IMG/VR virus record: IMGVR_UViG_3300008261_000005
Origin: a virus
Length of the DNA: 64,000 bases
Direction: 5' to 3' (one strand)
Positions within the stretch are counted from its first letter, which is position 1. Each line of letters opens with the position of its first letter. A program made the translations under genes and the position numbers. The notes under the pieces were generated by a model. It saw only the letters and a list, made by a program, of their open reading frames with translations. It had not been told where the DNA came from and searched no databases. Positions 1 through 64,000 of the stretch are shown here, one piece after another.

Positions 1-2
1 CA

Positions 3-257
3 ATGTATTCATTAGCTGTTAGTTTGTGCTATGAACTTAAAGATTCTAGCGACAAGAATGCTAAAAATTGGAACGATCAAGTTAACTGTTTCTTTGAATT
101 CATTATGAATAACTTTGAAACTGAATTGGTTATTATGAGTACTAAACTTGCTCTTACCCAATACAATTTGCCTCTGGATCCGGATGAGATTAAATGCTTT
201 GATGATTTCCATGCCAAATTTGGTAAGTATATTTCGGCTGCAACGGAAAAACGTTAA
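3..257 (+). CDS. C-terminal end of a protein running in from before the window; probably the AAA+ (MoxR/midasin-like) ATPase usually paired with DUF2201/VWA proteins
   Basis: The ORF is open from the window edge and no catalytic motifs are visible. The assignment rests on its position directly upstream of the HExxH/VWA gene. Confidence 0.45.
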   Translation: MYSLAVSLCYELKDSSDKNAKNWNDQVNCFFEFIMNNFETELVIMSTKLALTQYNLPLDPDEIKCFDDFHAKFGKYISAATEKR

Positions 258-267
258 AATAAACCGA

Positions 268-296
268 TTGACACCGCCTTCGGGCGGTGTTATAAT
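268..296 (+). promoter_or_regulatory. Consensus sigma70-type promoter whose spacer is a UUCG hairpin
   Basis: TTGACA (268-273), 17 nt, TATAAT (291-296). ACACCGCC-TTCG-GGCGGTGT spans 271-290. An AGGAG RBS precedes ATG 325. Confidence 0.85.
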
Positions 297-324
297 ATAT
301 ACTATAGCAACTTAGGAGCAGAAC

Positions 325-1503
325 ATGCAACACAGTCTAGACCCCGTAGTAGACAAAATTATCGTAGCTCGTGTGGGCTTACTTCTTCGCCATCCATTTT
401 TTGGAAATATGGCAACACGCCTTAAGGTTGTAGACGCCAGCGACTGGTGTAAAACTGCGGCAACTGATGGTCGCAATCTATTTTACAGTCGTTCGTTTTT
501 TGAAACCCTCACTACTAAGCAAGTAGAGTTTGTCGTTGCACACGAAATTCTTCATAACGTTTTTGACCATATGGGCCGACGTGAAGGACGCGATGCACGT
601 ATTTTTAATATTGCCGCAGACTATTGTGTTAACGGACAATTGATTCGTGACCGTATTGGAGAACAGCCTCCAGAAATTAAAATCTTTCATGATCCAAAAC
701 ATTATGGTAAGAGTGCAGAACAAGTATATGACGAGATTTATGACAGCATGGACGAACAAGAACTTGCCGCATTAGGCGAGTTACTTGACGAACATATTGA
801 CTGGGAAAAAGATCCTAAAGACGGAGAAAGCCGTCCGCAATATACAAAAGAAGAACTTAAACAAATCCGTGATGAAATCCGTGAAGCTACTATGCAGGCT
901 GCAAATGCGGCTGGTGCAGGTAATACCCCGGCCAATATTGCACGTATGATTAAGGAACTTACAGAACCTAAAATGAATTGGCGTGAACTGTTGCGTCAAC
1001 AAATTCAAAGTTTAATTAAAAACGATTACACTTTTGCACGTCCAAGTCGCAAAGGTCAAATGTCAGGTGCTATTTTGCCTGGTATGAAATTTGACGAAAC
1101 AATTGATGTTGCTATTGCTATTGACATGAGTGGTTCTATTGGAGATGATCAAGCAAAAGACTTTATTAGTGAAGTCAAAGGCATTATGGACGAGTACAAA
1201 GACTATAAAATTAAATTATGGTGTTTTGATACCAAAGTATATAACGAACAAGACTTTGACGGATACAGCGGTGAAGATATTCTCAATTACGAAGTTAAAG
1301 GCGGCGGCGGCACAGACTTTGATGCCAATTGGGAATACATGAAGAAATACGATATCAATCCTAAAAAGTTTATCATGTTTACTGATGGATATCCTTGGGA
1401 CTCATGGGGTGATGAAAATTACTGCGATACGCTATTCATTATTCACGGAAATGATTCTATTGTTCCACCATTTGGTTCTCACGCTTATTACGAGTTTAAA
1501 TAA
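325..1503 (+). CDS. DUF2201-type putative metallopeptidase with C-terminal VWA domain
   Basis: AATDG...F...HEILH (HExxH) in the N-terminal half. DMSGS (MIDAS DxSxS), GGGGTDF and FTDG motifs in the C-terminal half. Confidence 0.85.
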   Translation: MQHSLDPVVDKIIVARVGLLLRHPFFGNMATRLKVVDASDWCKTAATDGRNLFYSRSFFETLTTKQVEFVVAHEILHNVFDHMGRREGRDARIFNIAADYCVNGQLIRDRIGEQPPEIKIFHDPKHYGKSAEQVYDEIYDSMDEQELAALGELLDEHIDWEKDPKDGESRPQYTKEELKQIRDEIREATMQAANAAGAGNTPANIARMIKELTEPKMNWRELLRQQIQSLIKNDYTFARPSRKGQMSGAILPGMKFDETIDVAIAIDMSGSIGDDQAKDFISEVKGIMDEYKDYKIKLWCFDTKVYNEQDFDGYSGEDILNYEVKGGGGTDFDANWEYMKKYDINPKKFIMFTDGYPWDSWGDENYCDTLFIIHGNDSIVPPFGSHAYYEFK

Positions 1504-1512
1504 GAGAGTGAG

Positions 1513-1791
1513 ATGGCAATAAAAAATGGTAAACCAAATCCTCTAAATTTGTTGGATCTAAGGAGAGTGGACTTTCCCGCTCACCATTTCTATTACATGA
1601 CTGTACCCAAGTACAATCCCACTTATGTAAAAACAATAGATAGTTGGATCTTCAATAACTTGAACGGCAGATATTATGTTGGGCAAGGTATTGAGCTAGA
1701 TTCAACTAACTCTATCATCTATGTCACAAAAGTTGGATTTGAGCAAGAAAAAGAGATTAGTTTTTTCTTGCTCGCATATTCAAATCTGTAA
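1513..1791 (+). CDS. Hypothetical phage protein
   Basis: 92-aa ORF preceded by GAG/GTGAG, co-directional with its neighbours. Confidence 0.7.
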   Translation: MAIKNGKPNPLNLLDLRRVDFPAHHFYYMTVPKYNPTYVKTIDSWIFNNLNGRYYVGQGIELDSTNSIIYVTKVGFEQEKEISFFLLAYSNL

Positions 1792-1815
1792 CTCCTAAAA
1801 TATAATACGGCTATA

Positions 1816-1843
1816 TAATAACGACATCACAATGTCGTTATTA
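1816..1843 (+). promoter_or_regulatory. Perfect 12-bp inverted repeat abutting the RBS of ORF 1854
   Basis: TAATAACGACAT-CACA-ATGTCGTTATTA, followed immediately by AGGAG (1844-1848). Confidence 0.6.
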
Positions 1844-1853
1844 AGGAGATACT

Positions 1854-2084
1854 ATGACTGAACAAACTAAAGAACAAGTCCAGGAAACTGCGCCAGAAAC
1901 CGCACAAGCACCTGACAACGATTTAACAATTAATGATCTAAACTCTATGAAGCAGATCATCGACATCGCAAGTTCACGCGGTGCATTTAAGGCAAACGAA
2001 ATGGAAGCTGTTGGTAAGGTTTATAATAAATTATCAAACTTCTTAGCTCAAGTAGCCGCAAAAGGACAACAAACAAATGGTTGA
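1854..2084 (+). CDS. Hypothetical phage protein
   Basis: 76-aa ORF with strong TAAGGAG RBS; overlaps the next ORF. Confidence 0.8.
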   Translation: MTEQTKEQVQETAPETAQAPDNDLTINDLNSMKQIIDIASSRGAFKANEMEAVGKVYNKLSNFLAQVAAKGQQTNG

Positions 2085-2682
2085 TTTAAAACACGTAGCT
2101 AGGTTTATTGATTCTGGCAGAAAGTGTTTAGTAGCATATAGAACACTTCCTGGCGATGCATATAGCTGCCTAGTAATCCCAACAGAAAATTTACCAGAAT
2201 CACAACACGATGCACTTATTAGCATTGTCGAGTCTTCTGCTGCTCAATCGGCAAATGAATTTGCAGAAGTTCTTGCACGTCAGCAATTCCCAGATGGTAG
2301 CATTATGCTTGCCGCATTACACACCCAAGGTAAATTGATTAAAGTTGCAACTGATGCAATTGAAATGATTCCAAACTTTTCTGCCAAAGTAAGATTAGAT
2401 AAGTTAAACATTATCATTGCTGAACAGCGTAATGTTGCAGTTGACGATTTAGCAATCAAACCACCAGGTGGAAAATCTACTCAACTTGCTGAAGTGGTAG
2501 AGATTGCAACAGTAAATGAAGTTCCATCAGTTGCTCCAAAGGTTGATGCTACTGCGCCGGTTGAAGGAGATACGCCAGAGATCGTTGCCAAACGTTATCG
2601 CAGTCAAGCAGATAAGTTGGCAAAAGAAGCTGCACAATTTCGTAGACTAGCAGAGGACTTGGTACCGACTAAGAAAAAATGA
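2077..2682 (+). CDS. Hypothetical phage protein
   Basis: 201-aa ORF coupled to both neighbours, with a GGA RBS. Confidence 0.8.
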   Translation: MVDLKHVARFIDSGRKCLVAYRTLPGDAYSCLVIPTENLPESQHDALISIVESSAAQSANEFAEVLARQQFPDGSIMLAALHTQGKLIKVATDAIEMIPNFSAKVRLDKLNIIIAEQRNVAVDDLAIKPPGGKSTQLAEVVEIATVNEVPSVAPKVDATAPVEGDTPEIVAKRYRSQADKLAKEAAQFRRLAEDLVPTKKK

Positions 2683-2993
2683 CATCCAAGAAACTTTCAA
2701 AGGATGTTATTGAACGATGGCCCGAAGTATTTGAAGGGATACAGTTAAATGTAGTTCCCTTAAAATACTTACACTCTATTCAGATACATTTTAAAGATAA
2801 GAAGACCTGGGACATTGATATTTCTTCTAAAAAAGAAGAAATGACTTGGCAAGATGTTGAGAAAAATATTCACGAATTATTTGCACAATATCAAGACGAA
2901 ATTGAAAATGTAGATTTTAAACTTAATACTGAAAAATTAAAAAGTGATATAATCCAAGGTACTTCAAAATTCCTTAAGAAAAGAAAATTATAA
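2679..2993 (+). CDS. Hypothetical phage protein
   Basis: 104-aa ORF with ATGA overlap upstream and TAATG overlap with thyX. Confidence 0.75.
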   Translation: MTSKKLSKDVIERWPEVFEGIQLNVVPLKYLHSIQIHFKDKKTWDIDISSKKEEMTWQDVEKNIHELFAQYQDEIENVDFKLNTEKLKSDIIQGTSKFLKKRKL

Positions 2994-3658
2994 TGAAAGT
3001 TAAATTAATATCATCAAGTAAAGCCAGTAGAGAAATGGTAAATGAAGGTATTTACGATGCACAAGAGCTTATTGCCTTTTGTGCAAGAGTAAGTAACCCA
3101 GCTAATCAATTCAATACAGAAACTAGTGAGAAATTAATCAACTATCTAATCAAGCATCAACATTGGAGTCCGCTCGAAATGGTAAGTGCTTGTTTAGAAA
3201 TTGAAACCACACGTGATATTGCAAGGCAAATTTTAAGACACCGTAGTTTTAGTTTCCAAGAGTTCAGTCAACGCTATGCGGATCCTACTAAAGACTTGGA
3301 CTTTGTCATACGTGAGGCACGTCTGCAAGATACAACAAATCGTCAAAATTCTGTTGTAACTGATGACGTTGAATTGCAAGCGTGGTGGGATGCCAAGCAA
3401 AAGTTTATTATTGAAACTGTTAAACAAACATACGCAGAAGCTATTTCTAAAGGTATTGCTAAAGAACAGGCTCGTGCTATTTTACCAGAAGGTAATACAG
3501 TAAGTCGCTTGTACATGAACGGTACTTTGCGTAGTTGGATTCACTTTATTGAATTGCGAAGTGCAAACGGCACACAGTTAGAACATCAGCTGGTTGCTCG
3601 CGAGTGCGGACGAGTCATTGCAGAAGTGTTTCCAATGGCATCAAACCATATTAATTAG
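2993..3658 (+). CDS. thyX: Flavin-dependent thymidylate synthase
   Basis: ThyX signature RHRSFSFQEFSQRY, plus H-W-S-P-L-E, EQARAILP and LRSWIHFIELRS...Q.EH. Confidence 0.95.
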   Translation: MKVKLISSSKASREMVNEGIYDAQELIAFCARVSNPANQFNTETSEKLINYLIKHQHWSPLEMVSACLEIETTRDIARQILRHRSFSFQEFSQRYADPTKDLDFVIREARLQDTTNRQNSVVTDDVELQAWWDAKQKFIIETVKQTYAEAISKGIAKEQARAILPEGNTVSRLYMNGTLRSWIHFIELRSANGTQLEHQLVARECGRVIAEVFPMASNHIN

Positions 3659-4830
3659 TTGTAAGAGTTATCGCCGGGCCACAGAGGCAACTTTGTTCCC
3701 GGCGACCTTTTGGGTATTTTACTGTCAGCACTACTTACACAACTAGAAGTAATGCATGATTTAGGACCATCAAATAAGTTAAATCCAGTTTCAATATTGC
3801 CTAATGGAGCGTCATGACAACTATAGCTACGTTTGATACTGCCGTCAGGTTCACGTATAATAATACTACGGTATCCGCTTGAACATTCCCAATCTTTAAA
3901 TTTATTAAAGTTAAATGCATTAAATCGTTCAGCTTGATCCATGTACCAAACTTTTTTATTTTTGTCCACAAACTCTACTTGAAAGTGTTGCGGGATAGTA
4001 TCTTGTGAATATATAGGATCTGGAACTTTCTTAAATGTGGGTTCTGGTCTAACTACTAACTTAGCTTCTGCTGCCTTTGCTTCTGTATAGCCACGTTGCG
4101 GCATTCCGTTGTGTAATACTTTAAGCATTTCTGGAGTATACCCATCAACTACACGACTAGCAGTGGGATCACTTTGAGGCTTTAATGTTACATTAATTCC
4201 ACGATTGTGAAAGTATAATGCGTTCTCATAATCTTTATCAAACCATTCAGGAACCATTACCATGTTAATAGTTACTTGAACATCATGTTGCTGACATAAT
4301 TCTAATTTATCAGCAAACTCACTCATTTTTTCTTTAGTATTAACGTGTTCAGTATGCAGGCTAGCAGTGATACTTGCTCTATGAAATTTACTAACTGCCT
4401 TACAATATTCATCTCGATGCCATGCTAAACTACGACTCATATTCGTTGTCATATGTACACTAGTATAGTTTGTGTTTTCTGAATCATTGTTTAAGTGATT
4501 CAAAATGTCAATATAACCAGGATGAAACGTGGGTTCGCCGCCACTTAAACTAAAATGGAAACTATTAAATCCTCGGTCACGAGCTTGACGTTTAATCTCG
4601 TCAACAGTCTTTAAACACAGCTCAGTTGGTCTATGATCTTTTTTATCGCTTCGTGCGTAAGGCCAGCAGTAACTACACTTATAATTACAGAATCTGCCTA
4701 ACAGCCAACTTACTGTGAATAAGTCTCTATAAAGCATTGTACGTTGTCCAACACGTACTATATCGTCATAGGGTATTTGTGTAAAGTCGTATGCAGATGT
4801 TTTTAAATCACTCATTAAGATTGAATCCAC
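3655..4830 (-). CDS. Radical SAM protein with C-terminal Cys-rich (twitch/SPASM-like) region
   Basis: CNYKCSYC, SGGEPT, TTN; C-terminal WECSSG...SC...C...C. Confidence 0.9.
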   Translation of the reverse strand: MDSILMSDLKTSAYDFTQIPYDDIVRVGQRTMLYRDLFTVSWLLGRFCNYKCSYCWPYARSDKKDHRPTELCLKTVDEIKRQARDRGFNSFHFSLSGGEPTFHPGYIDILNHLNNDSENTNYTSVHMTTNMSRSLAWHRDEYCKAVSKFHRASITASLHTEHVNTKEKMSEFADKLELCQQHDVQVTINMVMVPEWFDKDYENALYFHNRGINVTLKPQSDPTASRVVDGYTPEMLKVLHNGMPQRGYTEAKAAEAKLVVRPEPTFKKVPDPIYSQDTIPQHFQVEFVDKNKKVWYMDQAERFNAFNFNKFKDWECSSGYRSIIIREPDGSIKRSYSCHDAPLGNIETGFNLFDGPKSCITSSCVSSADSKIPKRSPGTKLPLWPGDNSYN

Positions 4831-5279
4831 ATAACTTTGGGTTTTGTTTCTACAGCATTTTCAAACACTTTCATGTCAACGTGTCTAGCCATAACAGCTT
4901 CATATTTGCTTTTATCAGAACTTTTGGGAGCGCATAGTCCACAACCACAAGTGTGTTTGGGACATATAATTGTTGGCATTGTACCAGCTTTTAAATGCTC
5001 TTCTAATTCTTTTAGAATTTTGTCGCCTTCGCTTAACTTACCAATTGGTCCGCGGGTTTGACCAAATTGTGCTTGGCATGTTTGATGATGGAATACACTA
5101 TCAGTTTGTTGTTCAATGTGCATAAAGAACCAATTGACGCTACAATGCCAACCTTTAAATTCTCTAAAATCTACAAACTTGCTTTTTCTATCAACACCAT
5201 CTTGACTTAGACACATGGTTCTACTACCACAGCACGGTCTACCTATTTTTAGACCCAATTCTTTCTTTTCTTCACTCAT
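4815..5279 (-). CDS. Stand-alone Cys-rich SPASM/twitch-like domain; apparent C-terminal half of the upstream radical SAM
   Basis: PCC, FKGWHCSVN, HQTC, CPKHTCGCGLC. Parallels the C-terminus of 3655..4830 (FKDWECSSG). ATGA overlap with 5276..5986. Confidence 0.7.
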   Translation of the reverse strand: MSEEKKELGLKIGRPCCGSRTMCLSQDGVDRKSKFVDFREFKGWHCSVNWFFMHIEQQTDSVFHHQTCQAQFGQTRGPIGKLSEGDKILKELEEHLKAGTMPTIICPKHTCGCGLCAPKSSDKSKYEAVMARHVDMKVFENAVETKPKVMWIQS

Positions 5280-5986
5280 GCTGCTTGTACCTTTTTAGTG
5301 TTATTTGACCAATAATCTTTCATCCACTGTAACTGTTCTTCAGTGTATTGATGTGCAAAATTGCTTTTACTGTCTGGTTCTTCGCCAATAATACGTGGAA
5401 CATATTTTATATCGTTGTCATCTAAAAATTCACATAGCTCAACACATTCGTCAAAGTATGCGGCATGAAACATCACATTGATACTGATACTACATTTATT
5501 AGCAGGGCCTTCTTTATGAAACTGAACCATACGATCTCTGACTTGTTGTTTAAGTGTGTCATCAGCCTCTGCATGGTAACTAACTGTTATGTGTCCAAAA
5601 TTTTCCATAACTTTCTGAGCCATTTTTTTACTCATTGCCCCATTGCTAGTAAGAGCAAAATTACACTCGTACTTGTCTTTATATTTGGTCTCGTATGCTT
5701 CTTTGAGGTACTTGGCAAAGGCAATAAAATTTGGATTTACTGTTGGTTCACCGCCAGTAAAACTAACACTTGCCCTCTTGTAATCTCTATAGGTCATGTA
5801 CAAATTTACATACTCCAACATAAAATCTGCATTTTTGATTAATTCTTCTAACGTGGCATGTGGGCTAAAATTGTCATGCCTATGAGCTGGACAATAACTG
5901 CAATCGTAATTACAGCGTCGACCAATATCCCAAGTTACTTGGAATACATTGCCATCAAGCAAATCAACTGTATCAAAACTAGCCAT
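5276..5986 (-). CDS. Radical SAM core domain (truncated relative to its paralogue)
   Basis: WDIGRRCNYDCSYC, FTGGEPT, TSNG; closely parallels WLLGRFCNYKCSYC of 3655..4830. Confidence 0.9.
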   Translation of the reverse strand: MASFDTVDLLDGNVFQVTWDIGRRCNYDCSYCPAHRHDNFSPHATLEELIKNADFMLEYVNLYMTYRDYKRASVSFTGGEPTVNPNFIAFAKYLKEAYETKYKDKYECNFALTSNGAMSKKMAQKVMENFGHITVSYHAEADDTLKQQVRDRMVQFHKEGPANKCSISINVMFHAAYFDECVELCEFLDDNDIKYVPRIIGEEPDSKSNFAHQYTEEQLQWMKDYWSNNTKKVQAA

Positions 5987-7284
5987 TAAATATAATCCTT
6001 AAACTTTGGTTCTACATCGCACAAATTTTCTTGACGAATATTGTCTAATTGCTGTGTGTATTTTATAAATTCATTCCAGTGTGTATCATAATAATTATCG
6101 CTGTTCATATAACTTGTTACGCCTTTAGAAATATCTTCTGCTTGTTTAATTACATGCGCAGGATAATTATTATCTTTTACCCATTGAACAAACTCAACAA
6201 ACTTAACAGTGACATCTTTTTTGTATTGTTCTGGAAGGACACGTACATTTAAATGTTTTGGATGATGTGCAACATGATGTGTGATAATTGGGCGTTTTTG
6301 TGTGAAGTTTATTTTCTTTAAACCGCTTTCTGTTAATTTCCATTTCATAAAATCAATCATATGATTAACATTATACGCTGTTACTGTGAACGCAAGCCAA
6401 CCAAAAATATTATCTGGCAATTGATCAACCTTGTGTAAATTATCTAGTGTCTTTTGCCACTTAGCAGGATGTCGTTGATATTCTTGCATTGCACCCATAC
6501 CATCAACACTTGCACCAACACGAACTTGTTTAAAACTTTTCCATAAATTTGTAACACGAGTAGGAAGTGTACTCATGTTGGTATTGTACTCAATAATAAT
6601 ATGTTTTGCAGCATCTTTTTCAACACAACGTTCTAAGAAATCATAATGACGTTCAATTAGCATGGGTTCACCTCCCGCAAAATATACGTGTTGGATATTA
6701 TGTATGTTTGCCTCAAGTTGTTCCCAAAATGGTTCGTATTCTGGCCAGTCAAAAGCTGGAACATTCCCGTCAACAATTTCCATTATTCCGCCAGTATCTT
6801 TAAATTTATTACTGCCAGTTAACTTAATCCAATCATCGTACCATGCATTACTATCTGTTGGGCCGCACATACGACATTTTAAATTACAAAAATTTCCAAA
6901 TCTTAAATCATAATAAACTACAGGAAAGGTTTCAGTGGATATACTACCATCTTCAGCAGTTTTACTACGTGCTTCGTCGATAGTTAACTTCCATTGTTCA
7001 TTTTCGTATGTGCGTCTGCTAACTAACCCACTTGTTTCTTCGTTTTTACATCGTCCACATTCTTCGTTCCACACACCATTTAACATATTAAGACGAATTG
7101 TTTTCATCATACTGTTGTTACGTGCAAGGTCTAAATTATCTTTGCCAGCGTTAAATGCAGTGCCATCATCCTTGCGTATTACACCTTGATTTTTAGTCAC
7201 ATTTGCTTGACAACAAACTCGCATATCACCGTTTGCACGAATAGCTTGGAAGTTCCAAGGGATTGGGCAAAATGTATTACTCAT
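5986..7284 (-). CDS. Radical SAM protein with N-terminal SPASM/twitch-like domain
   Basis: N-terminal FCPIPW...RVCC...ECGRC; core DLRFGNFCNLKCRMC, YFAGGEP, YNTN. Confidence 0.9.
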   Translation of the reverse strand: MSNTFCPIPWNFQAIRANGDMRVCCQANVTKNQGVIRKDDGTAFNAGKDNLDLARNNSMMKTIRLNMLNGVWNEECGRCKNEETSGLVSRRTYENEQWKLTIDEARSKTAEDGSISTETFPVVYYDLRFGNFCNLKCRMCGPTDSNAWYDDWIKLTGSNKFKDTGGIMEIVDGNVPAFDWPEYEPFWEQLEANIHNIQHVYFAGGEPMLIERHYDFLERCVEKDAAKHIIIEYNTNMSTLPTRVTNLWKSFKQVRVGASVDGMGAMQEYQRHPAKWQKTLDNLHKVDQLPDNIFGWLAFTVTAYNVNHMIDFMKWKLTESGLKKINFTQKRPIITHHVAHHPKHLNVRVLPEQYKKDVTVKFVEFVQWVKDNNYPAHVIKQAEDISKGVTSYMNSDNYYDTHWNEFIKYTQQLDNIRQENLCDVEPKFKDYI

Positions 7285-8138
7285 TTAGGTATCCTAGCTA
7301 CCATGTCAGGAATTTCTGTTTCTGCCCAGGAACGTTCTTGACACCAAAAACACTTGCCACAAGTTGGAACATAAATTCCTGGCTTATAATCTATAAGGCT
7401 TGGGAAAGTCTGACTAACAATTGCATCAGATAAATCGCCCTCGCAACTACGTGTAGTTTCATATAAATCTACAATTTTAAACAAGTAATATTGTGCAAGT
7501 ATCCAGGATTTGTCAACTAACAAAAATGGTAAGAATATGTGAGATCCATTTCTTTTTAAAATTAGTAGAGGTTCTTTTTTATCAGTGTCAATTCGACGTG
7601 CTGGCGGTTCACCGTCAATTGTATAGCTTAACGGATTGTGAGTAGTTGCATTAAATATAGCATCAAATTTATATTTGAAAATACAATATGAATTAAATTC
7701 ATCAATTTGAATTTGATCACCAGCTCGTAGCACACCTTTAGACATAATAATTTTACCCATTGCACCATCTTCAATTCCTGGAGCAATAAAATTAGTATGA
7801 CGATTTTCAATTACATCAGGAAACATTGATTTTAATTTATTAAAAACTTCTTCCGATATAGGTTCTTGCCAAGGTCTAGTATCCCAACAACGTATATGCG
7901 TGATAACATCTATTTTACAATCTAGTTTATTATCTTGAATAATTTTACATAACAAGAATGTGAGACAAGCACTATCTGCTCCACCTGATAAATTCACTCC
8001 AATTTTTTTCCAAGAAGTAGAAACTGGGATATCTAATCCGTTAATACGGTGTAATTCTAATTTTGGTAATTCACCACCGTACATTGCTTTGTACTGTGAT
8101 TTCATTTTGTTATACAAACTATTACTAAATTCAAACAT
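7281..8138 (-). CDS. QueC-like PP-loop ATPase (adenylation/amidation-type enzyme)
   Basis: PP-loop NLSGGADS and a C-terminal TRSCEG...CGKCFWCQER Zn-type motif as in QueC/ExsB. Confidence 0.7.
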   Translation of the reverse strand: MFEFSNSLYNKMKSQYKAMYGGELPKLELHRINGLDIPVSTSWKKIGVNLSGGADSACLTFLLCKIIQDNKLDCKIDVITHIRCWDTRPWQEPISEEVFNKLKSMFPDVIENRHTNFIAPGIEDGAMGKIIMSKGVLRAGDQIQIDEFNSYCIFKYKFDAIFNATTHNPLSYTIDGEPPARRIDTDKKEPLLILKRNGSHIFLPFLLVDKSWILAQYYLFKIVDLYETTRSCEGDLSDAIVSQTFPSLIDYKPGIYVPTCGKCFWCQERSWAETEIPDMVARIPK

Positions 8139-9549
8139 TAAAGATCTCCTTCATTTCTGGGAAAGTTTCTGCAAAGCTAATGCCACGCTGTGCATCACAT
8201 AAATCTAAAAATTCTTTCATTTCTGGAAGTCTAATGGTCCAATCTTCGCTTTCCATAAATTTTAACATACCGTCTAATCGACTAATACCATAACTAGCAT
8301 TGCGCCATTGCTCGTAAGTCACTTTACCCTTGTGCCATTCTGGTACACCTTTTTCCCAATTAGCTTCCCACCATGGATAAAATTCTTCGTACTTCTTGCG
8401 GCATTCTTCTTTAAACCATTTAGGCAAAACTTTTACATTCAAGTGAGGTGGATGATAAACAAAATGATAATTTACTCCACCAGCGCCAAATGGCCACATA
8501 TTAATTTTCTTAAAACCTTGTTCTAATTTCCATTTAATAAAATCAGGTATGTAGTAGATATTTAGAGCTTGGACTGCACACGCAACCGTAACTTCTGTAT
8601 TGCTTGGTGTTTGTGTATCTAAAATATGAAATACTTCAGCAGTCCTTGACCACTTGCTAGGATAACGAATGTAATCATTCATTTCCTCAATACTGTCTAC
8701 ACTATAATGAAAACGCACAAGTTTAAATTGTTTCCACAAATCAAACAAGTCATCTCTCCATTCTACACCGTTACTGTTATAACGCAATTCTAAATTTTTT
8801 GCATGTCCTTGACGAATACACTCTTCCAAAATTTCATAGTGTTCTTCAATAATTAAACTCTCCCCGCCTGCAAAATACAACTGTTGCATATTAGGAATTT
8901 GTTCATAAAACTGCTGCCAGAATATAGGATTATTTTTATGCCAGTTATAACTGCTACCATTTGTACTACCTTTATTTGACCACAACGTAGTTTGTTTTAA
9001 TGTTGAATTTTTAATCTTTGGATGTATTGCTTGCCAATCTTTAATCCATCCACTACTATCATGAGGACTGCACATTACACATGCTAACTGACATTTTGTT
9101 CCAAATCGCAAATCAATATAATTGAGTTTAGGAGGAACAGAACCATCTTCAGCAGTGTCGGCTACCAGTTGATTTAAATCTGTACGTTCCATCCAATATG
9201 CAGTTTCCCACATACGTTTGCTATTATGTCCAGCTGCTTCTTCTTTGTAACATTTAATACAACTAGGAGGTTGTTCGCCGTTAAGCATTTGCTTACGGAC
9301 ATTGCGCATATAGGTGCTGTTCCAACTTGATTGAAAATCGCTAACATTTAGATTAGCAGGTTTGCCTTCTTCTGTTTTTAGAATTCCAACCATACCCCCA
9401 TGTTGTTTGTCGTTGGTTGGACCAACACTACTTGCATTGGCCGTACAGCATACTCGCATACTTCCATCTGGACGTGTACTTAAATGCACCCACGGCAAAA
9501 TGCAAAAAGTTTCTGATGGAAGTTTAGTTGTTGGCTTAGGTGTTGTCAT
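8131..9549 (-). CDS. Radical SAM protein with N-terminal SPASM/twitch-like domain (paralogue of 5986..7284)
   Basis: FCILPW...RVCC...SCIKC; DLRFGTKCQLACVMC; YFAGGE; YNSN. Confidence 0.9.
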   Translation of the reverse strand: MTTPKPTTKLPSETFCILPWVHLSTRPDGSMRVCCTANASSVGPTNDKQHGGMVGILKTEEGKPANLNVSDFQSSWNSTYMRNVRKQMLNGEQPPSCIKCYKEEAAGHNSKRMWETAYWMERTDLNQLVADTAEDGSVPPKLNYIDLRFGTKCQLACVMCSPHDSSGWIKDWQAIHPKIKNSTLKQTTLWSNKGSTNGSSYNWHKNNPIFWQQFYEQIPNMQQLYFAGGESLIIEEHYEILEECIRQGHAKNLELRYNSNGVEWRDDLFDLWKQFKLVRFHYSVDSIEEMNDYIRYPSKWSRTAEVFHILDTQTPSNTEVTVACAVQALNIYYIPDFIKWKLEQGFKKINMWPFGAGGVNYHFVYHPPHLNVKVLPKWFKEECRKKYEEFYPWWEANWEKGVPEWHKGKVTYEQWRNASYGISRLDGMLKFMESEDWTIRLPEMKEFLDLCDAQRGISFAETFPEMKEIFNV

Positions 9550-10666
9550 TTATAAATTTAATCTCGTTTTGATATGCTTTGTTATTGCCGCATGTTCTTA
9601 TACATTTTTCAATATGCATTTTATGTGAAGGATCCCAACTTGCTTCAAGTAGACTAGAAAACCACTCATGCGCCAGTATATCATCAATACTGTTATTAAC
9701 TAGGCTATTCCATCCTGGTTTGAAGTCTTTAGTTAGTTTTAAAAAGTCATCTCTATGAGTATGGGCCAATTGCCATAGGAAACAACACGGCCACATGGTC
9801 AAGTCTGATGCTATAAAAATTTCACCTTCATGTACTAATTTACAAACTATAGAATCTAAAATTCTTTTTTTCGTTGATTCATCATTTACTACATTTCCAG
9901 TAGACTTTCCTATTATTGGAACAAATCCTGTAGATGTAGAATATGTATTAATAAACTGTTGTAATTCCTTAACTTGTTCTATTTTACTATGAGCTTTATC
10001 ACTTGCTGTTGTAATAACAAAATCTTCTTTTATTGTTTTTTTAGTTGTTGAGTCTTTTTTAGGCAACTTAGCAACCCAGTCATTAATAGTGTTGCGAATA
10101 CCTGTTCTAGTAGCAAATTTAAAACCTAATCTACTAGCAGCCTGTCGTGCAATTTCTAATTCGTGTTCGTTATGATCAAACACAATAAACATCCAAGTAG
10201 CTGATGCAAATCCTTTTCCGCCCATAGCATATGCAGTCATATTTCGTTCAATAACATCAAAAACGGTATTGACTCGATAGATATGATTGGTTTCTTTGTG
10301 CCCGTCAACTGCAAATACTACATTAATTAGTTTAGTTTTAGAACTAATTTCCCCTAGTTCTTTCCACCATGCTACTGTTTGATAACCACCGTTAGTACTT
10401 ATTTGACAATAGCCGTTATGATCTGTTAGATATTTTACCATATCTAACATTTCAGGATGTACAACTGGATCTCCTAAAACTCCACAAAATTTAAATTGCT
10501 TCTTGGATATTTCTTTACTAGTTGGAAATAATCGTTTAATATCATTCAATGAAAAAGATTGAATTGTTAGTAGTTCAGGCATTCGTGTGCGTGTACAACC
10601 TGGACAGGCAGCATTACAATCGCTTGTAATTTCTAACTCGATCTTTTTGATATTATCAATGTTCAT
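9536..10666 (-). CDS. Radical SAM protein
   Basis: LEITSDCNAACPGC, GVLGDP, STNGG, FAVDG; C-terminal PCC...C..TC. Confidence 0.9.
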   Translation of the reverse strand: MNIDNIKKIELEITSDCNAACPGCTRTRMPELLTIQSFSLNDIKRLFPTSKEISKKQFKFCGVLGDPVVHPEMLDMVKYLTDHNGYCQISTNGGYQTVAWWKELGEISSKTKLINVVFAVDGHKETNHIYRVNTVFDVIERNMTAYAMGGKGFASATWMFIVFDHNEHELEIARQAASRLGFKFATRTGIRNTINDWVAKLPKKDSTTKKTIKEDFVITTASDKAHSKIEQVKELQQFINTYSTSTGFVPIIGKSTGNVVNDESTKKRILDSIVCKLVHEGEIFIASDLTMWPCCFLWQLAHTHRDDFLKLTKDFKPGWNSLVNNSIDDILAHEWFSSLLEASWDPSHKMHIEKCIRTCGNNKAYQNEIKFINDNT

Positions 10667-11826
10667 TTAAACTGTTCCGCAAAGGCATCATATTTACCAC
10701 AGGTCTTAGCACATACAGATAATTTTCCTTCCGCACAACTGGGCTTGTTCCAGCTATCTGGTATAATCTTTTGAAAATATAGACCGTCTACAATATTCTC
10801 TAGAGTATTGATTTTAGCATTAATACTGTCTTTTCCAACTTGATTTATTGCGTCCCAGATTTGTGTTCCTTCAGAACTATGATACCAAACATACATTTGA
10901 CCCGCTGTCCAGCAACAAGGTTGAATAATTCCTTCTGCGCTCACATACACACTTTTTTCTTCAGAAACTTTACAGGTTATGTTTGAAGAATCTAAACTTA
11001 ATTCCATTTTAGACTTTTTAGCAGGATCTAAATTAAAACGCTGTGGAGTTTGGATTGCTGTTGCTTCAATTTGTTTAGAAGGAATATACTTAACAGTTTC
11101 CTGTTTGCCTAAAACATCACTTAGTTTATCCAACACCCCATTTCTGTATTTAGGATTAGTCGGTGCTTGTAATAAAGTTGTTGCACCTTTACGATTGGCT
11201 GCTTGATGCACTTCTTTTGTAACCCCGCTAGTATTACTAAAGAATCTAGCAGACTTTTTAAACTGGAATTTTTCAAAGCCCATTACACGACTTAGTTCTT
11301 CAGCAGTTTCAACTTGATGTTCATTGTGTGCAAAAACAATATAATCCCATCTTGCTCTGCCACCAGCATCAATAAATGCTTGTGCATTTTCTACTATCTT
11401 AGACCATACTGTATTTTGTCTGTATAAATGATTTGTGTCTTCTAATCCATCAATACTGAATACAACGTATGCGTTCTTACCTAACACCCTTGCTAAGTTT
11501 GCCCACCACTCAGGCTTTTTAGCACTGCCGTTTGTATACATTGTAAGATTCATTTTAGGATTGTGTTCTCTAAAATATGCAAACACTTCTAATGTATCTT
11601 TGGCCGCAACTGGATCCCCAAAATTACCGCACATATACATTCTATCTAACTGTGAAATAAATTCAGGTTTAAAAATAGTCTTGCAGTCATCCAAACTTAA
11701 TTCATTGTCTTTGAGATGTGGATTATCTTCACCGCCATTAATATTCCTTGCACACATAGGGCAAGCGGCATTACATGCTTCTGTAATTTCTAAATGAACT
11801 GTTTTTAAATCTGAATATCTATACAT
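10663..11826 (-). CDS. Radical SAM protein (paralogue of 9536..10666)
   Basis: LEITEACNAACPMC, GNFGDP, YTNGS, FSIDG; C-terminal PCC...C..TCG. Confidence 0.9.
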   Translation of the reverse strand: MYRYSDLKTVHLEITEACNAACPMCARNINGGEDNPHLKDNELSLDDCKTIFKPEFISQLDRMYMCGNFGDPVAAKDTLEVFAYFREHNPKMNLTMYTNGSAKKPEWWANLARVLGKNAYVVFSIDGLEDTNHLYRQNTVWSKIVENAQAFIDAGGRARWDYIVFAHNEHQVETAEELSRVMGFEKFQFKKSARFFSNTSGVTKEVHQAANRKGATTLLQAPTNPKYRNGVLDKLSDVLGKQETVKYIPSKQIEATAIQTPQRFNLDPAKKSKMELSLDSSNITCKVSEEKSVYVSAEGIIQPCCWTAGQMYVWYHSSEGTQIWDAINQVGKDSINAKINTLENIVDGLYFQKIIPDSWNKPSCAEGKLSVCAKTCGKYDAFAEQFK

Positions 11827-12053
11827 TAAATGTCCATTAATAATCTTATATCTTTTCCAGGACCTACTTTACTAGGCATATCACCGTGTTGTTGGACATA
11901 CCATTGTATTACGGCTTTGTACCAATTTTGACTATTATGATGTGCTTCTTTATTAAACTTATGAATATTGTTACTTGTTGCTTCAAACGTAGATAAGGCT
12001 CTTGCTGCCTCTACTTGTAACGTTCTCAAATCCAATTCATCTAAGTCTATCAT
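11826..12053 (-). CDS. Small hypothetical protein in the modification operon
   Basis: 75-aa ORF overlapping both neighbours in the operon. Confidence 0.7.
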   Translation of the reverse strand: MIDLDELDLRTLQVEAARALSTFEATSNNIHKFNKEAHHNSQNWYKAVIQWYVQQHGDMPSKVGPGKDIRLLMDI

Positions 12054-12901
12054 GGTCTTCCAATAAGCATATAACGCTTATACCCTGTTAATTGTAACAC
12101 ACCTTCATACAAAAGTCTAGTCATTGGAAACTTTTTCTTCATTTCTCCCATGCTGTGTATTGAATTGATATGATCTTCAACTTCATGTAAGTTATTACTT
12201 TGAATGACAAATAATGGATCCGTTTCTAAAGGTCGATTAACAAACTTATGATACCAATCTTCGTGAAAATGTTCTGCGCTAGTATTCACAATTAAATCAG
12301 GCGTAGTTTTTTCGTTAATTTCTTGACCAGTAGTATAATTTTTTATTTTATACTGACAACCTGTTCGATATAGCCAGCTCATATCTGTTAAGTCTAATTC
12401 TACAGACTTAACTTGATAGTTATTAATAAAATCTATATTAAAGATCTTATCACTAATTTCACATGCATTAGGATCAATATCAACAATTCTCATCTTATCA
12501 TAAGAGATGTTGGCTATATCAAAAAACTTACGTAATTGTCCGTACCAGCCAGCTAATAAAAATACAACTTTGAAATCTTTTTGTATTTTTGCCAACTCCG
12601 TAACTAACCAAATTTTACTTTGTACTTGGCCCCTACTAAATGCGTCTTGTAATGCAACTGGGTTATGCCCTTCTCTATAATACTTGTGGAATGTATCTAA
12701 AATTTCATTAGGAGCATATTTACGCAATGTATTAATAAACTCAACTATCCCAGCACCGTCATTAAATTTTATAATAGGATTGTCTGCATAAATCATATGC
12801 ATTAGAAAATCTACATATTTTTTTGACTCTTGATCATTGGCAAACGCAAAATAGTCTTCCAATCCATGTAGCCAACTAATATTATCAGTATTATTTTCCA
12901 T
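12050..12901 (-). CDS. Class I SAM-dependent methyltransferase-like protein
   Basis: Gly motif VFLLAGWYG, acidic strand end IVDIDP, and DLIVNTSAEH, consistent with a Rossmann MTase fold. Confidence 0.6.
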   Translation of the reverse strand: MENNTDNISWLHGLEDYFAFANDQESKKYVDFLMHMIYADNPIIKFNDGAGIVEFINTLRKYAPNEILDTFHKYYREGHNPVALQDAFSRGQVQSKIWLVTELAKIQKDFKVVFLLAGWYGQLRKFFDIANISYDKMRIVDIDPNACEISDKIFNIDFINNYQVKSVELDLTDMSWLYRTGCQYKIKNYTTGQEINEKTTPDLIVNTSAEHFHEDWYHKFVNRPLETDPLFVIQSNNLHEVEDHINSIHSMGEMKKKFPMTRLLYEGVLQLTGYKRYMLIGRP

Positions 12902-13580
12902 TACATTCCTTATTAAATTGTTCAGCTAGCCAATCAAAGTCATTGATTAATTTTAATGCTGTCATGTCGCCTTTATTTGCAATACCGTATCTGGTTCCTG
13001 CCTTTGCGCCAGCTAATGCATATTTTCCATATGGTTTGTCTGCGCCCACTGTACACCACGCCTGTAATCTAACATCAGTTTCTTCTGATTTTTGTCTATC
13101 AATTACTTTACTAGATAATTTAACGCATTCTCTAAACGCACTTTTCCAAGTATTAAACTCATCAGTGTTAAAAGCAGTCACATTACTAATTACAGGCACT
13201 GCTTTAAAATGCTTACTAATACTAGTTGTCATATCTGGCTTGCTAGTATCCATATTAATTGTATCCAATCTAGGCAGAAGTTTTACTCCACCGTTCCCAT
13301 ATTCTAAATAGTTTACAGGGTTTAAACTTCTCCATACGTGTACAGTTTCTAGCCCACGAGATTCTAGTTTATAATCAAAATCAAAACTATCTAACACTTC
13401 TGCATCACCATCAACCACCCAAATCATTTTTGTAAAACATTTTTTAGCTGCAATGATATGAGCATTGTGTATCCCTTTAACTCCATGAACACGTTTTGTC
13501 ATAGGAAATCGATTTTTTAATTTTAGCCAGTTTGATTCTGCGTTTGGTTCGTTATAACTGATAAAGACGATATCAAACAT
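12891..13580 (-). CDS. GT-A-fold glycosyltransferase-like protein
   Basis: DIVFISYNEP start, KRVHGV.G...AH, DxD-type VDGD. Confidence 0.65.
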   Translation of the reverse strand: MFDIVFISYNEPNAESNWLKLKNRFPMTKRVHGVKGIHNAHIIAAKKCFTKMIWVVDGDAEVLDSFDFDYKLESRGLETVHVWRSLNPVNYLEYGNGGVKLLPRLDTINMDTSKPDMTTSISKHFKAVPVISNVTAFNTDEFNTWKSAFRECVKLSSKVIDRQKSEETDVRLQAWCTVGADKPYGKYALAGAKAGTRYGIANKGDMTALKLINDFDWLAEQFNKECNGK

Positions 13581-14494
13581 TACTTGCTCACTATAAATTT
13601 ATTGGGCATTCTAGGTGGATTAACATACATGGATTTAAATAGTTTACTTTGTTCGGCAGTAAACATATCTGCCATTTCTAATTCTAATTCGTGTACGAGA
13701 GTTTCTCCAATTCCCATAATTTCATAAGGTAACATTTTATCAGTTACTTTTCCATCATTGTTTTCCCAGTAATTGTTTAACCATTTAAAGTCACGTACAT
13801 TAACATAATCCCAATCTGTACAATTAGTCATGTAGCAACCTTGTCTAGCACCATATATTGCCCAAATGCCATTAGGCACATCTGCACCTATGTGCATCCA
13901 GACCATCAAACGTTGAAAATTCTTCCAGTGAACTTGCTTAACAATATTATCAGCTTTAGATCCCTCAAGCAATCCCATTTTGACACCTTCACGAAAGCCC
14001 GCACGCCAGGCTTGCTGTGGGCTTGCATTATTATGCACGTCACTCATGCATTGTTCCATTTGAATGTAATTAATATCCCAACAAAAATCCACTTGGGTCT
14101 TAGCATTATCACTTTCCGCAGCCTCGTGGGTCTTCATATCTAATACTAATTGCGTGGGCCAACACTTAATACCACCATTACCATATATCAATCCGTTAAT
14201 AACATTTTGTGCGCCCCAACTAATAACACTTTTATCAAGTTCAACGTCATCTTTAAATTCTATAACCTGTTCTAAAAATTCTGGACGTACAATATTGTCC
14301 CCGTCAATCACAATTAATCTTGGAGTACTACACAATCTAGCACAGGCCTTATGTGCTGCATCACTGCCCTCTACCCCGTGTACACGTTTAGCCCAAGGAA
14401 CTTTTTTTAACAAGTCTGCGTAATTTTTTTCAGCGTTAGGCTCATCATAACTTAGATATACGATATCACAGTCTATTACTTTTAATGTACTCAT
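13580..14494 (-). CDS. GT-A-fold glycosyltransferase-like protein (paralogue of 12891..13580)
   Basis: DIVYLSYDEP, KRVHGV.G...AH, IDGD, GNGG.K, W...FREGVK are all shared with the neighbour. Confidence 0.65.
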   Translation of the reverse strand: MSTLKVIDCDIVYLSYDEPNAEKNYADLLKKVPWAKRVHGVEGSDAAHKACARLCSTPRLIVIDGDNIVRPEFLEQVIEFKDDVELDKSVISWGAQNVINGLIYGNGGIKCWPTQLVLDMKTHEAAESDNAKTQVDFCWDINYIQMEQCMSDVHNNASPQQAWRAGFREGVKMGLLEGSKADNIVKQVHWKNFQRLMVWMHIGADVPNGIWAIYGARQGCYMTNCTDWDYVNVRDFKWLNNYWENNDGKVTDKMLPYEIMGIGETLVHELELEMADMFTAEQSKLFKSMYVNPPRMPNKFIVSK

Positions 14495-15078
14495 GCTACT
14501 AACAACCCATAAGATTTAAAATAACCAAAAGTTGAAATGGTAAAAGAATCAATATCTTCTTCTAAACTGGATTTAAAATGTAACTTATTTCCGTCTTTTA
14601 TATTGGAAACTTGTATGGTAATTGTTTTAAGCAAGTAATGGGGGTCTTTTACTGTAGTTAAATAAAAATCAAAAGTTGTAGATGGATTAATTTTAGATAT
14701 CATAACTTTAGCATCATCACTTAATAATATTTCCCAACGTTTTTGCTTTTTTTTATGAATGATTGTAAAATCTGTAATACCCTTATCAGTCACTCGAGGG
14801 ATTTCATAAATCAATGCACTGGATATTTTAATAGACTCGTCTTTAGTCTGTAATGCATTATCAAATTTAAAATAATCAATATTATATCGACAGTAATCTT
14901 TTTTTCCGCTTAAAAAATCATGCAATCTAGACTTTGGCACTTCTAAGTATCCACCAGTACTGGGTAAATTAGAAATGCCTGTAATAGTTCCAGCTTCGTC
15001 ATGCCAAACATACATTGTTTTAGGTATTTCTGACACTGCTTCTGCTTGTAAAATTTCTTGTAATGTAAGTGTATCCAT
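14491..15078 (-). CDS. Hypothetical protein in the modification operon
   Basis: 195-aa ORF coupled to its neighbours. Confidence 0.7.
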   Translation of the reverse strand: MDTLTLQEILQAEAVSEIPKTMYVWHDEAGTITGISNLPSTGGYLEVPKSRLHDFLSGKKDYCRYNIDYFKFDNALQTKDESIKISSALIYEIPRVTDKGITDFTIIHKKKQKRWEILLSDDAKVMISKINPSTTFDFYLTTVKDPHYLLKTITIQVSNIKDGNKLHFKSSLEEDIDSFTISTFGYFKSYGLLVA

Positions 15079-15079
15079 A

Positions 15080-15901
15080 TTAATATCTCAATGTGTTAAT
15101 AATGTTATTTGTCAAAAAGTCATCCTCAGTGTAATGAAATACACCAGTTTGTAAAAAATTACCAATTTTTAACTGTTTATCTTGATTAAAACTAATACCT
15201 ATTTGATTTATCCAAGACGAAGGGGGACTGTCCCACCCCTGAATTGCTGGCTTCATGTGTACAAACGATGGAGAAACTTTAGATGTCATTTCGTGTTCTG
15301 TTTCCATAAACACTAACGCAAGTGCCGCATTGACATCCATACTACAAAATCTTTGTTTTGTATTAGGTAAGAATTTATCGTAAAATTGTTCCCAATTTTT
15401 AGTAATAACTTCTAACCATTTATAAAATTCGTATCCTTGCACTGACTTCTTAAAATAATGAACTCCAGTATATACATTAGGTAGGTTATTTGCAGTAAAA
15501 GTTTTTCTGTAATAATCATCACTAATTTCTCTACCTTTATAATCTTTTACACACGAAGTAAGACATATTGATTTGTTTTTAAGAAATTCCCACCAATGAT
15601 CATTCGATGTTAATAACAGCATGTCAGTATCATATATCAAACTTTCTTTAAACGGTGTTATATGTGCAATTTTCCACCTGTTTTCAACTTTCCATGTTTT
15701 TTCTTTAGCATCATCACCCCACGGTATATCTAATATGTGGTCAAATGTGTGTCTGTAATCATCAGGCACTGTATCATTTGTAATTAAACAAGTCTGATTA
15801 TGCTGTTTATTATTCAATTTGATAGATAGTGCAAGAGCATAGGCTTGTGTTACATAGTTTACGTTTGAGTTTTGAGCTAGGAATACATGACCTTTAGACA
15901 T
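15080..15901 (-). CDS. GT8/nucleotide-diphospho-sugar transferase-like protein
   Basis: PFKESLIYDTDML (DxD), NVYTGVHYF, late FVHMK motif. Confidence 0.65.
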   Translation of the reverse strand: MSKGHVFLAQNSNVNYVTQAYALALSIKLNNKQHNQTCLITNDTVPDDYRHTFDHILDIPWGDDAKEKTWKVENRWKIAHITPFKESLIYDTDMLLLTSNDHWWEFLKNKSICLTSCVKDYKGREISDDYYRKTFTANNLPNVYTGVHYFKKSVQGYEFYKWLEVITKNWEQFYDKFLPNTKQRFCSMDVNAALALVFMETEHEMTSKVSPSFVHMKPAIQGWDSPPSSWINQIGISFNQDKQLKIGNFLQTGVFHYTEDDFLTNNIINTLRY

Positions 15902-16736
15902 TTCGTATAACCCTCAATAAGCTCTGTTTATTCATAACATGTACGTCTAAAGAATTGGTACTAATTGCAGTGTATTGATCTACTGTATTTTCTTTATTAA
16001 CTAGCAATGTCATTTTGTTATCAGTTGCGCTAATTAAAATGTCTCTGTCTAGGATATAGCTCAATTTATTAGCAATAGGCATGGCAAAATCACCACTAGT
16101 AAATCCGTTCATCATATGAATAGCAATGCTAAACGCAATATCATTGCGGTAACGTGTACTTGGTACTCTATACAATTTAGCATAGTATACCCAATTATCT
16201 TTAATGTGTTCAATTAAAGTGAAAAAATGTTCAGTTGTTGAATTTTTCCTAAAGAAAAATACAGTAGCCCAATAAAAAGGTATGCTAAACTGATTAATAT
16301 AATCAAACTCGCTGGTATTTCTCCACGATGCTAGATCATTATATTTGTTATATATTAAGAAATTATGATTTTGATCCCAGCAATATTCAAGAAATGATGA
16401 ATTAATTATAAAATCACTATCTATTACTAGTGTTTCATCATAAGGACTTAGGTAGAAACAATTTGCTCTGTTAGAATTTTTCCATACTAGGTTAGAATAA
16501 CTATCAGCGCCATCATAAAATTTTTTAACTTGCGTGGTTGTGTCAACAGATTCAATGATCTTATCAAATACATCTACATCGTTGGGGAAAGTCTTATATA
16601 GCCATTCAGAACTATCAGTTACTAGACTAACTGGTTTATTTAAAAAACGTTTTACCCGTTTGGCTGCATATATCGACAACTCCACATAGTCAACTTCAGA
16701 ATTATTAAAGGCAAATATTAATACACCTTGTGTCAT
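15894..16736 (-). CDS. GT8/nucleotide-diphospho-sugar transferase-like protein (paralogue of 15080..15901)
   Basis: SPYDETLVIDSDF (DxD), YWATVFFF, RND.AFS.A, HVMNK. Confidence 0.65.
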   Translation of the reverse strand: MTQGVLIFAFNNSEVDYVELSIYAAKRVKRFLNKPVSLVTDSSEWLYKTFPNDVDVFDKIIESVDTTTQVKKFYDGADSYSNLVWKNSNRANCFYLSPYDETLVIDSDFIINSSFLEYCWDQNHNFLIYNKYNDLASWRNTSEFDYINQFSIPFYWATVFFFRKNSTTEHFFTLIEHIKDNWVYYAKLYRVPSTRYRNDIAFSIAIHMMNGFTSGDFAMPIANKLSYILDRDILISATDNKMTLLVNKENTVDQYTAISTNSLDVHVMNKQSLLRVIRNV

Positions 16737-17080
16737 AAATCTAACAAACTCTCAACTGATCTACTATTTTTGATTTTTTGATATTGGGTTTGATAACTGT
16801 TTGTCGCAGATGCATACACTGACAATATGCTGTCTAAAAATTCTGTTAGTGAGGGGATGTCTACTGGAAGATTATTGTCATCAAGAATGACTGAATCAGT
16901 ATGCTCAAGATCAATTAAAGTTTTTACAAAATTAATTAATTCTCTAGTGACTTTGAATGTTGCGCCGTTAAAAAAATAAACGCAATTTTGTTGATATTCT
17001 TCGTAAATTACCTTTTTTTGATTGGCCAACGTTGTTACAAAATTGGCAATTTCAAAGGCTTTTAATAGCTTGTCGTCCAT
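16733..17080 (-). CDS. Hypothetical protein, first gene of the modification operon
   Basis: 115-aa ORF with strong CAGGAGG RBS. Confidence 0.8.
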   Translation of the reverse strand: MDDKLLKAFEIANFVTTLANQKKVIYEEYQQNCVYFFNGATFKVTRELINFVKTLIDLEHTDSVILDDNNLPVDIPSLTEFLDSILSVYASATNSYQTQYQKIKNSRSVESLLDL

Positions 17081-17099
17081 ACGGACCTCCTGAACAATA

Positions 17100-17128
17100 A
17101 TTATACTATCTTATAATTATCGTGTCAA
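17100..17128 (-). promoter_or_regulatory. Consensus sigma70-type promoter driving the glycosyltransferase/radical SAM operon
   Basis: On the - strand: TTGACA (17128-17123), 17 nt, TATAAT (17105-17100), then RBS CAGGAGG and ATG 17080. Confidence 0.85.
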
Positions 17129-17141
17129 GAGCTATAAGGGT

Positions 17142-18104
17142 TTATATTCCGGATTGAGTGAATGCGGGACTAGGAACTGTTACGTTTGCTGATGCGGCTC
17201 TTGCAATTTTTACAATACTAGTTAGTGTACCAGTAACTTGTTCATCAACTCCAGGCCCTGGTCTACGTCCAGGTCGTTGATCTCCGAGGTCTGCGTCATC
17301 AAACTCAATAGTAAACGTTAATACTGTAGCAGTATTGTTAGCTGCATTCTTTTTAACTAGAATTCTATATTCGTTTTCTAGGTAAACCCCAGGAGTTGTT
17401 GGTTTAACAAAAACATATTGATCTGAAGTTGTCAACTCATACCAACCAATTGATGTTTTTGGATATCCGCCCGCGGCTTCAGTACCAGTATACGTAGTTC
17501 CGTGGGCTGCAAATTTAATTGTCCCCATTGCTGTTAGCATTTGATCCCAACGACCACCTTTGTCATTAGTTCCGCCTGTATAGCCAGTAATAGTTGCCGA
17601 GAATTGAAATGATCCGCCAGCGTTAAAGAAATGTCTTGCAGCATCACCAGATGCAAAAGTTATTGTAACTGTATGAGTTAACTTGCCATTCCACGGACTG
17701 GTTCTTCTAGAAAGTGTTGGATCATATAAGTTAACTGGTGGCGCTTCTGTAAGTGCAACCGTAAGTCGATCTGTGCTACAAAGTGAAGCAAAATCTTTAT
17801 ATTGATTAGCAAATGTGTCATCAATTAAGTCAGTAGTTGTAGGCAAAGTTAAACTTACGCTTTCATTTAACCCCGTTTGATGCTGACGAATTTTAAGCAA
17901 ATCAGTTCTCAGTGTATTCCATTGACTAACAGTTACTTTAACATCTGCTGCAACTTGTGCGCTACCAACTGCTTGCCCGTAACCAGAATCAGAAAGACCA
18001 GCTCCAAGTAAGAACTCAGTTGTACTTTGAATGTTATTAAAGTCAGCAGCATAAATTATGTTTCCAGCTGCTTTTGGGAATATCCCTGGTGATCCGATTG
18101 GCAT
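17142..18104 (-). CDS. Virion structural protein (tail/fibre-associated)
   Basis: Thr/Gly/Ala-rich beta-type composition; last gene of the fibre block; has its own TATAAATA late promoter. Confidence 0.6.
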   Translation of the reverse strand: MPIGSPGIFPKAAGNIIYAADFNNIQSTTEFLLGAGLSDSGYGQAVGSAQVAADVKVTVSQWNTLRTDLLKIRQHQTGLNESVSLTLPTTTDLIDDTFANQYKDFASLCSTDRLTVALTEAPPVNLYDPTLSRRTSPWNGKLTHTVTITFASGDAARHFFNAGGSFQFSATITGYTGGTNDKGGRWDQMLTAMGTIKFAAHGTTYTGTEAAGGYPKTSIGWYELTTSDQYVFVKPTTPGVYLENEYRILVKKNAANNTATVLTFTIEFDDADLGDQRPGRRPGPGVDEQVTGTLTSIVKIARAASANVTVPSPAFTQSGI

Positions 18105-18127
18105 AAGTAAGTCTCTTTATTCTGTGA

Positions 18128-18135
18128 TATTTATA
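18128..18135 (-). promoter_or_regulatory. T4-type late promoter TATAAATA
   Basis: Exact TATAAATA on the - strand, 24 nt upstream of ATG 18104. Confidence 0.7.
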
Positions 18136-19617
18136 TTATAAAATTAATGCTTCAACTAATTTGACCCCGGTGTCATCACTAGATTGTAATGCAACAGCAA
18201 AAACTCCATTTGAGAGTGGCGCTGCTACTACTGCACAGCCATTATCAGAAGCAATCAACTCGTCTCCCTTTTTAATGGCTCCAATTACTTTAACTGGAAC
18301 TCGGCCTTTAAGAGCAACAGTGGTACCACCCTCAAGACTCTTGTTCATTAAAAATGCTGGATGCGCACTTACTGCCCCAATTGCACGTTTACCTAATTTA
18401 CTAGCAGTAATTTCTGAAGTGCCGCCAATCATCACTACAGTTCCAATGTCATATTCTGCATCAGCTAAGTATTTTTCTGCCAAGTCAGCATAGTATGCCT
18501 CAGTAGCTGTTCCAATAAATAATCTTGCCGCTAAATCACCGTCTACTGTTCTTGCCGCAATGGTATTGCCAGTGTCTGATGTTGACGCTGCTCTAGCATT
18601 GCCTGCAACATTAACTGCATCTGCTGTAGTAGCAGTACCTTCAAACGATACTGCATATACTGAGGAAAATCTTGAAGTTGATGATCCAATGTCTGACGTA
18701 TTATCTGTACCAGGTAATACGTTAGGTCCAACTAATTTCATAGGGGTGTATGTTGCGCCAGAGGTAGTTCTAAATTCAATTGTACTGCTTAATTGATTTT
18801 CAAATACTGGAGTAGTGCCTTCAATGTAAACCGCAATATCATCATCGTTACCAACAGTATAGCCTAAATCACTAAATCTAATGGCAACTGACGGTAGTGT
18901 AGAAACATCATTTCTTACAAAACTTGAAGCTGCTACACCACCCAATCTTTCTGAGTTAGAAGCTGTTCCCCAGAATCTATAATCAGATCCAGTAACACCG
19001 CGGGCGTCAGCACCGGCAGTTACGTTTGGGGTGTTAATTAAAGTTAGGCCTTTCTTAATCACGCTAAACCCAGCAATTGCATTTACAGAATTTTTAAGGG
19101 TAAATTCAGTAGGAGAAATAATATAAACAGTTGCACCATCTACGACTGCTTCAATGATGGCATGTAATCCATCAGTAGTATCTGTAACACTACGTGATCT
19201 TAATTGAGTAGTGTCTGCATCTGCTACTGCTTGCGGTCCAATTAATGAAAATTGGTCATCGGCTTCGTTCCAAGCAAACAATTGATTAGTATTTGTGTTA
19301 AACCAGAAATCACCAGTAGTTAAACCAGTTGGTTCAGCAACCCCTATTTCAGCGCCGCCAGTTGTACGAAATTGTGTTCCGTCAAAGAATTTTAACTTAC
19401 TAGAAGTAGCATCAAACCATATTTGACCAGTAATTTTCTTAGGAGGAGGATTTTCTCCTGCAAAGTTTTCCAGCAAGAAAACAAAGTTTTCGTTCTGAAT
19501 TTCCCCGTAACCAGCGTAGTTTTTACCAACAAGTTTAATATCTAAACTGCTGTCTACGGTACCGTCTTCTACGGTAGCTGCTAAATCTTGATTGTATTTG
19601 TTAATATTGTAAGGCAT
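18136..19617 (-). CDS. Tail fibre-like protein with C-terminal intramolecular-chaperone-like domain
   Basis: Shared N-terminal GKNY.GYGE..NENF..LLENFA module; C-terminal YADLAEKY...GTVVMIGG...GRVPVKV domain typical of fibre/spike chaperone tails. Confidence 0.7.
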   Translation of the reverse strand: MPYNINKYNQDLAATVEDGTVDSSLDIKLVGKNYAGYGEIQNENFVFLLENFAGENPPPKKITGQIWFDATSSKLKFFDGTQFRTTGGAEIGVAEPTGLTTGDFWFNTNTNQLFAWNEADDQFSLIGPQAVADADTTQLRSRSVTDTTDGLHAIIEAVVDGATVYIISPTEFTLKNSVNAIAGFSVIKKGLTLINTPNVTAGADARGVTGSDYRFWGTASNSERLGGVAASSFVRNDVSTLPSVAIRFSDLGYTVGNDDDIAVYIEGTTPVFENQLSSTIEFRTTSGATYTPMKLVGPNVLPGTDNTSDIGSSTSRFSSVYAVSFEGTATTADAVNVAGNARAASTSDTGNTIAARTVDGDLAARLFIGTATEAYYADLAEKYLADAEYDIGTVVMIGGTSEITASKLGKRAIGAVSAHPAFLMNKSLEGGTTVALKGRVPVKVIGAIKKGDELIASDNGCAVVAAPLSNGVFAVALQSSDDTGVKLVEALIL

Positions 19618-19634
19618 TCCTCACCCCTTTTGTA

Positions 19635-19641
19635 TATTTAT
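19635..19641 (-). promoter_or_regulatory. Late promoter ATAAATA
   Basis: Located in the short gap upstream of ATG 19617; matches the motif recurring before other structural genes. Confidence 0.55.
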
Positions 19642-19642
19642 G

Positions 19643-20944
19643 TTAAACTGGCGCCACTTGATTGTAAGCCCAGCCTCTGTTAACCCCAGTGTAGACCAGT
19701 GTAAATGCCCCACCTTCCTTGTTTGCTTCTAAATTTGACGTTGCTCCGTTGATTTTTCTTGAAAATGTATCTCTAGTTATTGTCAAGTGATTTGTGTCCC
19801 ATCCAGTAGTTGAACCATCAATAAAAGACACTTGCCAACCAATTTGTGGGTTTGCTGGCAATGCAATGCTAAAAGGCGCCAGAGTGGTATCTGCAATGAT
19901 TTTATCACCATTTACCGCTGTGTACGCAGAGCTAATTACTTTCCAAGTTGAGGTAATATTACCAGTAACGGTTAAACTGCCATCAATAGTAGCGTCCCCG
20001 CCAACATCCAATGTAGTTGTTGGTACTTCTTTAAAAATACCAACATATTGATCTACTGCATTTACAGAAATTGCTTCAACTAGTAATCCAGAACTCGATT
20101 TAACTTTAACTACAAAACTTTGTCCTGAACGATTACTCACTATCTGAAATGATGACCCACTAACTCTAAGTTCGCTATCTTGATTACCAAGTATTAACGG
20201 AACTGGGTTTTGAATAGTTAGTTGACCAGAGATGCTAGAACTTGCATCAGTAGCCACAAAACTAGTAGTAGTTTTTATTGCGCCAGATGGGTCAACTAGT
20301 GCATCAGCTTTACTAGCAGTTACATGAAATTTCATGTTGGATAATGTAGAAGCGTTAAACCCTTTTTTAATAATACCAGCGTATCCTTCATTGGTCAACT
20401 GGGTTGCTGCCGCTGCGTTAGGAGTAAATTCTTCTTTACTATAAATTCCTAACAATACTTGACTTGCCCACATCTTAACAACTGTTTTTAAATTTCCTGC
20501 AACATCTAACAAGCTAACCACTTCATGTCCTGAAATTCCTTGCTCTGCGGTATACAGCGGGCCAGCTAAGACAGTTTCAGTTCCATCGTAAAACCAAAGT
20601 TGGTTAGTTAAATTATTAATCCATAAATCTCCCTGTATTAAAGTTAAGGGAGTATTTGCATCAGACGATACGATAGGACCGCCGCTTGTTCTAAATTCAG
20701 TACCTGTGTAAACTTTTAATCTATTATCGCCAGTATCAAACCAAATTTGACCAGTTATAGGATATGTAGGCTGACTAGTGTTGGCAAAATTTTCTAAAAG
20801 TTTTATTAAGTTTTCATTAAACACTTCGCCGTAGTTGGAAGAATTTTTACCAATAAGTGTAAGATCGGTACTAACTTGATCAATAGTGCTATCGCCTAAT
20901 TCAGTAAGAACAGATCCGTTTGTTTTATTAATAATGTAAGTCAT
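19643..20944 (-). CDS. Tail fibre/baseplate-associated structural protein
   Basis: Same N-terminal module (LIGKNSSNYGEVFNENLIKLLENFA); C-terminal Y.AVNGD.I.ADT...LPANP..G..V...D domain seen in fibre proteins. Confidence 0.65.
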   Translation of the reverse strand: MTYIINKTNGSVLTELGDSTIDQVSTDLTLIGKNSSNYGEVFNENLIKLLENFANTSQPTYPITGQIWFDTGDNRLKVYTGTEFRTSGGPIVSSDANTPLTLIQGDLWINNLTNQLWFYDGTETVLAGPLYTAEQGISGHEVVSLLDVAGNLKTVVKMWASQVLLGIYSKEEFTPNAAAATQLTNEGYAGIIKKGFNASTLSNMKFHVTASKADALVDPSGAIKTTTSFVATDASSSISGQLTIQNPVPLILGNQDSELRVSGSSFQIVSNRSGQSFVVKVKSSSGLLVEAISVNAVDQYVGIFKEVPTTTLDVGGDATIDGSLTVTGNITSTWKVISSAYTAVNGDKIIADTTLAPFSIALPANPQIGWQVSFIDGSTTGWDTNHLTITRDTFSRKINGATSNLEANKEGGAFTLVYTGVNRGWAYNQVAPV

Positions 20945-23025
20945 TATGCTACCTTCCCAGTAAATATAATGTAATTGATTGTTTGATAATGATTAACAAT
21001 ATCAACTGGGACATTTAGAGTCTCTGATACTAAATCGTCTGTAAAAATGCCGCCGCTGTCAGTCATTAATTGACCCTGTCCTGTAGCAACTAAACCATTG
21101 GATGCTTCAGCATTTGTGTCAATTGGGGATCCAGCCCTAGGGGCAAACGCATAGTACTGTGCTCCAGCATTACCTTTCATATCATGAACGTGTTCTGGTA
21201 AATTATTACGAGTCAATGATACTGAACTGGCGCCGCCTGTGCCGCCAATCTGATCTGCTGCAACTTCAGTAATCCTATCTGCTGGAATACTTCCTCCACC
21301 GTTGGACATGTCATCCCTGCCTAACGGAAATCTCCCTCGAAGATCAGGGAGTGCAAATGTGCCTGTACCAGTCAATAAACTTATTGATTTATAATTGTAT
21401 TGTATAATTGCAAATAATTCAGGGTATGTGGAAATTAATTGTTCACTGCCGTCGCATAGCAAATACCCTAGAGGTACTACAGTTCCAGCAAACGGCATAA
21501 TTACACCAGTTGGTACTAAGGGAATATTTGAAATTAAGGAATTTTTGGATAATCTTCTTAACGACCCAGCTCTACTAATTAAAAATTCATCAGTGAGAAA
21601 AGAATCAGTGGTTGATGTTTTGTTGGTAATAAAACTACTACTAATAACTGCTGTTAATACTACTTTTCCTGAAGGGGTAGAACCATTAAAATTGATTGCA
21701 GCACTTACAACATCACTTGCTTGCTCTACTACGCCTAGTGCAGATACCCTATCTCCTAAACTAAATGCAGTTGTACTCGTCAATGTTGTAGCAGCACCAG
21801 AAATACTACCGTTTAAGAAACCAGTAAAGCTGCCGCTAATTGTGGTAGCATCAATATTATCTGCATAGATATTACTCCATCTATTAATAGATGTTCCAAG
21901 ATCATAAATGCTATCAGTTCTTGGAATAATGTTGTCTACAACGCTAGTTCCAATGATGTTTAATCCGCCGCCGGCTCTAATTAATTTTGCTACGCTTACG
22001 CCTCCAGCAGTGACAATACTGCCAGTTGACAAGCTAGTAGAATCAGTAACGTTAGTTAATAATAATTGATTGCTTGCTTTAATACTACCTTCAACATCTA
22101 ACGCTTCGTCTGGGTTTGTTTTATTAATTCCAACTCTAGAGCTGCCGTCAATTCTAAGAACAGTTGGGGAGGTTGTTCCGCTTTTAATTTTAAAGTCAAT
22201 ACTAGAACCTGAAACTCTATTATAAACTACTGCTGCATTATTTTCAATTGAAATTGACAGCGCAGAGTCTCCGCCAATACTAATACCTGCATTATTTCTT
22301 ACACTAAATCCAAAATTAGTTGTACTTGCTTCATCTTTTCTTAAAAAGTTTGTGGCTGCTACAGTAGCAGAACCAATAATTAGTGCTTCAGCTTTTTCTG
22401 ATATCCCCCAAACTTTGGTACCAGTCGCAGATGCTTTGAAATTAGTTGTTGATAAATTTGTACCTTGTCTAATTAATGGGAACCCAACCGTTGACGCTTT
22501 TGGGGTAAATTCAGTATCGCTAATAATTACAACTCTGGTTCCATTTACAAATAAAGTTAGTACTGGAACTTGAACATCGGCAGTTGATGTAATTAGTTCA
22601 ACTTTTGCACCAGTTGCTTGGCCAGCACTATATTCTGGTCCCACTAGTACCCAACTTGATCCATTATAAAGATGCAGTTGTTGCGTTGTAGTGTTAACCC
22701 AAAGGTCACCAATAACACTAGTAGTTGGTGCGGACGAAGATTTCTTAACAGAGCCAGCTGCAACCCAATTGGTGTTATCCCAAATTTTTAATTGATTGTT
22801 AATGCCAACCCGTGTATCGTACCATAATTGGCCAGCAACTGGATTAGGTGGAGCAGAGGGTTTTGCAAAATTTTCTAGTAAATGCAAAAAGTTTTCAGCA
22901 ATAACTTGCGAATAACCCGCATAGTTTTTACCAACAAACTGTACACTCTTTTCAGAGTTTAATGTTTGGTCATCTACTGTGATTGGAGTTTTAGTTGTAT
23001 CTGTAAAATTTACTTGATAACTCAT
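20944..23025 (-). CDS. Tail fibre protein with tail-collar domain
   Basis: Shared N-terminal module; collar motif PTGVIMPFAG...GYLLCDGS...YPELF...LPDLRGRFPLG. Confidence 0.8.
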   Translation of the reverse strand: MSYQVNFTDTTKTPITVDDQTLNSEKSVQFVGKNYAGYSQVIAENFLHLLENFAKPSAPPNPVAGQLWYDTRVGINNQLKIWDNTNWVAAGSVKKSSSAPTTSVIGDLWVNTTTQQLHLYNGSSWVLVGPEYSAGQATGAKVELITSTADVQVPVLTLFVNGTRVVIISDTEFTPKASTVGFPLIRQGTNLSTTNFKASATGTKVWGISEKAEALIIGSATVAATNFLRKDEASTTNFGFSVRNNAGISIGGDSALSISIENNAAVVYNRVSGSSIDFKIKSGTTSPTVLRIDGSSRVGINKTNPDEALDVEGSIKASNQLLLTNVTDSTSLSTGSIVTAGGVSVAKLIRAGGGLNIIGTSVVDNIIPRTDSIYDLGTSINRWSNIYADNIDATTISGSFTGFLNGSISGAATTLTSTTAFSLGDRVSALGVVEQASDVVSAAINFNGSTPSGKVVLTAVISSSFITNKTSTTDSFLTDEFLISRAGSLRRLSKNSLISNIPLVPTGVIMPFAGTVVPLGYLLCDGSEQLISTYPELFAIIQYNYKSISLLTGTGTFALPDLRGRFPLGRDDMSNGGGSIPADRITEVAADQIGGTGGASSVSLTRNNLPEHVHDMKGNAGAQYYAFAPRAGSPIDTNAEASNGLVATGQGQLMTDSGGIFTDDLVSETLNVPVDIVNHYQTINYIIFTGKVA

Positions 23026-23026
23026 C

Positions 23027-23638
23027 TTATGCTCCGGCTATGCCAGTTAAACTTTGTATTCTAACTGTGTAATCAATTTGAATTAATCTATTCAATGATT
23101 TTTGTACTGGATGAAAAATCACATGTGTTAGTAACAAACTTGATCCAGTTGAGCTATAACTTTTTAGACCCAATTCGTCAAACACTGCTGGGCTTTCTGC
23201 ATCAGTAGTGTTGTCAAATGCCAACTGACCGCTGATGTTTTCGCCGTAATCTAATAAACAAGTAATAAACACATCAGTATAATTAGTGCCAGTCACGTGT
23301 CGAGTTTCAATGTAGTTCCTAACTGGATCAACGTTTGATACACTGCGGTCATCAACTACTTTACTGTATGTTTGATTATATAAACTGGCATTAGTACCAG
23401 TACTGTTTGGGGTCAAATATGTAATAATGCCTGTTGGGTCGACAGCGGTTCCGCCGTTACCAAACGCCATTTCATATATGAAGCCTTGCCCTGAGTTAGC
23501 TATACTCTGCGCCAATGCCACGCTGATATTTTCATAATGGATTGCATTACGTTTATTCACGAAAATTTCATTAGATTCTGGATTCCAGATCTTGATATGA
23601 CCTTCTACGTGTATTCCTGTTAAGTCTTTACTTTGCAT
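23027..23638 (-). CDS. Virion structural protein
   Basis: 203-aa ORF within the baseplate/fibre block, with its own late promoter. Confidence 0.6.
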   Translation of the reverse strand: MQSKDLTGIHVEGHIKIWNPESNEIFVNKRNAIHYENISVALAQSIANSGQGFIYEMAFGNGGTAVDPTGIITYLTPNSTGTNASLYNQTYSKVVDDRSVSNVDPVRNYIETRHVTGTNYTDVFITCLLDYGENISGQLAFDNTTDAESPAVFDELGLKSYSSTGSSLLLTHVIFHPVQKSLNRLIQIDYTVRIQSLTGIAGA

Positions 23639-23657
23639 ATTTTTCTCTCAATCAGTA

Positions 23658-23664
23658 TATTTAT
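23658..23664 (-). promoter_or_regulatory. Late promoter ATAAATA
   Basis: In the gap upstream of ATG 23638. Confidence 0.55.
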
Positions 23665-23685
23665 TCAGTATTAATAACTGCTACT

Positions 23686-26600
23686 TTAAGTTGTGCTAGG
23701 ATTCTTGGCTGCTAGCGGGATGCCTTCGGTTGCTTTGATAAAGTTGGCAACTTTATTGTTTGAATCAACCAAAGCAGTGCCTGGATCATACCAAACTTTG
23801 CCAATTTTCTTAATAATAATCACCTTTGTTCCAATGGTTAAATCATTCAACAGTGTAACACCTGCGGTTGTTTCGTCTACTGAAAAATCAGCAGCAAATG
23901 ATACATCACCTTCCGTACTTTCCCAATGATTTTCTACATTGTACATTGAATAAGGATGCTTCTTAAGTCTTTGATTGCCTACAAAAAATTCCCAATTTGT
24001 TCGATCGTCTGTAAAACTGCTGGAACTCTTATGTGCTATTACGCATCTAAATGTAGAGCTTCCGTATAATACAATTTCACCAACTGAATAGTCAGTTAGT
24101 TCTGTCCAAGGCACTATGTTATAACCGCCAACAAATACTTCAATATCAGCTGGTACAGTGCTTACTACAGCATGAGTTACTGGATTTCTAATTGGATAAC
24201 GTTTAGGAATATACTGCAAGGGAATTGTATTAGTTGTACCGTCATGAATATATGTATCAATAATATAGTCATCGTTGTAAGGAATCGTTTCACTTATTCC
24301 AATGTCAATAACCAATGCTCCCGCAACGTGTTTTGTTGGAGTTCCTGTTCCTAGTGTCCCTCTACGCAACTGTCCAAGTACATTTTCATTAATGGTAAAG
24401 AATTCAATTCTTTCTCCGCCAACATAAATGATTCCTGGTAAATTGCGTTGTTTATTTCCCACATTAAGGACTGAGCTGTCAACTACAGTAATAGTTGAGT
24501 CATAAAAGTTTAGATCTAGAGCTAATAATGTTTTCTTATTAGCAGATAATCTCTTATAGTGATCTCTATTCAACATATCCTTAAACTGCATATATCCAAT
24601 TGTTTGTCTAACAACGTTCTTTGTAAATGTAATAATTGAATACACGTCATTTTCAGAAGTATTAGAAGTCAATTTAACTGCGTTCTTATTTGGCGTTAAT
24701 CGATAATCAACACTATGAGTTAACAATGTTCCGTTTTTAATGACCCACACATAATCATCACTCAATACATCTCTGCCTAAATCGAGAATTCCACCAATAA
24801 TTTTATTGTACGTAAAATATTCAACTGAATCTTGCGTTAAAGATATTGTAGGATTTATTTCAACTTCAGATCGCTGAATGTCTAATATGTTGTGATTGTA
24901 GTAAGAAATAATTTCAATTTCTTCTCCTAACAACGGAGTCGTTACAAACGTAATGTTAGTTTCTGATGTTATAAAATATTCAGCAGTTGTTAAAATGCTT
25001 ATTACCAAAGTCGCATTATTAATGTATACTCCAGCTTTCAATACAATGGCACCAGCTAATAAATCAACAGTATAATCTAACATCAATCTCATTTTTACGC
25101 CAGCAACATATATGTCAAAATCATCAATATTAAACACTTCAGCTTGAAATTTATGTGCTGGAATTGAATATGTTAATTGATTGTTTGATAATGTATAGTA
25201 TGTACAATTAGGACCAGTAAGAATACGTTGTCCAGATTTAACTATAACATTAGATTCTAATGGTAACGCTTGACCAACAGAGTTGGCTAACGTAAAGTTA
25301 TTAGTAGATCCGTCTCCTATTAAAGTTTCGCTTGTTGCTAAACTATAAGAGCTATCTGAAGAACTAGAAATTAAATAATTAATAATTGCCCCAACAGCTG
25401 GCGCGGCGCCAAATTTAATGCCAATTCTATCTGTTGCTTCATATGTTGAATCTGTTCTAAACAAGATATAACTTTGGTTGAGTCCAGAAACAATTACTAA
25501 AGAAGATGCTCCTTCAACCCATGGTGATCTAGTTATAAATTCAATATCTGTACCGTTGCCTACAAAGTAATCTAAATCTAAGATGTCTTGACCGTTAAAT
25601 CCAAAACTTGATACTGAAACAATTTCTCCTTGAGGTGGGATTGTTGATAGTGTTACAGACTGTGTGTCATAGTTGATTGTAAAGTCAGTTCCAAGTGCTA
25701 AGAAAGTTCCATCCACTGTTACAGTAACAGCATATTGAGTATTTGGGTACTGTCCTATATCAAAAGTATCTATCACGTTGTCGCTAACATAATTTTTAGT
25801 TGCTAATCTAGCTGAACCGCTGGCCGATCTATGAAATACCTTAACTGCAACTGCGTCAGTAATTTGACCTGGCACCACTTCTTCAGGGGCTGGACTTGAG
25901 GTGGTTGTTACAAAACCGTCGCCATCAACTAATATATCTTCTGCGGCTAAACCAGTAGCTGTAGAATATGCTAGGTTTCCTCCAATTAAGGTAGTGTCAT
26001 AGTCAAGTGAAGAAGGAGTAATTGCTCCGTCACTTGTACTCTTTCGGAAGATAACTTTATCACCATCATTAATATCCAAACTTGGTGTAGATCCTAAATT
26101 GGGCAATGTAATAGTATCAGTTACACCGTCACCCACAAATGTATTCATCACTGCGCCAGCTGGAGCAATTAATCGCCCATTAGGTTGTACAGTTGATCCG
26201 TCATATATATCAAAATACGGATCATCAATTCTAGTACCGTTGACGTATATATTAATTTCTTGTCCTACTGCTGGAATGTAAGGTAACGTGTAAGTGTAAG
26301 TGCTATCTCCAACAGTTACAATAAAATCATCAAAAACAGGATCGTATCCGTCCCACACATCTGCAAACCAAGGCAAATCGTCCCAGCCTGAGCTAGATTT
26401 AAAATTCAATCCAACAATGTTAACTCCGCCGTAATCAACACCAGTCATTAACTGTGATAAATCTTTACCCAATTGTCCACTGATTGGATCGTAGTAGTAT
26501 TGAATTCTATCTGCTGCGGATAGATAATTAAAATCCTTAACGTAATTAATTACAATTACTTCACCATTTGCTGGAGCAGAGTTAAATGTTAACACCCCAG

Positions 26601-29600
26601 AATAACTTGTATGTCCTCTAGTAGTAGTTTTTTTACTAGTCACCGAGAATGTATCTCGCAGTGCTTCTTGGCCGTTAGTATCTGTTGAGCTTGTTTTAAT
26701 AACAACAGTCGTCTTGCCAGTTTTTAAATCTGGACTCCATTTCAATGGGAATTGTAATCGAGATCCAGTTCCAATAAATTCTTCAGTCACAGCTAACGAT
26801 GTAATGTAATACTTGCTAGTAATTCTATCAAATTTAATTTTAATTAAAGAGCTTCGAACTAGATCATTTTTAATAAATGCAACCGCACGAGCTGGAACAC
26901 CAATAGTAGATAATCCGCCGTTCAATTCAACTGTCGGGGCAGAAAAGTATCCTTCACCACTAGTTACTATTTGAATTTTAGTAACTTTGCCGTTTGAAAT
27001 GTATGCTTTAGCCGTTGCTTGGGTTGTATTTGCTCCAGTTATAATAACTTCTGGATTTGTAATATATCCAGAACCACCGTCAACTAACACAATTTCTGAC
27101 ACATAAAATCCAGCATTATCAAGCCAATGTTTCCAAGGATAAGACAACAATTCATCGTTGTTAATAACAATTTCGTTTGTGTCACCAACTGATACTACTA
27201 CTGGAACAGATTGATTACCAATGGTAACTGGTGGTAGATCAAAATCAGTGACAACAGACTGGGTATTATCAATACTAGTATAAGAACTTACATATTCTCT
27301 AATTTTAGTTCTGTATGGTTTTACTTCAGCAATATAGCTTTCAAAATCAGCTAAGTTGTCGTTGTTGTATGTAACTTTCTGTTTTAAATTTCCTACGTTG
27401 TGCATTGCTTTAACAAAACTAGTTTTAAATGCCCAATCAACATATGATTGTTCACTTAATGCATATCTAAGACTTGCAAAGAAAAGTTTTAAGTACACAG
27501 TCCTCAATTCATCAATAAGAACCTTGTCTTTAATAGCTGTTAAAATAATTCTAAGTTCAACTGAACCTGAATTATCAAAAACATCAGTATCGTATAATGG
27601 CCCATCAAATCCTAAATTGGTTGCTACAAATTGATAGAACTTATTGGATATTTGAATTGTTCCATTTTGTCTGCCAATTACTTTGTAACTCTGTGTATAG
27701 TCTACAGAAGACACATCAGCAAACTTTTCTAGTAACATCCAGCCGGCTGAGCCAACAGTTTTAACTTTAACTGTTTGTCCAATATCTGCCAATAGTGTGT
27801 ATAACTGATTTGTTCCATCAACTGAGTAATCAATTTTTGTGAATAAATTATAACCAGGTGCATACCAGTCAACATAATTCCAAAATGCTAAAACATTGTA
27901 GCTTTGAGATTTAGTTCGAATCCAACTAGATGTACCAATATTAAATGCGTATATAGACCACCTTCCTAAGGCCTGTTCATCGCTAATGACCAATACTGCT
28001 AGCGATCTAATTGATAAGGTAGTGCTATTAGTGTACCCTTGGCCAGCATTGTTTATTATTACGCTGGCAATTCCGCCGTTAGCGTCTAAAACTGTTTTAA
28101 GTTTAGCATCTTTGCCAAGGCCATTAACTGTTATATAAGGTGCATTAATATATCCTGAGCCAGCTTTTGTAATAATAACATCTGTAATTCTGCCATCTTC
28201 AATTACTGGTAGTAAAGAAGGCATAGTGAAAGCCCCAGTATTAATTAATCGCAGTTCTGCATCAGTATCAACAACAGAATCATAAAGACCGCTAGGAAGA
28301 ATGCGTGTTCCATCAGCTTGTGTTACATAGTCTGGATAAGCATCGTACTTTTTAAAGTCTGTTAAATCTGTTGAATCAACTATTAGTTCAGATATTAGTG
28401 CAGAATTTAAACGCTCAATATATTGCTTTAGTGCTTCAATTCTATTGATAAACATGCTTTGTCTTGGTCTAAATTGCACCCCGTATTTTAACTTAGGGGG
28501 CAAGTTGATATCTGGAACTTGCCTATTATTGAGATCGTTACCTACTAAACTGTCAATCCATTTAGTTTCAATTGCAGTAGGTATTGATGTGTTAGGATGT
28601 TCACTGATAATTTTCCAATCAGTGTGAATATTCAAATCATCTTGGTCTACTAGCCAGTACTGCGCAGCTAATACGATATCAGAACTAACCAATAAATTTT
28701 GAACGTTTACTAGGCTAAAACTATCTGTTCCAGTAAATTCAACAAATTTATAGCCTTGACTCTTTGGATCTGCTATTAATGTTGCAACGTTGAAGGCAGA
28801 TATTAGTCTATCAGGAGCATTAGGTACTGTTGTTTTATTTTTAACCCAGAAATAATAAGTATTTTTAAAAGTTTTTGCAACGTTGTCATAACGTTTTTTA
28901 ACACTATATGTGGTGTTTCCATACAAACTTGTTCCGCTTATACCAGATGTTAAACCTACTTCAGTATCAGCCAGTTTATCCCACTCAGCTGGAGTATATT
29001 TTGTTTCAACCCACTCGTAAACGTCAATGCTACCAGTTTCATACAGTGTATTCCAAGTAGAATTTCTATAGACAACGTTACCAGTATAGCTATCTAAAAA
29101 TTTAGCTCTATCCAAGTTCCACCATAGAGTTCCAACTTGTTGTCCTAACCAAGCCATTCCGTCATCAACGTTTACTGCATCTGTTCCAACAGAATATGTT
29201 GCTGGATCATAATATGTTTTGTATTTGATTTCTTGCTCGGCAATTCCAGCAATTTTACCTTGCATTGGATCAATAATATCCAAATATGTTACAAGATTGC
29301 TAGTTTTCTTGTTGTATAAAAATAATTTTTTAATTTTTGTTACATCAACTTTATTTTTTTCTGATTGTAAAATGGTCCAGCTAAATGCTGAACGAACTTT
29401 GGAATATGTATAAACAACACCAGCATTTGAAACTTGACTATCTGTTTTTGGAGCTGATACAACTATAGTATTATCTCCAGCAGCAAGTGAATAACCGTAT
29501 TTGTCATTCATTGCATTGTCAACTAATAGAGATTCGCCATAGATAAAAGCAACATCATATTCATCGTAAATGTCAATACGGCCAGCATCTTTATTAAAGT

Positions 29601-32600
29601 CTACGATTTGTGTTGACCCGTTATCAAATATTGTTGACCCGTTATCAATTGAGTAAACAGTTTTACTATCGCCCATTGCGCTAAAAACTGCTAATGTTTT
29701 TCCGCCGTTGATAAGTTTTACTTTTGCTCCAAACTTTTCAGATGTTTCTGGATTTCTATTTGTAATTGTTTGTCGTGCAGCATATCCCAACGAGTCAAGA
29801 TCAAAAATTCTCACAACTCCTTGATCAGCTTTGGTATCATCTGAAAGGATAGACCCCACTGCCATCACACTTCCATCAGGAGTTATTGATACGCTTTCTC
29901 CAAATCGCTCTGGATCAATGGTAAATTGACTTGCTGTTATTGTTTGATCTAGTTCATATAGCGAAGTTGTATAATTGTAAATGAAGATTGATCCAGCTCC
30001 AAAGTTTGTAGTTGGAGCTGTTATAACGAGAGTTGAACCGTCTGCAGTCATGTCTATATCATAACCAAAGTTATCACCATTGGTGGTTGTTGTTTCAACT
30101 TCTCCTTCGCTAACCCAAGAACCCATGTTGCTAAAAATCATAACACGATTTTGATCAAGTCCAGGGAAAGTCTTAACTACAGCCATTCTATAACCAACAC
30201 TTAATTTTGCTAGTTTAATTTTAGATCCAAACAGCTGATTTGTAGTATTTCCACTTGCTAAGTTGGTAACAAATTGATACTCGCCGTTAGTATCAACTTG
30301 ATACATTAGCACACGACCTTGTCCACTAGTTGCGTCTGGGGCTCCAATTGCAAGCCAAACTCCGTCAGGTGAAAATGCTAACTCTTTTCCAAACCCTAGT
30401 AGCGGAGCATAAGCTGGTGGCATTTCAATTGTTTGTTTTTTTGTCCAGCCTGTAGTACTATTTGATTTAACGTACAAGGCAACATTATCTGCATTAGTTG
30501 AAGTTGCTAACACCGTTGCAGTAGCATCTACTGCTACCGTTCTTCCAAACTCTTCATTTATAGTTTGCGTAGAGGCTGTCAATGTTTTTCTTGAAAATAC
30601 TGGATTATTTTGCCATACAGTATTTTGTCCGCCACCGTCTATACCAGACCACAACAATTCGTTTGCTTTTAATTGCAACGGTAACTGTACTGCCTCATTG
30701 ATGCTGCCTATACGGTGACTGTTAAATTTATAGATTAAAATTTGAGAACTATCAGCAAACGGATCTTGCCAACCTGATATAGTTTTATCTATAGTAATCA
30801 AATCTAAATTAACACTACTAACTATATGAAATCCAGAAAGCACCCCAGCGTTGGCGATGCCAATTACGTCACCCGCATTTACTGATGGGATAGATTCACA
30901 TTCTAAAGTAATAACAGAATTAGCGTATTCAACAGTTCTTATAACAAAGTCAGCTTTAGTAAATCTATAAACGTTCCAACTGGTGCCTTCAAATGCTGTC
31001 CAAACATAATCACCTTCTTTTAATACATTGATATCCTCAGATACAATGTCAGTCAACGAGTCAACGTTAAGTGCAACTTGATCATATCTAACGTGGCCAG
31101 GAGTTCTTAGATACGGCTTATAATTTGTTATTGACGGCCAAGGGTTGTTGTTATATCCAGACGGTTTTAAATATAAATCATTTGGCGTCTGACGAATTAC
31201 AAAATCCACTACAGAAGGATCAATGCTGTTTGTTAATTCAAATGCTTGTGGATTAGTTTTAAATAGTGACTCATCTAAAGAAATTTCAATTTCGTCAAAT
31301 GCTTCTGAACCGCCGTATTGTCCAACACGTACAGCCCATTCTTCATTAAAATCAATACTTTCTTGGCCTTCAGCACTTAGTACATCAAATAATTTATTCA
31401 ATGAGTTAGCAGAACCTTTTTCAGGAATCATACCTTGATAAAATTTATATTCGCTTACATCATTTTTAATAATGTTTTCTAAGTATTGTCTTTTTTGATA
31501 TCCAACTAAGTGTTGAGCAACACGCTGTTGCCCGGCATCAAAATTATCAGATTCTAAATCATAAAAGTCAGTAAACTGCTCTGCCTTATAATCCCAGTTG
31601 GGAAGTAGCGCAGAAGTTGGTTTGTTTTCTAATCTAATCCAGCTGCTAGGATTAAATGTTTCAACTCCTGGAAGGAAGTTTTCTGCACTATAATAAAATT
31701 CTTTATATTTTACTATATCGCCTAGATTGTAATCAGTCCAAGAATTCCATTCTGTAATATCAGCTTGATCAAATACAAATCCAGGAATATCAAATCCGCC
31801 ATACCAACCAACTGTACGATAACCAGAAACTTTAATCCTATCTTGTTTATATCCAGCTTCTAAATTGTAAATTGTATCATTAAACTGTGTTGTATTATCA
31901 ATAATTAGTACATGTTCTTTTTGTACTAGATAAAAGCCCGCACCATAAATTCCTATTCCATCAATACGTGGGCTAAAAGAAAATTCGTTATCTTCTCGAG
32001 TGTGGTTTAAAAAGTTTTGATCAAATTTTGCGCCATCTGCTTTTAAGATTTCATATTCATTAAACTGATCTCTAATATCATCAATCACAGCATAAGTTAA
32101 TCTCATTGATAAACCAAGTGCGGAAGGGCTCAGTGCAATAACACTAGCACCGTCTTGAGATAAACTGGATAATTTATTGTACAATTCTGTTTGAAATATT
32201 GTACTAGTTGTATGATCAATTTTAGAAGAGAAGTAATCACCGTTGTATTTTACAATAACGCCAGCTTTGTAAGTCCTATTAGGTAACCAGTCAACAAACT
32301 TATCTTCTCCAGCACTCCAGTTCTGAGTTGTCCAGAACATAAATTCTTTAACAGAAGTTTCCCATGAGGCTACAGATTTTAAATTTGTATTATAATCGTC
32401 AAAAACAAATCCTTGATCTTTTAAATATTCACCATAACCTTGTAAAAAATCAACTACTTCTTGAACTGTATCATACACAGTTCCGTAATTAACAATCGTT
32501 GGAGTTCTATCCCACAATTTTCTTAGGGATGCGTCTCGTCCACCAATGATAGGTAACTTGGCTAATTTTTGAAATTCAGTAGAACTAAAATTATCTTGAG

Positions 32601-35600
32601 ATGTATGATTTTGTGTGGCTCTGTAATAAGCATTATTGTATCGAACAACGTTTCCAACAATATATTGTTGGCCAGGCACCCACTCAATGTAAGATTCACT
32701 AATACCGCCAACATTAATAACATTACCAGTTTGTGTCCACGGATAATAATAGAAGAACGGTGTCTTTTGATTGTACCCTTTTACCTCATATCCTTCACCC
32801 GTTGATGTTAAAATCTTAGTGACAATTACACCGCTGTATGTTAGCTTTTTAACTGGACTGGAAGTATTTAAAAAGATTGTATAGTTTTCTTGAGGAACAA
32901 ATACTCCTGCATTTGCCGTTGGACTTTTACTATCTAAAATTAATTTAAACTTTTCTTTGCTGGTGAACCCACCTAATCTATGACTTAGATAGTTTGTCAT
33001 AGTTGTCAAATCAACCTTATATTGTGATAATGATTTTAAATTATCACTAAGAATATAGTCAACAATATAATTTACTAAGCCGGCAGTTAACACACGTTCA
33101 CTATCAGATGTAGTTGATGGTAAAGTTAAATCTGTTAATCTTAATCTTAATCCAGTGTCTTTATAAATTAACTGGCCAGTATTGTTTCGAATAATTCTAC
33201 TTCTGTCTATACATAAACCCAATGTATTATTTGGTTGCATTAAAACTGATGCTAGCACAAAACTAAATGGGAAGAACGAACTTCTTCTCCATGCTGATTC
33301 AATTGGACTGTAATCTCCAAATTTGAAAGCATCTGACATTTGAGGTTTAATGTCACCTTGAACAATATTTGCTGCTATTGGGTCTAGTAATTCGCCCATT
33401 TCATCAACAGGCGGCATAATTGCCAATGTAGGTCTTGAAAACTTAATATTTCTTGTTAGCGGCTTACCAGGTTCTCTAGTAATACCATCTTTTAAGTCAT
33501 TCCATAATATTAAATTATCACTTGTATATGGTGCTGGTCCATATACATCTTGCCACCAAGTTGGTTCAATGTTAAACCCTAAAGACTCCCAAGGACACAA
33601 ATGAATTCGGTCAGTGTCAAATATATGTTTGTATATTCCTCTCCAGTATCCAGGCAATGCAGTCCCATCAGGAGATGTGTTCTTTGAATAATTGTATGTA
33701 AATGGATTACTATTAGTATAGCTTATTGGTTTAGTAAAATCACCGTCAACTAGCGTTGCCCACTGATAAAAACTAGGGGCTAATACTTTATTAAATTCTT
33801 GTAAGCTGTAATCTGTTCTTCTATTGTAACCTGGAATAAAATCAAATATATCAAAAATAGTTGAGTCATATGCAACTTTAATATTATTAAAAATGCGTTT
33901 TTCTATTTCTAAAATTAAGTTATCCCTATAGTCGTTGTATGCAACAACAATACTACCGTCATGCCCTTGAATAACATATTGTGGTGTTACTAAGGTTGTA
34001 TCTAAATATTTTTTAGGTTCAAATTTAGGCCAGATTCCAAAAGATGTTGGCGTTGGTGGAATAAAGCAACCATCCGTACTTTCATACTCATAAATGGTAA
34101 TTATATCATTGTCTACTAAATTATAAGTATCTGATATAATAACAAATCCAGTGTCATCAAAAGAGTAATCTTTTGAGTAAATCAATTGAACGCCGTTTAC
34201 ATAAATGTTAACTGCTTTATTTGATAATGTGTTTAACGAAAATGCTGAAGACAATGGATATGTTTTAATTCTAAAATCAACAACTTTATAATCATTTTTA
34301 GTTGCAGCGCCAGTTCCTGCCATATCACTAAAATAATATGGAAACGTTTTTGGTTTATCTTTATTAATTTCTAAAATAATTTTATCAACGATTTCTTTAG
34401 TAGGCAAGTCATCTGAAATACTTGTTGCAACACTAATAAAATTTCTTTTGAATCTACCATAATCGTCTCTGGTTTGATTCAATGCTTTAACAATATTAGA
34501 ATTTTTTGATGTTAAATGATATAATCCAAAGTTAACTGGTCCACTATGCTGTACAAATTTTGTTCCAAATGTAGATAAGAATCCTTGATCTCTAAGATTA
34601 TTATTACCCGGATATGTTCCATTAAACGTTGGAAGATTATCAACAATTGAATCAACGTGGTCAATAACTTCTCCTAATGTAAAAGTATTAACGTTGTTGT
34701 TTAGCGGGTTATTTTGAAAGTTTATTGGCAATTCATAATGACCGTTAGCATTTTTATCTTGTGATGAGAAGCAACGTAAAGTAATTACATCGTCAGACGT
34801 AATGTTAATAAGATTTGAATTTATTACGACTTTTTTATATCGTACTGCATCAACGATTGACCAGAAAGATTTGTCAATCCTTTTACCGTTAACATACACT
34901 CTCACTTCTAAATCACTTAGATTTCCAATGTCATCATAAACATCAATTGGGAAGTTGTTGGTAAGCCCGCTATTTTTAAATATTCTAACAATGGGCTGGG
35001 TATTCTCTAATTGATTGGTGATCCAACCGTTAACATATTCTCCAGCATCTAATCCCGTAATGATTTTAAGGAAAGCAGAATCAGTATTCTTTGTTACAAC
35101 ATCAACACCGTCTTTGTAGGAAAATGTATTTTGTAATAAATCAAAGGTAAAAACAATATCACCAATGTTACTAATATTCCTATAGGACAACGGAATTCCT
35201 AATACTGCATCAGTAACACCTGAACCTTCTTTATATGAAAAGATAGTGTTACCTGAAAATGTAGACCCTGGATAGGTTGTATTATTAGAAATAGATACGC
35301 CGTCACTGTCAAACAAATCAAATAATGGCTTTTGATTAACTGTTGTTTTTTGTTGTGATAATTTCCATGTGCTTCCGTTAAACCAATACATTTTTCCTTG
35401 ATTTAATCTACCACTTCTAATAACAACAGATTCGCCATATAGGGCGTCTGTATCAGACTCGTCAACTAGGTGAATTTGTCTAACTGGTCCAGCACCACCC
35501 ACAGGTGTAACTGTGATAAATGTCACTTTAAAAATCTTGTTGTTGACTAATGAATCAGAATCTGCTGTGAATAAGATTCTCTGCCCTTGGGCTAACGGAA

Positions 35601-36999
35601 CGTTATCAACGTTGTATCCCAAAGATCCTTCAATTGTCGAAAATACATCTGTTGTGAATGTGTCAATTAAATCAACATCATTCTTAGATGCGTAGCCAAA
35701 GTTGAACAATTTAAGATTTGATTCAAATTCAATAATTGGTCGTGTTGCACGTCTAGTTTGATCTAGTTCAATTGGTATCCCAGCAGCTTCTGCGCTTTTA
35801 GATATAACATCTTGATGGAACCAACGATTATATCTGCTCCAAGGGTTTCCGTCAGAATTTGAACGGTTAATTGTAATGTAATCTTTCTGTCCAGCAAATG
35901 ATGTTGCATCGCTGAATGGCATTGAATCAAAACCAGCATCATCAAATAAAACTTGACTCGCTGCTGAATATGCAGATACAATTTCTAATTTAGATTCTGG
36001 AACTAATTTTATTTGTTCACCTACACCTTCTACATAAAAAGACCCAGTTGTATATAATGCAGGACTTACGTTTCCACCAAAAGTCAATTTCATACCGTTG
36101 CTTAATTCGACACCAGTTGATAACGTGTACGTTTTTTTACCTATGATTTCAGATGCAACGTCAATTACAGTATTTTCATCAATGTCGTATATTTCCCAAA
36201 CACCGCCGGTATCTGGCGAGTTTTCACTGACATAATATAGAACATTGGGAGCATCTACTGGAACTGTAAATGTAATTGTTCCAGATTCAACCTCAGACAA
36301 ATCAACACCATCTGTATATCTATACAACTCACCTGCTTGGCGCTGAGTCTTAATACTAAAAGGTTCTCCAGGGGCAGTGATTTCAAATTTATATGTTTGA
36401 CCTCTATACAAAGTTAACGTGGGATTTCTAGTCAACGCATCTGGTGTGAACAAGTATGCCCTGTTGTCTCCTTCGTCAGATAGTTGCACAGTGTACGTGC
36501 TTGTAACTTGTTGTTGTTGGCCAAGTACTTTAATAACTGCTGGGCCATATGGCATCCAATAATATTGTTGGAAGTTGACAAATTTATCCCAATTTATATG
36601 TGGATTCCAAGAATAAAATTCTTGTTTATTTAATTTTTGATGGTTTTTAGTTATGCCGCCCAATACATCAACAGTATTGACATAGTCAATATAATCTTTA
36701 AAAAATGTAATATTTCCCAGTGTATCTTTAACTACTGCCGCAGGCTCTAGTTGATAGTGCTGTCTGTCTAACGTTGGTTCTTCAATAAAAACATCATTAG
36801 TTGTAACAGCTTTGGCATTTTGTCTGCCAATAAAACCGTTTAACTTTTTTACTGTACCAGACTGTGTTAACTGATCAATGGTGGCTTGAATAAACTTCTT
36901 GTTAGATTCTGTTCTATAAAATCTTGGCAACAATTTTGCAGTGCGGCGTTTTTCGCCCTTGCCAATAGGAAGTCCGTATTCGTTTTGTTGTTCAGCCAT
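23686..36999 (-). CDS. Giant (4437 aa) multidomain virion/baseplate protein with CBM5/12-like repeats and an FG-GAP-like beta-propeller
   Basis: Uninterrupted 13.3 kb ORF directly downstream of the gp6-like gene. It contains W..Y..G..V.Y repeats, seven FG/YG-x-S/D blades, I..GG.GY..AP repeats and F.GDG.T..F.L repeats. Confidence 0.8.
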   Translation of the reverse strand: MAEQQNEYGLPIGKGEKRRTAKLLPRFYRTESNKKFIQATIDQLTQSGTVKKLNGFIGRQNAKAVTTNDVFIEEPTLDRQHYQLEPAAVVKDTLGNITFFKDYIDYVNTVDVLGGITKNHQKLNKQEFYSWNPHINWDKFVNFQQYYWMPYGPAVIKVLGQQQQVTSTYTVQLSDEGDNRAYLFTPDALTRNPTLTLYRGQTYKFEITAPGEPFSIKTQRQAGELYRYTDGVDLSEVESGTITFTVPVDAPNVLYYVSENSPDTGGVWEIYDIDENTVIDVASEIIGKKTYTLSTGVELSNGMKLTFGGNVSPALYTTGSFYVEGVGEQIKLVPESKLEIVSAYSAASQVLFDDAGFDSMPFSDATSFAGQKDYITINRSNSDGNPWSRYNRWFHQDVISKSAEAAGIPIELDQTRRATRPIIEFESNLKLFNFGYASKNDVDLIDTFTTDVFSTIEGSLGYNVDNVPLAQGQRILFTADSDSLVNNKIFKVTFITVTPVGGAGPVRQIHLVDESDTDALYGESVVIRSGRLNQGKMYWFNGSTWKLSQQKTTVNQKPLFDLFDSDGVSISNNTTYPGSTFSGNTIFSYKEGSGVTDAVLGIPLSYRNISNIGDIVFTFDLLQNTFSYKDGVDVVTKNTDSAFLKIITGLDAGEYVNGWITNQLENTQPIVRIFKNSGLTNNFPIDVYDDIGNLSDLEVRVYVNGKRIDKSFWSIVDAVRYKKVVINSNLINITSDDVITLRCFSSQDKNANGHYELPINFQNNPLNNNVNTFTLGEVIDHVDSIVDNLPTFNGTYPGNNNLRDQGFLSTFGTKFVQHSGPVNFGLYHLTSKNSNIVKALNQTRDDYGRFKRNFISVATSISDDLPTKEIVDKIILEINKDKPKTFPYYFSDMAGTGAATKNDYKVVDFRIKTYPLSSAFSLNTLSNKAVNIYVNGVQLIYSKDYSFDDTGFVIISDTYNLVDNDIITIYEYESTDGCFIPPTPTSFGIWPKFEPKKYLDTTLVTPQYVIQGHDGSIVVAYNDYRDNLILEIEKRIFNNIKVAYDSTIFDIFDFIPGYNRRTDYSLQEFNKVLAPSFYQWATLVDGDFTKPISYTNSNPFTYNYSKNTSPDGTALPGYWRGIYKHIFDTDRIHLCPWESLGFNIEPTWWQDVYGPAPYTSDNLILWNDLKDGITREPGKPLTRNIKFSRPTLAIMPPVDEMGELLDPIAANIVQGDIKPQMSDAFKFGDYSPIESAWRRSSFFPFSFVLASVLMQPNNTLGLCIDRSRIIRNNTGQLIYKDTGLRLRLTDLTLPSTTSDSERVLTAGLVNYIVDYILSDNLKSLSQYKVDLTTMTNYLSHRLGGFTSKEKFKLILDSKSPTANAGVFVPQENYTIFLNTSSPVKKLTYSGVIVTKILTSTGEGYEVKGYNQKTPFFYYYPWTQTGNVINVGGISESYIEWVPGQQYIVGNVVRYNNAYYRATQNHTSQDNFSSTEFQKLAKLPIIGGRDASLRKLWDRTPTIVNYGTVYDTVQEVVDFLQGYGEYLKDQGFVFDDYNTNLKSVASWETSVKEFMFWTTQNWSAGEDKFVDWLPNRTYKAGVIVKYNGDYFSSKIDHTTSTIFQTELYNKLSSLSQDGASVIALSPSALGLSMRLTYAVIDDIRDQFNEYEILKADGAKFDQNFLNHTREDNEFSFSPRIDGIGIYGAGFYLVQKEHVLIIDNTTQFNDTIYNLEAGYKQDRIKVSGYRTVGWYGGFDIPGFVFDQADITEWNSWTDYNLGDIVKYKEFYYSAENFLPGVETFNPSSWIRLENKPTSALLPNWDYKAEQFTDFYDLESDNFDAGQQRVAQHLVGYQKRQYLENIIKNDVSEYKFYQGMIPEKGSANSLNKLFDVLSAEGQESIDFNEEWAVRVGQYGGSEAFDEIEISLDESLFKTNPQAFELTNSIDPSVVDFVIRQTPNDLYLKPSGYNNNPWPSITNYKPYLRTPGHVRYDQVALNVDSLTDIVSEDINVLKEGDYVWTAFEGTSWNVYRFTKADFVIRTVEYANSVITLECESIPSVNAGDVIGIANAGVLSGFHIVSSVNLDLITIDKTISGWQDPFADSSQILIYKFNSHRIGSINEAVQLPLQLKANELLWSGIDGGGQNTVWQNNPVFSRKTLTASTQTINEEFGRTVAVDATATVLATSTNADNVALYVKSNSTTGWTKKQTIEMPPAYAPLLGFGKELAFSPDGVWLAIGAPDATSGQGRVLMYQVDTNGEYQFVTNLASGNTTNQLFGSKIKLAKLSVGYRMAVVKTFPGLDQNRVMIFSNMGSWVSEGEVETTTTNGDNFGYDIDMTADGSTLVITAPTTNFGAGSIFIYNYTTSLYELDQTITASQFTIDPERFGESVSITPDGSVMAVGSILSDDTKADQGVVRIFDLDSLGYAARQTITNRNPETSEKFGAKVKLINGGKTLAVFSAMGDSKTVYSIDNGSTIFDNGSTQIVDFNKDAGRIDIYDEYDVAFIYGESLLVDNAMNDKYGYSLAAGDNTIVVSAPKTDSQVSNAGVVYTYSKVRSAFSWTILQSEKNKVDVTKIKKLFLYNKKTSNLVTYLDIIDPMQGKIAGIAEQEIKYKTYYDPATYSVGTDAVNVDDGMAWLGQQVGTLWWNLDRAKFLDSYTGNVVYRNSTWNTLYETGSIDVYEWVETKYTPAEWDKLADTEVGLTSGISGTSLYGNTTYSVKKRYDNVAKTFKNTYYFWVKNKTTVPNAPDRLISAFNVATLIADPKSQGYKFVEFTGTDSFSLVNVQNLLVSSDIVLAAQYWLVDQDDLNIHTDWKIISEHPNTSIPTAIETKWIDSLVGNDLNNRQVPDINLPPKLKYGVQFRPRQSMFINRIEALKQYIERLNSALISELIVDSTDLTDFKKYDAYPDYVTQADGTRILPSGLYDSVVDTDAELRLINTGAFTMPSLLPVIEDGRITDVIITKAGSGYINAPYITVNGLGKDAKLKTVLDANGGIASVIINNAGQGYTNSTTLSIRSLAVLVISDEQALGRWSIYAFNIGTSSWIRTKSQSYNVLAFWNYVDWYAPGYNLFTKIDYSVDGTNQLYTLLADIGQTVKVKTVGSAGWMLLEKFADVSSVDYTQSYKVIGRQNGTIQISNKFYQFVATNLGFDGPLYDTDVFDNSGSVELRIILTAIKDKVLIDELRTVYLKLFFASLRYALSEQSYVDWAFKTSFVKAMHNVGNLKQKVTYNNDNLADFESYIAEVKPYRTKIREYVSSYTSIDNTQSVVTDFDLPPVTIGNQSVPVVVSVGDTNEIVINNDELLSYPWKHWLDNAGFYVSEIVLVDGGSGYITNPEVIITGANTTQATAKAYISNGKVTKIQIVTSGEGYFSAPTVELNGGLSTIGVPARAVAFIKNDLVRSSLIKIKFDRITSKYYITSLAVTEEFIGTGSRLQFPLKWSPDLKTGKTTVVIKTSSTDTNGQEALRDTFSVTSKKTTTRGHTSYSGVLTFNSAPANGEVIVINYVKDFNYLSAADRIQYYYDPISGQLGKDLSQLMTGVDYGGVNIVGLNFKSSSGWDDLPWFADVWDGYDPVFDDFIVTVGDSTYTYTLPYIPAVGQEINIYVNGTRIDDPYFDIYDGSTVQPNGRLIAPAGAVMNTFVGDGVTDTITLPNLGSTPSLDINDGDKVIFRKSTSDGAITPSSLDYDTTLIGGNLAYSTATGLAAEDILVDGDGFVTTTSSPAPEEVVPGQITDAVAVKVFHRSASGSARLATKNYVSDNVIDTFDIGQYPNTQYAVTVTVDGTFLALGTDFTINYDTQSVTLSTIPPQGEIVSVSSFGFNGQDILDLDYFVGNGTDIEFITRSPWVEGASSLVIVSGLNQSYILFRTDSTYEATDRIGIKFGAAPAVGAIINYLISSSSDSSYSLATSETLIGDGSTNNFTLANSVGQALPLESNVIVKSGQRILTGPNCTYYTLSNNQLTYSIPAHKFQAEVFNIDDFDIYVAGVKMRLMLDYTVDLLAGAIVLKAGVYINNATLVISILTTAEYFITSETNITFVTTPLLGEEIEIISYYNHNILDIQRSEVEINPTISLTQDSVEYFTYNKIIGGILDLGRDVLSDDYVWVIKNGTLLTHSVDYRLTPNKNAVKLTSNTSENDVYSIITFTKNVVRQTIGYMQFKDMLNRDHYKRLSANKKTLLALDLNFYDSTITVVDSSVLNVGNKQRNLPGIIYVGGERIEFFTINENVLGQLRRGTLGTGTPTKHVAGALVIDIGISETIPYNDDYIIDTYIHDGTTNTIPLQYIPKRYPIRNPVTHAVVSTVPADIEVFVGGYNIVPWTELTDYSVGEIVLYGSSTFRCVIAHKSSSSFTDDRTNWEFFVGNQRLKKHPYSMYNVENHWESTEGDVSFAADFSVDETTAGVTLLNDLTIGTKVIIIKKIGKVWYDPGTALVDSNNKVANFIKATEGIPLAAKNPSTT

Positions 37000-39900
37000 T
37001 AATAACTCCCGCTTTTACTTGTAATAGTTTGTTGTGATGTAACATTTGAGCTAGATGCAAGATTTCCTGAAGCTGAAATGACACTCGACGTTATGCCTGA
37101 AATAATTTCAATATCGTCAGTTGTTGCTCCGTTAATAAAGAGTTGGTCACTTTCTGATTTAATTTCAAACAAGCTACCAAAACTTAAATTTGTTTGTCTA
37201 GGAACAATGACAAAATTTACTAGATACGGAGAAGTTCGATTCATGACATACGCTGATAATTCAGAGAAGTAAAAACTATCACCAAAGTCCCAATTTTCTA
37301 AAGCAAAAAATTCATTAATTGCTGTTAATACGTTGGCTTTAATTTCGTTATCACTAATTGTTTGCTCTGCATTTTTAATAATTTTAAATGCTGCTCTAAC
37401 ATCAGCAGATGCTTTAGATCCAAATAACACTTTATACCTCACTGGGTGATAAACAATCTCATCACTAATTGATTTAATTGTGTTTAAAGACGGGGATAAC
37501 GACAGTGATAACTGGTCAGTACTGGATGGTAGTGGTTCTGTAGTTAGATTTCCTAAAACCCATTGTCTAAATTTTGTATCATATTCTCTTGTTAGGATAA
37601 ACAAGTCAACGATGTTGCTCAGTCCTGGATCAATACGTGTTTCATAATCTGCACTATGCACGTACTGGAATTTTAAACCGTCTCGACCAGAAAAAACTTT
37701 ATAATCCAATGACGGTGTTAACTTTCCAACTACTTTGTCTAATTTTTTAACTGTTCTAGTGTCAATAAAATAAAAATATTGACCGTTAACATACGGAGCA
37801 AATGATCCTACGGTTCCCTCAGTAGTTAAAATTAACACAAGATCAGAATCATTGCTGATATATCTATAATCTTGTTGTCCAGCTGCAATATCGTATCTTT
37901 CTAAAACTATGTATTTTGTCAGTGGCGATGTTGCTGTATCTACAATCACTTCAAACAACTCTGGGTCGTCAACAATTCCATCGTCATTGCTGTCACTAAA
38001 TGATAGTTCAATTTTCTTAGTATCAACGTAGCCATCAAGACCAACAAATTCTTTGTTAATTTCCCATACTAAGTCGTATGTAAATGCTGATGTAACATCT
38101 GGTTTAGTATTGACATTCAATACTTTAATTTTGTCTTTGACGATTGAATTAGATCTACTGTCAAATATTTTATTTGAAGAATCATAATAAAATCTAATTT
38201 GTTGTTTACTTTCAAATATGTAACGTAGTCGTCTACTTTTTACTGTATAAAATTCAGTGTCAGTAGTAAACAATAGCAACCAACTTGAATCTAATTGTTG
38301 ATTGGTATTATTGCCTTGTTTGCCCAAACTAAATTCATCTTTAATATTTAAATTTCCTTCAAATACAATTTTCCAAGTTTTTGAAATTGTATCATATCTT
38401 AACCCAAAAGGCTTGTTAGCATAAATTAATTCTATCATTGAGCTAATAGTGTTAGCATCAATAGTGGTGCGCCATTTAGGAATAATTTGAGAAACAATTG
38501 CAGTTTGCGGAATATTTACATTGAGAGTCACTGGTCCAGAACCATCAGATAATACACCAGTACCGTTATTGGTCCCGTCGCCAATAACGCCAACAACTTT
38601 GGCCCATAGCACAGTTGAAGAGTTAGGCACTGTAGCGTCACCATACACTATCTTATTGTTTTCAGATTTTAAAAAATAAGTTCCTGCTGGAGCTACAAAC
38701 TTAACTAATGCCCCTGGTTCAAAATATTGCAAATCAGTTGCTGCAAAAACACCAGTTCGATAGGGCTCTGAATCAACTGTATCGCCAACATAGCCAGTAC
38801 TTTCACTGGTGTCAGATGTTTTCTGGAACCACGAAATACTTAAACTGTCTGTAGCAATTTTACTAAAGTTTGAATAATAAAAATTACGTAAAGAAGTTTC
38901 TGAAAGAACGTCAATAATTTGATTATAAATTATTGCTTCAATGTCTGTTCTTGATGAGTAGCTAAATCTAAAACTATCATCAAACAATTCTTTGTATACA
39001 ATCCCGTCATCGCCAAATAAGTTTGTACTTGAATATTTTCCAGTTGGGTCAACTAAATCAAAATATCGACTAATGCCGCTTGATGTACGATTAACCGCTT
39101 TAATTTTAACTACTTCTTGACTGACGCTAAGAGGGCTAATATTATAGTCCTCGCCAGTAATCATACGATTTTGTGTATAGTATGTTGCTGGCGCATTTTG
39201 TTTAATGCTAGCATTTGATTCAGTCGCAGAGCTATTTGTAATAGAACTTTGTAGTGCAAGTGTAATTGTTAATACTTCTGCTTGTCCTACATTTGAAATA
39301 TATGGAATATCAATGCTAACGTTCCTAATATCTTTAGGATTTATTGTATATTGTAATCCGTTACTAATCCTATAATAAGTTCTAAAGGTTCCAAGGGGTA
39401 ATGTTCCAAATGTTCCATCACTAAATGTTAAACTTACTCTATCATTATTGCGAGTAACTACTCCGTAAATATTACGGATATTTTTATTCAAACTGTTATA
39501 GATAACATTGTTGCCTTCAAAACTAGGAACCTTTGCCCATAGCTCGCTTTCAACACCAGTTGAACCTAACTTGTATAACCACACATCACTGTCATTTACA
39601 TTAGTTGCATCAATGTCAATGATTTCATTAGTACTAGGTTGCGTGATAGTAAATGTTCCAGTGTTTAGATTACCTTGTTTGAAATGTAAGAAAAACCCAG
39701 ACGTTGGACTTGCTGATCCTTTACCATCATCTCGATATAGGAAAGATAGTGTCTTTCCAGCTTGAGGGGCATCCTCAATGATTGTAGTTCCTGAATCAAT
39801 AATTGTACTAACAATTTCAAAATTCATATTTCTGCCATCAACTGTTTTTGTAAATCCAAAAACTGGTACGCCAGCACTATAAGTTTGAAATCGATACTGT

Positions 39901-40454
39901 TCTGTTGGAATCCCGTAGACGATTGATTTATCATCTGGGGTGCCAAACTGGCTAGATGCAGGAGTTGCAGAATTTATTACTTTAATAAATTGATCATACC
40001 AGTTTGTATTTGCTGGATCATTCCACACAACAACTTGCCCAGCAAGATTTCTACCATTGCTGTCAATGACTGTTTGAGTTGTGCTTACGCTTTGGAATTT
40101 AAGGAGTCCGCTGGCGGGAATGTTTCTCTTGGCATTATAACTTAAAAGCCTTGCAAGCCTTAATACGCTTTCTCGACGTTCTGCAAGTTCTAAAAAGTTT
40201 TCTCGAGCATTTAAATCAACTCGGAAAGCTATGCTTTGCCCTAAGAAGGCAATCATATCAATTAAAGCAAGATATTCGCTTGACTCAATATAATCGTTAT
40301 AATCTTCTGGGTAATTTTCGCGCAAGTAATTAATCATTACTCGGCGCAGATTCTCAAAGTCGTAACTTTGGAAGTCTGCATTTCGGAAGCTCTGGTATAC
40401 CCGCTTCCAATCTTCTGCTACTAGTAATCTATTTTGTCTATCAGTTGAGGACAT
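36999..40454 (-). CDS. Baseplate wedge protein, T4 gp6-like, with long C-terminal extension
   Basis: DF..YDFE.LR...I.YL...YPE..ND...S....ALID..A......A...D..A.E.FL..A..R.SVL.LA..L.Y, and NRM.T..DY. Confidence 0.8.
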   Translation of the reverse strand: MSSTDRQNRLLVAEDWKRVYQSFRNADFQSYDFENLRRVMINYLRENYPEDYNDYIESSEYLALIDMIAFLGQSIAFRVDLNARENFLELAERRESVLRLARLLSYNAKRNIPASGLLKFQSVSTTQTVIDSNGRNLAGQVVVWNDPANTNWYDQFIKVINSATPASSQFGTPDDKSIVYGIPTEQYRFQTYSAGVPVFGFTKTVDGRNMNFEIVSTIIDSGTTIIEDAPQAGKTLSFLYRDDGKGSASPTSGFFLHFKQGNLNTGTFTITQPSTNEIIDIDATNVNDSDVWLYKLGSTGVESELWAKVPSFEGNNVIYNSLNKNIRNIYGVVTRNNDRVSLTFSDGTFGTLPLGTFRTYYRISNGLQYTINPKDIRNVSIDIPYISNVGQAEVLTITLALQSSITNSSATESNASIKQNAPATYYTQNRMITGEDYNISPLSVSQEVVKIKAVNRTSSGISRYFDLVDPTGKYSSTNLFGDDGIVYKELFDDSFRFSYSSRTDIEAIIYNQIIDVLSETSLRNFYYSNFSKIATDSLSISWFQKTSDTSESTGYVGDTVDSEPYRTGVFAATDLQYFEPGALVKFVAPAGTYFLKSENNKIVYGDATVPNSSTVLWAKVVGVIGDGTNNGTGVLSDGSGPVTLNVNIPQTAIVSQIIPKWRTTIDANTISSMIELIYANKPFGLRYDTISKTWKIVFEGNLNIKDEFSLGKQGNNTNQQLDSSWLLLFTTDTEFYTVKSRRLRYIFESKQQIRFYYDSSNKIFDSRSNSIVKDKIKVLNVNTKPDVTSAFTYDLVWEINKEFVGLDGYVDTKKIELSFSDSNDDGIVDDPELFEVIVDTATSPLTKYIVLERYDIAAGQQDYRYISNDSDLVLILTTEGTVGSFAPYVNGQYFYFIDTRTVKKLDKVVGKLTPSLDYKVFSGRDGLKFQYVHSADYETRIDPGLSNIVDLFILTREYDTKFRQWVLGNLTTEPLPSSTDQLSLSLSPSLNTIKSISDEIVYHPVRYKVLFGSKASADVRAAFKIIKNAEQTISDNEIKANVLTAINEFFALENWDFGDSFYFSELSAYVMNRTSPYLVNFVIVPRQTNLSFGSLFEIKSESDQLFINGATTDDIEIISGITSSVISASGNLASSSNVTSQQTITSKSGSY

Positions 40455-40475
40455 ATCCGCTTCCTATATCAAGTA

Positions 40476-40481
40476 TATTTA
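40476..40481 (-). promoter_or_regulatory. Late promoter core TAAATA
   Basis: In the gap upstream of the gp6-like ATG 40454. Confidence 0.45.
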
Positions 40482-40503
40482 GCGGTTTTTATTTTATGGG
40501 GTT

Positions 40504-40947
40504 TTAATTAATAAGACCGTTTGTTTGGTCAAATTTAAACTGTAATGTTTCTGAAATATTATAAGGCATGTAAGTCAGTGTACACTCAATTTGTAAACCG
40601 CTGTCGTAGGTAGTTACAATAACGTTTTCTGCACGTACTCGTGGATCGTAATTAATAATAGTTTCCACGTTTTGAATAATGATGGCCTTTAGTTCTTCAG
40701 TTAAAGGCTCAAAAAGCAAGTCCCATATGATTGTGCCAAATTCTGGATTCATTAAACGTTCGCCCTGGCGAATATGAAAATGGTTAATAATATCTTGCTT
40801 GATTAACGCCAAGTCAAACAGTGTATAACTTTCACTGTCTGCGCTGATTGTACTAAATCCTCGATATGTTCTTGGAATAGGCGCAGAACGTTTAGGGTCT
40901 TTGCCTTGGACCGTTATTTTATCGTACAAACGTGAACTTGATGTCAT
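40504..40947 (-). CDS. gp25: Baseplate wedge subunit, gp25-like
   Basis: IKQDI.N.F....GER.M.PEFG..I..LLFEP.......I...I...DPRV. Confidence 0.85.
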   Translation of the reverse strand: MTSSSRLYDKITVQGKDPKRSAPIPRTYRGFSTISADSESYTLFDLALIKQDIINHFHIRQGERLMNPEFGTIIWDLLFEPLTEELKAIIIQNVETIINYDPRVRAENVIVTTYDSGLQIECTLTYMPYNISETLQFKFDQTNGLIN

Positions 40948-40955
40948 ATCAATAT

Positions 40956-42446
40956 TTACCCTTCAGCACCTTGTATTTTACTAAAGGTATCAGTAACTGT
41001 AGTGTACTCTTTATATTTTGTGCCTGCAAAACCCATATCAGTTGTAGCACCTGCACCAGTTCTTCCTCCAGAATCTCTGTTAGTTTTAGCTGGTGTAACT
41101 TTAGTTGGATCTAAATTTTCATGCTGAGGGTAAGGCTCAGCAGTTGGGGCTCTTCGCATAATTGACGTCATTTCAGTCATATCCGCACCAGGTGTAGCGA
41201 CGTCAGGCAAGTTATGTGTTTTTATTCTAACTGCTTTCGCTGCTGCTGGGCCATTCATATCTATACGAGAAGCAGTTTCTTTATATGCCCCAGTAACGTT
41301 TAGGTCCATTGTGCCGCCAATCGTAATTTTTCCATTGGTTCCTGCAATAACGCTATAGTTAGTGCCAGATTCAAGTTGCATTTCTACTCCAGCTTTTATA
41401 TTGACATTGCGTTTAGCTTCAAAATTAATATCTCTATCAGCATAAAAATTAAAGTCTGCTTTGGTTCTAATGCTTATACTATCTGTTGCAAAAATGTCTA
41501 TTTTACCGTTGCTGGTTAGTTCAATCCAAGTTGTTCCACTAGCATTTCCAATGTAAATCAAATCTTCGCTGTTGTGCATTAAAATTTGATGTCCAGTCCT
41601 TGTTCTAATGCGAACTAATTCATTGTGAGGTATTGCTGGATCACCGTCAGTCTCATCTTGTTCAAGACTTGCGTATTCTGGCGGGCCTTCGTTTGCTGGA
41701 GTCTTGCGTGTGAATTTGTCGTCGCCGTCATCCATGACAAACGTAGTGCCGCCAAGTCGGCTAACAAATGCTCCAGGAATCTCATCTTCAGATTTGCCAA
41801 TGGATCCTTTGGGACCTTTCTTATCAATTGGCCCTGGAGTGCTGATACCAAACACCATACTTGGTGTTTCTCTGCGGGCACTGGAAGTTGTTATACCCCT
41901 AATATCGTCTTTTAGAAGTCCTTGATCAGATAAAACTTTTGTAAAAGGATGTTGTGCTTTTCTATTTTTAGTACTGTCATTATGCCCTGACGTAATTGCT
42001 GTTTTATTATATTCTGCAACTGGCACACGTTCTTCATCACCATCTATATTATAAGATGTTGCTGCCAAACCTGGCATCATAAAGTTCATGTTTTCATCTT
42101 GAACACACCCTATCCAAAAACCCTTACGTGGGTCGCCTTCAATAAAAAACACAACTACTGTAGATCCTGGATCAGGGGGGATCATCCACATGCCATAAGA
42201 CTTTTGTGCGTTATCGTATGTTTCATCCTCACCAACAAAGTCAATGCTGGTTGAACCCATAAACGGGCTCATGTATTTTACTACTGACGTTTGACCTTCT
42301 GAACCTGGATCATTACCAACTTCATGCAGTAGTTGCACTTCTAGAGATCCCATATAAGTAGGATCAAGGTGACTAATTACTTTTGCTAAAAACGGTCCAG
42401 GGTTATTGCCTTGTGAACCTATACCAGTTCTGGTTTCTTCTGCCAT
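40956..42446 (-). CDS. Baseplate hub/spike protein, gp5/VgrG OB-fold-like
   Basis: N-terminal AKV....DP...G.L.V and PD.G..V.V.FI.GDP..GFWIG; RT.TGH and later beta-helix-like repeats. Confidence 0.75.
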   Translation of the reverse strand: MAEETRTGIGSQGNNPGPFLAKVISHLDPTYMGSLEVQLLHEVGNDPGSEGQTSVVKYMSPFMGSTSIDFVGEDETYDNAQKSYGMWMIPPDPGSTVVVFFIEGDPRKGFWIGCVQDENMNFMMPGLAATSYNIDGDEERVPVAEYNKTAITSGHNDSTKNRKAQHPFTKVLSDQGLLKDDIRGITTSSARRETPSMVFGISTPGPIDKKGPKGSIGKSEDEIPGAFVSRLGGTTFVMDDGDDKFTRKTPANEGPPEYASLEQDETDGDPAIPHNELVRIRTRTGHQILMHNSEDLIYIGNASGTTWIELTSNGKIDIFATDSISIRTKADFNFYADRDINFEAKRNVNIKAGVEMQLESGTNYSVIAGTNGKITIGGTMDLNVTGAYKETASRIDMNGPAAAKAVRIKTHNLPDVATPGADMTEMTSIMRRAPTAEPYPQHENLDPTKVTPAKTNRDSGGRTGAGATTDMGFAGTKYKEYTTVTDTFSKIQGAEG

Positions 42447-44845
42447 TATGCGCCTTCGTTTCCGCTAACATCGTTAGCTTGATAAGATTTTGGATCGTTT
42501 GGATTAAATTTGTCAACAATTTTAGACACTAGAGTTTTTCCAGAACTGCCGTCATCTTTAACATCTTGTCCAACCATTCTATTTAAAGATAGTGTCTGTT
42601 TAAACTGTCCCTTATTGAACATATTTTCAACTTTAGTAACCATGTAAAGTCCACTAAACTGTGGAACTAGACTGCCTCCTGGAAAATCATATCTGCCAGT
42701 ATGACTGTTGATGTCCACAGGATTCCTAAATCTTACATTTATATAAGTTTGTCCGTCTTGATTATTGATACCACCGTCAGCATTAATGCCTTTTAAATTA
42801 GTTGCTTGGGCCGAGTAATTTCCCATGCCGCTATCGCCAAGGAAATAAGGATCTCCTATGATTTCCATATCTAATTGGACCATGTCGGCGCCTTCTGTAA
42901 TAGCATCTTGAAACTGTCTAGCTGCCATTGTTGCTGGGTCATCACCACCAGGGCCGCCCAAACCCCCTGTTCGAGTTCCAACTTTATCTTTAATTGCTGA
43001 AGTAGGCACAGTTCCTAATTCAACTTTAGATCCTGTTACTGGAGCTTCTCTGTTAGCGTCGGCTTCTGGCGGAGCATTTTTAGCTGCGGCATTACCAGTT
43101 TCCCCTGCTCTATTAACGTCAATGTTGTTTTTACCGCCGTCAGCGTTGAGTGCTGTATAAAACGCGGCATTAAATTCAATATTAAAATTAATAATATCTA
43201 AATTCTTTGCTGTATACAAGTAGTTGTATTCTTTAATTGCTTGTAATTTAAGTTTTTCAACGCCTTTGGCTGCTTCATTTGGCTGCATGAATTTACTATG
43301 GTGTACTCGGTGTGGTATCACTCTATAAACTACTAAATTAGGTTTACGGCCAGTGGTGTTTAAATCAGCATCACTATCCATAATATAGACTTGTGTTTCA
43401 ATTTTCCACCAATTGATAAATCCATCATCGCTAATTTTATCAGGATCAAGAGCTTGTCTACCGTAATCGCTTGCTAATATAATTTGATTTATAATATTTG
43501 GAATATCAGTGCCTTGTGCAAATCTAGCTTCACTAGATGTTTTGCTTATACTGATATTTCCGCGTTTATAAGTTCCAGTAGCTGCATCATAAGCTTCATT
43601 ATCTTTGCCAAACGCTGCATCTCCCTTTCTATATTCGTTGAATCCCATACTGGCCATACCAATGGGATTTATGTTTGAGTTTTGTACTAAATTAAATCCA
43701 TCAGTTCCTCTAACAACACCTAATCTAGTCAACACATTTCCGTTTGCACCAGCTTCTTTCTTAGGATCAACTGTTGCTGTTGGTGCAGCTTGACTATCAG
43801 AATCTACGTTAGCAGAATCACTAGTTTTTAAATCACTAGGGAATAAAATTAAAATTTGATCAGGCACTGTAACGTCTTTACGCTTTACTGCTTCTTGATA
43901 TCTATCGTTGATAACTTTTTGTACACTCTTTGCACCTGTCTGAATCATTTCTTGGACTGTAGAACCAGCAGCATTTACTTCTGTTTTAACTTGACTGTAT
44001 GTTGTATTATGTGCTTTTTCATTCCAAGGAATTGCTTCGCACGTATACACGCTACCCTGACCACTAACACGCATTGTGATATTTCTAATTTTTAATGGAA
44101 AATATTTTGTAGTTCCTGGAATTATTACGTTTTGTCTTTGAGCATCAACGTGTCCTTTAAATTCCAAACGAAGTAAAAGAGGACATTCTAAATAATTAAT
44201 ATACTTGGCTTCTAAGGCAGCAATCTGTAACGATTCAAAAAAGATTCCCATGCTGTACGGTTCAATGATATTGAATGTAATTCCAGTGGCGTTGGTATTG
44301 CCAGTAGTTTTATCAAAGCCCATCATTCCGCTAATTCTAACATCTTCAATGTTGAAGTCAAACTTGCCAGTGGGATTACTAAATGATCTGTAAGTTGTAG
44401 ATATTCTATCATTAGGACTGCCGCTGCCGCTTTTAAGGATGATCGGTCCCAATTTTCCTTTTCGATAGCTTTCATCTGGGAAATTCAAATCTTGCGGGCT
44501 TAGTACCGACAACGTCCAAACATAGTTGTAACTAGCAAAATTATGCAGCACGTTTGGAAAGGGAGGTTTGCCAGGAATATTAACAACAGTTTTGGCTGCG
44601 TTCAATAAAGACTCAATGTTTAAATCTGCAATCTTAGGAACTGCTTCTATTAAAGATTTTACTTGTCCAGGAATAGCATTTGTTAGAGCACCAGCAATAT
44701 TCGTTGCGCCACTAGATAGGGCGTTTTTTACACCGTTAATTGCATTGCCTGCACTTTGTAACCCAGCAACAACTCCCGAGCCATCCAATGCTTTTTTTAC
44801 AGTACTCGTTGCGTTGGTCGCCGCTGATTGTATATCAAACGCCAT
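42446..44845 (-). CDS. Baseplate hub/tail protein (gp27-like position)
   Basis: NVLHNFASYNY.WTLS start of the conserved region; C-terminal IIGDPY and G.Y.V.KV...F..G.F.Q.L typical of hub proteins. Confidence 0.55.
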   Translation of the reverse strand: MAFDIQSAATNATSTVKKALDGSGVVAGLQSAGNAINGVKNALSSGATNIAGALTNAIPGQVKSLIEAVPKIADLNIESLLNAAKTVVNIPGKPPFPNVLHNFASYNYVWTLSVLSPQDLNFPDESYRKGKLGPIILKSGSGSPNDRISTTYRSFSNPTGKFDFNIEDVRISGMMGFDKTTGNTNATGITFNIIEPYSMGIFFESLQIAALEAKYINYLECPLLLRLEFKGHVDAQRQNVIIPGTTKYFPLKIRNITMRVSGQGSVYTCEAIPWNEKAHNTTYSQVKTEVNAAGSTVQEMIQTGAKSVQKVINDRYQEAVKRKDVTVPDQILILFPSDLKTSDSANVDSDSQAAPTATVDPKKEAGANGNVLTRLGVVRGTDGFNLVQNSNINPIGMASMGFNEYRKGDAAFGKDNEAYDAATGTYKRGNISISKTSSEARFAQGTDIPNIINQIILASDYGRQALDPDKISDDGFINWWKIETQVYIMDSDADLNTTGRKPNLVVYRVIPHRVHHSKFMQPNEAAKGVEKLKLQAIKEYNYLYTAKNLDIINFNIEFNAAFYTALNADGGKNNIDVNRAGETGNAAAKNAPPEADANREAPVTGSKVELGTVPTSAIKDKVGTRTGGLGGPGGDDPATMAARQFQDAITEGADMVQLDMEIIGDPYFLGDSGMGNYSAQATNLKGINADGGINNQDGQTYINVRFRNPVDINSHTGRYDFPGGSLVPQFSGLYMVTKVENMFNKGQFKQTLSLNRMVGQDVKDDGSSGKTLVSKIVDKFNPNDPKSYQANDVSGNEGA

Positions 44846-44846
44846 A

Positions 44847-45146
44847 TTAGTTTCCTAAAACTTCTCTAAGACTTGAATTCTTTGGAATAAAAATTTGAGT
44901 TCCTGGAATAAAATCAAATATAGGATCTTGTAATATGTCTAAATTGCGTTGAATAAAAACCCACCATAGTGCTGATTCGCCATATAAGTCATGTGCTAAT
45001 AAATCTGGCCTATATGTGTATTGCGGCTCAATCGTATAAAGAAAATCATCCGCCTCAGAACTAACTGGTCTAATTGTCAATACGTCTAATGTATTTCTTG
45101 AAATTGTTGTCCTAAACCAAGGACTTAAATTTGTATATTGTGCCAT
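44847..45146 (-). CDS. Baseplate wedge gp53/LysM-like small protein
   Basis: Y.YRPDLLA.DLYG...LWWVF...N...DP.FDF..G..I..P. Confidence 0.75.
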   Translation of the reverse strand: MAQYTNLSPWFRTTISRNTLDVLTIRPVSSEADDFLYTIEPQYTYRPDLLAHDLYGESALWWVFIQRNLDILQDPIFDFIPGTQIFIPKNSSLREVLGN

Positions 45147-46141
45147 TAAATGTATCCTTTGCTTACATAAGCGCCATTAACAAAGTTACGCAAACTAAAT
45201 TGTCTTACTGCTTCTTTACTATAGACTGGCTGTAGGGTAATTGTTAAGTCACTCTTAACTGGCACATGACTGTCTCTTGGAACTCCCATACCGCCAGCAC
45301 CGCCACCAAGAGCATCTTTAACATTTGAAATAACATTTAAGGCAGACCCTGCCTTAGCTACTACGCTTGCGGCTGCGCTAACTGATCCTAAATTAGCACC
45401 AGCCAAAGTTGATGCTAGTGCAGATACTTCACCCAAACTACTTCCAGCTGCAACTGTTGTACTGATATACTGCACATCCTTTGGCAGTGACATGCTAAAA
45501 CTTGTGACCACACAAGGAACATTTCTAAACACATGGTCACCGTAAGCACTAAAATTTAAAATTGGAGGGGGGTTACCAGCAAATGCTCCTTCGCCAGTAA
45601 ACATTTTTGTCACTGAACGTAAAAAGTGAACTGCTGCAATCCAATATTTGGCTTGTACAGAATCTTCAACATTGAATTCTCCAGTTATCTGAATAGCGTT
45701 TGCTCTACTGCTTTGATAAGCCATGTACTGATAATTTTGATGCGTGACTGAAACTTCGTTATATGTTGCTGCGTGACTGATAGTGATTGTGGGAGTATAC
45801 GGAAAAATTAATCCGCCGGCAGCAGTTAGTGGTTGTAAAATTGGGCTTGTATCAAAAAAGCTACCTCTAGGCATACTAAGTCTTGCTCGCCAATCATTAG
45901 TAGCATCTGTTCCACCAAATGCAGCGGCTGCGTTGACTATTGATCCAATTGCTTCGCCGCCCAATGGAAGATTTATACTTCGAATTGCACTGAGCAACTG
46001 GTTCGGATTTGATAAATTATTTAATGCCGAACCTAAATTGGCCGCTGTTCTCAACACGCCCGCGCCTGTCTGCAACACAGAATTTGCCGTCTGCGCTACA
46101 CTTGAAACGCTTGATAACCCACTTGCTAAATCGAATGCCAT
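45146..46141 (-). CDS. Baseplate/tail-tube initiator, gp48/gp54-like
   Basis: FPYTP.I...H.A.Y, PPP.L.F..YG...F..VP.V.TSF...LP.DV.Y. Confidence 0.6.
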   Translation of the reverse strand: MAFDLASGLSSVSSVAQTANSVLQTGAGVLRTAANLGSALNNLSNPNQLLSAIRSINLPLGGEAIGSIVNAAAAFGGTDATNDWRARLSMPRGSFFDTSPILQPLTAAGGLIFPYTPTITISHAATYNEVSVTHQNYQYMAYQSSRANAIQITGEFNVEDSVQAKYWIAAVHFLRSVTKMFTGEGAFAGNPPPILNFSAYGDHVFRNVPCVVTSFSMSLPKDVQYISTTVAAGSSLGEVSALASTLAGANLGSVSAAASVVAKAGSALNVISNVKDALGGGAGGMGVPRDSHVPVKSDLTITLQPVYSKEAVRQFSLRNFVNGAYVSKGYI

Positions 46142-46160
46142 AATTGTTCCCTCTGGCTAA

Positions 46161-46166
46161 TATTTA
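46161..46166 (-). promoter_or_regulatory. Late promoter core TAAATA for the baseplate operon
   Basis: 20 nt upstream of ATG 46141, with a GAGGG RBS in between. Confidence 0.55.
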
Positions 46167-46167
46167 G

Positions 46168-46196
46168 TTGACTTTTTAATGTGCGTAGTTTATAAT
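46168..46196 (+). promoter_or_regulatory. Sigma70-type promoter for gp55-gp47-gp46
   Basis: TTGACT (46168-46173), 17 nt, TATAAT (46191-46196). Confidence 0.75.
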
Positions 46197-46218
46197 ACTA
46201 TTATATAGGACCCATTTA

Positions 46219-47064
46219 ATGACAATAATAACACCACCGAAAGTAAATTACTTAAACAACAAAGACTTACTAGAAGAAATACACAAGTCCAAAAATACAT
46301 ATTCAAGCTATGCAAAGCCTGAATATCACCAATACGATATTATTTTGCCTAGTTTGGACAAAATAAACATACGCACGGTTGCCGAAGCTAAAAGAAATCA
46401 AGCCAAAAGAATAGGTGATTTGGATTATCAAACTCGCAAACGTGCTGGTGAAAAAGTCAAACAAGCCGACTGCGAAGTGGACTATAAGAAGATTGCTAAA
46501 ACGGATTTGATCTTTAGGATTATGACGTTTGATCATGTTCCCCTTAACGGTACTCGCAAAAAGAATCCCAAAAGCCTAGCAGATCACAGAGATAAAGTTA
46601 ACTTTCCACCTTTCCAACACTGGAAATTTGATGACAAAGACGAACTAATATGTGTGGGTAAAAGTCATTGGAAGGGTGATTTAGTTAAAGGTAAATTTGA
46701 CAAAGATCACGGGCAAATTACCAATACATTAGCTCGCATGTACATTAAACTATGTGAACGATATGCTACCCGCGGCAATGTACGTGGTTACACATATAAT
46801 GACGAGATGCGAGCACAGGCAATATTACAGTTAACTCAAATTGGATTGCAGTTTAACGAAGCAAAAAGTAATAACCCGTTTGCTTATTTTACTGCGGCGG
46901 TGACTAATAGCTTTGTACGCATTATCAACATTGAAAAACGCAATCAAAATATTAGAGATGACATGTTGGAAATGAATGGAATGAATCCTAGTTACAGTAG
47001 AACTGGCGCTGGTGAACATGCTGCCGCACAAAAACGATTTAATGAAGGAACGCCTAGTGAGTAA
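46219..47064 (+). CDS. gp55: Late-transcription sigma factor, T4 gp55-like, with long N-terminal region
   Basis: Y.NNKDLL.E, N.RGYTY.DEM...A.L, F...KS.NPFAYFT.....SF.R.I..EK. Confidence 0.75.
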   Translation: MTIITPPKVNYLNNKDLLEEIHKSKNTYSSYAKPEYHQYDIILPSLDKINIRTVAEAKRNQAKRIGDLDYQTRKRAGEKVKQADCEVDYKKIAKTDLIFRIMTFDHVPLNGTRKKNPKSLADHRDKVNFPPFQHWKFDDKDELICVGKSHWKGDLVKGKFDKDHGQITNTLARMYIKLCERYATRGNVRGYTYNDEMRAQAILQLTQIGLQFNEAKSNNPFAYFTAAVTNSFVRIINIEKRNQNIRDDMLEMNGMNPSYSRTGAGEHAAAQKRFNEGTPSE

Positions 47065-48070
47065 TTTATTTAAAAAAGTTGCCTGCTTTACAGATATTCA
47101 TTTTGGATTAAAGTCAAATAGCAGTGTTCACAATAAGGATTGTGAAGATTTTGTAGACTGGTACATTGCTAAAGCAAAGGAGGAAGGTTGTGATACTGGA
47201 ATTTTTATGGGTGATTGGCATCACAATCGGAATAGCCTCAACATCACTACTATGGACTATAGTTTGCGGGCCTTGGAAAAGTTGGGTGCGGCGTTCGATA
47301 CATTTTACTTTTTCCCTGGTAATCATGATTTGTATTACAAAGACAAGCGGGATATTCACTCAGTTGAGTTTGGAAAATATATTCCTGGTATTACTGTTGT
47401 TCATGAACCTACTACTATCGGCGACGTTACTTTATGCCCGTGGCTCGTGGGCGAAGAATGGAAAAAGATAGGCAAAAAAGGTGGCAAGTATATATTTGGT
47501 CACTTTGAGTTGCCCAGTTTCTTTATGAACGCAATGGTACAGATGCCAGACCATGGTGAATTACAGTTGGATCAATTTGCAAATTACGAATTGGGATTCA
47601 GCGGACACTTCCATAAACGTCAAGTACGTAAAAATATGCACTATATTGGTAATGCATTTCCGCACAATTATGCAGATGCATGGGATGATGACCGTGGCAT
47701 GATGATTATGGAATGGGGCAAGCAGCCGGAATATTACAACTGGCCAGGACAACCCACATTTAGGACAGTTACATTGAGTCGATTAATCGACGAAGCGAGC
47801 ACATTGATCTTGCCCAAACAGCATCTTCGTGTTACACTAGACATTGACATTAGCTATGAAGAAGCTAGTTTTATCAAAGAAAAATTCTTAGGCGATTATG
47901 ACATTAGAGAATTAACTTTAATTGCCGAGAAAAAGGATGTAGAAATTAATACAGATATTGATATTAAAGCATTTGAGAGTGTTGACACGATTGTCAGCAA
48001 TCAGCTTGTCAGTATTGAAAGCGACACTTACAGCGCCAAGACTTTATTGGCCATTTATAATAGCCTATGA
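47057..48070 (+). CDS. gp47: Recombination/repair nuclease, T4 gp47 (Mre11/SbcD-like); likely GTG start at 47057
   Basis: TDIHFG, GDWHH, GNHD, GHFE, SGHFH metallophosphoesterase motifs. Confidence 0.9.
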   Translation: MSNLFKKVACFTDIHFGLKSNSSVHNKDCEDFVDWYIAKAKEEGCDTGIFMGDWHHNRNSLNITTMDYSLRALEKLGAAFDTFYFFPGNHDLYYKDKRDIHSVEFGKYIPGITVVHEPTTIGDVTLCPWLVGEEWKKIGKKGGKYIFGHFELPSFFMNAMVQMPDHGELQLDQFANYELGFSGHFHKRQVRKNMHYIGNAFPHNYADAWDDDRGMMIMEWGKQPEYYNWPGQPTFRTVTLSRLIDEASTLILPKQHLRVTLDIDISYEEASFIKEKFLGDYDIRELTLIAEKKDVEINTDIDIKAFESVDTIVSNQLVSIESDTYSAKTLLAIYNSL

Positions 48071-55624: not shown

Positions 55625-57352
55625 ATGAGTTGGAAAAAGTACTTTACTCCCGTCCCAGTTAATAGTAACTCAAGTAACATTAGTCCTTTGTCTAATGCGA
55701 CAAAAGCTGGACCAGCACGTACGAATTATTCAAGTTACTTGCCAGATGTGTACACTGGTAGTCCAAATCGTGTTGAACGCTATATGCAATACGACACGAT
55801 GGACATGGATCCAGAAATCAACGCTGCTTTAGATATTCTAGCAGAGTTTTGCACACAAAAGAACAAAGAAAACTCAACAAGTTTCAGTCTTGCATTTAAA
55901 AGCAAGGCAACTAGTACTGAAATCCGTGTTTTAAGAGAATACTTGCAACAATGGAGCAAGTTAAACATATTTGACACACGTTTTTTCCGTATTATTCGTA
56001 ATACATTTAAGTATGGTGATGCATTCTTTGTACGTGATCCAGAAACACAAAAGTGGTTTTATGTGGATCCCAGCAAAGTTGTAAAAATTATTGTTAACGA
56101 AAGCGAAGGCAAAAAGCCTGAACAGTATGTTATCAAAGACCTAGCACCAAACTTTCAAAATTTGGTCATGACACAGATCACACCCAACAGTATGCAAACA
56201 AACAATCGCGGAACTAATTGGTCTGGCGGTGGTGCAATTGGTAAAGGTGCTACTGGTGCGTTTCCGCAACAGTTTGGCGATAGATTCAGCATTGGTGAAA
56301 ATGAACTAGCAGTTGATGCTGCTCACGTGGTTCATTTAAGTTTGTCAGAAGGCTTGGACAACAATTATCCATTTGGTAACAGTTTATTAGAACAAGTATT
56401 CAAAGTATACAAACAAAAAGAATTATTAGAAGACGCTATTCTAATCTATCGTATACAACGTGCTCCAGAAAGACGTATTTTTTACATTGATGTGGGCAAT
56501 ATGCCAAGCCACATGGCCATGAGTTTTGTGGAACGTGTAAAGAATGAGATTCATCAACGTAGAATTCCTTCACAAACTGGCGGAGGAGCCAACGTCATTG
56601 ACTCGGCATACAATCCATTGTCAATTAATGAAGATTATTTCTTCCCACAAACAGAAGGCGGACGTGGAAGTAAAGTAGATACGCTACCTGGCGGCACTAA
56701 CTTAGGCGAAATTGACGACTTAAAGTATTTTACCAACAAGTTATTCCGTGCGTTACGCATTCCAAGTAGTTATTTGCCGACTGGTGCAGATGATTCACAA
56801 GCACAATACAATGACGGTCGTGTAGGTACAGCATATATTCAAGAATTACGCTTTAACAACTACTGTATGCGTTTGCAAAGTTTAATTACTGGGGTATTTG
56901 ACCAAGAATTTAAACGTTATCTATACAAACGCGGTGTAAATGTTGACTCAAGTTTGTTTGAAATCAAGTTCCAACCTCCGCAGAACTTTGCAGCATACAG
57001 ACAAGCAGAAGTAGATGGACAACGAATTAATACATTTAATACAATTCAAGCAGTGCCTTACATTAGTAAACGCTTTGCTATGAAACGATTCTTGGGAATT
57101 ACAGATGAAGAGATGGCAGAGAATGAACGTCTTTGGAAGGAAGAAAAAGGTACTGCTAGCATTACTGGTACTGATGCAAGTGGTGAGTTGCGTAGTGTTG
57201 GGATAAGTGCTGCTGGCATTGACAGCGACTTAGAATTAGGCGACACAAGTGCTCCAGATGATATAGCACCACCAGATGGTGCTGCTCCTCCAGGCGCTGA
57301 CATGGGTGCTGGAGCAACAGCGGCTGCACCTGCTGCACCGCCAGCTGCCTGA
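55625..57352 (+). CDS. gp20: Portal protein, T4 gp20-like
   Basis: LEDAILIYRIQRAPERRIFYIDVGNMP, EDYFFP..EGGRGSKVDTLPGG.NLGEIDDL.YF..KL...LRIPSSYL. Confidence 0.95.
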   Translation: MSWKKYFTPVPVNSNSSNISPLSNATKAGPARTNYSSYLPDVYTGSPNRVERYMQYDTMDMDPEINAALDILAEFCTQKNKENSTSFSLAFKSKATSTEIRVLREYLQQWSKLNIFDTRFFRIIRNTFKYGDAFFVRDPETQKWFYVDPSKVVKIIVNESEGKKPEQYVIKDLAPNFQNLVMTQITPNSMQTNNRGTNWSGGGAIGKGATGAFPQQFGDRFSIGENELAVDAAHVVHLSLSEGLDNNYPFGNSLLEQVFKVYKQKELLEDAILIYRIQRAPERRIFYIDVGNMPSHMAMSFVERVKNEIHQRRIPSQTGGGANVIDSAYNPLSINEDYFFPQTEGGRGSKVDTLPGGTNLGEIDDLKYFTNKLFRALRIPSSYLPTGADDSQAQYNDGRVGTAYIQELRFNNYCMRLQSLITGVFDQEFKRYLYKRGVNVDSSLFEIKFQPPQNFAAYRQAEVDGQRINTFNTIQAVPYISKRFAMKRFLGITDEEMAENERLWKEEKGTASITGTDASGELRSVGISAAGIDSDLELGDTSAPDDIAPPDGAAPPGADMGAGATAAAPAAPPAA

Positions 57353-57363
57353 TAAATAAACAT

Positions 57364-57603
57364 ATGATATTACGCGAATTATTTTATCTTGATCCTGAAA
57401 CACAGCGCATCAGCAATGACTTTCGCTTTGATGCTGCACGAGATATTGAAGAGTTACAACGCAGCGACACTAGAAAAACTAGATTAACTCTTAAGCAAAT
57501 TAACGAACTACGTAAAAGCAGTGAAGCACACATACTTGAACAGGAAGAAGAATTAAAATCTGTTCACGATATGTACGGCATTGCTCCAGCTCCAGCGGCA
57601 TAA
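57364..57603 (+). CDS. Small late protein (prohead core-associated candidate)
   Basis: M.LRELF start after ATAAATA (57352-57358); RKTRLTL.QIN.LRK. Confidence 0.7.
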   Translation: MILRELFYLDPETQRISNDFRFDAARDIEELQRSDTRKTRLTLKQINELRKSSEAHILEQEEELKSVHDMYGIAPAPAA

Positions 57604-57607
57604 TAAA

Positions 57608-57633
57608 TCCTAAAAGATAAACACTTTTAGGAG
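57608..57633 (+). promoter_or_regulatory. 9-bp hairpin sequestering the RBS of ORF 57641
   Basis: TCCTAAAAG-ATAAACA-CTTTTAGGA; the AGGAG (57629-57633) lies in the 3' arm. Confidence 0.55.
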
Positions 57634-57640
57634 ACAACGT

Positions 57641-58225
57641 ATGCGAAGTTTTGTATTAGGCAACGGCAAAAGTCGTTTGCAAATCACTTACAAAGAATTA
57701 CAACCCCACGGTAAAATATATGCTTGTAATGCAGTTTACAGGGAGTTTTCACCTGACTACTTGATTGCAGTTGATCCTAAAATGATTATAGAAATTAATC
57801 AAACAGGTTATCAATTACAACATCAAGTGTGGACTAACCCGCATATAAAGTTTAAGGACTTTCAAGGATTTAATTATTTTAAACCCAGTCTAGGATGGAG
57901 TTCAGGCCCTACAGCATTACAATTAGCAACAGATCACAAAGCAAAAGAAGTGTATATATTAGGTTTTGACTTTGCTGGAGATAACGGATTGTTGAATAAT
58001 GTGTACGCTGACAGTAACAACTATAGAAAAAGCACTGATCCAGCAACATATTATGGAAACTGGCAAAGACAAACAGAACACATTGTAAAAACCAACATTA
58101 ATACTAAATATTTTAGAGTAACTGATCGAAACTTTTACGATCCGCAGTGGCAGTTTCCCAACTTCAAAACTATATCTTACGAGGTGTTACGTGAGAATAT
58201 GGCAAGTTGGAGTAAAACAGCCTAA
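57641..58225 (+). CDS. GT29/Maf (DUF115)-like nucleotide-sugar transferase-fold protein
   Basis: FVLGNGKSR, YACNA, AVDP.M, GWSSG.TAL.LA, VYILGFD resemble sialyltransferase/Maf-type motifs. Confidence 0.5.
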   Translation: MRSFVLGNGKSRLQITYKELQPHGKIYACNAVYREFSPDYLIAVDPKMIIEINQTGYQLQHQVWTNPHIKFKDFQGFNYFKPSLGWSSGPTALQLATDHKAKEVYILGFDFAGDNGLLNNVYADSNNYRKSTDPATYYGNWQRQTEHIVKTNINTKYFRVTDRNFYDPQWQFPNFKTISYEVLRENMASWSKTA

Positions 58226-58301
58226 TTTCACACCATTATAGCACTATTTTTTACATTACGTGTAAATATATCGACAGCTCACAATCTAAGGAGATTTAAA
58301 C

Positions 58302-59156
58302 ATGACTGACCGTTCAAAATTCGAGCAAATGCTTGAACTTCTAATTAATGAAGAAACAGACAAAGCCAAGGAATTATTTCATGACATCGTGGTTGAAAAA
58401 TCACGTGAGATTTATGAATCATTGCTTGCAGAAGATTTTAATGAAAACGAAATGCCAGGTGCAGAAGGTGAATTAATGGCTCCGGGCGCAGAAGGCGAAA
58501 TGCCAGCTGAAGAAGGCATGGGCGACGAGTTCTCAAGCGATGACGAGACCGACGACATGATGGGCGATATTGAAGGTGACGATGAAATGGACGGCGACGA
58601 CGTAACATTGTCAGGCGATGAAGTAACAGATTTACAAGACCGTGTAGTAGACTTAGAAGACGCTCTTGATTCACTACGTGACGAATTTGAGTCATTGATG
58701 GGTGGAGAAGAAGACGGCGAAATGGGTCCTGAAGAGCCAGCAATGGGTGACGAAGAAGAAGAAATGTCTGAAATTTATGGCGCACCAGAATTTGAAGGCG
58801 AAGACGAAATGAGCATGTATGGCGACGATGAAAATCAAGACGAAGCTTTCATCCGTGAATACGTAGAAAAAGTAACAGCTAAAATGGGTGACAATGGTGC
58901 TTTCACTAAGTCAACAGTAGCTAACAAGAATGATATGGGCGGCACAACTGCAAATATCGCTAAAGGCGGCGACGGCGGCAAAGGCGGTACACAAGGTGGT
59001 TTACTAAACCCAGCAACAAAAGATTTAGCATCAGGTAACGTTAACGTTCCAGGTGGTAAAGCAGGTGTTAAGCACTTGAAGAATGTTCCAGCAGGTCATG
59101 GAGCAGAGAAAAAAGGAAGCAAGCCAGATAGCGAAAAGAGCTTACTAGGCAAGTAA
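58302..59156 (+). CDS. Highly acidic prohead core/scaffold-type protein
   Basis: D/E-rich central region; TAAATA (58263-58268) and TAAGGAG RBS upstream; lies between portal and protease. Confidence 0.6.
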   Translation: MTDRSKFEQMLELLINEETDKAKELFHDIVVEKSREIYESLLAEDFNENEMPGAEGELMAPGAEGEMPAEEGMGDEFSSDDETDDMMGDIEGDDEMDGDDVTLSGDEVTDLQDRVVDLEDALDSLRDEFESLMGGEEDGEMGPEEPAMGDEEEEMSEIYGAPEFEGEDEMSMYGDDENQDEAFIREYVEKVTAKMGDNGAFTKSTVANKNDMGGTTANIAKGGDGGKGGTQGGLLNPATKDLASGNVNVPGGKAGVKHLKNVPAGHGAEKKGSKPDSEKSLLGK

Positions 59157-59157
59157 T

Positions 59158-59793
59158 ATGAGCAAAATCAACTACCTTCGTGAAAATTTGAGCTTTGATC
59201 AAGCCCGCATGGTGATCGAGTCAGATGGAAGCGACGGGAAAAACCTTTACATGAAGGGTATCTGTATACAAGGTGGCATTAAAAATGCTAACCAACGTGT
59301 GTACCCTGTGGACGAGATTGAGCGAGCTGTCAAAACTTTGAACGATCAAATTTCTGGCGGATACTCTGTATTAGGTGAAGTTGATCACCCAGATGACTTA
59401 AAAATTAACCTGGACCGTGTGTCACACATGATTACTGAAATGTGGATGGACGGTCCAAATGGTTATGGAAAGTTCAAGATTCTACCAACCCCAATGGGTC
59501 AACTAGTTCGCACTATGCTTGAGTCCGGAGTTAAGTTGGGAGTTTCCAGTCGAGGCTCAGGTAACGTCAGCGGTGACGGAACTGGAAGAGTCAGCGATTT
59601 TGAGATTATCACCGTAGATGTGGTAGCTCAACCCAGTGCACCAGGAGCATATCCTACACCAATTTATGAACACTTGATGAATAGTCGTGGTGGTCTAAAT
59701 GCCTTACGTATAGCGGAAGAGGTGAAGGGCGATCCTAAAGCACAACGTTATCTTAAAGAGAGTTTATTATCAATAATAAACAAACTCCAATAA
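59158..59793 (+). CDS. gp21: Prohead protease, T4 gp21-like
   Basis: N.N.RVYP, LGEVDHP, GVSSRG.G, DVVAQPSAP.AY. Confidence 0.95.
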   Translation: MSKINYLRENLSFDQARMVIESDGSDGKNLYMKGICIQGGIKNANQRVYPVDEIERAVKTLNDQISGGYSVLGEVDHPDDLKINLDRVSHMITEMWMDGPNGYGKFKILPTPMGQLVRTMLESGVKLGVSSRGSGNVSGDGTGRVSDFEIITVDVVAQPSAPGAYPTPIYEHLMNSRGGLNALRIAEEVKGDPKAQRYLKESLLSIINKLQ

Positions 59794-59805
59794 AAGGAGA
59801 ATCAC

Positions 59806-60900
59806 ATGTTGGATGCAATTAAACAATTATTTGAAAATAATGTGATTTCTGAGGATATCAAAGCTCAGATTGAAGAAGCATGGGAAGCTCGTGTAAACGA
59901 GAACCGTACTCAAATCACTCAACAGCTTAGAGAAGAGTTCAGTCAGCGTTATGAACACGACAGAGCAGTTATGGTAGAAGCTATTGACCGTATGGTCGGT
60001 GAGCAACTAGCACCTGAAATTGCCGAGTTTGTTGAAGACCGCGCTCAACTAGCAGAAGCCAAAGCCAAGTATGCAGTTAAGATGAAGAAAGATGCGGCAA
60101 TAATGAAGGAATTCATTACACGTCAACTAGCATCAGAAGTATCTGAATTACATGAAGACCAAAAAGTCATGGCAAGCAAGTTTTTCAAACTAGAAGAATT
60201 TGTGGTTGAAGCTTTAGCCAATGAAATTGCAGAATTTTACAAAGATAAACAAGACCTAGCGGAAACTAAGGTACGCCTTATCCGTGAAGGTAAAGATGCA
60301 CTTGCTAAGATCAAAACACAATTTGTTCAACGTGCAGCAACAATGGTGGAAGGTGTTGTTGAGTCCAGCTTAAAAACTGAACTTACACAATTACGTGAAG
60401 ACATTGACGCAGCTCGTAAAGCAGACTTTGGTCGTAAGATTTTCGAAGCTTTCAGCAACGAATTTCAAACAAGTTACATCAATGAGAAGTCAGAAGCAGC
60501 TCAATTGCTCAAGGTCATAGACAAGAAGGATTCACAAATTGCTGAAGCGCAAACCATTGCAGTTACAGCACAGAGAATCATTGAAAGCAAAGAAGCAACT
60601 ATCCGTGCATTAAATGAAAGCATGGAAAGAAAAGCAGTCATGAGTGAATTATTGGCACCGTTAGCGGCTGACCAAAAAGAAATCATGAGCGAACTATTAG
60701 AAAGTGTTCAAACTGTAAAGTTACACGATAGTTTTAATAAGTATTTGCCAGCGGTAATCGAGGGCAATGCTCCGCAGAAGAAACAGGCACTTACTGAGGC
60801 AAAAGAAATTACAGGAAATAAAATTTCCAACAGCAACCGTAGCAGCGAAAGCGATGGCAACATCGTCGATATTCGTCGCCTAGCTGGACTAAAAATTTAA
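59806..60900 (+). CDS. gp22: Prohead scaffolding protein, T4 gp22-like
   Basis: Coiled-coil, Glu/Ala-rich, between protease and major capsid genes. Confidence 0.8.
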   Translation: MLDAIKQLFENNVISEDIKAQIEEAWEARVNENRTQITQQLREEFSQRYEHDRAVMVEAIDRMVGEQLAPEIAEFVEDRAQLAEAKAKYAVKMKKDAAIMKEFITRQLASEVSELHEDQKVMASKFFKLEEFVVEALANEIAEFYKDKQDLAETKVRLIREGKDALAKIKTQFVQRAATMVEGVVESSLKTELTQLREDIDAARKADFGRKIFEAFSNEFQTSYINEKSEAAQLLKVIDKKDSQIAEAQTIAVTAQRIIESKEATIRALNESMERKAVMSELLAPLAADQKEIMSELLESVQTVKLHDSFNKYLPAVIEGNAPQKKQALTEAKEITGNKISNSNRSSESDGNIVDIRRLAGLKI

Positions 60901-60912
60901 GGAGAAATTTAA

Positions 60913-62088
60913 ATGTCAGAACTACTAAACAGCCGTTGGTCGGAAACCAAAGAGGCCCTATTAGAAGGCCTTCAAGGTACAAAGAAATCAGTAATGTCAG
61001 CAACTTTAGAAAATACTCGCAAGTATTTGGCTGAAAGTGCTAGCACTGGTGCTACTTCTGCCGGCAACGTCGCAACACTAAATCGCGTGATCCTTCCAGT
61101 GATCCGTCGCGTTATGCCAACCGTTATTGCTAACGAGTTAGTTGGTGTACAACCAATGACTGGTCCAGTTGGTCAGATCCATACACTACGTGTTCGCTAC
61201 AGCGATACACTAAGTGGCACATATGGCGCTACTGCTGGTGAAGAGGCTCTAAGCCCATTCAAGATTGCAGAAGGCTATTCTGCTAACGACGGTTCACAAA
61301 CTAAAGCAGCTTCAACAGCAGCTCTAGAAGGTGCAGCTGGTAAGCGTTTAAGCATTCAGATCTTGAAGCAAACTGTTGAAGCGAAGACACGTAAATTGTC
61401 AGCTCGCTGGACATTTGAAGCTGCTCAAGATGCACAAGCCCAACAAGGTATTGACATCGAAGCAGAAATCATGGCTGCTTTGGCACAAGAAATTACTGCT
61501 GAAATCGACCAAGAAGTTATCGGTAGCTTGGCTACTTTAGCTGCTTCTAACGGTAACGTTCAAGCATACAACCAAGCAACTGTATCAGGTACTGCTACAT
61601 TCGTTGGTGACGAACACGCTGCTTTAGCTGTTCTAATCAACCGTGCTGCTAACATCATCGCTCAACGTACACGTCGCGGTGCTGGTAACTGGGCTGTTGT
61701 TTCACCACAAGCATTGACAATTCTACAATCTGCTACTACAAGCGCATTTGCTCGTACAACAGAAGGTACATTTGAAGCACCTACAAACACTAAGTTTGTT
61801 GGTACATTGAACGGTGCTATGAAGGTATATGTAAACAGCTACGCTGCTGATAACTCAGCTGTATTAGTTGGTTACAAAGGTTCTTCAGAGTCAGATGCAG
61901 CAGCATTCTATTGCCCATACATTCCATTGATGAGCAGTGGTGTTGTTCTTGACCCATCAACATTTGAGCCAGTCGTATCATTTATGACACGTTACGGTTA
62001 TGTTGAGTTGTCAAATACTGCGTCATCTCTAGGTAACGCAGCAGACTACTTAGGTAGCGTTTCAATTACTGGTGTTTCATTCCAGTAA
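60913..62088 (+). CDS. gp23: Major capsid protein, T4 gp23-like
   Basis: RRVMP..IA.EL.GVQPMTGP.GQI..LR, A.TRKL.A.WT.E.AQD, L..EI..EID.E, FYCPYIPL, P...FMTRYG. Confidence 0.97.
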   Translation: MSELLNSRWSETKEALLEGLQGTKKSVMSATLENTRKYLAESASTGATSAGNVATLNRVILPVIRRVMPTVIANELVGVQPMTGPVGQIHTLRVRYSDTLSGTYGATAGEEALSPFKIAEGYSANDGSQTKAASTAALEGAAGKRLSIQILKQTVEAKTRKLSARWTFEAAQDAQAQQGIDIEAEIMAALAQEITAEIDQEVIGSLATLAASNGNVQAYNQATVSGTATFVGDEHAALAVLINRAANIIAQRTRRGAGNWAVVSPQALTILQSATTSAFARTTEGTFEAPTNTKFVGTLNGAMKVYVNSYAADNSAVLVGYKGSSESDAAAFYCPYIPLMSSGVVLDPSTFEPVVSFMTRYGYVELSNTASSLGNAADYLGSVSITGVSFQ

Positions 62089-62110
62089 TATTGCATTAAG
62101 TGTAATACAG

Positions 62111-62135
62111 AAAGGACTCTTCGGAGTCCTTTTTT
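62111..62135 (+). terminator. Rho-independent terminator after the major capsid gene
   Basis: AAAGGACTC-TTCG-GAGTCCTTT followed by further T residues. Confidence 0.9.
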
Positions 62136-62161
62136 GTTGACTTGTAACTCTTTAACAATCG

Positions 62162-62168
62162 ATAAATA
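62162..62168 (+). promoter_or_regulatory. Late promoter ATAAATA
   Basis: Downstream of the terminator and upstream of ORF 62239. Confidence 0.6.
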
Positions 62169-62238
62169 CTTTGTCTAGAAGATTTATGCGGTACCCGCCG
62201 CGTAGGCCTAGAACGCCATTAACTCAAGGAGAAAACAA

Positions 62239-62613
62239 ATGGGACGTCCAGTAAAAGATGATGTACTTGGTACATTGGTATTCGGCGATTACGCCACAAC
62301 ATCTGCAGGTATTAAAGTATCTGCACGTATTCCTGGCTTTGGAACAGCTAAAGCAGGTTACATTGAAAAACAAGTAGGCTCACGTAATTACAGAGTTACC
62401 AACGCTGATGGTACAGGCAAATGCTTGTTAGTAAGCTCAATCACAGACGAAGGTCAAGTAGTAATGCTAGGTTACACAAACCCGGGTGCTGACATTTCTG
62501 TTGCTATTAGAAAGTTAAACAAGCGTACAGCTATTGACTTCAGTGGCAATCGTTACACTTGGTATTTGGTAAACGATTCATCAGAAGATTACATTCAATT
62601 AACAGCTATCTAA
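62239..62613 (+). CDS. Hypothetical virion protein
   Basis: 124 aa, AAGGAG RBS, late promoter upstream. Confidence 0.75.
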   Translation: MGRPVKDDVLGTLVFGDYATTSAGIKVSARIPGFGTAKAGYIEKQVGSRNYRVTNADGTGKCLLVSSITDEGQVVMLGYTNPGADISVAIRKLNKRTAIDFSGNRYTWYLVNDSSEDYIQLTAI

Positions 62614-62620
62614 TATAAAC

Positions 62621-63592
62621 ATGTCTAAAGTCGTCAAAGTTCAAGGTGACTATCAAGTAGTCACACAGCTCGGTGGAAACATCGTACTAAACACGGGTCC
62701 AGGTGTTGGCTTAACAACCGTTACTGGTGATTTATTAGTACAAGGTAATACAACGACTATTACTTCAGAAACTTTGGAGATTTCAGATAGGGTTTTATAT
62801 TTAAACGTAGGTGAAACACTAGCAGGCGTTGGTGGAGGAACTGATTTTTCAGGACTTACTATTGAACGTGGGTTGCTTCAAGACGCCAGCTTTGTGTTTG
62901 ACGAAACTCTTTCGTTTACAACACCAACAGGTACAATTATAAATGGTGCATTTACATTTAGAAATTCTGTTGGCACACTATTAGGTTTACAAACAAATAG
63001 TTTGTTTACCGGCGGCAGCAACTTAGAAATTAACACAGGCACTGGGGTCATTTCAGTTAATTCGTCAAATAATTATTCTGCAAACGTAGCTCTAGCTGGT
63101 CCAAACGCAATCCCAAATAAAGGGTATGTGCAAACATATGTATTGGATTTGATTGCTGAAGCTCCTATTGCAGGTTTTAGAAAATATAATGGACTAACAC
63201 CGTTGGATACTTCAGGAATAGCATTTGATACTGGTGCTGGAGATCCTGAAAGCAAGATAGTATTCACTATTGACGGAACCGTTGAAGCTACAGTTAATAC
63301 TTCTGGTCTTTTAGTAAATAAAATTCAATTAGGTGGATCAAGTGGTTACGAAATCAATACTACAACAGGTTTTCCGCTAACTATTAAATCAAATACAAAT
63401 TTGGTGGACATTGACTCAGTTTTAAGTTTATCAGATCAGTCTTCAGCACCAAGTAGTGATGCTGGCAAAAACAAAGTATACAGTAGAGCAACACAAGGTC
63501 CTGGAGCAACAGGATTATTTTTCTCAAACACAACAACTGCTGATGAGTTGGTAAGCAGACGTAGATCGTTAGTGTTTAGTATGATATTTTAA
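62621..63592 (+). CDS. Virion structural/decoration-like protein
   Basis: Gly/Thr-rich beta composition; GDL.VQG.TTTI.SE.L.I.D..L.LN motif of fibre-like proteins. Confidence 0.6.
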   Translation: MSKVVKVQGDYQVVTQLGGNIVLNTGPGVGLTTVTGDLLVQGNTTTITSETLEISDRVLYLNVGETLAGVGGGTDFSGLTIERGLLQDASFVFDETLSFTTPTGTIINGAFTFRNSVGTLLGLQTNSLFTGGSNLEINTGTGVISVNSSNNYSANVALAGPNAIPNKGYVQTYVLDLIAEAPIAGFRKYNGLTPLDTSGIAFDTGAGDPESKIVFTIDGTVEATVNTSGLLVNKIQLGGSSGYEINTTTGFPLTIKSNTNLVDIDSVLSLSDQSSAPSSDAGKNKVYSRATQGPGATGLFFSNTTTADELVSRRRSLVFSMIF

Positions 63593-63601
63593 GGAATAGA
63601 C

Positions 63602-63925
63602 ATGGCAATCCAAAGCGCATTAGTAACAACATCATCGGCAGCAATTTATGGTCCAGTAGCATCTGGACAAGAACATGCTATTACTACTCTATTCTTTTGC
63701 AACTATAGCGTGTCTGACGTAGTTTTACAGTCAGTTAATCTTGTAAAATCAACAGCATCCGCTACTAATACAAATAAAATTATTCATAATTTAACAATCC
63801 CAGCAGGTGAAACATTCACGTTTGATGCAGAAAAAATTGTATTAGAGGCAGGAGATAAAGTAGAAGCTATTGCAGATACAAATACACGATTAAGCGTTAC
63901 AGTTTCATCATTGAGGGTAGCGTAA
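63602..63925 (+). CDS. Small virion structural protein
   Basis: 107 aa; IP.GETF.FD.EKIVLE.GD motif; AAGGA RBS. Confidence 0.65.
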   Translation: MAIQSALVTTSSAAIYGPVASGQEHAITTLFFCNYSVSDVVLQSVNLVKSTASATNTNKIIHNLTIPAGETFTFDAEKIVLEAGDKVEAIADTNTRLSVTVSSLRVA

Positions 63926-63926
63926 T

Positions 63927-64000
63927 ATGAGATTTCTAAAAAAATCTCAACTTAGTCCGTATAATGTCAAGGACAACGGTGTTGCTATTGACCATAACAG
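63927..64000 (+). CDS. Start of the next gene (truncated by the window edge)
   Basis: ATG right after the previous stop; reads MRFLKKSQLSPYNVKDNGVAIDHN to the end of the window. Confidence 0.55.
   Translation, partial: MRFLKKSQLSPYNVKDNGVAIDHN

Follow-up and report, generated by a model that had tools for sequence, protein, structure and literature searches.

A fibre-adjacent operon of glycosyltransferase-like and radical SAM proteins in a T4-like jumbo myovirus, a probable pathway for glycan building and tailoring

Introduction

In antibiotic biosynthesis, radical SAM enzymes such as the twitch/SPASM-type BtrN and BlsE and the B12-dependent GenK-type methylases act on sugars or sugar nucleotides beside glycosyltransferases; BtrN and BlsE serve pathways to aminoglycoside and nucleoside antibiotics. 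Cassettes of GT8 and radical SAM genes adjoining the fibre genes of marine T4-like phages have already been published: the host recognition cluster of pelagimyophages and cyanomyophages, a hypervariable region, comprises tail fibres along with GT8 and radical SAM cassettes gained or lost between close relatives, and was proposed, from the annotation level only, to modify the host O-chain (PMC7029224). Virus-encoded glycosylation of virions is represented by the capsid and tail-tube glycans of mycobacteriophages, as cited in PMC12619734 (Freeman et al., 2023). Moraphages, large phages from aquatic metagenomes, harbor four putative near-core glycosyltransferases and were placed outside the T4 group (PMC12619734). 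Glycans on phage DNA can be complex as well, and the arabinosyl-5hoC DNA glycosyltransferases of DLP3, RB69, and RL38J1 match the structures of BshA and sucrose-phosphate synthase (PMC13326640).

Here, an operon is described from the IMG/VR virus record IMGVR_UViG_3300008261_000005, of which a stretch of 64,000 nt (the window) was analysed. The carrier is an uncultured T4-like jumbo myovirus of roughly 350-380 kb. With a probability of about 0.6, the locus is a modular operon for glycan building and radical SAM-mediated glycan tailoring. The initial annotation had named no characterised pathway with this enzyme combination, which holds except that the GT8/radical SAM fibre cassettes had been published before (PMC7029224).

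Organization and conserved core of the operon

The operon consists of 16 ORFs, all on the minus strand, running from position 17080 to 3655. They overlap or abut as initially annotated, with 15 junctions spanning -16 to +1 nt, of which 14 are overlaps and one is a gap of a single nt. The adjoining tail-fibre genes are likewise confirmed, as the genes immediately upstream, both here and in RsoM2USA, encode fibre, giant, and baseplate proteins. The latter is a culturable Ralstonia phage. At the far end, thyX (2993-3658) is convergent with orf16, the last operon gene, and folE is located 7.2 kb before the window. None of the 16 operon proteins shows a hydrophobic stretch of transmembrane strength, and no nucleotide-sugar synthesis gene is found within the window’s own operon.

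Relatives of orf05 occur in at least 595 IMG/VR stretches, and every one of the 80 fetched loci that is complete on the 5’ side displays the identical gene order; the cluster is therefore far beyond chance. The order orf01-05 is invariant in the IMG/VR loci complete there and in RsoM2USA (ORF354-350), and the position behind the fibre genes is strict across relatives at 30-40% identity. Whereas orf01-05 form a fixed core, the genes behind it represent a fast-changing array, and the number of radical SAM genes in the 10 kb that follow orf05 ranges from 0 to 6 among 41 distinct architectures. The core content comprises four soluble GT-A proteins (two GT8-like, two GT2-like) together with two small proteins without a family; in the array of this phage, a Rossmann SAM-enzyme-like protein, a 75-aa protein, three radical SAM paralogue pairs, and a PP-loop ATPase are found.

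The two small proteins are encoded by orf01 (16733-17080, 115 aa) and orf04 (14491-15078, 195 aa). The former is the invariant first core gene, present in all loci complete at that side and in RsoM2USA (ORF354). Its nearest named cluster in the Atlas is DUF4376 (0.90), an assignment that hmmscan did not confirm in 25 members. The product of orf04 combines an N-domain with an Ig-like beta-sandwich (AF2 pLDDT 86; best structural neighbours at Z≤4.1). It occupies the fastest-evolving core slot and is replaced by proteins of 314-453 aa in some relatives.

Glycosyltransferase-like proteins

The assignment of four DxD proteins as GT-A-like is supported for both pairs. The paralogues orf02 (15894-16736, 280 aa, DSD) and orf03 (15080-15901, 273 aa, DTD and HMKP) encode GT8-like GT-A glycosyltransferases, and their joint profile A2 matches glycogenin (GT8) in the PDB with E 1e-6 over the DxD half. 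D91/D93 of orf03 are invariant across relatives, and the protein shares 37.6% identity with ORF352 of RsoM2USA.

A GT2-like GT-A domain (residues ~2-156; SYDEPN, DGD) followed by a helical C-domain is encoded by orf05 (13580-14494, 304 aa). D64/D66 are invariant across relatives, as are W163, F167, R168, and E169 of the C-domain. The sequence has no Pfam and no PDB sequence match. Its AF2 model (pLDDT 89) matches GT-A enzymes in the Foldseek comparison proposed earlier (PBCV-1 A64R, TarS, WrtF, and SunS, E about 1e-4) and in VIA (Z 10.6-8), where nucleotidyltransferases score nearly as high (Z 8.8 against 10.6). The paralogue orf06 (12891-13580, 229 aa, DGD) is 34% identical to orf05 (alignment A1) and 44% identical to ORF348 of RsoM2USA. 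The GT-A fold of orf05 and orf06 is common to nucleotidyltransferases. In loci L049-L051 and L056, the orf05-like ORF is lengthened to 869 and 547 aa and orf06 is not called as a gene of its own, pointing to a putative orf05-orf06 fusion.

Radical SAM enzymes and further array proteins

All six radical SAM enzymes named initially carry their quoted CxxxCxxC motifs and match Pfam Radical_SAM, five of them above the gathering score. They form three paralogue pairs: SPASM-like orf09/10, N-twitch NF033640 orf11/13, and orf14+15/orf16. In the first pair, orf09 (10663-11826, 387 aa, CNAACPMC; PF04055 34.8 bits) possesses a C-terminal Cys-rich, SPASM-like part, and its paralogue orf10 (9536-10666, 376 aa, CNAACPGC; 27% identity, E 1e-39) stays below the gathering score (25.3 bits). 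The N-terminal-twitch proteins orf11 (8131-9549, 472 aa, CQLACVMC) and orf13 (5986-7284, 432 aa, CNLKCRMC) are 34% identical to each other and span positions 1-398 of the NF033640 model (412 and 382 bits, respectively, cut-off 170), with an N-terminal Cys-rich domain (C16, C34/35, C97, C100) preceding the CxxxCxxC core. For orf11, 4559 homologues were found, and the best 120 of these 4559 are all at least 80% identical. NF033640 is a catalogue entry only; no reaction, substrate, or dedicated paper was found for it in the literature. In the third pair, orf14 (5276-5986, 236 aa, CNYDCSYC; PF04055 46.6 bits) is a radical SAM core without auxiliary domain that aligns to residues 32-237 of orf16 (3655-4830, 391 aa, CNYKCSYC; PF04055 60.2 bits), which carries a C-terminal Cys-rich domain. 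A weak match to residues 298-349 of orf16 (E 0.001) marks the Cys-rich orf15 (4815-5279, 154 aa, nine Cys) as a putative detached counterpart of that domain. The ATGA-coupled orf14/orf15 split also occurs in L015, L016, and L032.

The PP-loop ATPase orf12 (7281-8138, 285 aa) ends in a C...CxxCxxC motif. It had been called QueC-like; its SGGxDS motif (SGGADS) is indeed invariant, but Pfam QueC gives no match at E≤10, and PDB matches cover the PP-loop only, the best being asparagine synthetase (E 0.02). None of its 656 homologues has a Pfam domain. The putative methyltransferase, orf07 (12050-12901, 283 aa), is conserved with ORF347 of RsoM2USA and looks like a Rossmann-type SAM enzyme (AGWYG ... 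DIDP); with Spermine_synth at E 0.0014, which is below the cut-off, and MJ0882 at E 0.078, it can be termed only weakly methyltransferase-like.

The small helical protein orf08 (11826-12053, 75 aa) belongs to no family and is the best-conserved operon protein (mean column identity 74%). It accompanies orf09 in 16 and adjoins orf07 in 14 of the 17 architectures that contain it. This would fit a peptide-derived product instead of a glycoconjugate, whereby the SPASM-type orf09/10 would process orf08 as a substrate peptide or scaffold, in the manner of PQQ or mycofactocin. Models of the peptide maturases MftC (mycofactocin), PqqE, and PapB match orf09, orf10, and orf16, and the orf05 model, taken at full length, aligns over 199 residues with SunS, a peptide S-glycosyltransferase (Z 8.6). 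However, the maturase matches, including those of SPASM maturase models to orf09, are partial, far below the cut-offs, and restricted to the radical SAM core; orf08 itself is devoid of Cys, present in 17 of 41 architectures, and missing from minimal operons. As a small-molecule variant, an aminoglycoside- or nucleoside-like compound might act on the host or on competitors. The twitch radical SAMs BtrN and BlsE provide precedents, and the BlsE model (TIGR04466) matches orf09, orf10, and orf13, weakly, far below the cut-off, and over the common core only. The bacterial islands described below need no phage acceptor, as would hold for such a product. Yet the part that is invariant across the clade consists of four glycosyltransferases and not of a peptide plus maturase, and the operon contains neither a transporter nor an immunity gene. 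A peptide or small-molecule product is thus considered improbable.

Relatives in phages and bacteria

In relatives, the array slot holds genes for an NDP-sugar epimerase/dehydratase, a B12-radical SAM enzyme, a UDP-Glc/GDP-Man dehydrogenase, a DegT aminotransferase, a hexapeptide acyltransferase, an FkbM methyltransferase, and a 2OG oxygenase. This gene content, which includes nucleotide-sugar enzymes, points to sugar chemistry. Bdellovibrionota contigs carry relatives of orf05, 06, 07, 09, 11, 12, 13, and 16, flanked by MoxR/DUF58, S49 peptidase, and flotillin genes; those of orf09 are 47% identical, and those of orf16 are its nearest relatives among the fetched loci (61-66% identity). The GT8 pair and fibre genes are absent from these contigs, and therefore the shared genes work without a phage fibre. 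In Pedobacter, the orf06 homologue sits among radical SAM, GT1, and GT2 genes. The dedicated multi-step pathway for a tailored glycan envisaged initially is thus supported by the four GT-A proteins, the nucleotide-sugar enzymes of relatives, and this bacterial glycosyltransferase cluster. The link to fibres is real in terms of synteny and is qualified by the fibre-less copies in Bdellovibrionota chromosomes and by the early-type promoter.

Transcription and possible targets

This promoter (17100-17128, minus strand) is of the host sigma70 type (TTGACA-17-TATAAT, 12/12 consensus match), with the RBS and start of orf01 following after ~20 nt. Of 49 distinct relatives, about 40 have a promoter scoring at least 10/12 at this position, with diverging sequence around it. 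The gene upstream (17142-18104) is preceded by a T4-type late TATAAATA box, and no terminator is predicted between this gene and the operon. Transcription would start early from the sigma70 promoter, and late expression might be achieved by read-through from the fibre genes. A late function directed purely at the virion would not call for a conserved promoter of the early type.

T4 DNA glucosyltransferases are also expressed from an early-type promoter. Accordingly, the operon might serve phage DNA hypermodification, whereby a modified base is glycosylated and elaborated by the radical SAM and PP-loop enzymes and the modified DNA is protected from restriction; the adjoining thyX, the nearby folE, and the fast turnover of tailoring genes, as in an arms race, would fit. 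However, known DNA glycosylation requires an enzyme making the acceptor base. The phage’s own contig gave no match to ThyA-family, TET/JBP, TGT, QueD, or QueC models, and the complete core-bearing relative G001 (100%) gave none to ThyA-family, TGT, or TET/JBP, the last being searched without positive control. Since this complete relative is devoid of ThyA-like, TET/JBP, and TGT genes, DNA glycosylation is unlikely, and among the targets listed initially (virion, DNA, or host surface), DNA is disfavoured. Moreover, the arabinosyl-5hoC enzymes match BshA and sucrose-phosphate synthase, both GT-B-fold enzymes, in contrast to the GT-A proteins here, and the bacterial homologues are located in glycan clusters. 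Even though complex DNA glycans are known in phages (PMC13326640), hypermodification is given hardly any weight.

The conserved promoter would also agree with remodelling of the host envelope, in which early expression changes the sugars of LPS, O-antigen, or capsule on the infected cell and thereby blocks superinfection by competitors or keeps progeny from re-adsorbing to debris, with the variable radical SAM set diversifying the altered epitope. LPS-core transferases belong to the GT8 family. Such envelope modification was proposed for pelagimyophage GT8 genes (PMC7029224), and the cellular homologues (Bdellovibrionota islands and Pedobacter glycosyltransferase cluster) and O-antigen-type amino-sugar enzymes in the array slot of relatives point in the same direction. 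The latent period of RsoM2USA, given as 270 min in PMC8504454, would leave time for such remodelling. On the other hand, the operon lacks a membrane protein, flippase, polymerase, ligase, or GtrA/B-like component, each of its 16 proteins looks soluble, and the strict post-fibre position would have no obvious reason. To our knowledge, there is no experimental case of envelope remodelling by a lytic jumbo phage. This reading is possible but doubtful.

Under the preferred reading of glycan building and tailoring, the glycosyltransferases would draw on host nucleotide sugars to build a short oligosaccharide, and the radical SAM enzymes would perform C-H chemistry on a sugar or nucleotide sugar, with C-methylation, epimerisation, dehydration, and oxidation as candidate reactions. 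The PP-loop enzyme may adenylate and amidate, or thiolate, a carboxyl/carbonyl group, e.g. of a uronic acid. Related phages would diversify the product by gaining and losing tailoring genes. As acceptor, fibre or baseplate proteins of the virion are tentatively proposed and host envelope glycans seem rather unlikely; virion fibres are slightly favoured over the host envelope.

Comparison with known systems

With the host recognition cluster (PMC7029224), the operon shares, by annotation, fibre-adjacent GT8 and radical SAM genes in T4-like myoviruses. It differs in residing in jumbo phages (383 kb when complete) and in its fixed five-gene core, own sigma70 promoter, and defined radical SAM families. 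The four-glycosyltransferase core is resembled, by description, by that of moraphages, for which radical SAM enzymes are not mentioned (PMC12619734). Soluble virus-encoded GT-A enzymes near structural genes are common to the virion glycosylation systems of mycobacteriophages, PBCV-1 (A64R), and Mimivirus (R655), and structural matches of the orf05 model include A64R (2p6w; Foldseek E 6e-4, prob 1.0; VIA Z 7.6) and R655 (9crz; VIA Z 7.3). Those systems have no radical SAM enzyme or PP-loop ligase, whereas the jumbo operon has both, and its promoter is early-type.

T4 glucosyl-hmC and RB69/DLP3 arabinosyl-5hoC systems are similar in their early multi-glycosyltransferase operons, oligosaccharide addition, and tailoring that differs between phages (PMC13326640). 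They need a ThyA homologue or another acceptor-base enzyme, whereas the core in G001 occurs without the tested families, and their glycosyltransferases match GT-B-fold structures in contrast to the GT-A enzymes of the jumbo operon. A likeness to the sugar-tailoring radical SAMs of antibiotic pathways is seen in the weak BlsE matches (orf09, 10, and 13) and in the B12-radical SAM gene of a relative’s operon; unlike these pathways, the jumbo operon has no aminocyclitol or nucleoside scaffold genes, and the auxiliary domain of orf11/13 is N-terminal, not C-terminal. Both proteins are full-length members of NF033640 (N_Twi_rSAM, NCBIfam, twitch domain-containing radical SAM protein), whose members in this clade occur as tandem arrays that diversify quickly within a glycosyltransferase operon of phages.

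Organization of the operon and its radical SAM enzymes

The operon is a real feature of this phage genome, and its reading as a glycan pathway is partly supported. Its 16 ORFs (orf01 to orf16 in transcription order) occupy positions 17080 to 3655 of the minus strand and overlap or abut each other, with junctions of -16 to +1 nt. This layout agrees with the initial annotation, which had been made from the sequence alone, and the motifs quoted there (six CxxxCxxC, four DxD, and SGGADS) were all confirmed. Paralogue pairs make up the operon (orf02/orf03, orf05/orf06, orf09/orf10, orf11/orf13, and orf14 plus orf15/orf16).

The six proposed radical SAM proteins (orf09, orf10, orf11, orf13, orf14, and orf16) were all matched by PF04055, five of them with scores of 60.2, 46.6, 37.1, 34.8, and 30.3 bits (cut-off 29.5), while orf10 stays below the cut-off (25.3 bits) yet is a clear paralogue of orf09. 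Each of the six harbors a GGE/GDP SAM-binding motif, and all PF04055 matches in the 132-kb source contig fall within the operon. Two of these enzymes, orf11 (412.4 bits) and orf13 (381.8 bits), are full-length members of NF033640 (N_Twi_rSAM; cut-off 170, model positions 1-398), whereas orf09, orf10, orf14, and orf16 are not members, scoring 27-50 bits against the same cut-off. In orf11 and orf13 a Cys-rich twitch domain is placed N-terminally, with the Pfam SPASM match ahead of the radical SAM core (residues 16-101 in orf11 and 6-80 in orf13). C16, C97, and C100 are invariant across 37 sequences in the NF033640-type alignment. No literature on NF033640 was found. The adjacent orf14 and orf15 were considered as a pseudogene or frameshift; since the ATGA-coupled two-gene form is kept at 78-90% identity in three relatives, the split is not regarded as a lesion.

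Glycosyltransferases

Two lines of evidence uphold the four DxD proteins as GT-A-like, a profile match to glycogenin for orf02/orf03 and, for the pair orf05/orf06, a structural model of orf05. A 40-sequence orf03/orf02 profile matches glycogenin-1 and -2 (E 1e-6 to 3e-5) over profile positions 3-105, and the two aspartates of the DxD motif, D91 and D93, are invariant in orf03 relatives and situated inside this glycogenin-matching half. By profile over the nucleotide-binding half, orf02 and orf03 are thus related to GT8 (glycogenin/LgtC type, GT-A, retaining); hmmscan with the single orf02 and orf03 sequences matched no glycosyltransferase Pfam family at E<=0.01.

No Pfam, NCBIfam, or PHROG family was found for orf05/orf06, and as their 34-sequence profile gave no sequence match in the PDB, the fold of orf05 was taken from structure prediction. 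The AlphaFold2 model (pLDDT 89, pTM 0.88) contains a GT-A domain. VIA alignments over residues ~2-156 place this domain next to B4GALNT1 (Z 10.6), STIV A197 (9.9), SunS (9.1), and SpsA (9.0), with a Z range to GT-A enzymes of 10.6-8, in which nucleotidyltransferases of the same fold come out near-equal to the glycosyltransferases (Z 8.8). Foldseek matched the model to PBCV-1 A64R, TarS, WrtF, and SunS with probabilities of 0.99-1.0. D64 and D66 of orf05 are invariant among its relatives, and the SYDEPN and DGD motifs of orf05/orf06 look GT2-like; the name of the orf05 cluster in the Atlas, 'Glycosyltransferase 2-like', stems from automatic naming only. As membership of a sequence family is lacking, both proteins are filed as GT-A-fold and GT2-like rather than as GT2.

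The PP-loop protein, orf07, and the small proteins

The protein orf12 belongs to the PP-loop ATP pyrophosphatase superfamily, its loop aligning to that of asparagine synthetase. The PP-loop residues S51, G52, G53, D55, and S56 do not vary among 42 sequences, and a C...CxxCxxC motif is present as well. A search of the PDB with the 42-sequence profile retrieved only the PP-loop segments of AsnB, NAD/GMP synthetases, and tRNA thiolases, with asparagine synthetase on top; QueC chains were absent at E<=10, and PF06508 (QueC) matched nothing in the 132-kb contig at the same threshold. Pfam domains were not detected in the best 120 of 656 orf12 homologues, and PHROG 1550 is matched weakly (E 0.003, C-terminal 70 residues). 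No model searched identifies orf12, designated QueC-like in the initial annotation, as QueC. A role as the QueC that completes a 7-deazaguanine pathway was likewise rejected, since the QueC, TGT, and QueD models match nothing in the contig and FolE does: a folE gene (GTP cyclohydrolase I, E 2e-41) is located at G000:C1:114720-115247 of the source contig, ~7.2 kb before the start of the window. No TGT match was obtained in the contigs of orf12-bearing relatives, which are 13-23% complete.

For orf07, described initially as a methyltransferase, the glycine-rich (AGWYG) and acidic (DIDP) motifs are present, with D143 nearly invariant, but all matches to family models stay below threshold (Spermine_synth 18.6 bits versus 22.9; MJ0882 E 0.078), so that the protein appears weakly SAM-enzyme-like.

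In the searches run, neither a family nor a convincing structural neighbor was found for orf01, orf04, and orf08. For orf01 the Atlas suggests the fibre-associated DUF4376 (0.90), yet hmmscan recovers DUF4376 in 0 of 25 members, its matches amounting to noise (e.g. CdiI_ImmP, E>=0.006); the profile search of the PDB gave chance matches only, and the assignment was dismissed. The N-terminal motif of orf04 had brought up a tail-fibre assembly chaperone, an identity resting on one Z 3.0 match (Mu fibre chaperone, 5yvq_B), which was discarded; the structural neighbors of orf04 are generic Ig-like (Z<=4.1), and neither Foldseek (E<=0.001) nor the PDB profile search matched anything. The protein orf08, without family and without Cys, is unusually conserved over its whole length and yields only repeat-driven matches to designed armadillo proteins in the PDB. 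As it co-occurs with orf07 and orf09, it is a candidate precursor peptide for a SPASM maturase.

Phage context and genes around the operon

The source contig is 38% complete (CheckV), and complete relatives with the same operon measure 382-383 kb. PHROG matches (baseplate wedge and hub, portal, gp55-like late sigma factor, SbcCD) characterize the phage as a T4-like myovirus. Upstream of the operon, baseplate genes are followed by an ORF of 4437 aa (23686-36999, minus strand), which has the baseplate wedge gene on one side and the fibre genes on the other, and by three consecutive fibre-like proteins of 493, 433, and 693 aa (18136-23025, minus strand). Parts of the large ORF match ORF361 of RsoM2USA, a cultured Ralstonia phage, at 24-30% identity; ORF361 is a virion protein of >288 kDa. 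The three fibre-like proteins have in common an N-terminal domain of ~90 aa (phrog_15511/14394), which is also found in RsoM2USA ORF355, and differ in their C-termini, with tail-collar/fibre matches in one of them. Their layout suggests interchangeable receptor-binding fibres that share a single anchor. On the other side, thyX, encoding a flavin-dependent thymidylate synthase (2993-3658, plus strand), converges on the operon, its stop and the end of orf16 having 4 nt in common. Megablast of the operon DNA against 50,697 phage records gave no match.

An invariant core and a variable slot

IMG/VR stretches with an orf05 relative number at least 595. The 80 loci that were fetched all keep the order orf01-02-03-04-05, always behind the same fibre-type gene block; fibre genes precede the operon in the window, in every IMG/VR locus that is complete on this side, and also in RsoM2USA. 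The reported proximity to tail-fibre genes is confirmed as synteny. In RsoM2USA, a myovirus of 344 kb, ORF354-350 form the core, followed by an N-twitch radical SAM protein (ORF349) and homologues of orf06 (ORF348) and orf07 (ORF347); ORF354-347 are 26-44% identical to the proteins of the window. Within the core, the orf04 slot evolves fastest.

Downstream of the core, gene content turns over fast: 41 distinct architectures were recorded, with 0-6 radical SAM genes within the first 10 kb after orf05; orf12 and orf10 each occur in 4 of them and the orf16 type in 5. The compact operon of the window is distinctive in its PP-loop ATPase, its conserved split radical SAM protein, and an orf16 type for which the closest relatives in the fetched loci are bacterial. 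Some relatives have a longer orf05-like ORF, of 869 aa (L049-L051:9983-12592) or 547 aa (L056:9986-11629), and no separate orf06 was called in them. This suggests natural orf05-orf06 fusions, the longer form with more besides, in which the similarity of the extension to orf06 is putative; such fusions would argue that the two proteins act together. Many contigs of 'bacterial MAGs' (L095, L107, L114, i.e. PBPT01000016.1 of 335 kb, and others), assigned among others to Neomarinimicrobiota, Rickettsiales, Fischerella, and Bifidobacterium, contain fibre genes and orf01-05 in phage order; most likely they derive from jumbo phages and were binned with bacterial genomes.

Relatives of orf05, orf06, orf07, orf09, orf11, orf12, orf13, and orf16 also occur on Bdellovibrionota contigs, the largest of 494 kb, in islands (L116:9983-16584 and L120:780-11867; also L115, L104, and L105) whose products share up to 66% identity with their phage counterparts (orf11 59-61%, orf16 61-66%). 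These islands are flanked by genes for MoxR/DUF58, an S49 peptidase, flotillin, and cytochrome c; L120 carries three PP-loop genes in tandem. A weaker orf06/orf07 pair is present on a Bdellovibrionales contig of 3.0 Mb. The GT8 pair and fibre genes were found in none of the Bdellovibrionota/Bdellovibrionales contigs. In unrooted trees of orf11 and orf09, bacterial and phage sequences are separated by one clean split; with two clean groups, no donor can be named between phage and Bdellovibrionota.

Transcription and the acceptor of the proposed glycan

A perfect TTGACA-17-TATAAT promoter is located directly before orf01, and ~40 of 49 distinct relatives have a promoter with at least 10 of 12 matching positions at an equal distance, in spite of divergent flanking bases. 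The upstream neighbor gene (17142-18104) is preceded by a T4-type TATAAATA box, and no terminator is predicted between this gene and orf01. Given the sigma70 promoter and this lack of a terminator, the simplest expectation is that the operon would be transcribed early and then late by read-through. Only two other strong sigma70 sites precede genes in the window, one at 268-296 (plus strand, 12/12) before the gene at 325-1503 and one at 46168-46196 (plus strand, 11/12) before the gene for the gp55-like late sigma factor at 46219; both would fit an early transcript class read by the host RNA polymerase.

An early-type sigma70 promoter also favors a remodeling of the host envelope by the operon, a candidate role to which the LPS affinity of GT8 lends further weight and which has been proposed for pelagimyophage GT8 genes in PMC7029224; it is disfavored by the lack of any membrane component, as none of the 16 operon proteins exhibits a hydrophobic stretch of transmembrane strength. 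Modification of the virion fibres is favored by the position behind the fibre genes, which is unbroken in very distant relatives and would be consistent with a fibre acceptor, and by glycosyltransferase genes adjoining structural genes, as in virus-encoded virion glycosylation clusters. Precedents for virus-encoded virion glycosylation exist in giant viruses and mycobacteriophages. The early-type promoter and the fibre-less Bdellovibrionota copies speak against an exclusive fibre role. For the virion proteins of RsoM2USA, ten SDS-PAGE bands are listed in its paper.

Glycosylation of the phage DNA, the third candidate, is disfavored. G001, a relative of 383 kb that is 100% complete and has the core, lacks a match to PF00303, PF01702, and PF12851, and the 132-kb source contig is likewise devoid of ThyA-family, TGT, and TET/JBP matches, where the TET/JBP search was run without a positive control and a divergent DpdA could escape PF01702. 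A ThyA-family gene, absent in G001, is present in G002, another relative, and in RsoM2USA. To our knowledge, characterized DNA glycosylation depends on acceptor-base enzymes of the ThyA, TET/JBP, or DpdA/TGT type. The structures matched by one published set of phage DNA glycosyltransferases belong to enzymes of the GT-B fold. These structural matches are listed in PMC13326640.

Proposed chemistry

The variable slot of relatives contains genes for an NDP-sugar epimerase/dehydratase, a B12-radical SAM enzyme, a UDP-Glc/GDP-Man dehydrogenase, a DegT-type sugar aminotransferase, a hexapeptide acyltransferase, an FkbM methyltransferase, and 2OG oxygenases. Such a set is typical of the synthesis of rare amino and uronic sugars. 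A homologue of orf06 in Pedobacter aquatilis resides among radical SAM, GT1, and GT2 genes, and on the basis of this context and of the sugar enzymes in the slot the operon is read as a sugar pathway. Of the multi-step glycan or hypermodification pathway put forward in the initial annotation, the glycan part is backed by the glycosyltransferases and the sugar enzymes of relatives, whereas DNA as its target is disfavored by G001. The radical SAM enzymes would edit the sugar or nucleotide sugar, and the PP-loop enzyme orf12 probably activates a carboxylate, e.g. for conversion of a uronic acid to a uronamide.

The most far-reaching reading, to which a probability of roughly one in four is given, is that N-twitch radical SAM enzymes and their partners perform new C-H chemistry on sugars, and that the prey-binding fibres of jumbo phages, and of Bdellovibrio-like predators, would bear a diversifying glycan code written by means of a fixed core of four glycosyltransferases and a shuffled set of radical SAM enzymes, resulting in a post-translational layer of host range that is readable from the genome. 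If the glycan reading is right, an aquatic clade of jumbo phages that is very abundant spends 13-30 kb on a glycan edited by unstudied radical chemistry, the catalogued family NF033640 obtains its first function (metagenomic homologues of orf11 alone run into the thousands), and radical SAM tailoring joins virus-encoded glycosylation. Depending on the acceptor, either tail fibres would prove to be glycosylated and so add a layer to host range, or the host surface would be remodeled early in infection. As the culturable RsoM2USA has the core and one twitch radical SAM enzyme (ORF354-347), the question is directly testable.

Comparison with known systems

The nearest published description comes from pelagimyophages, whose 'host recognition cluster' has cassettes of GT8 and radical SAM genes beside the fibres, with no mechanism given (PMC7029224). 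Four core glycosyltransferase orthogroups were described for 'moraphages', a group of large aquatic phages (PMC12619734), which by description resemble the phage studied here in their four core glycosyltransferases. Virus-encoded glycosylation is of a known kind; what is new is its union with a radical SAM array drawn from an unstudied family.
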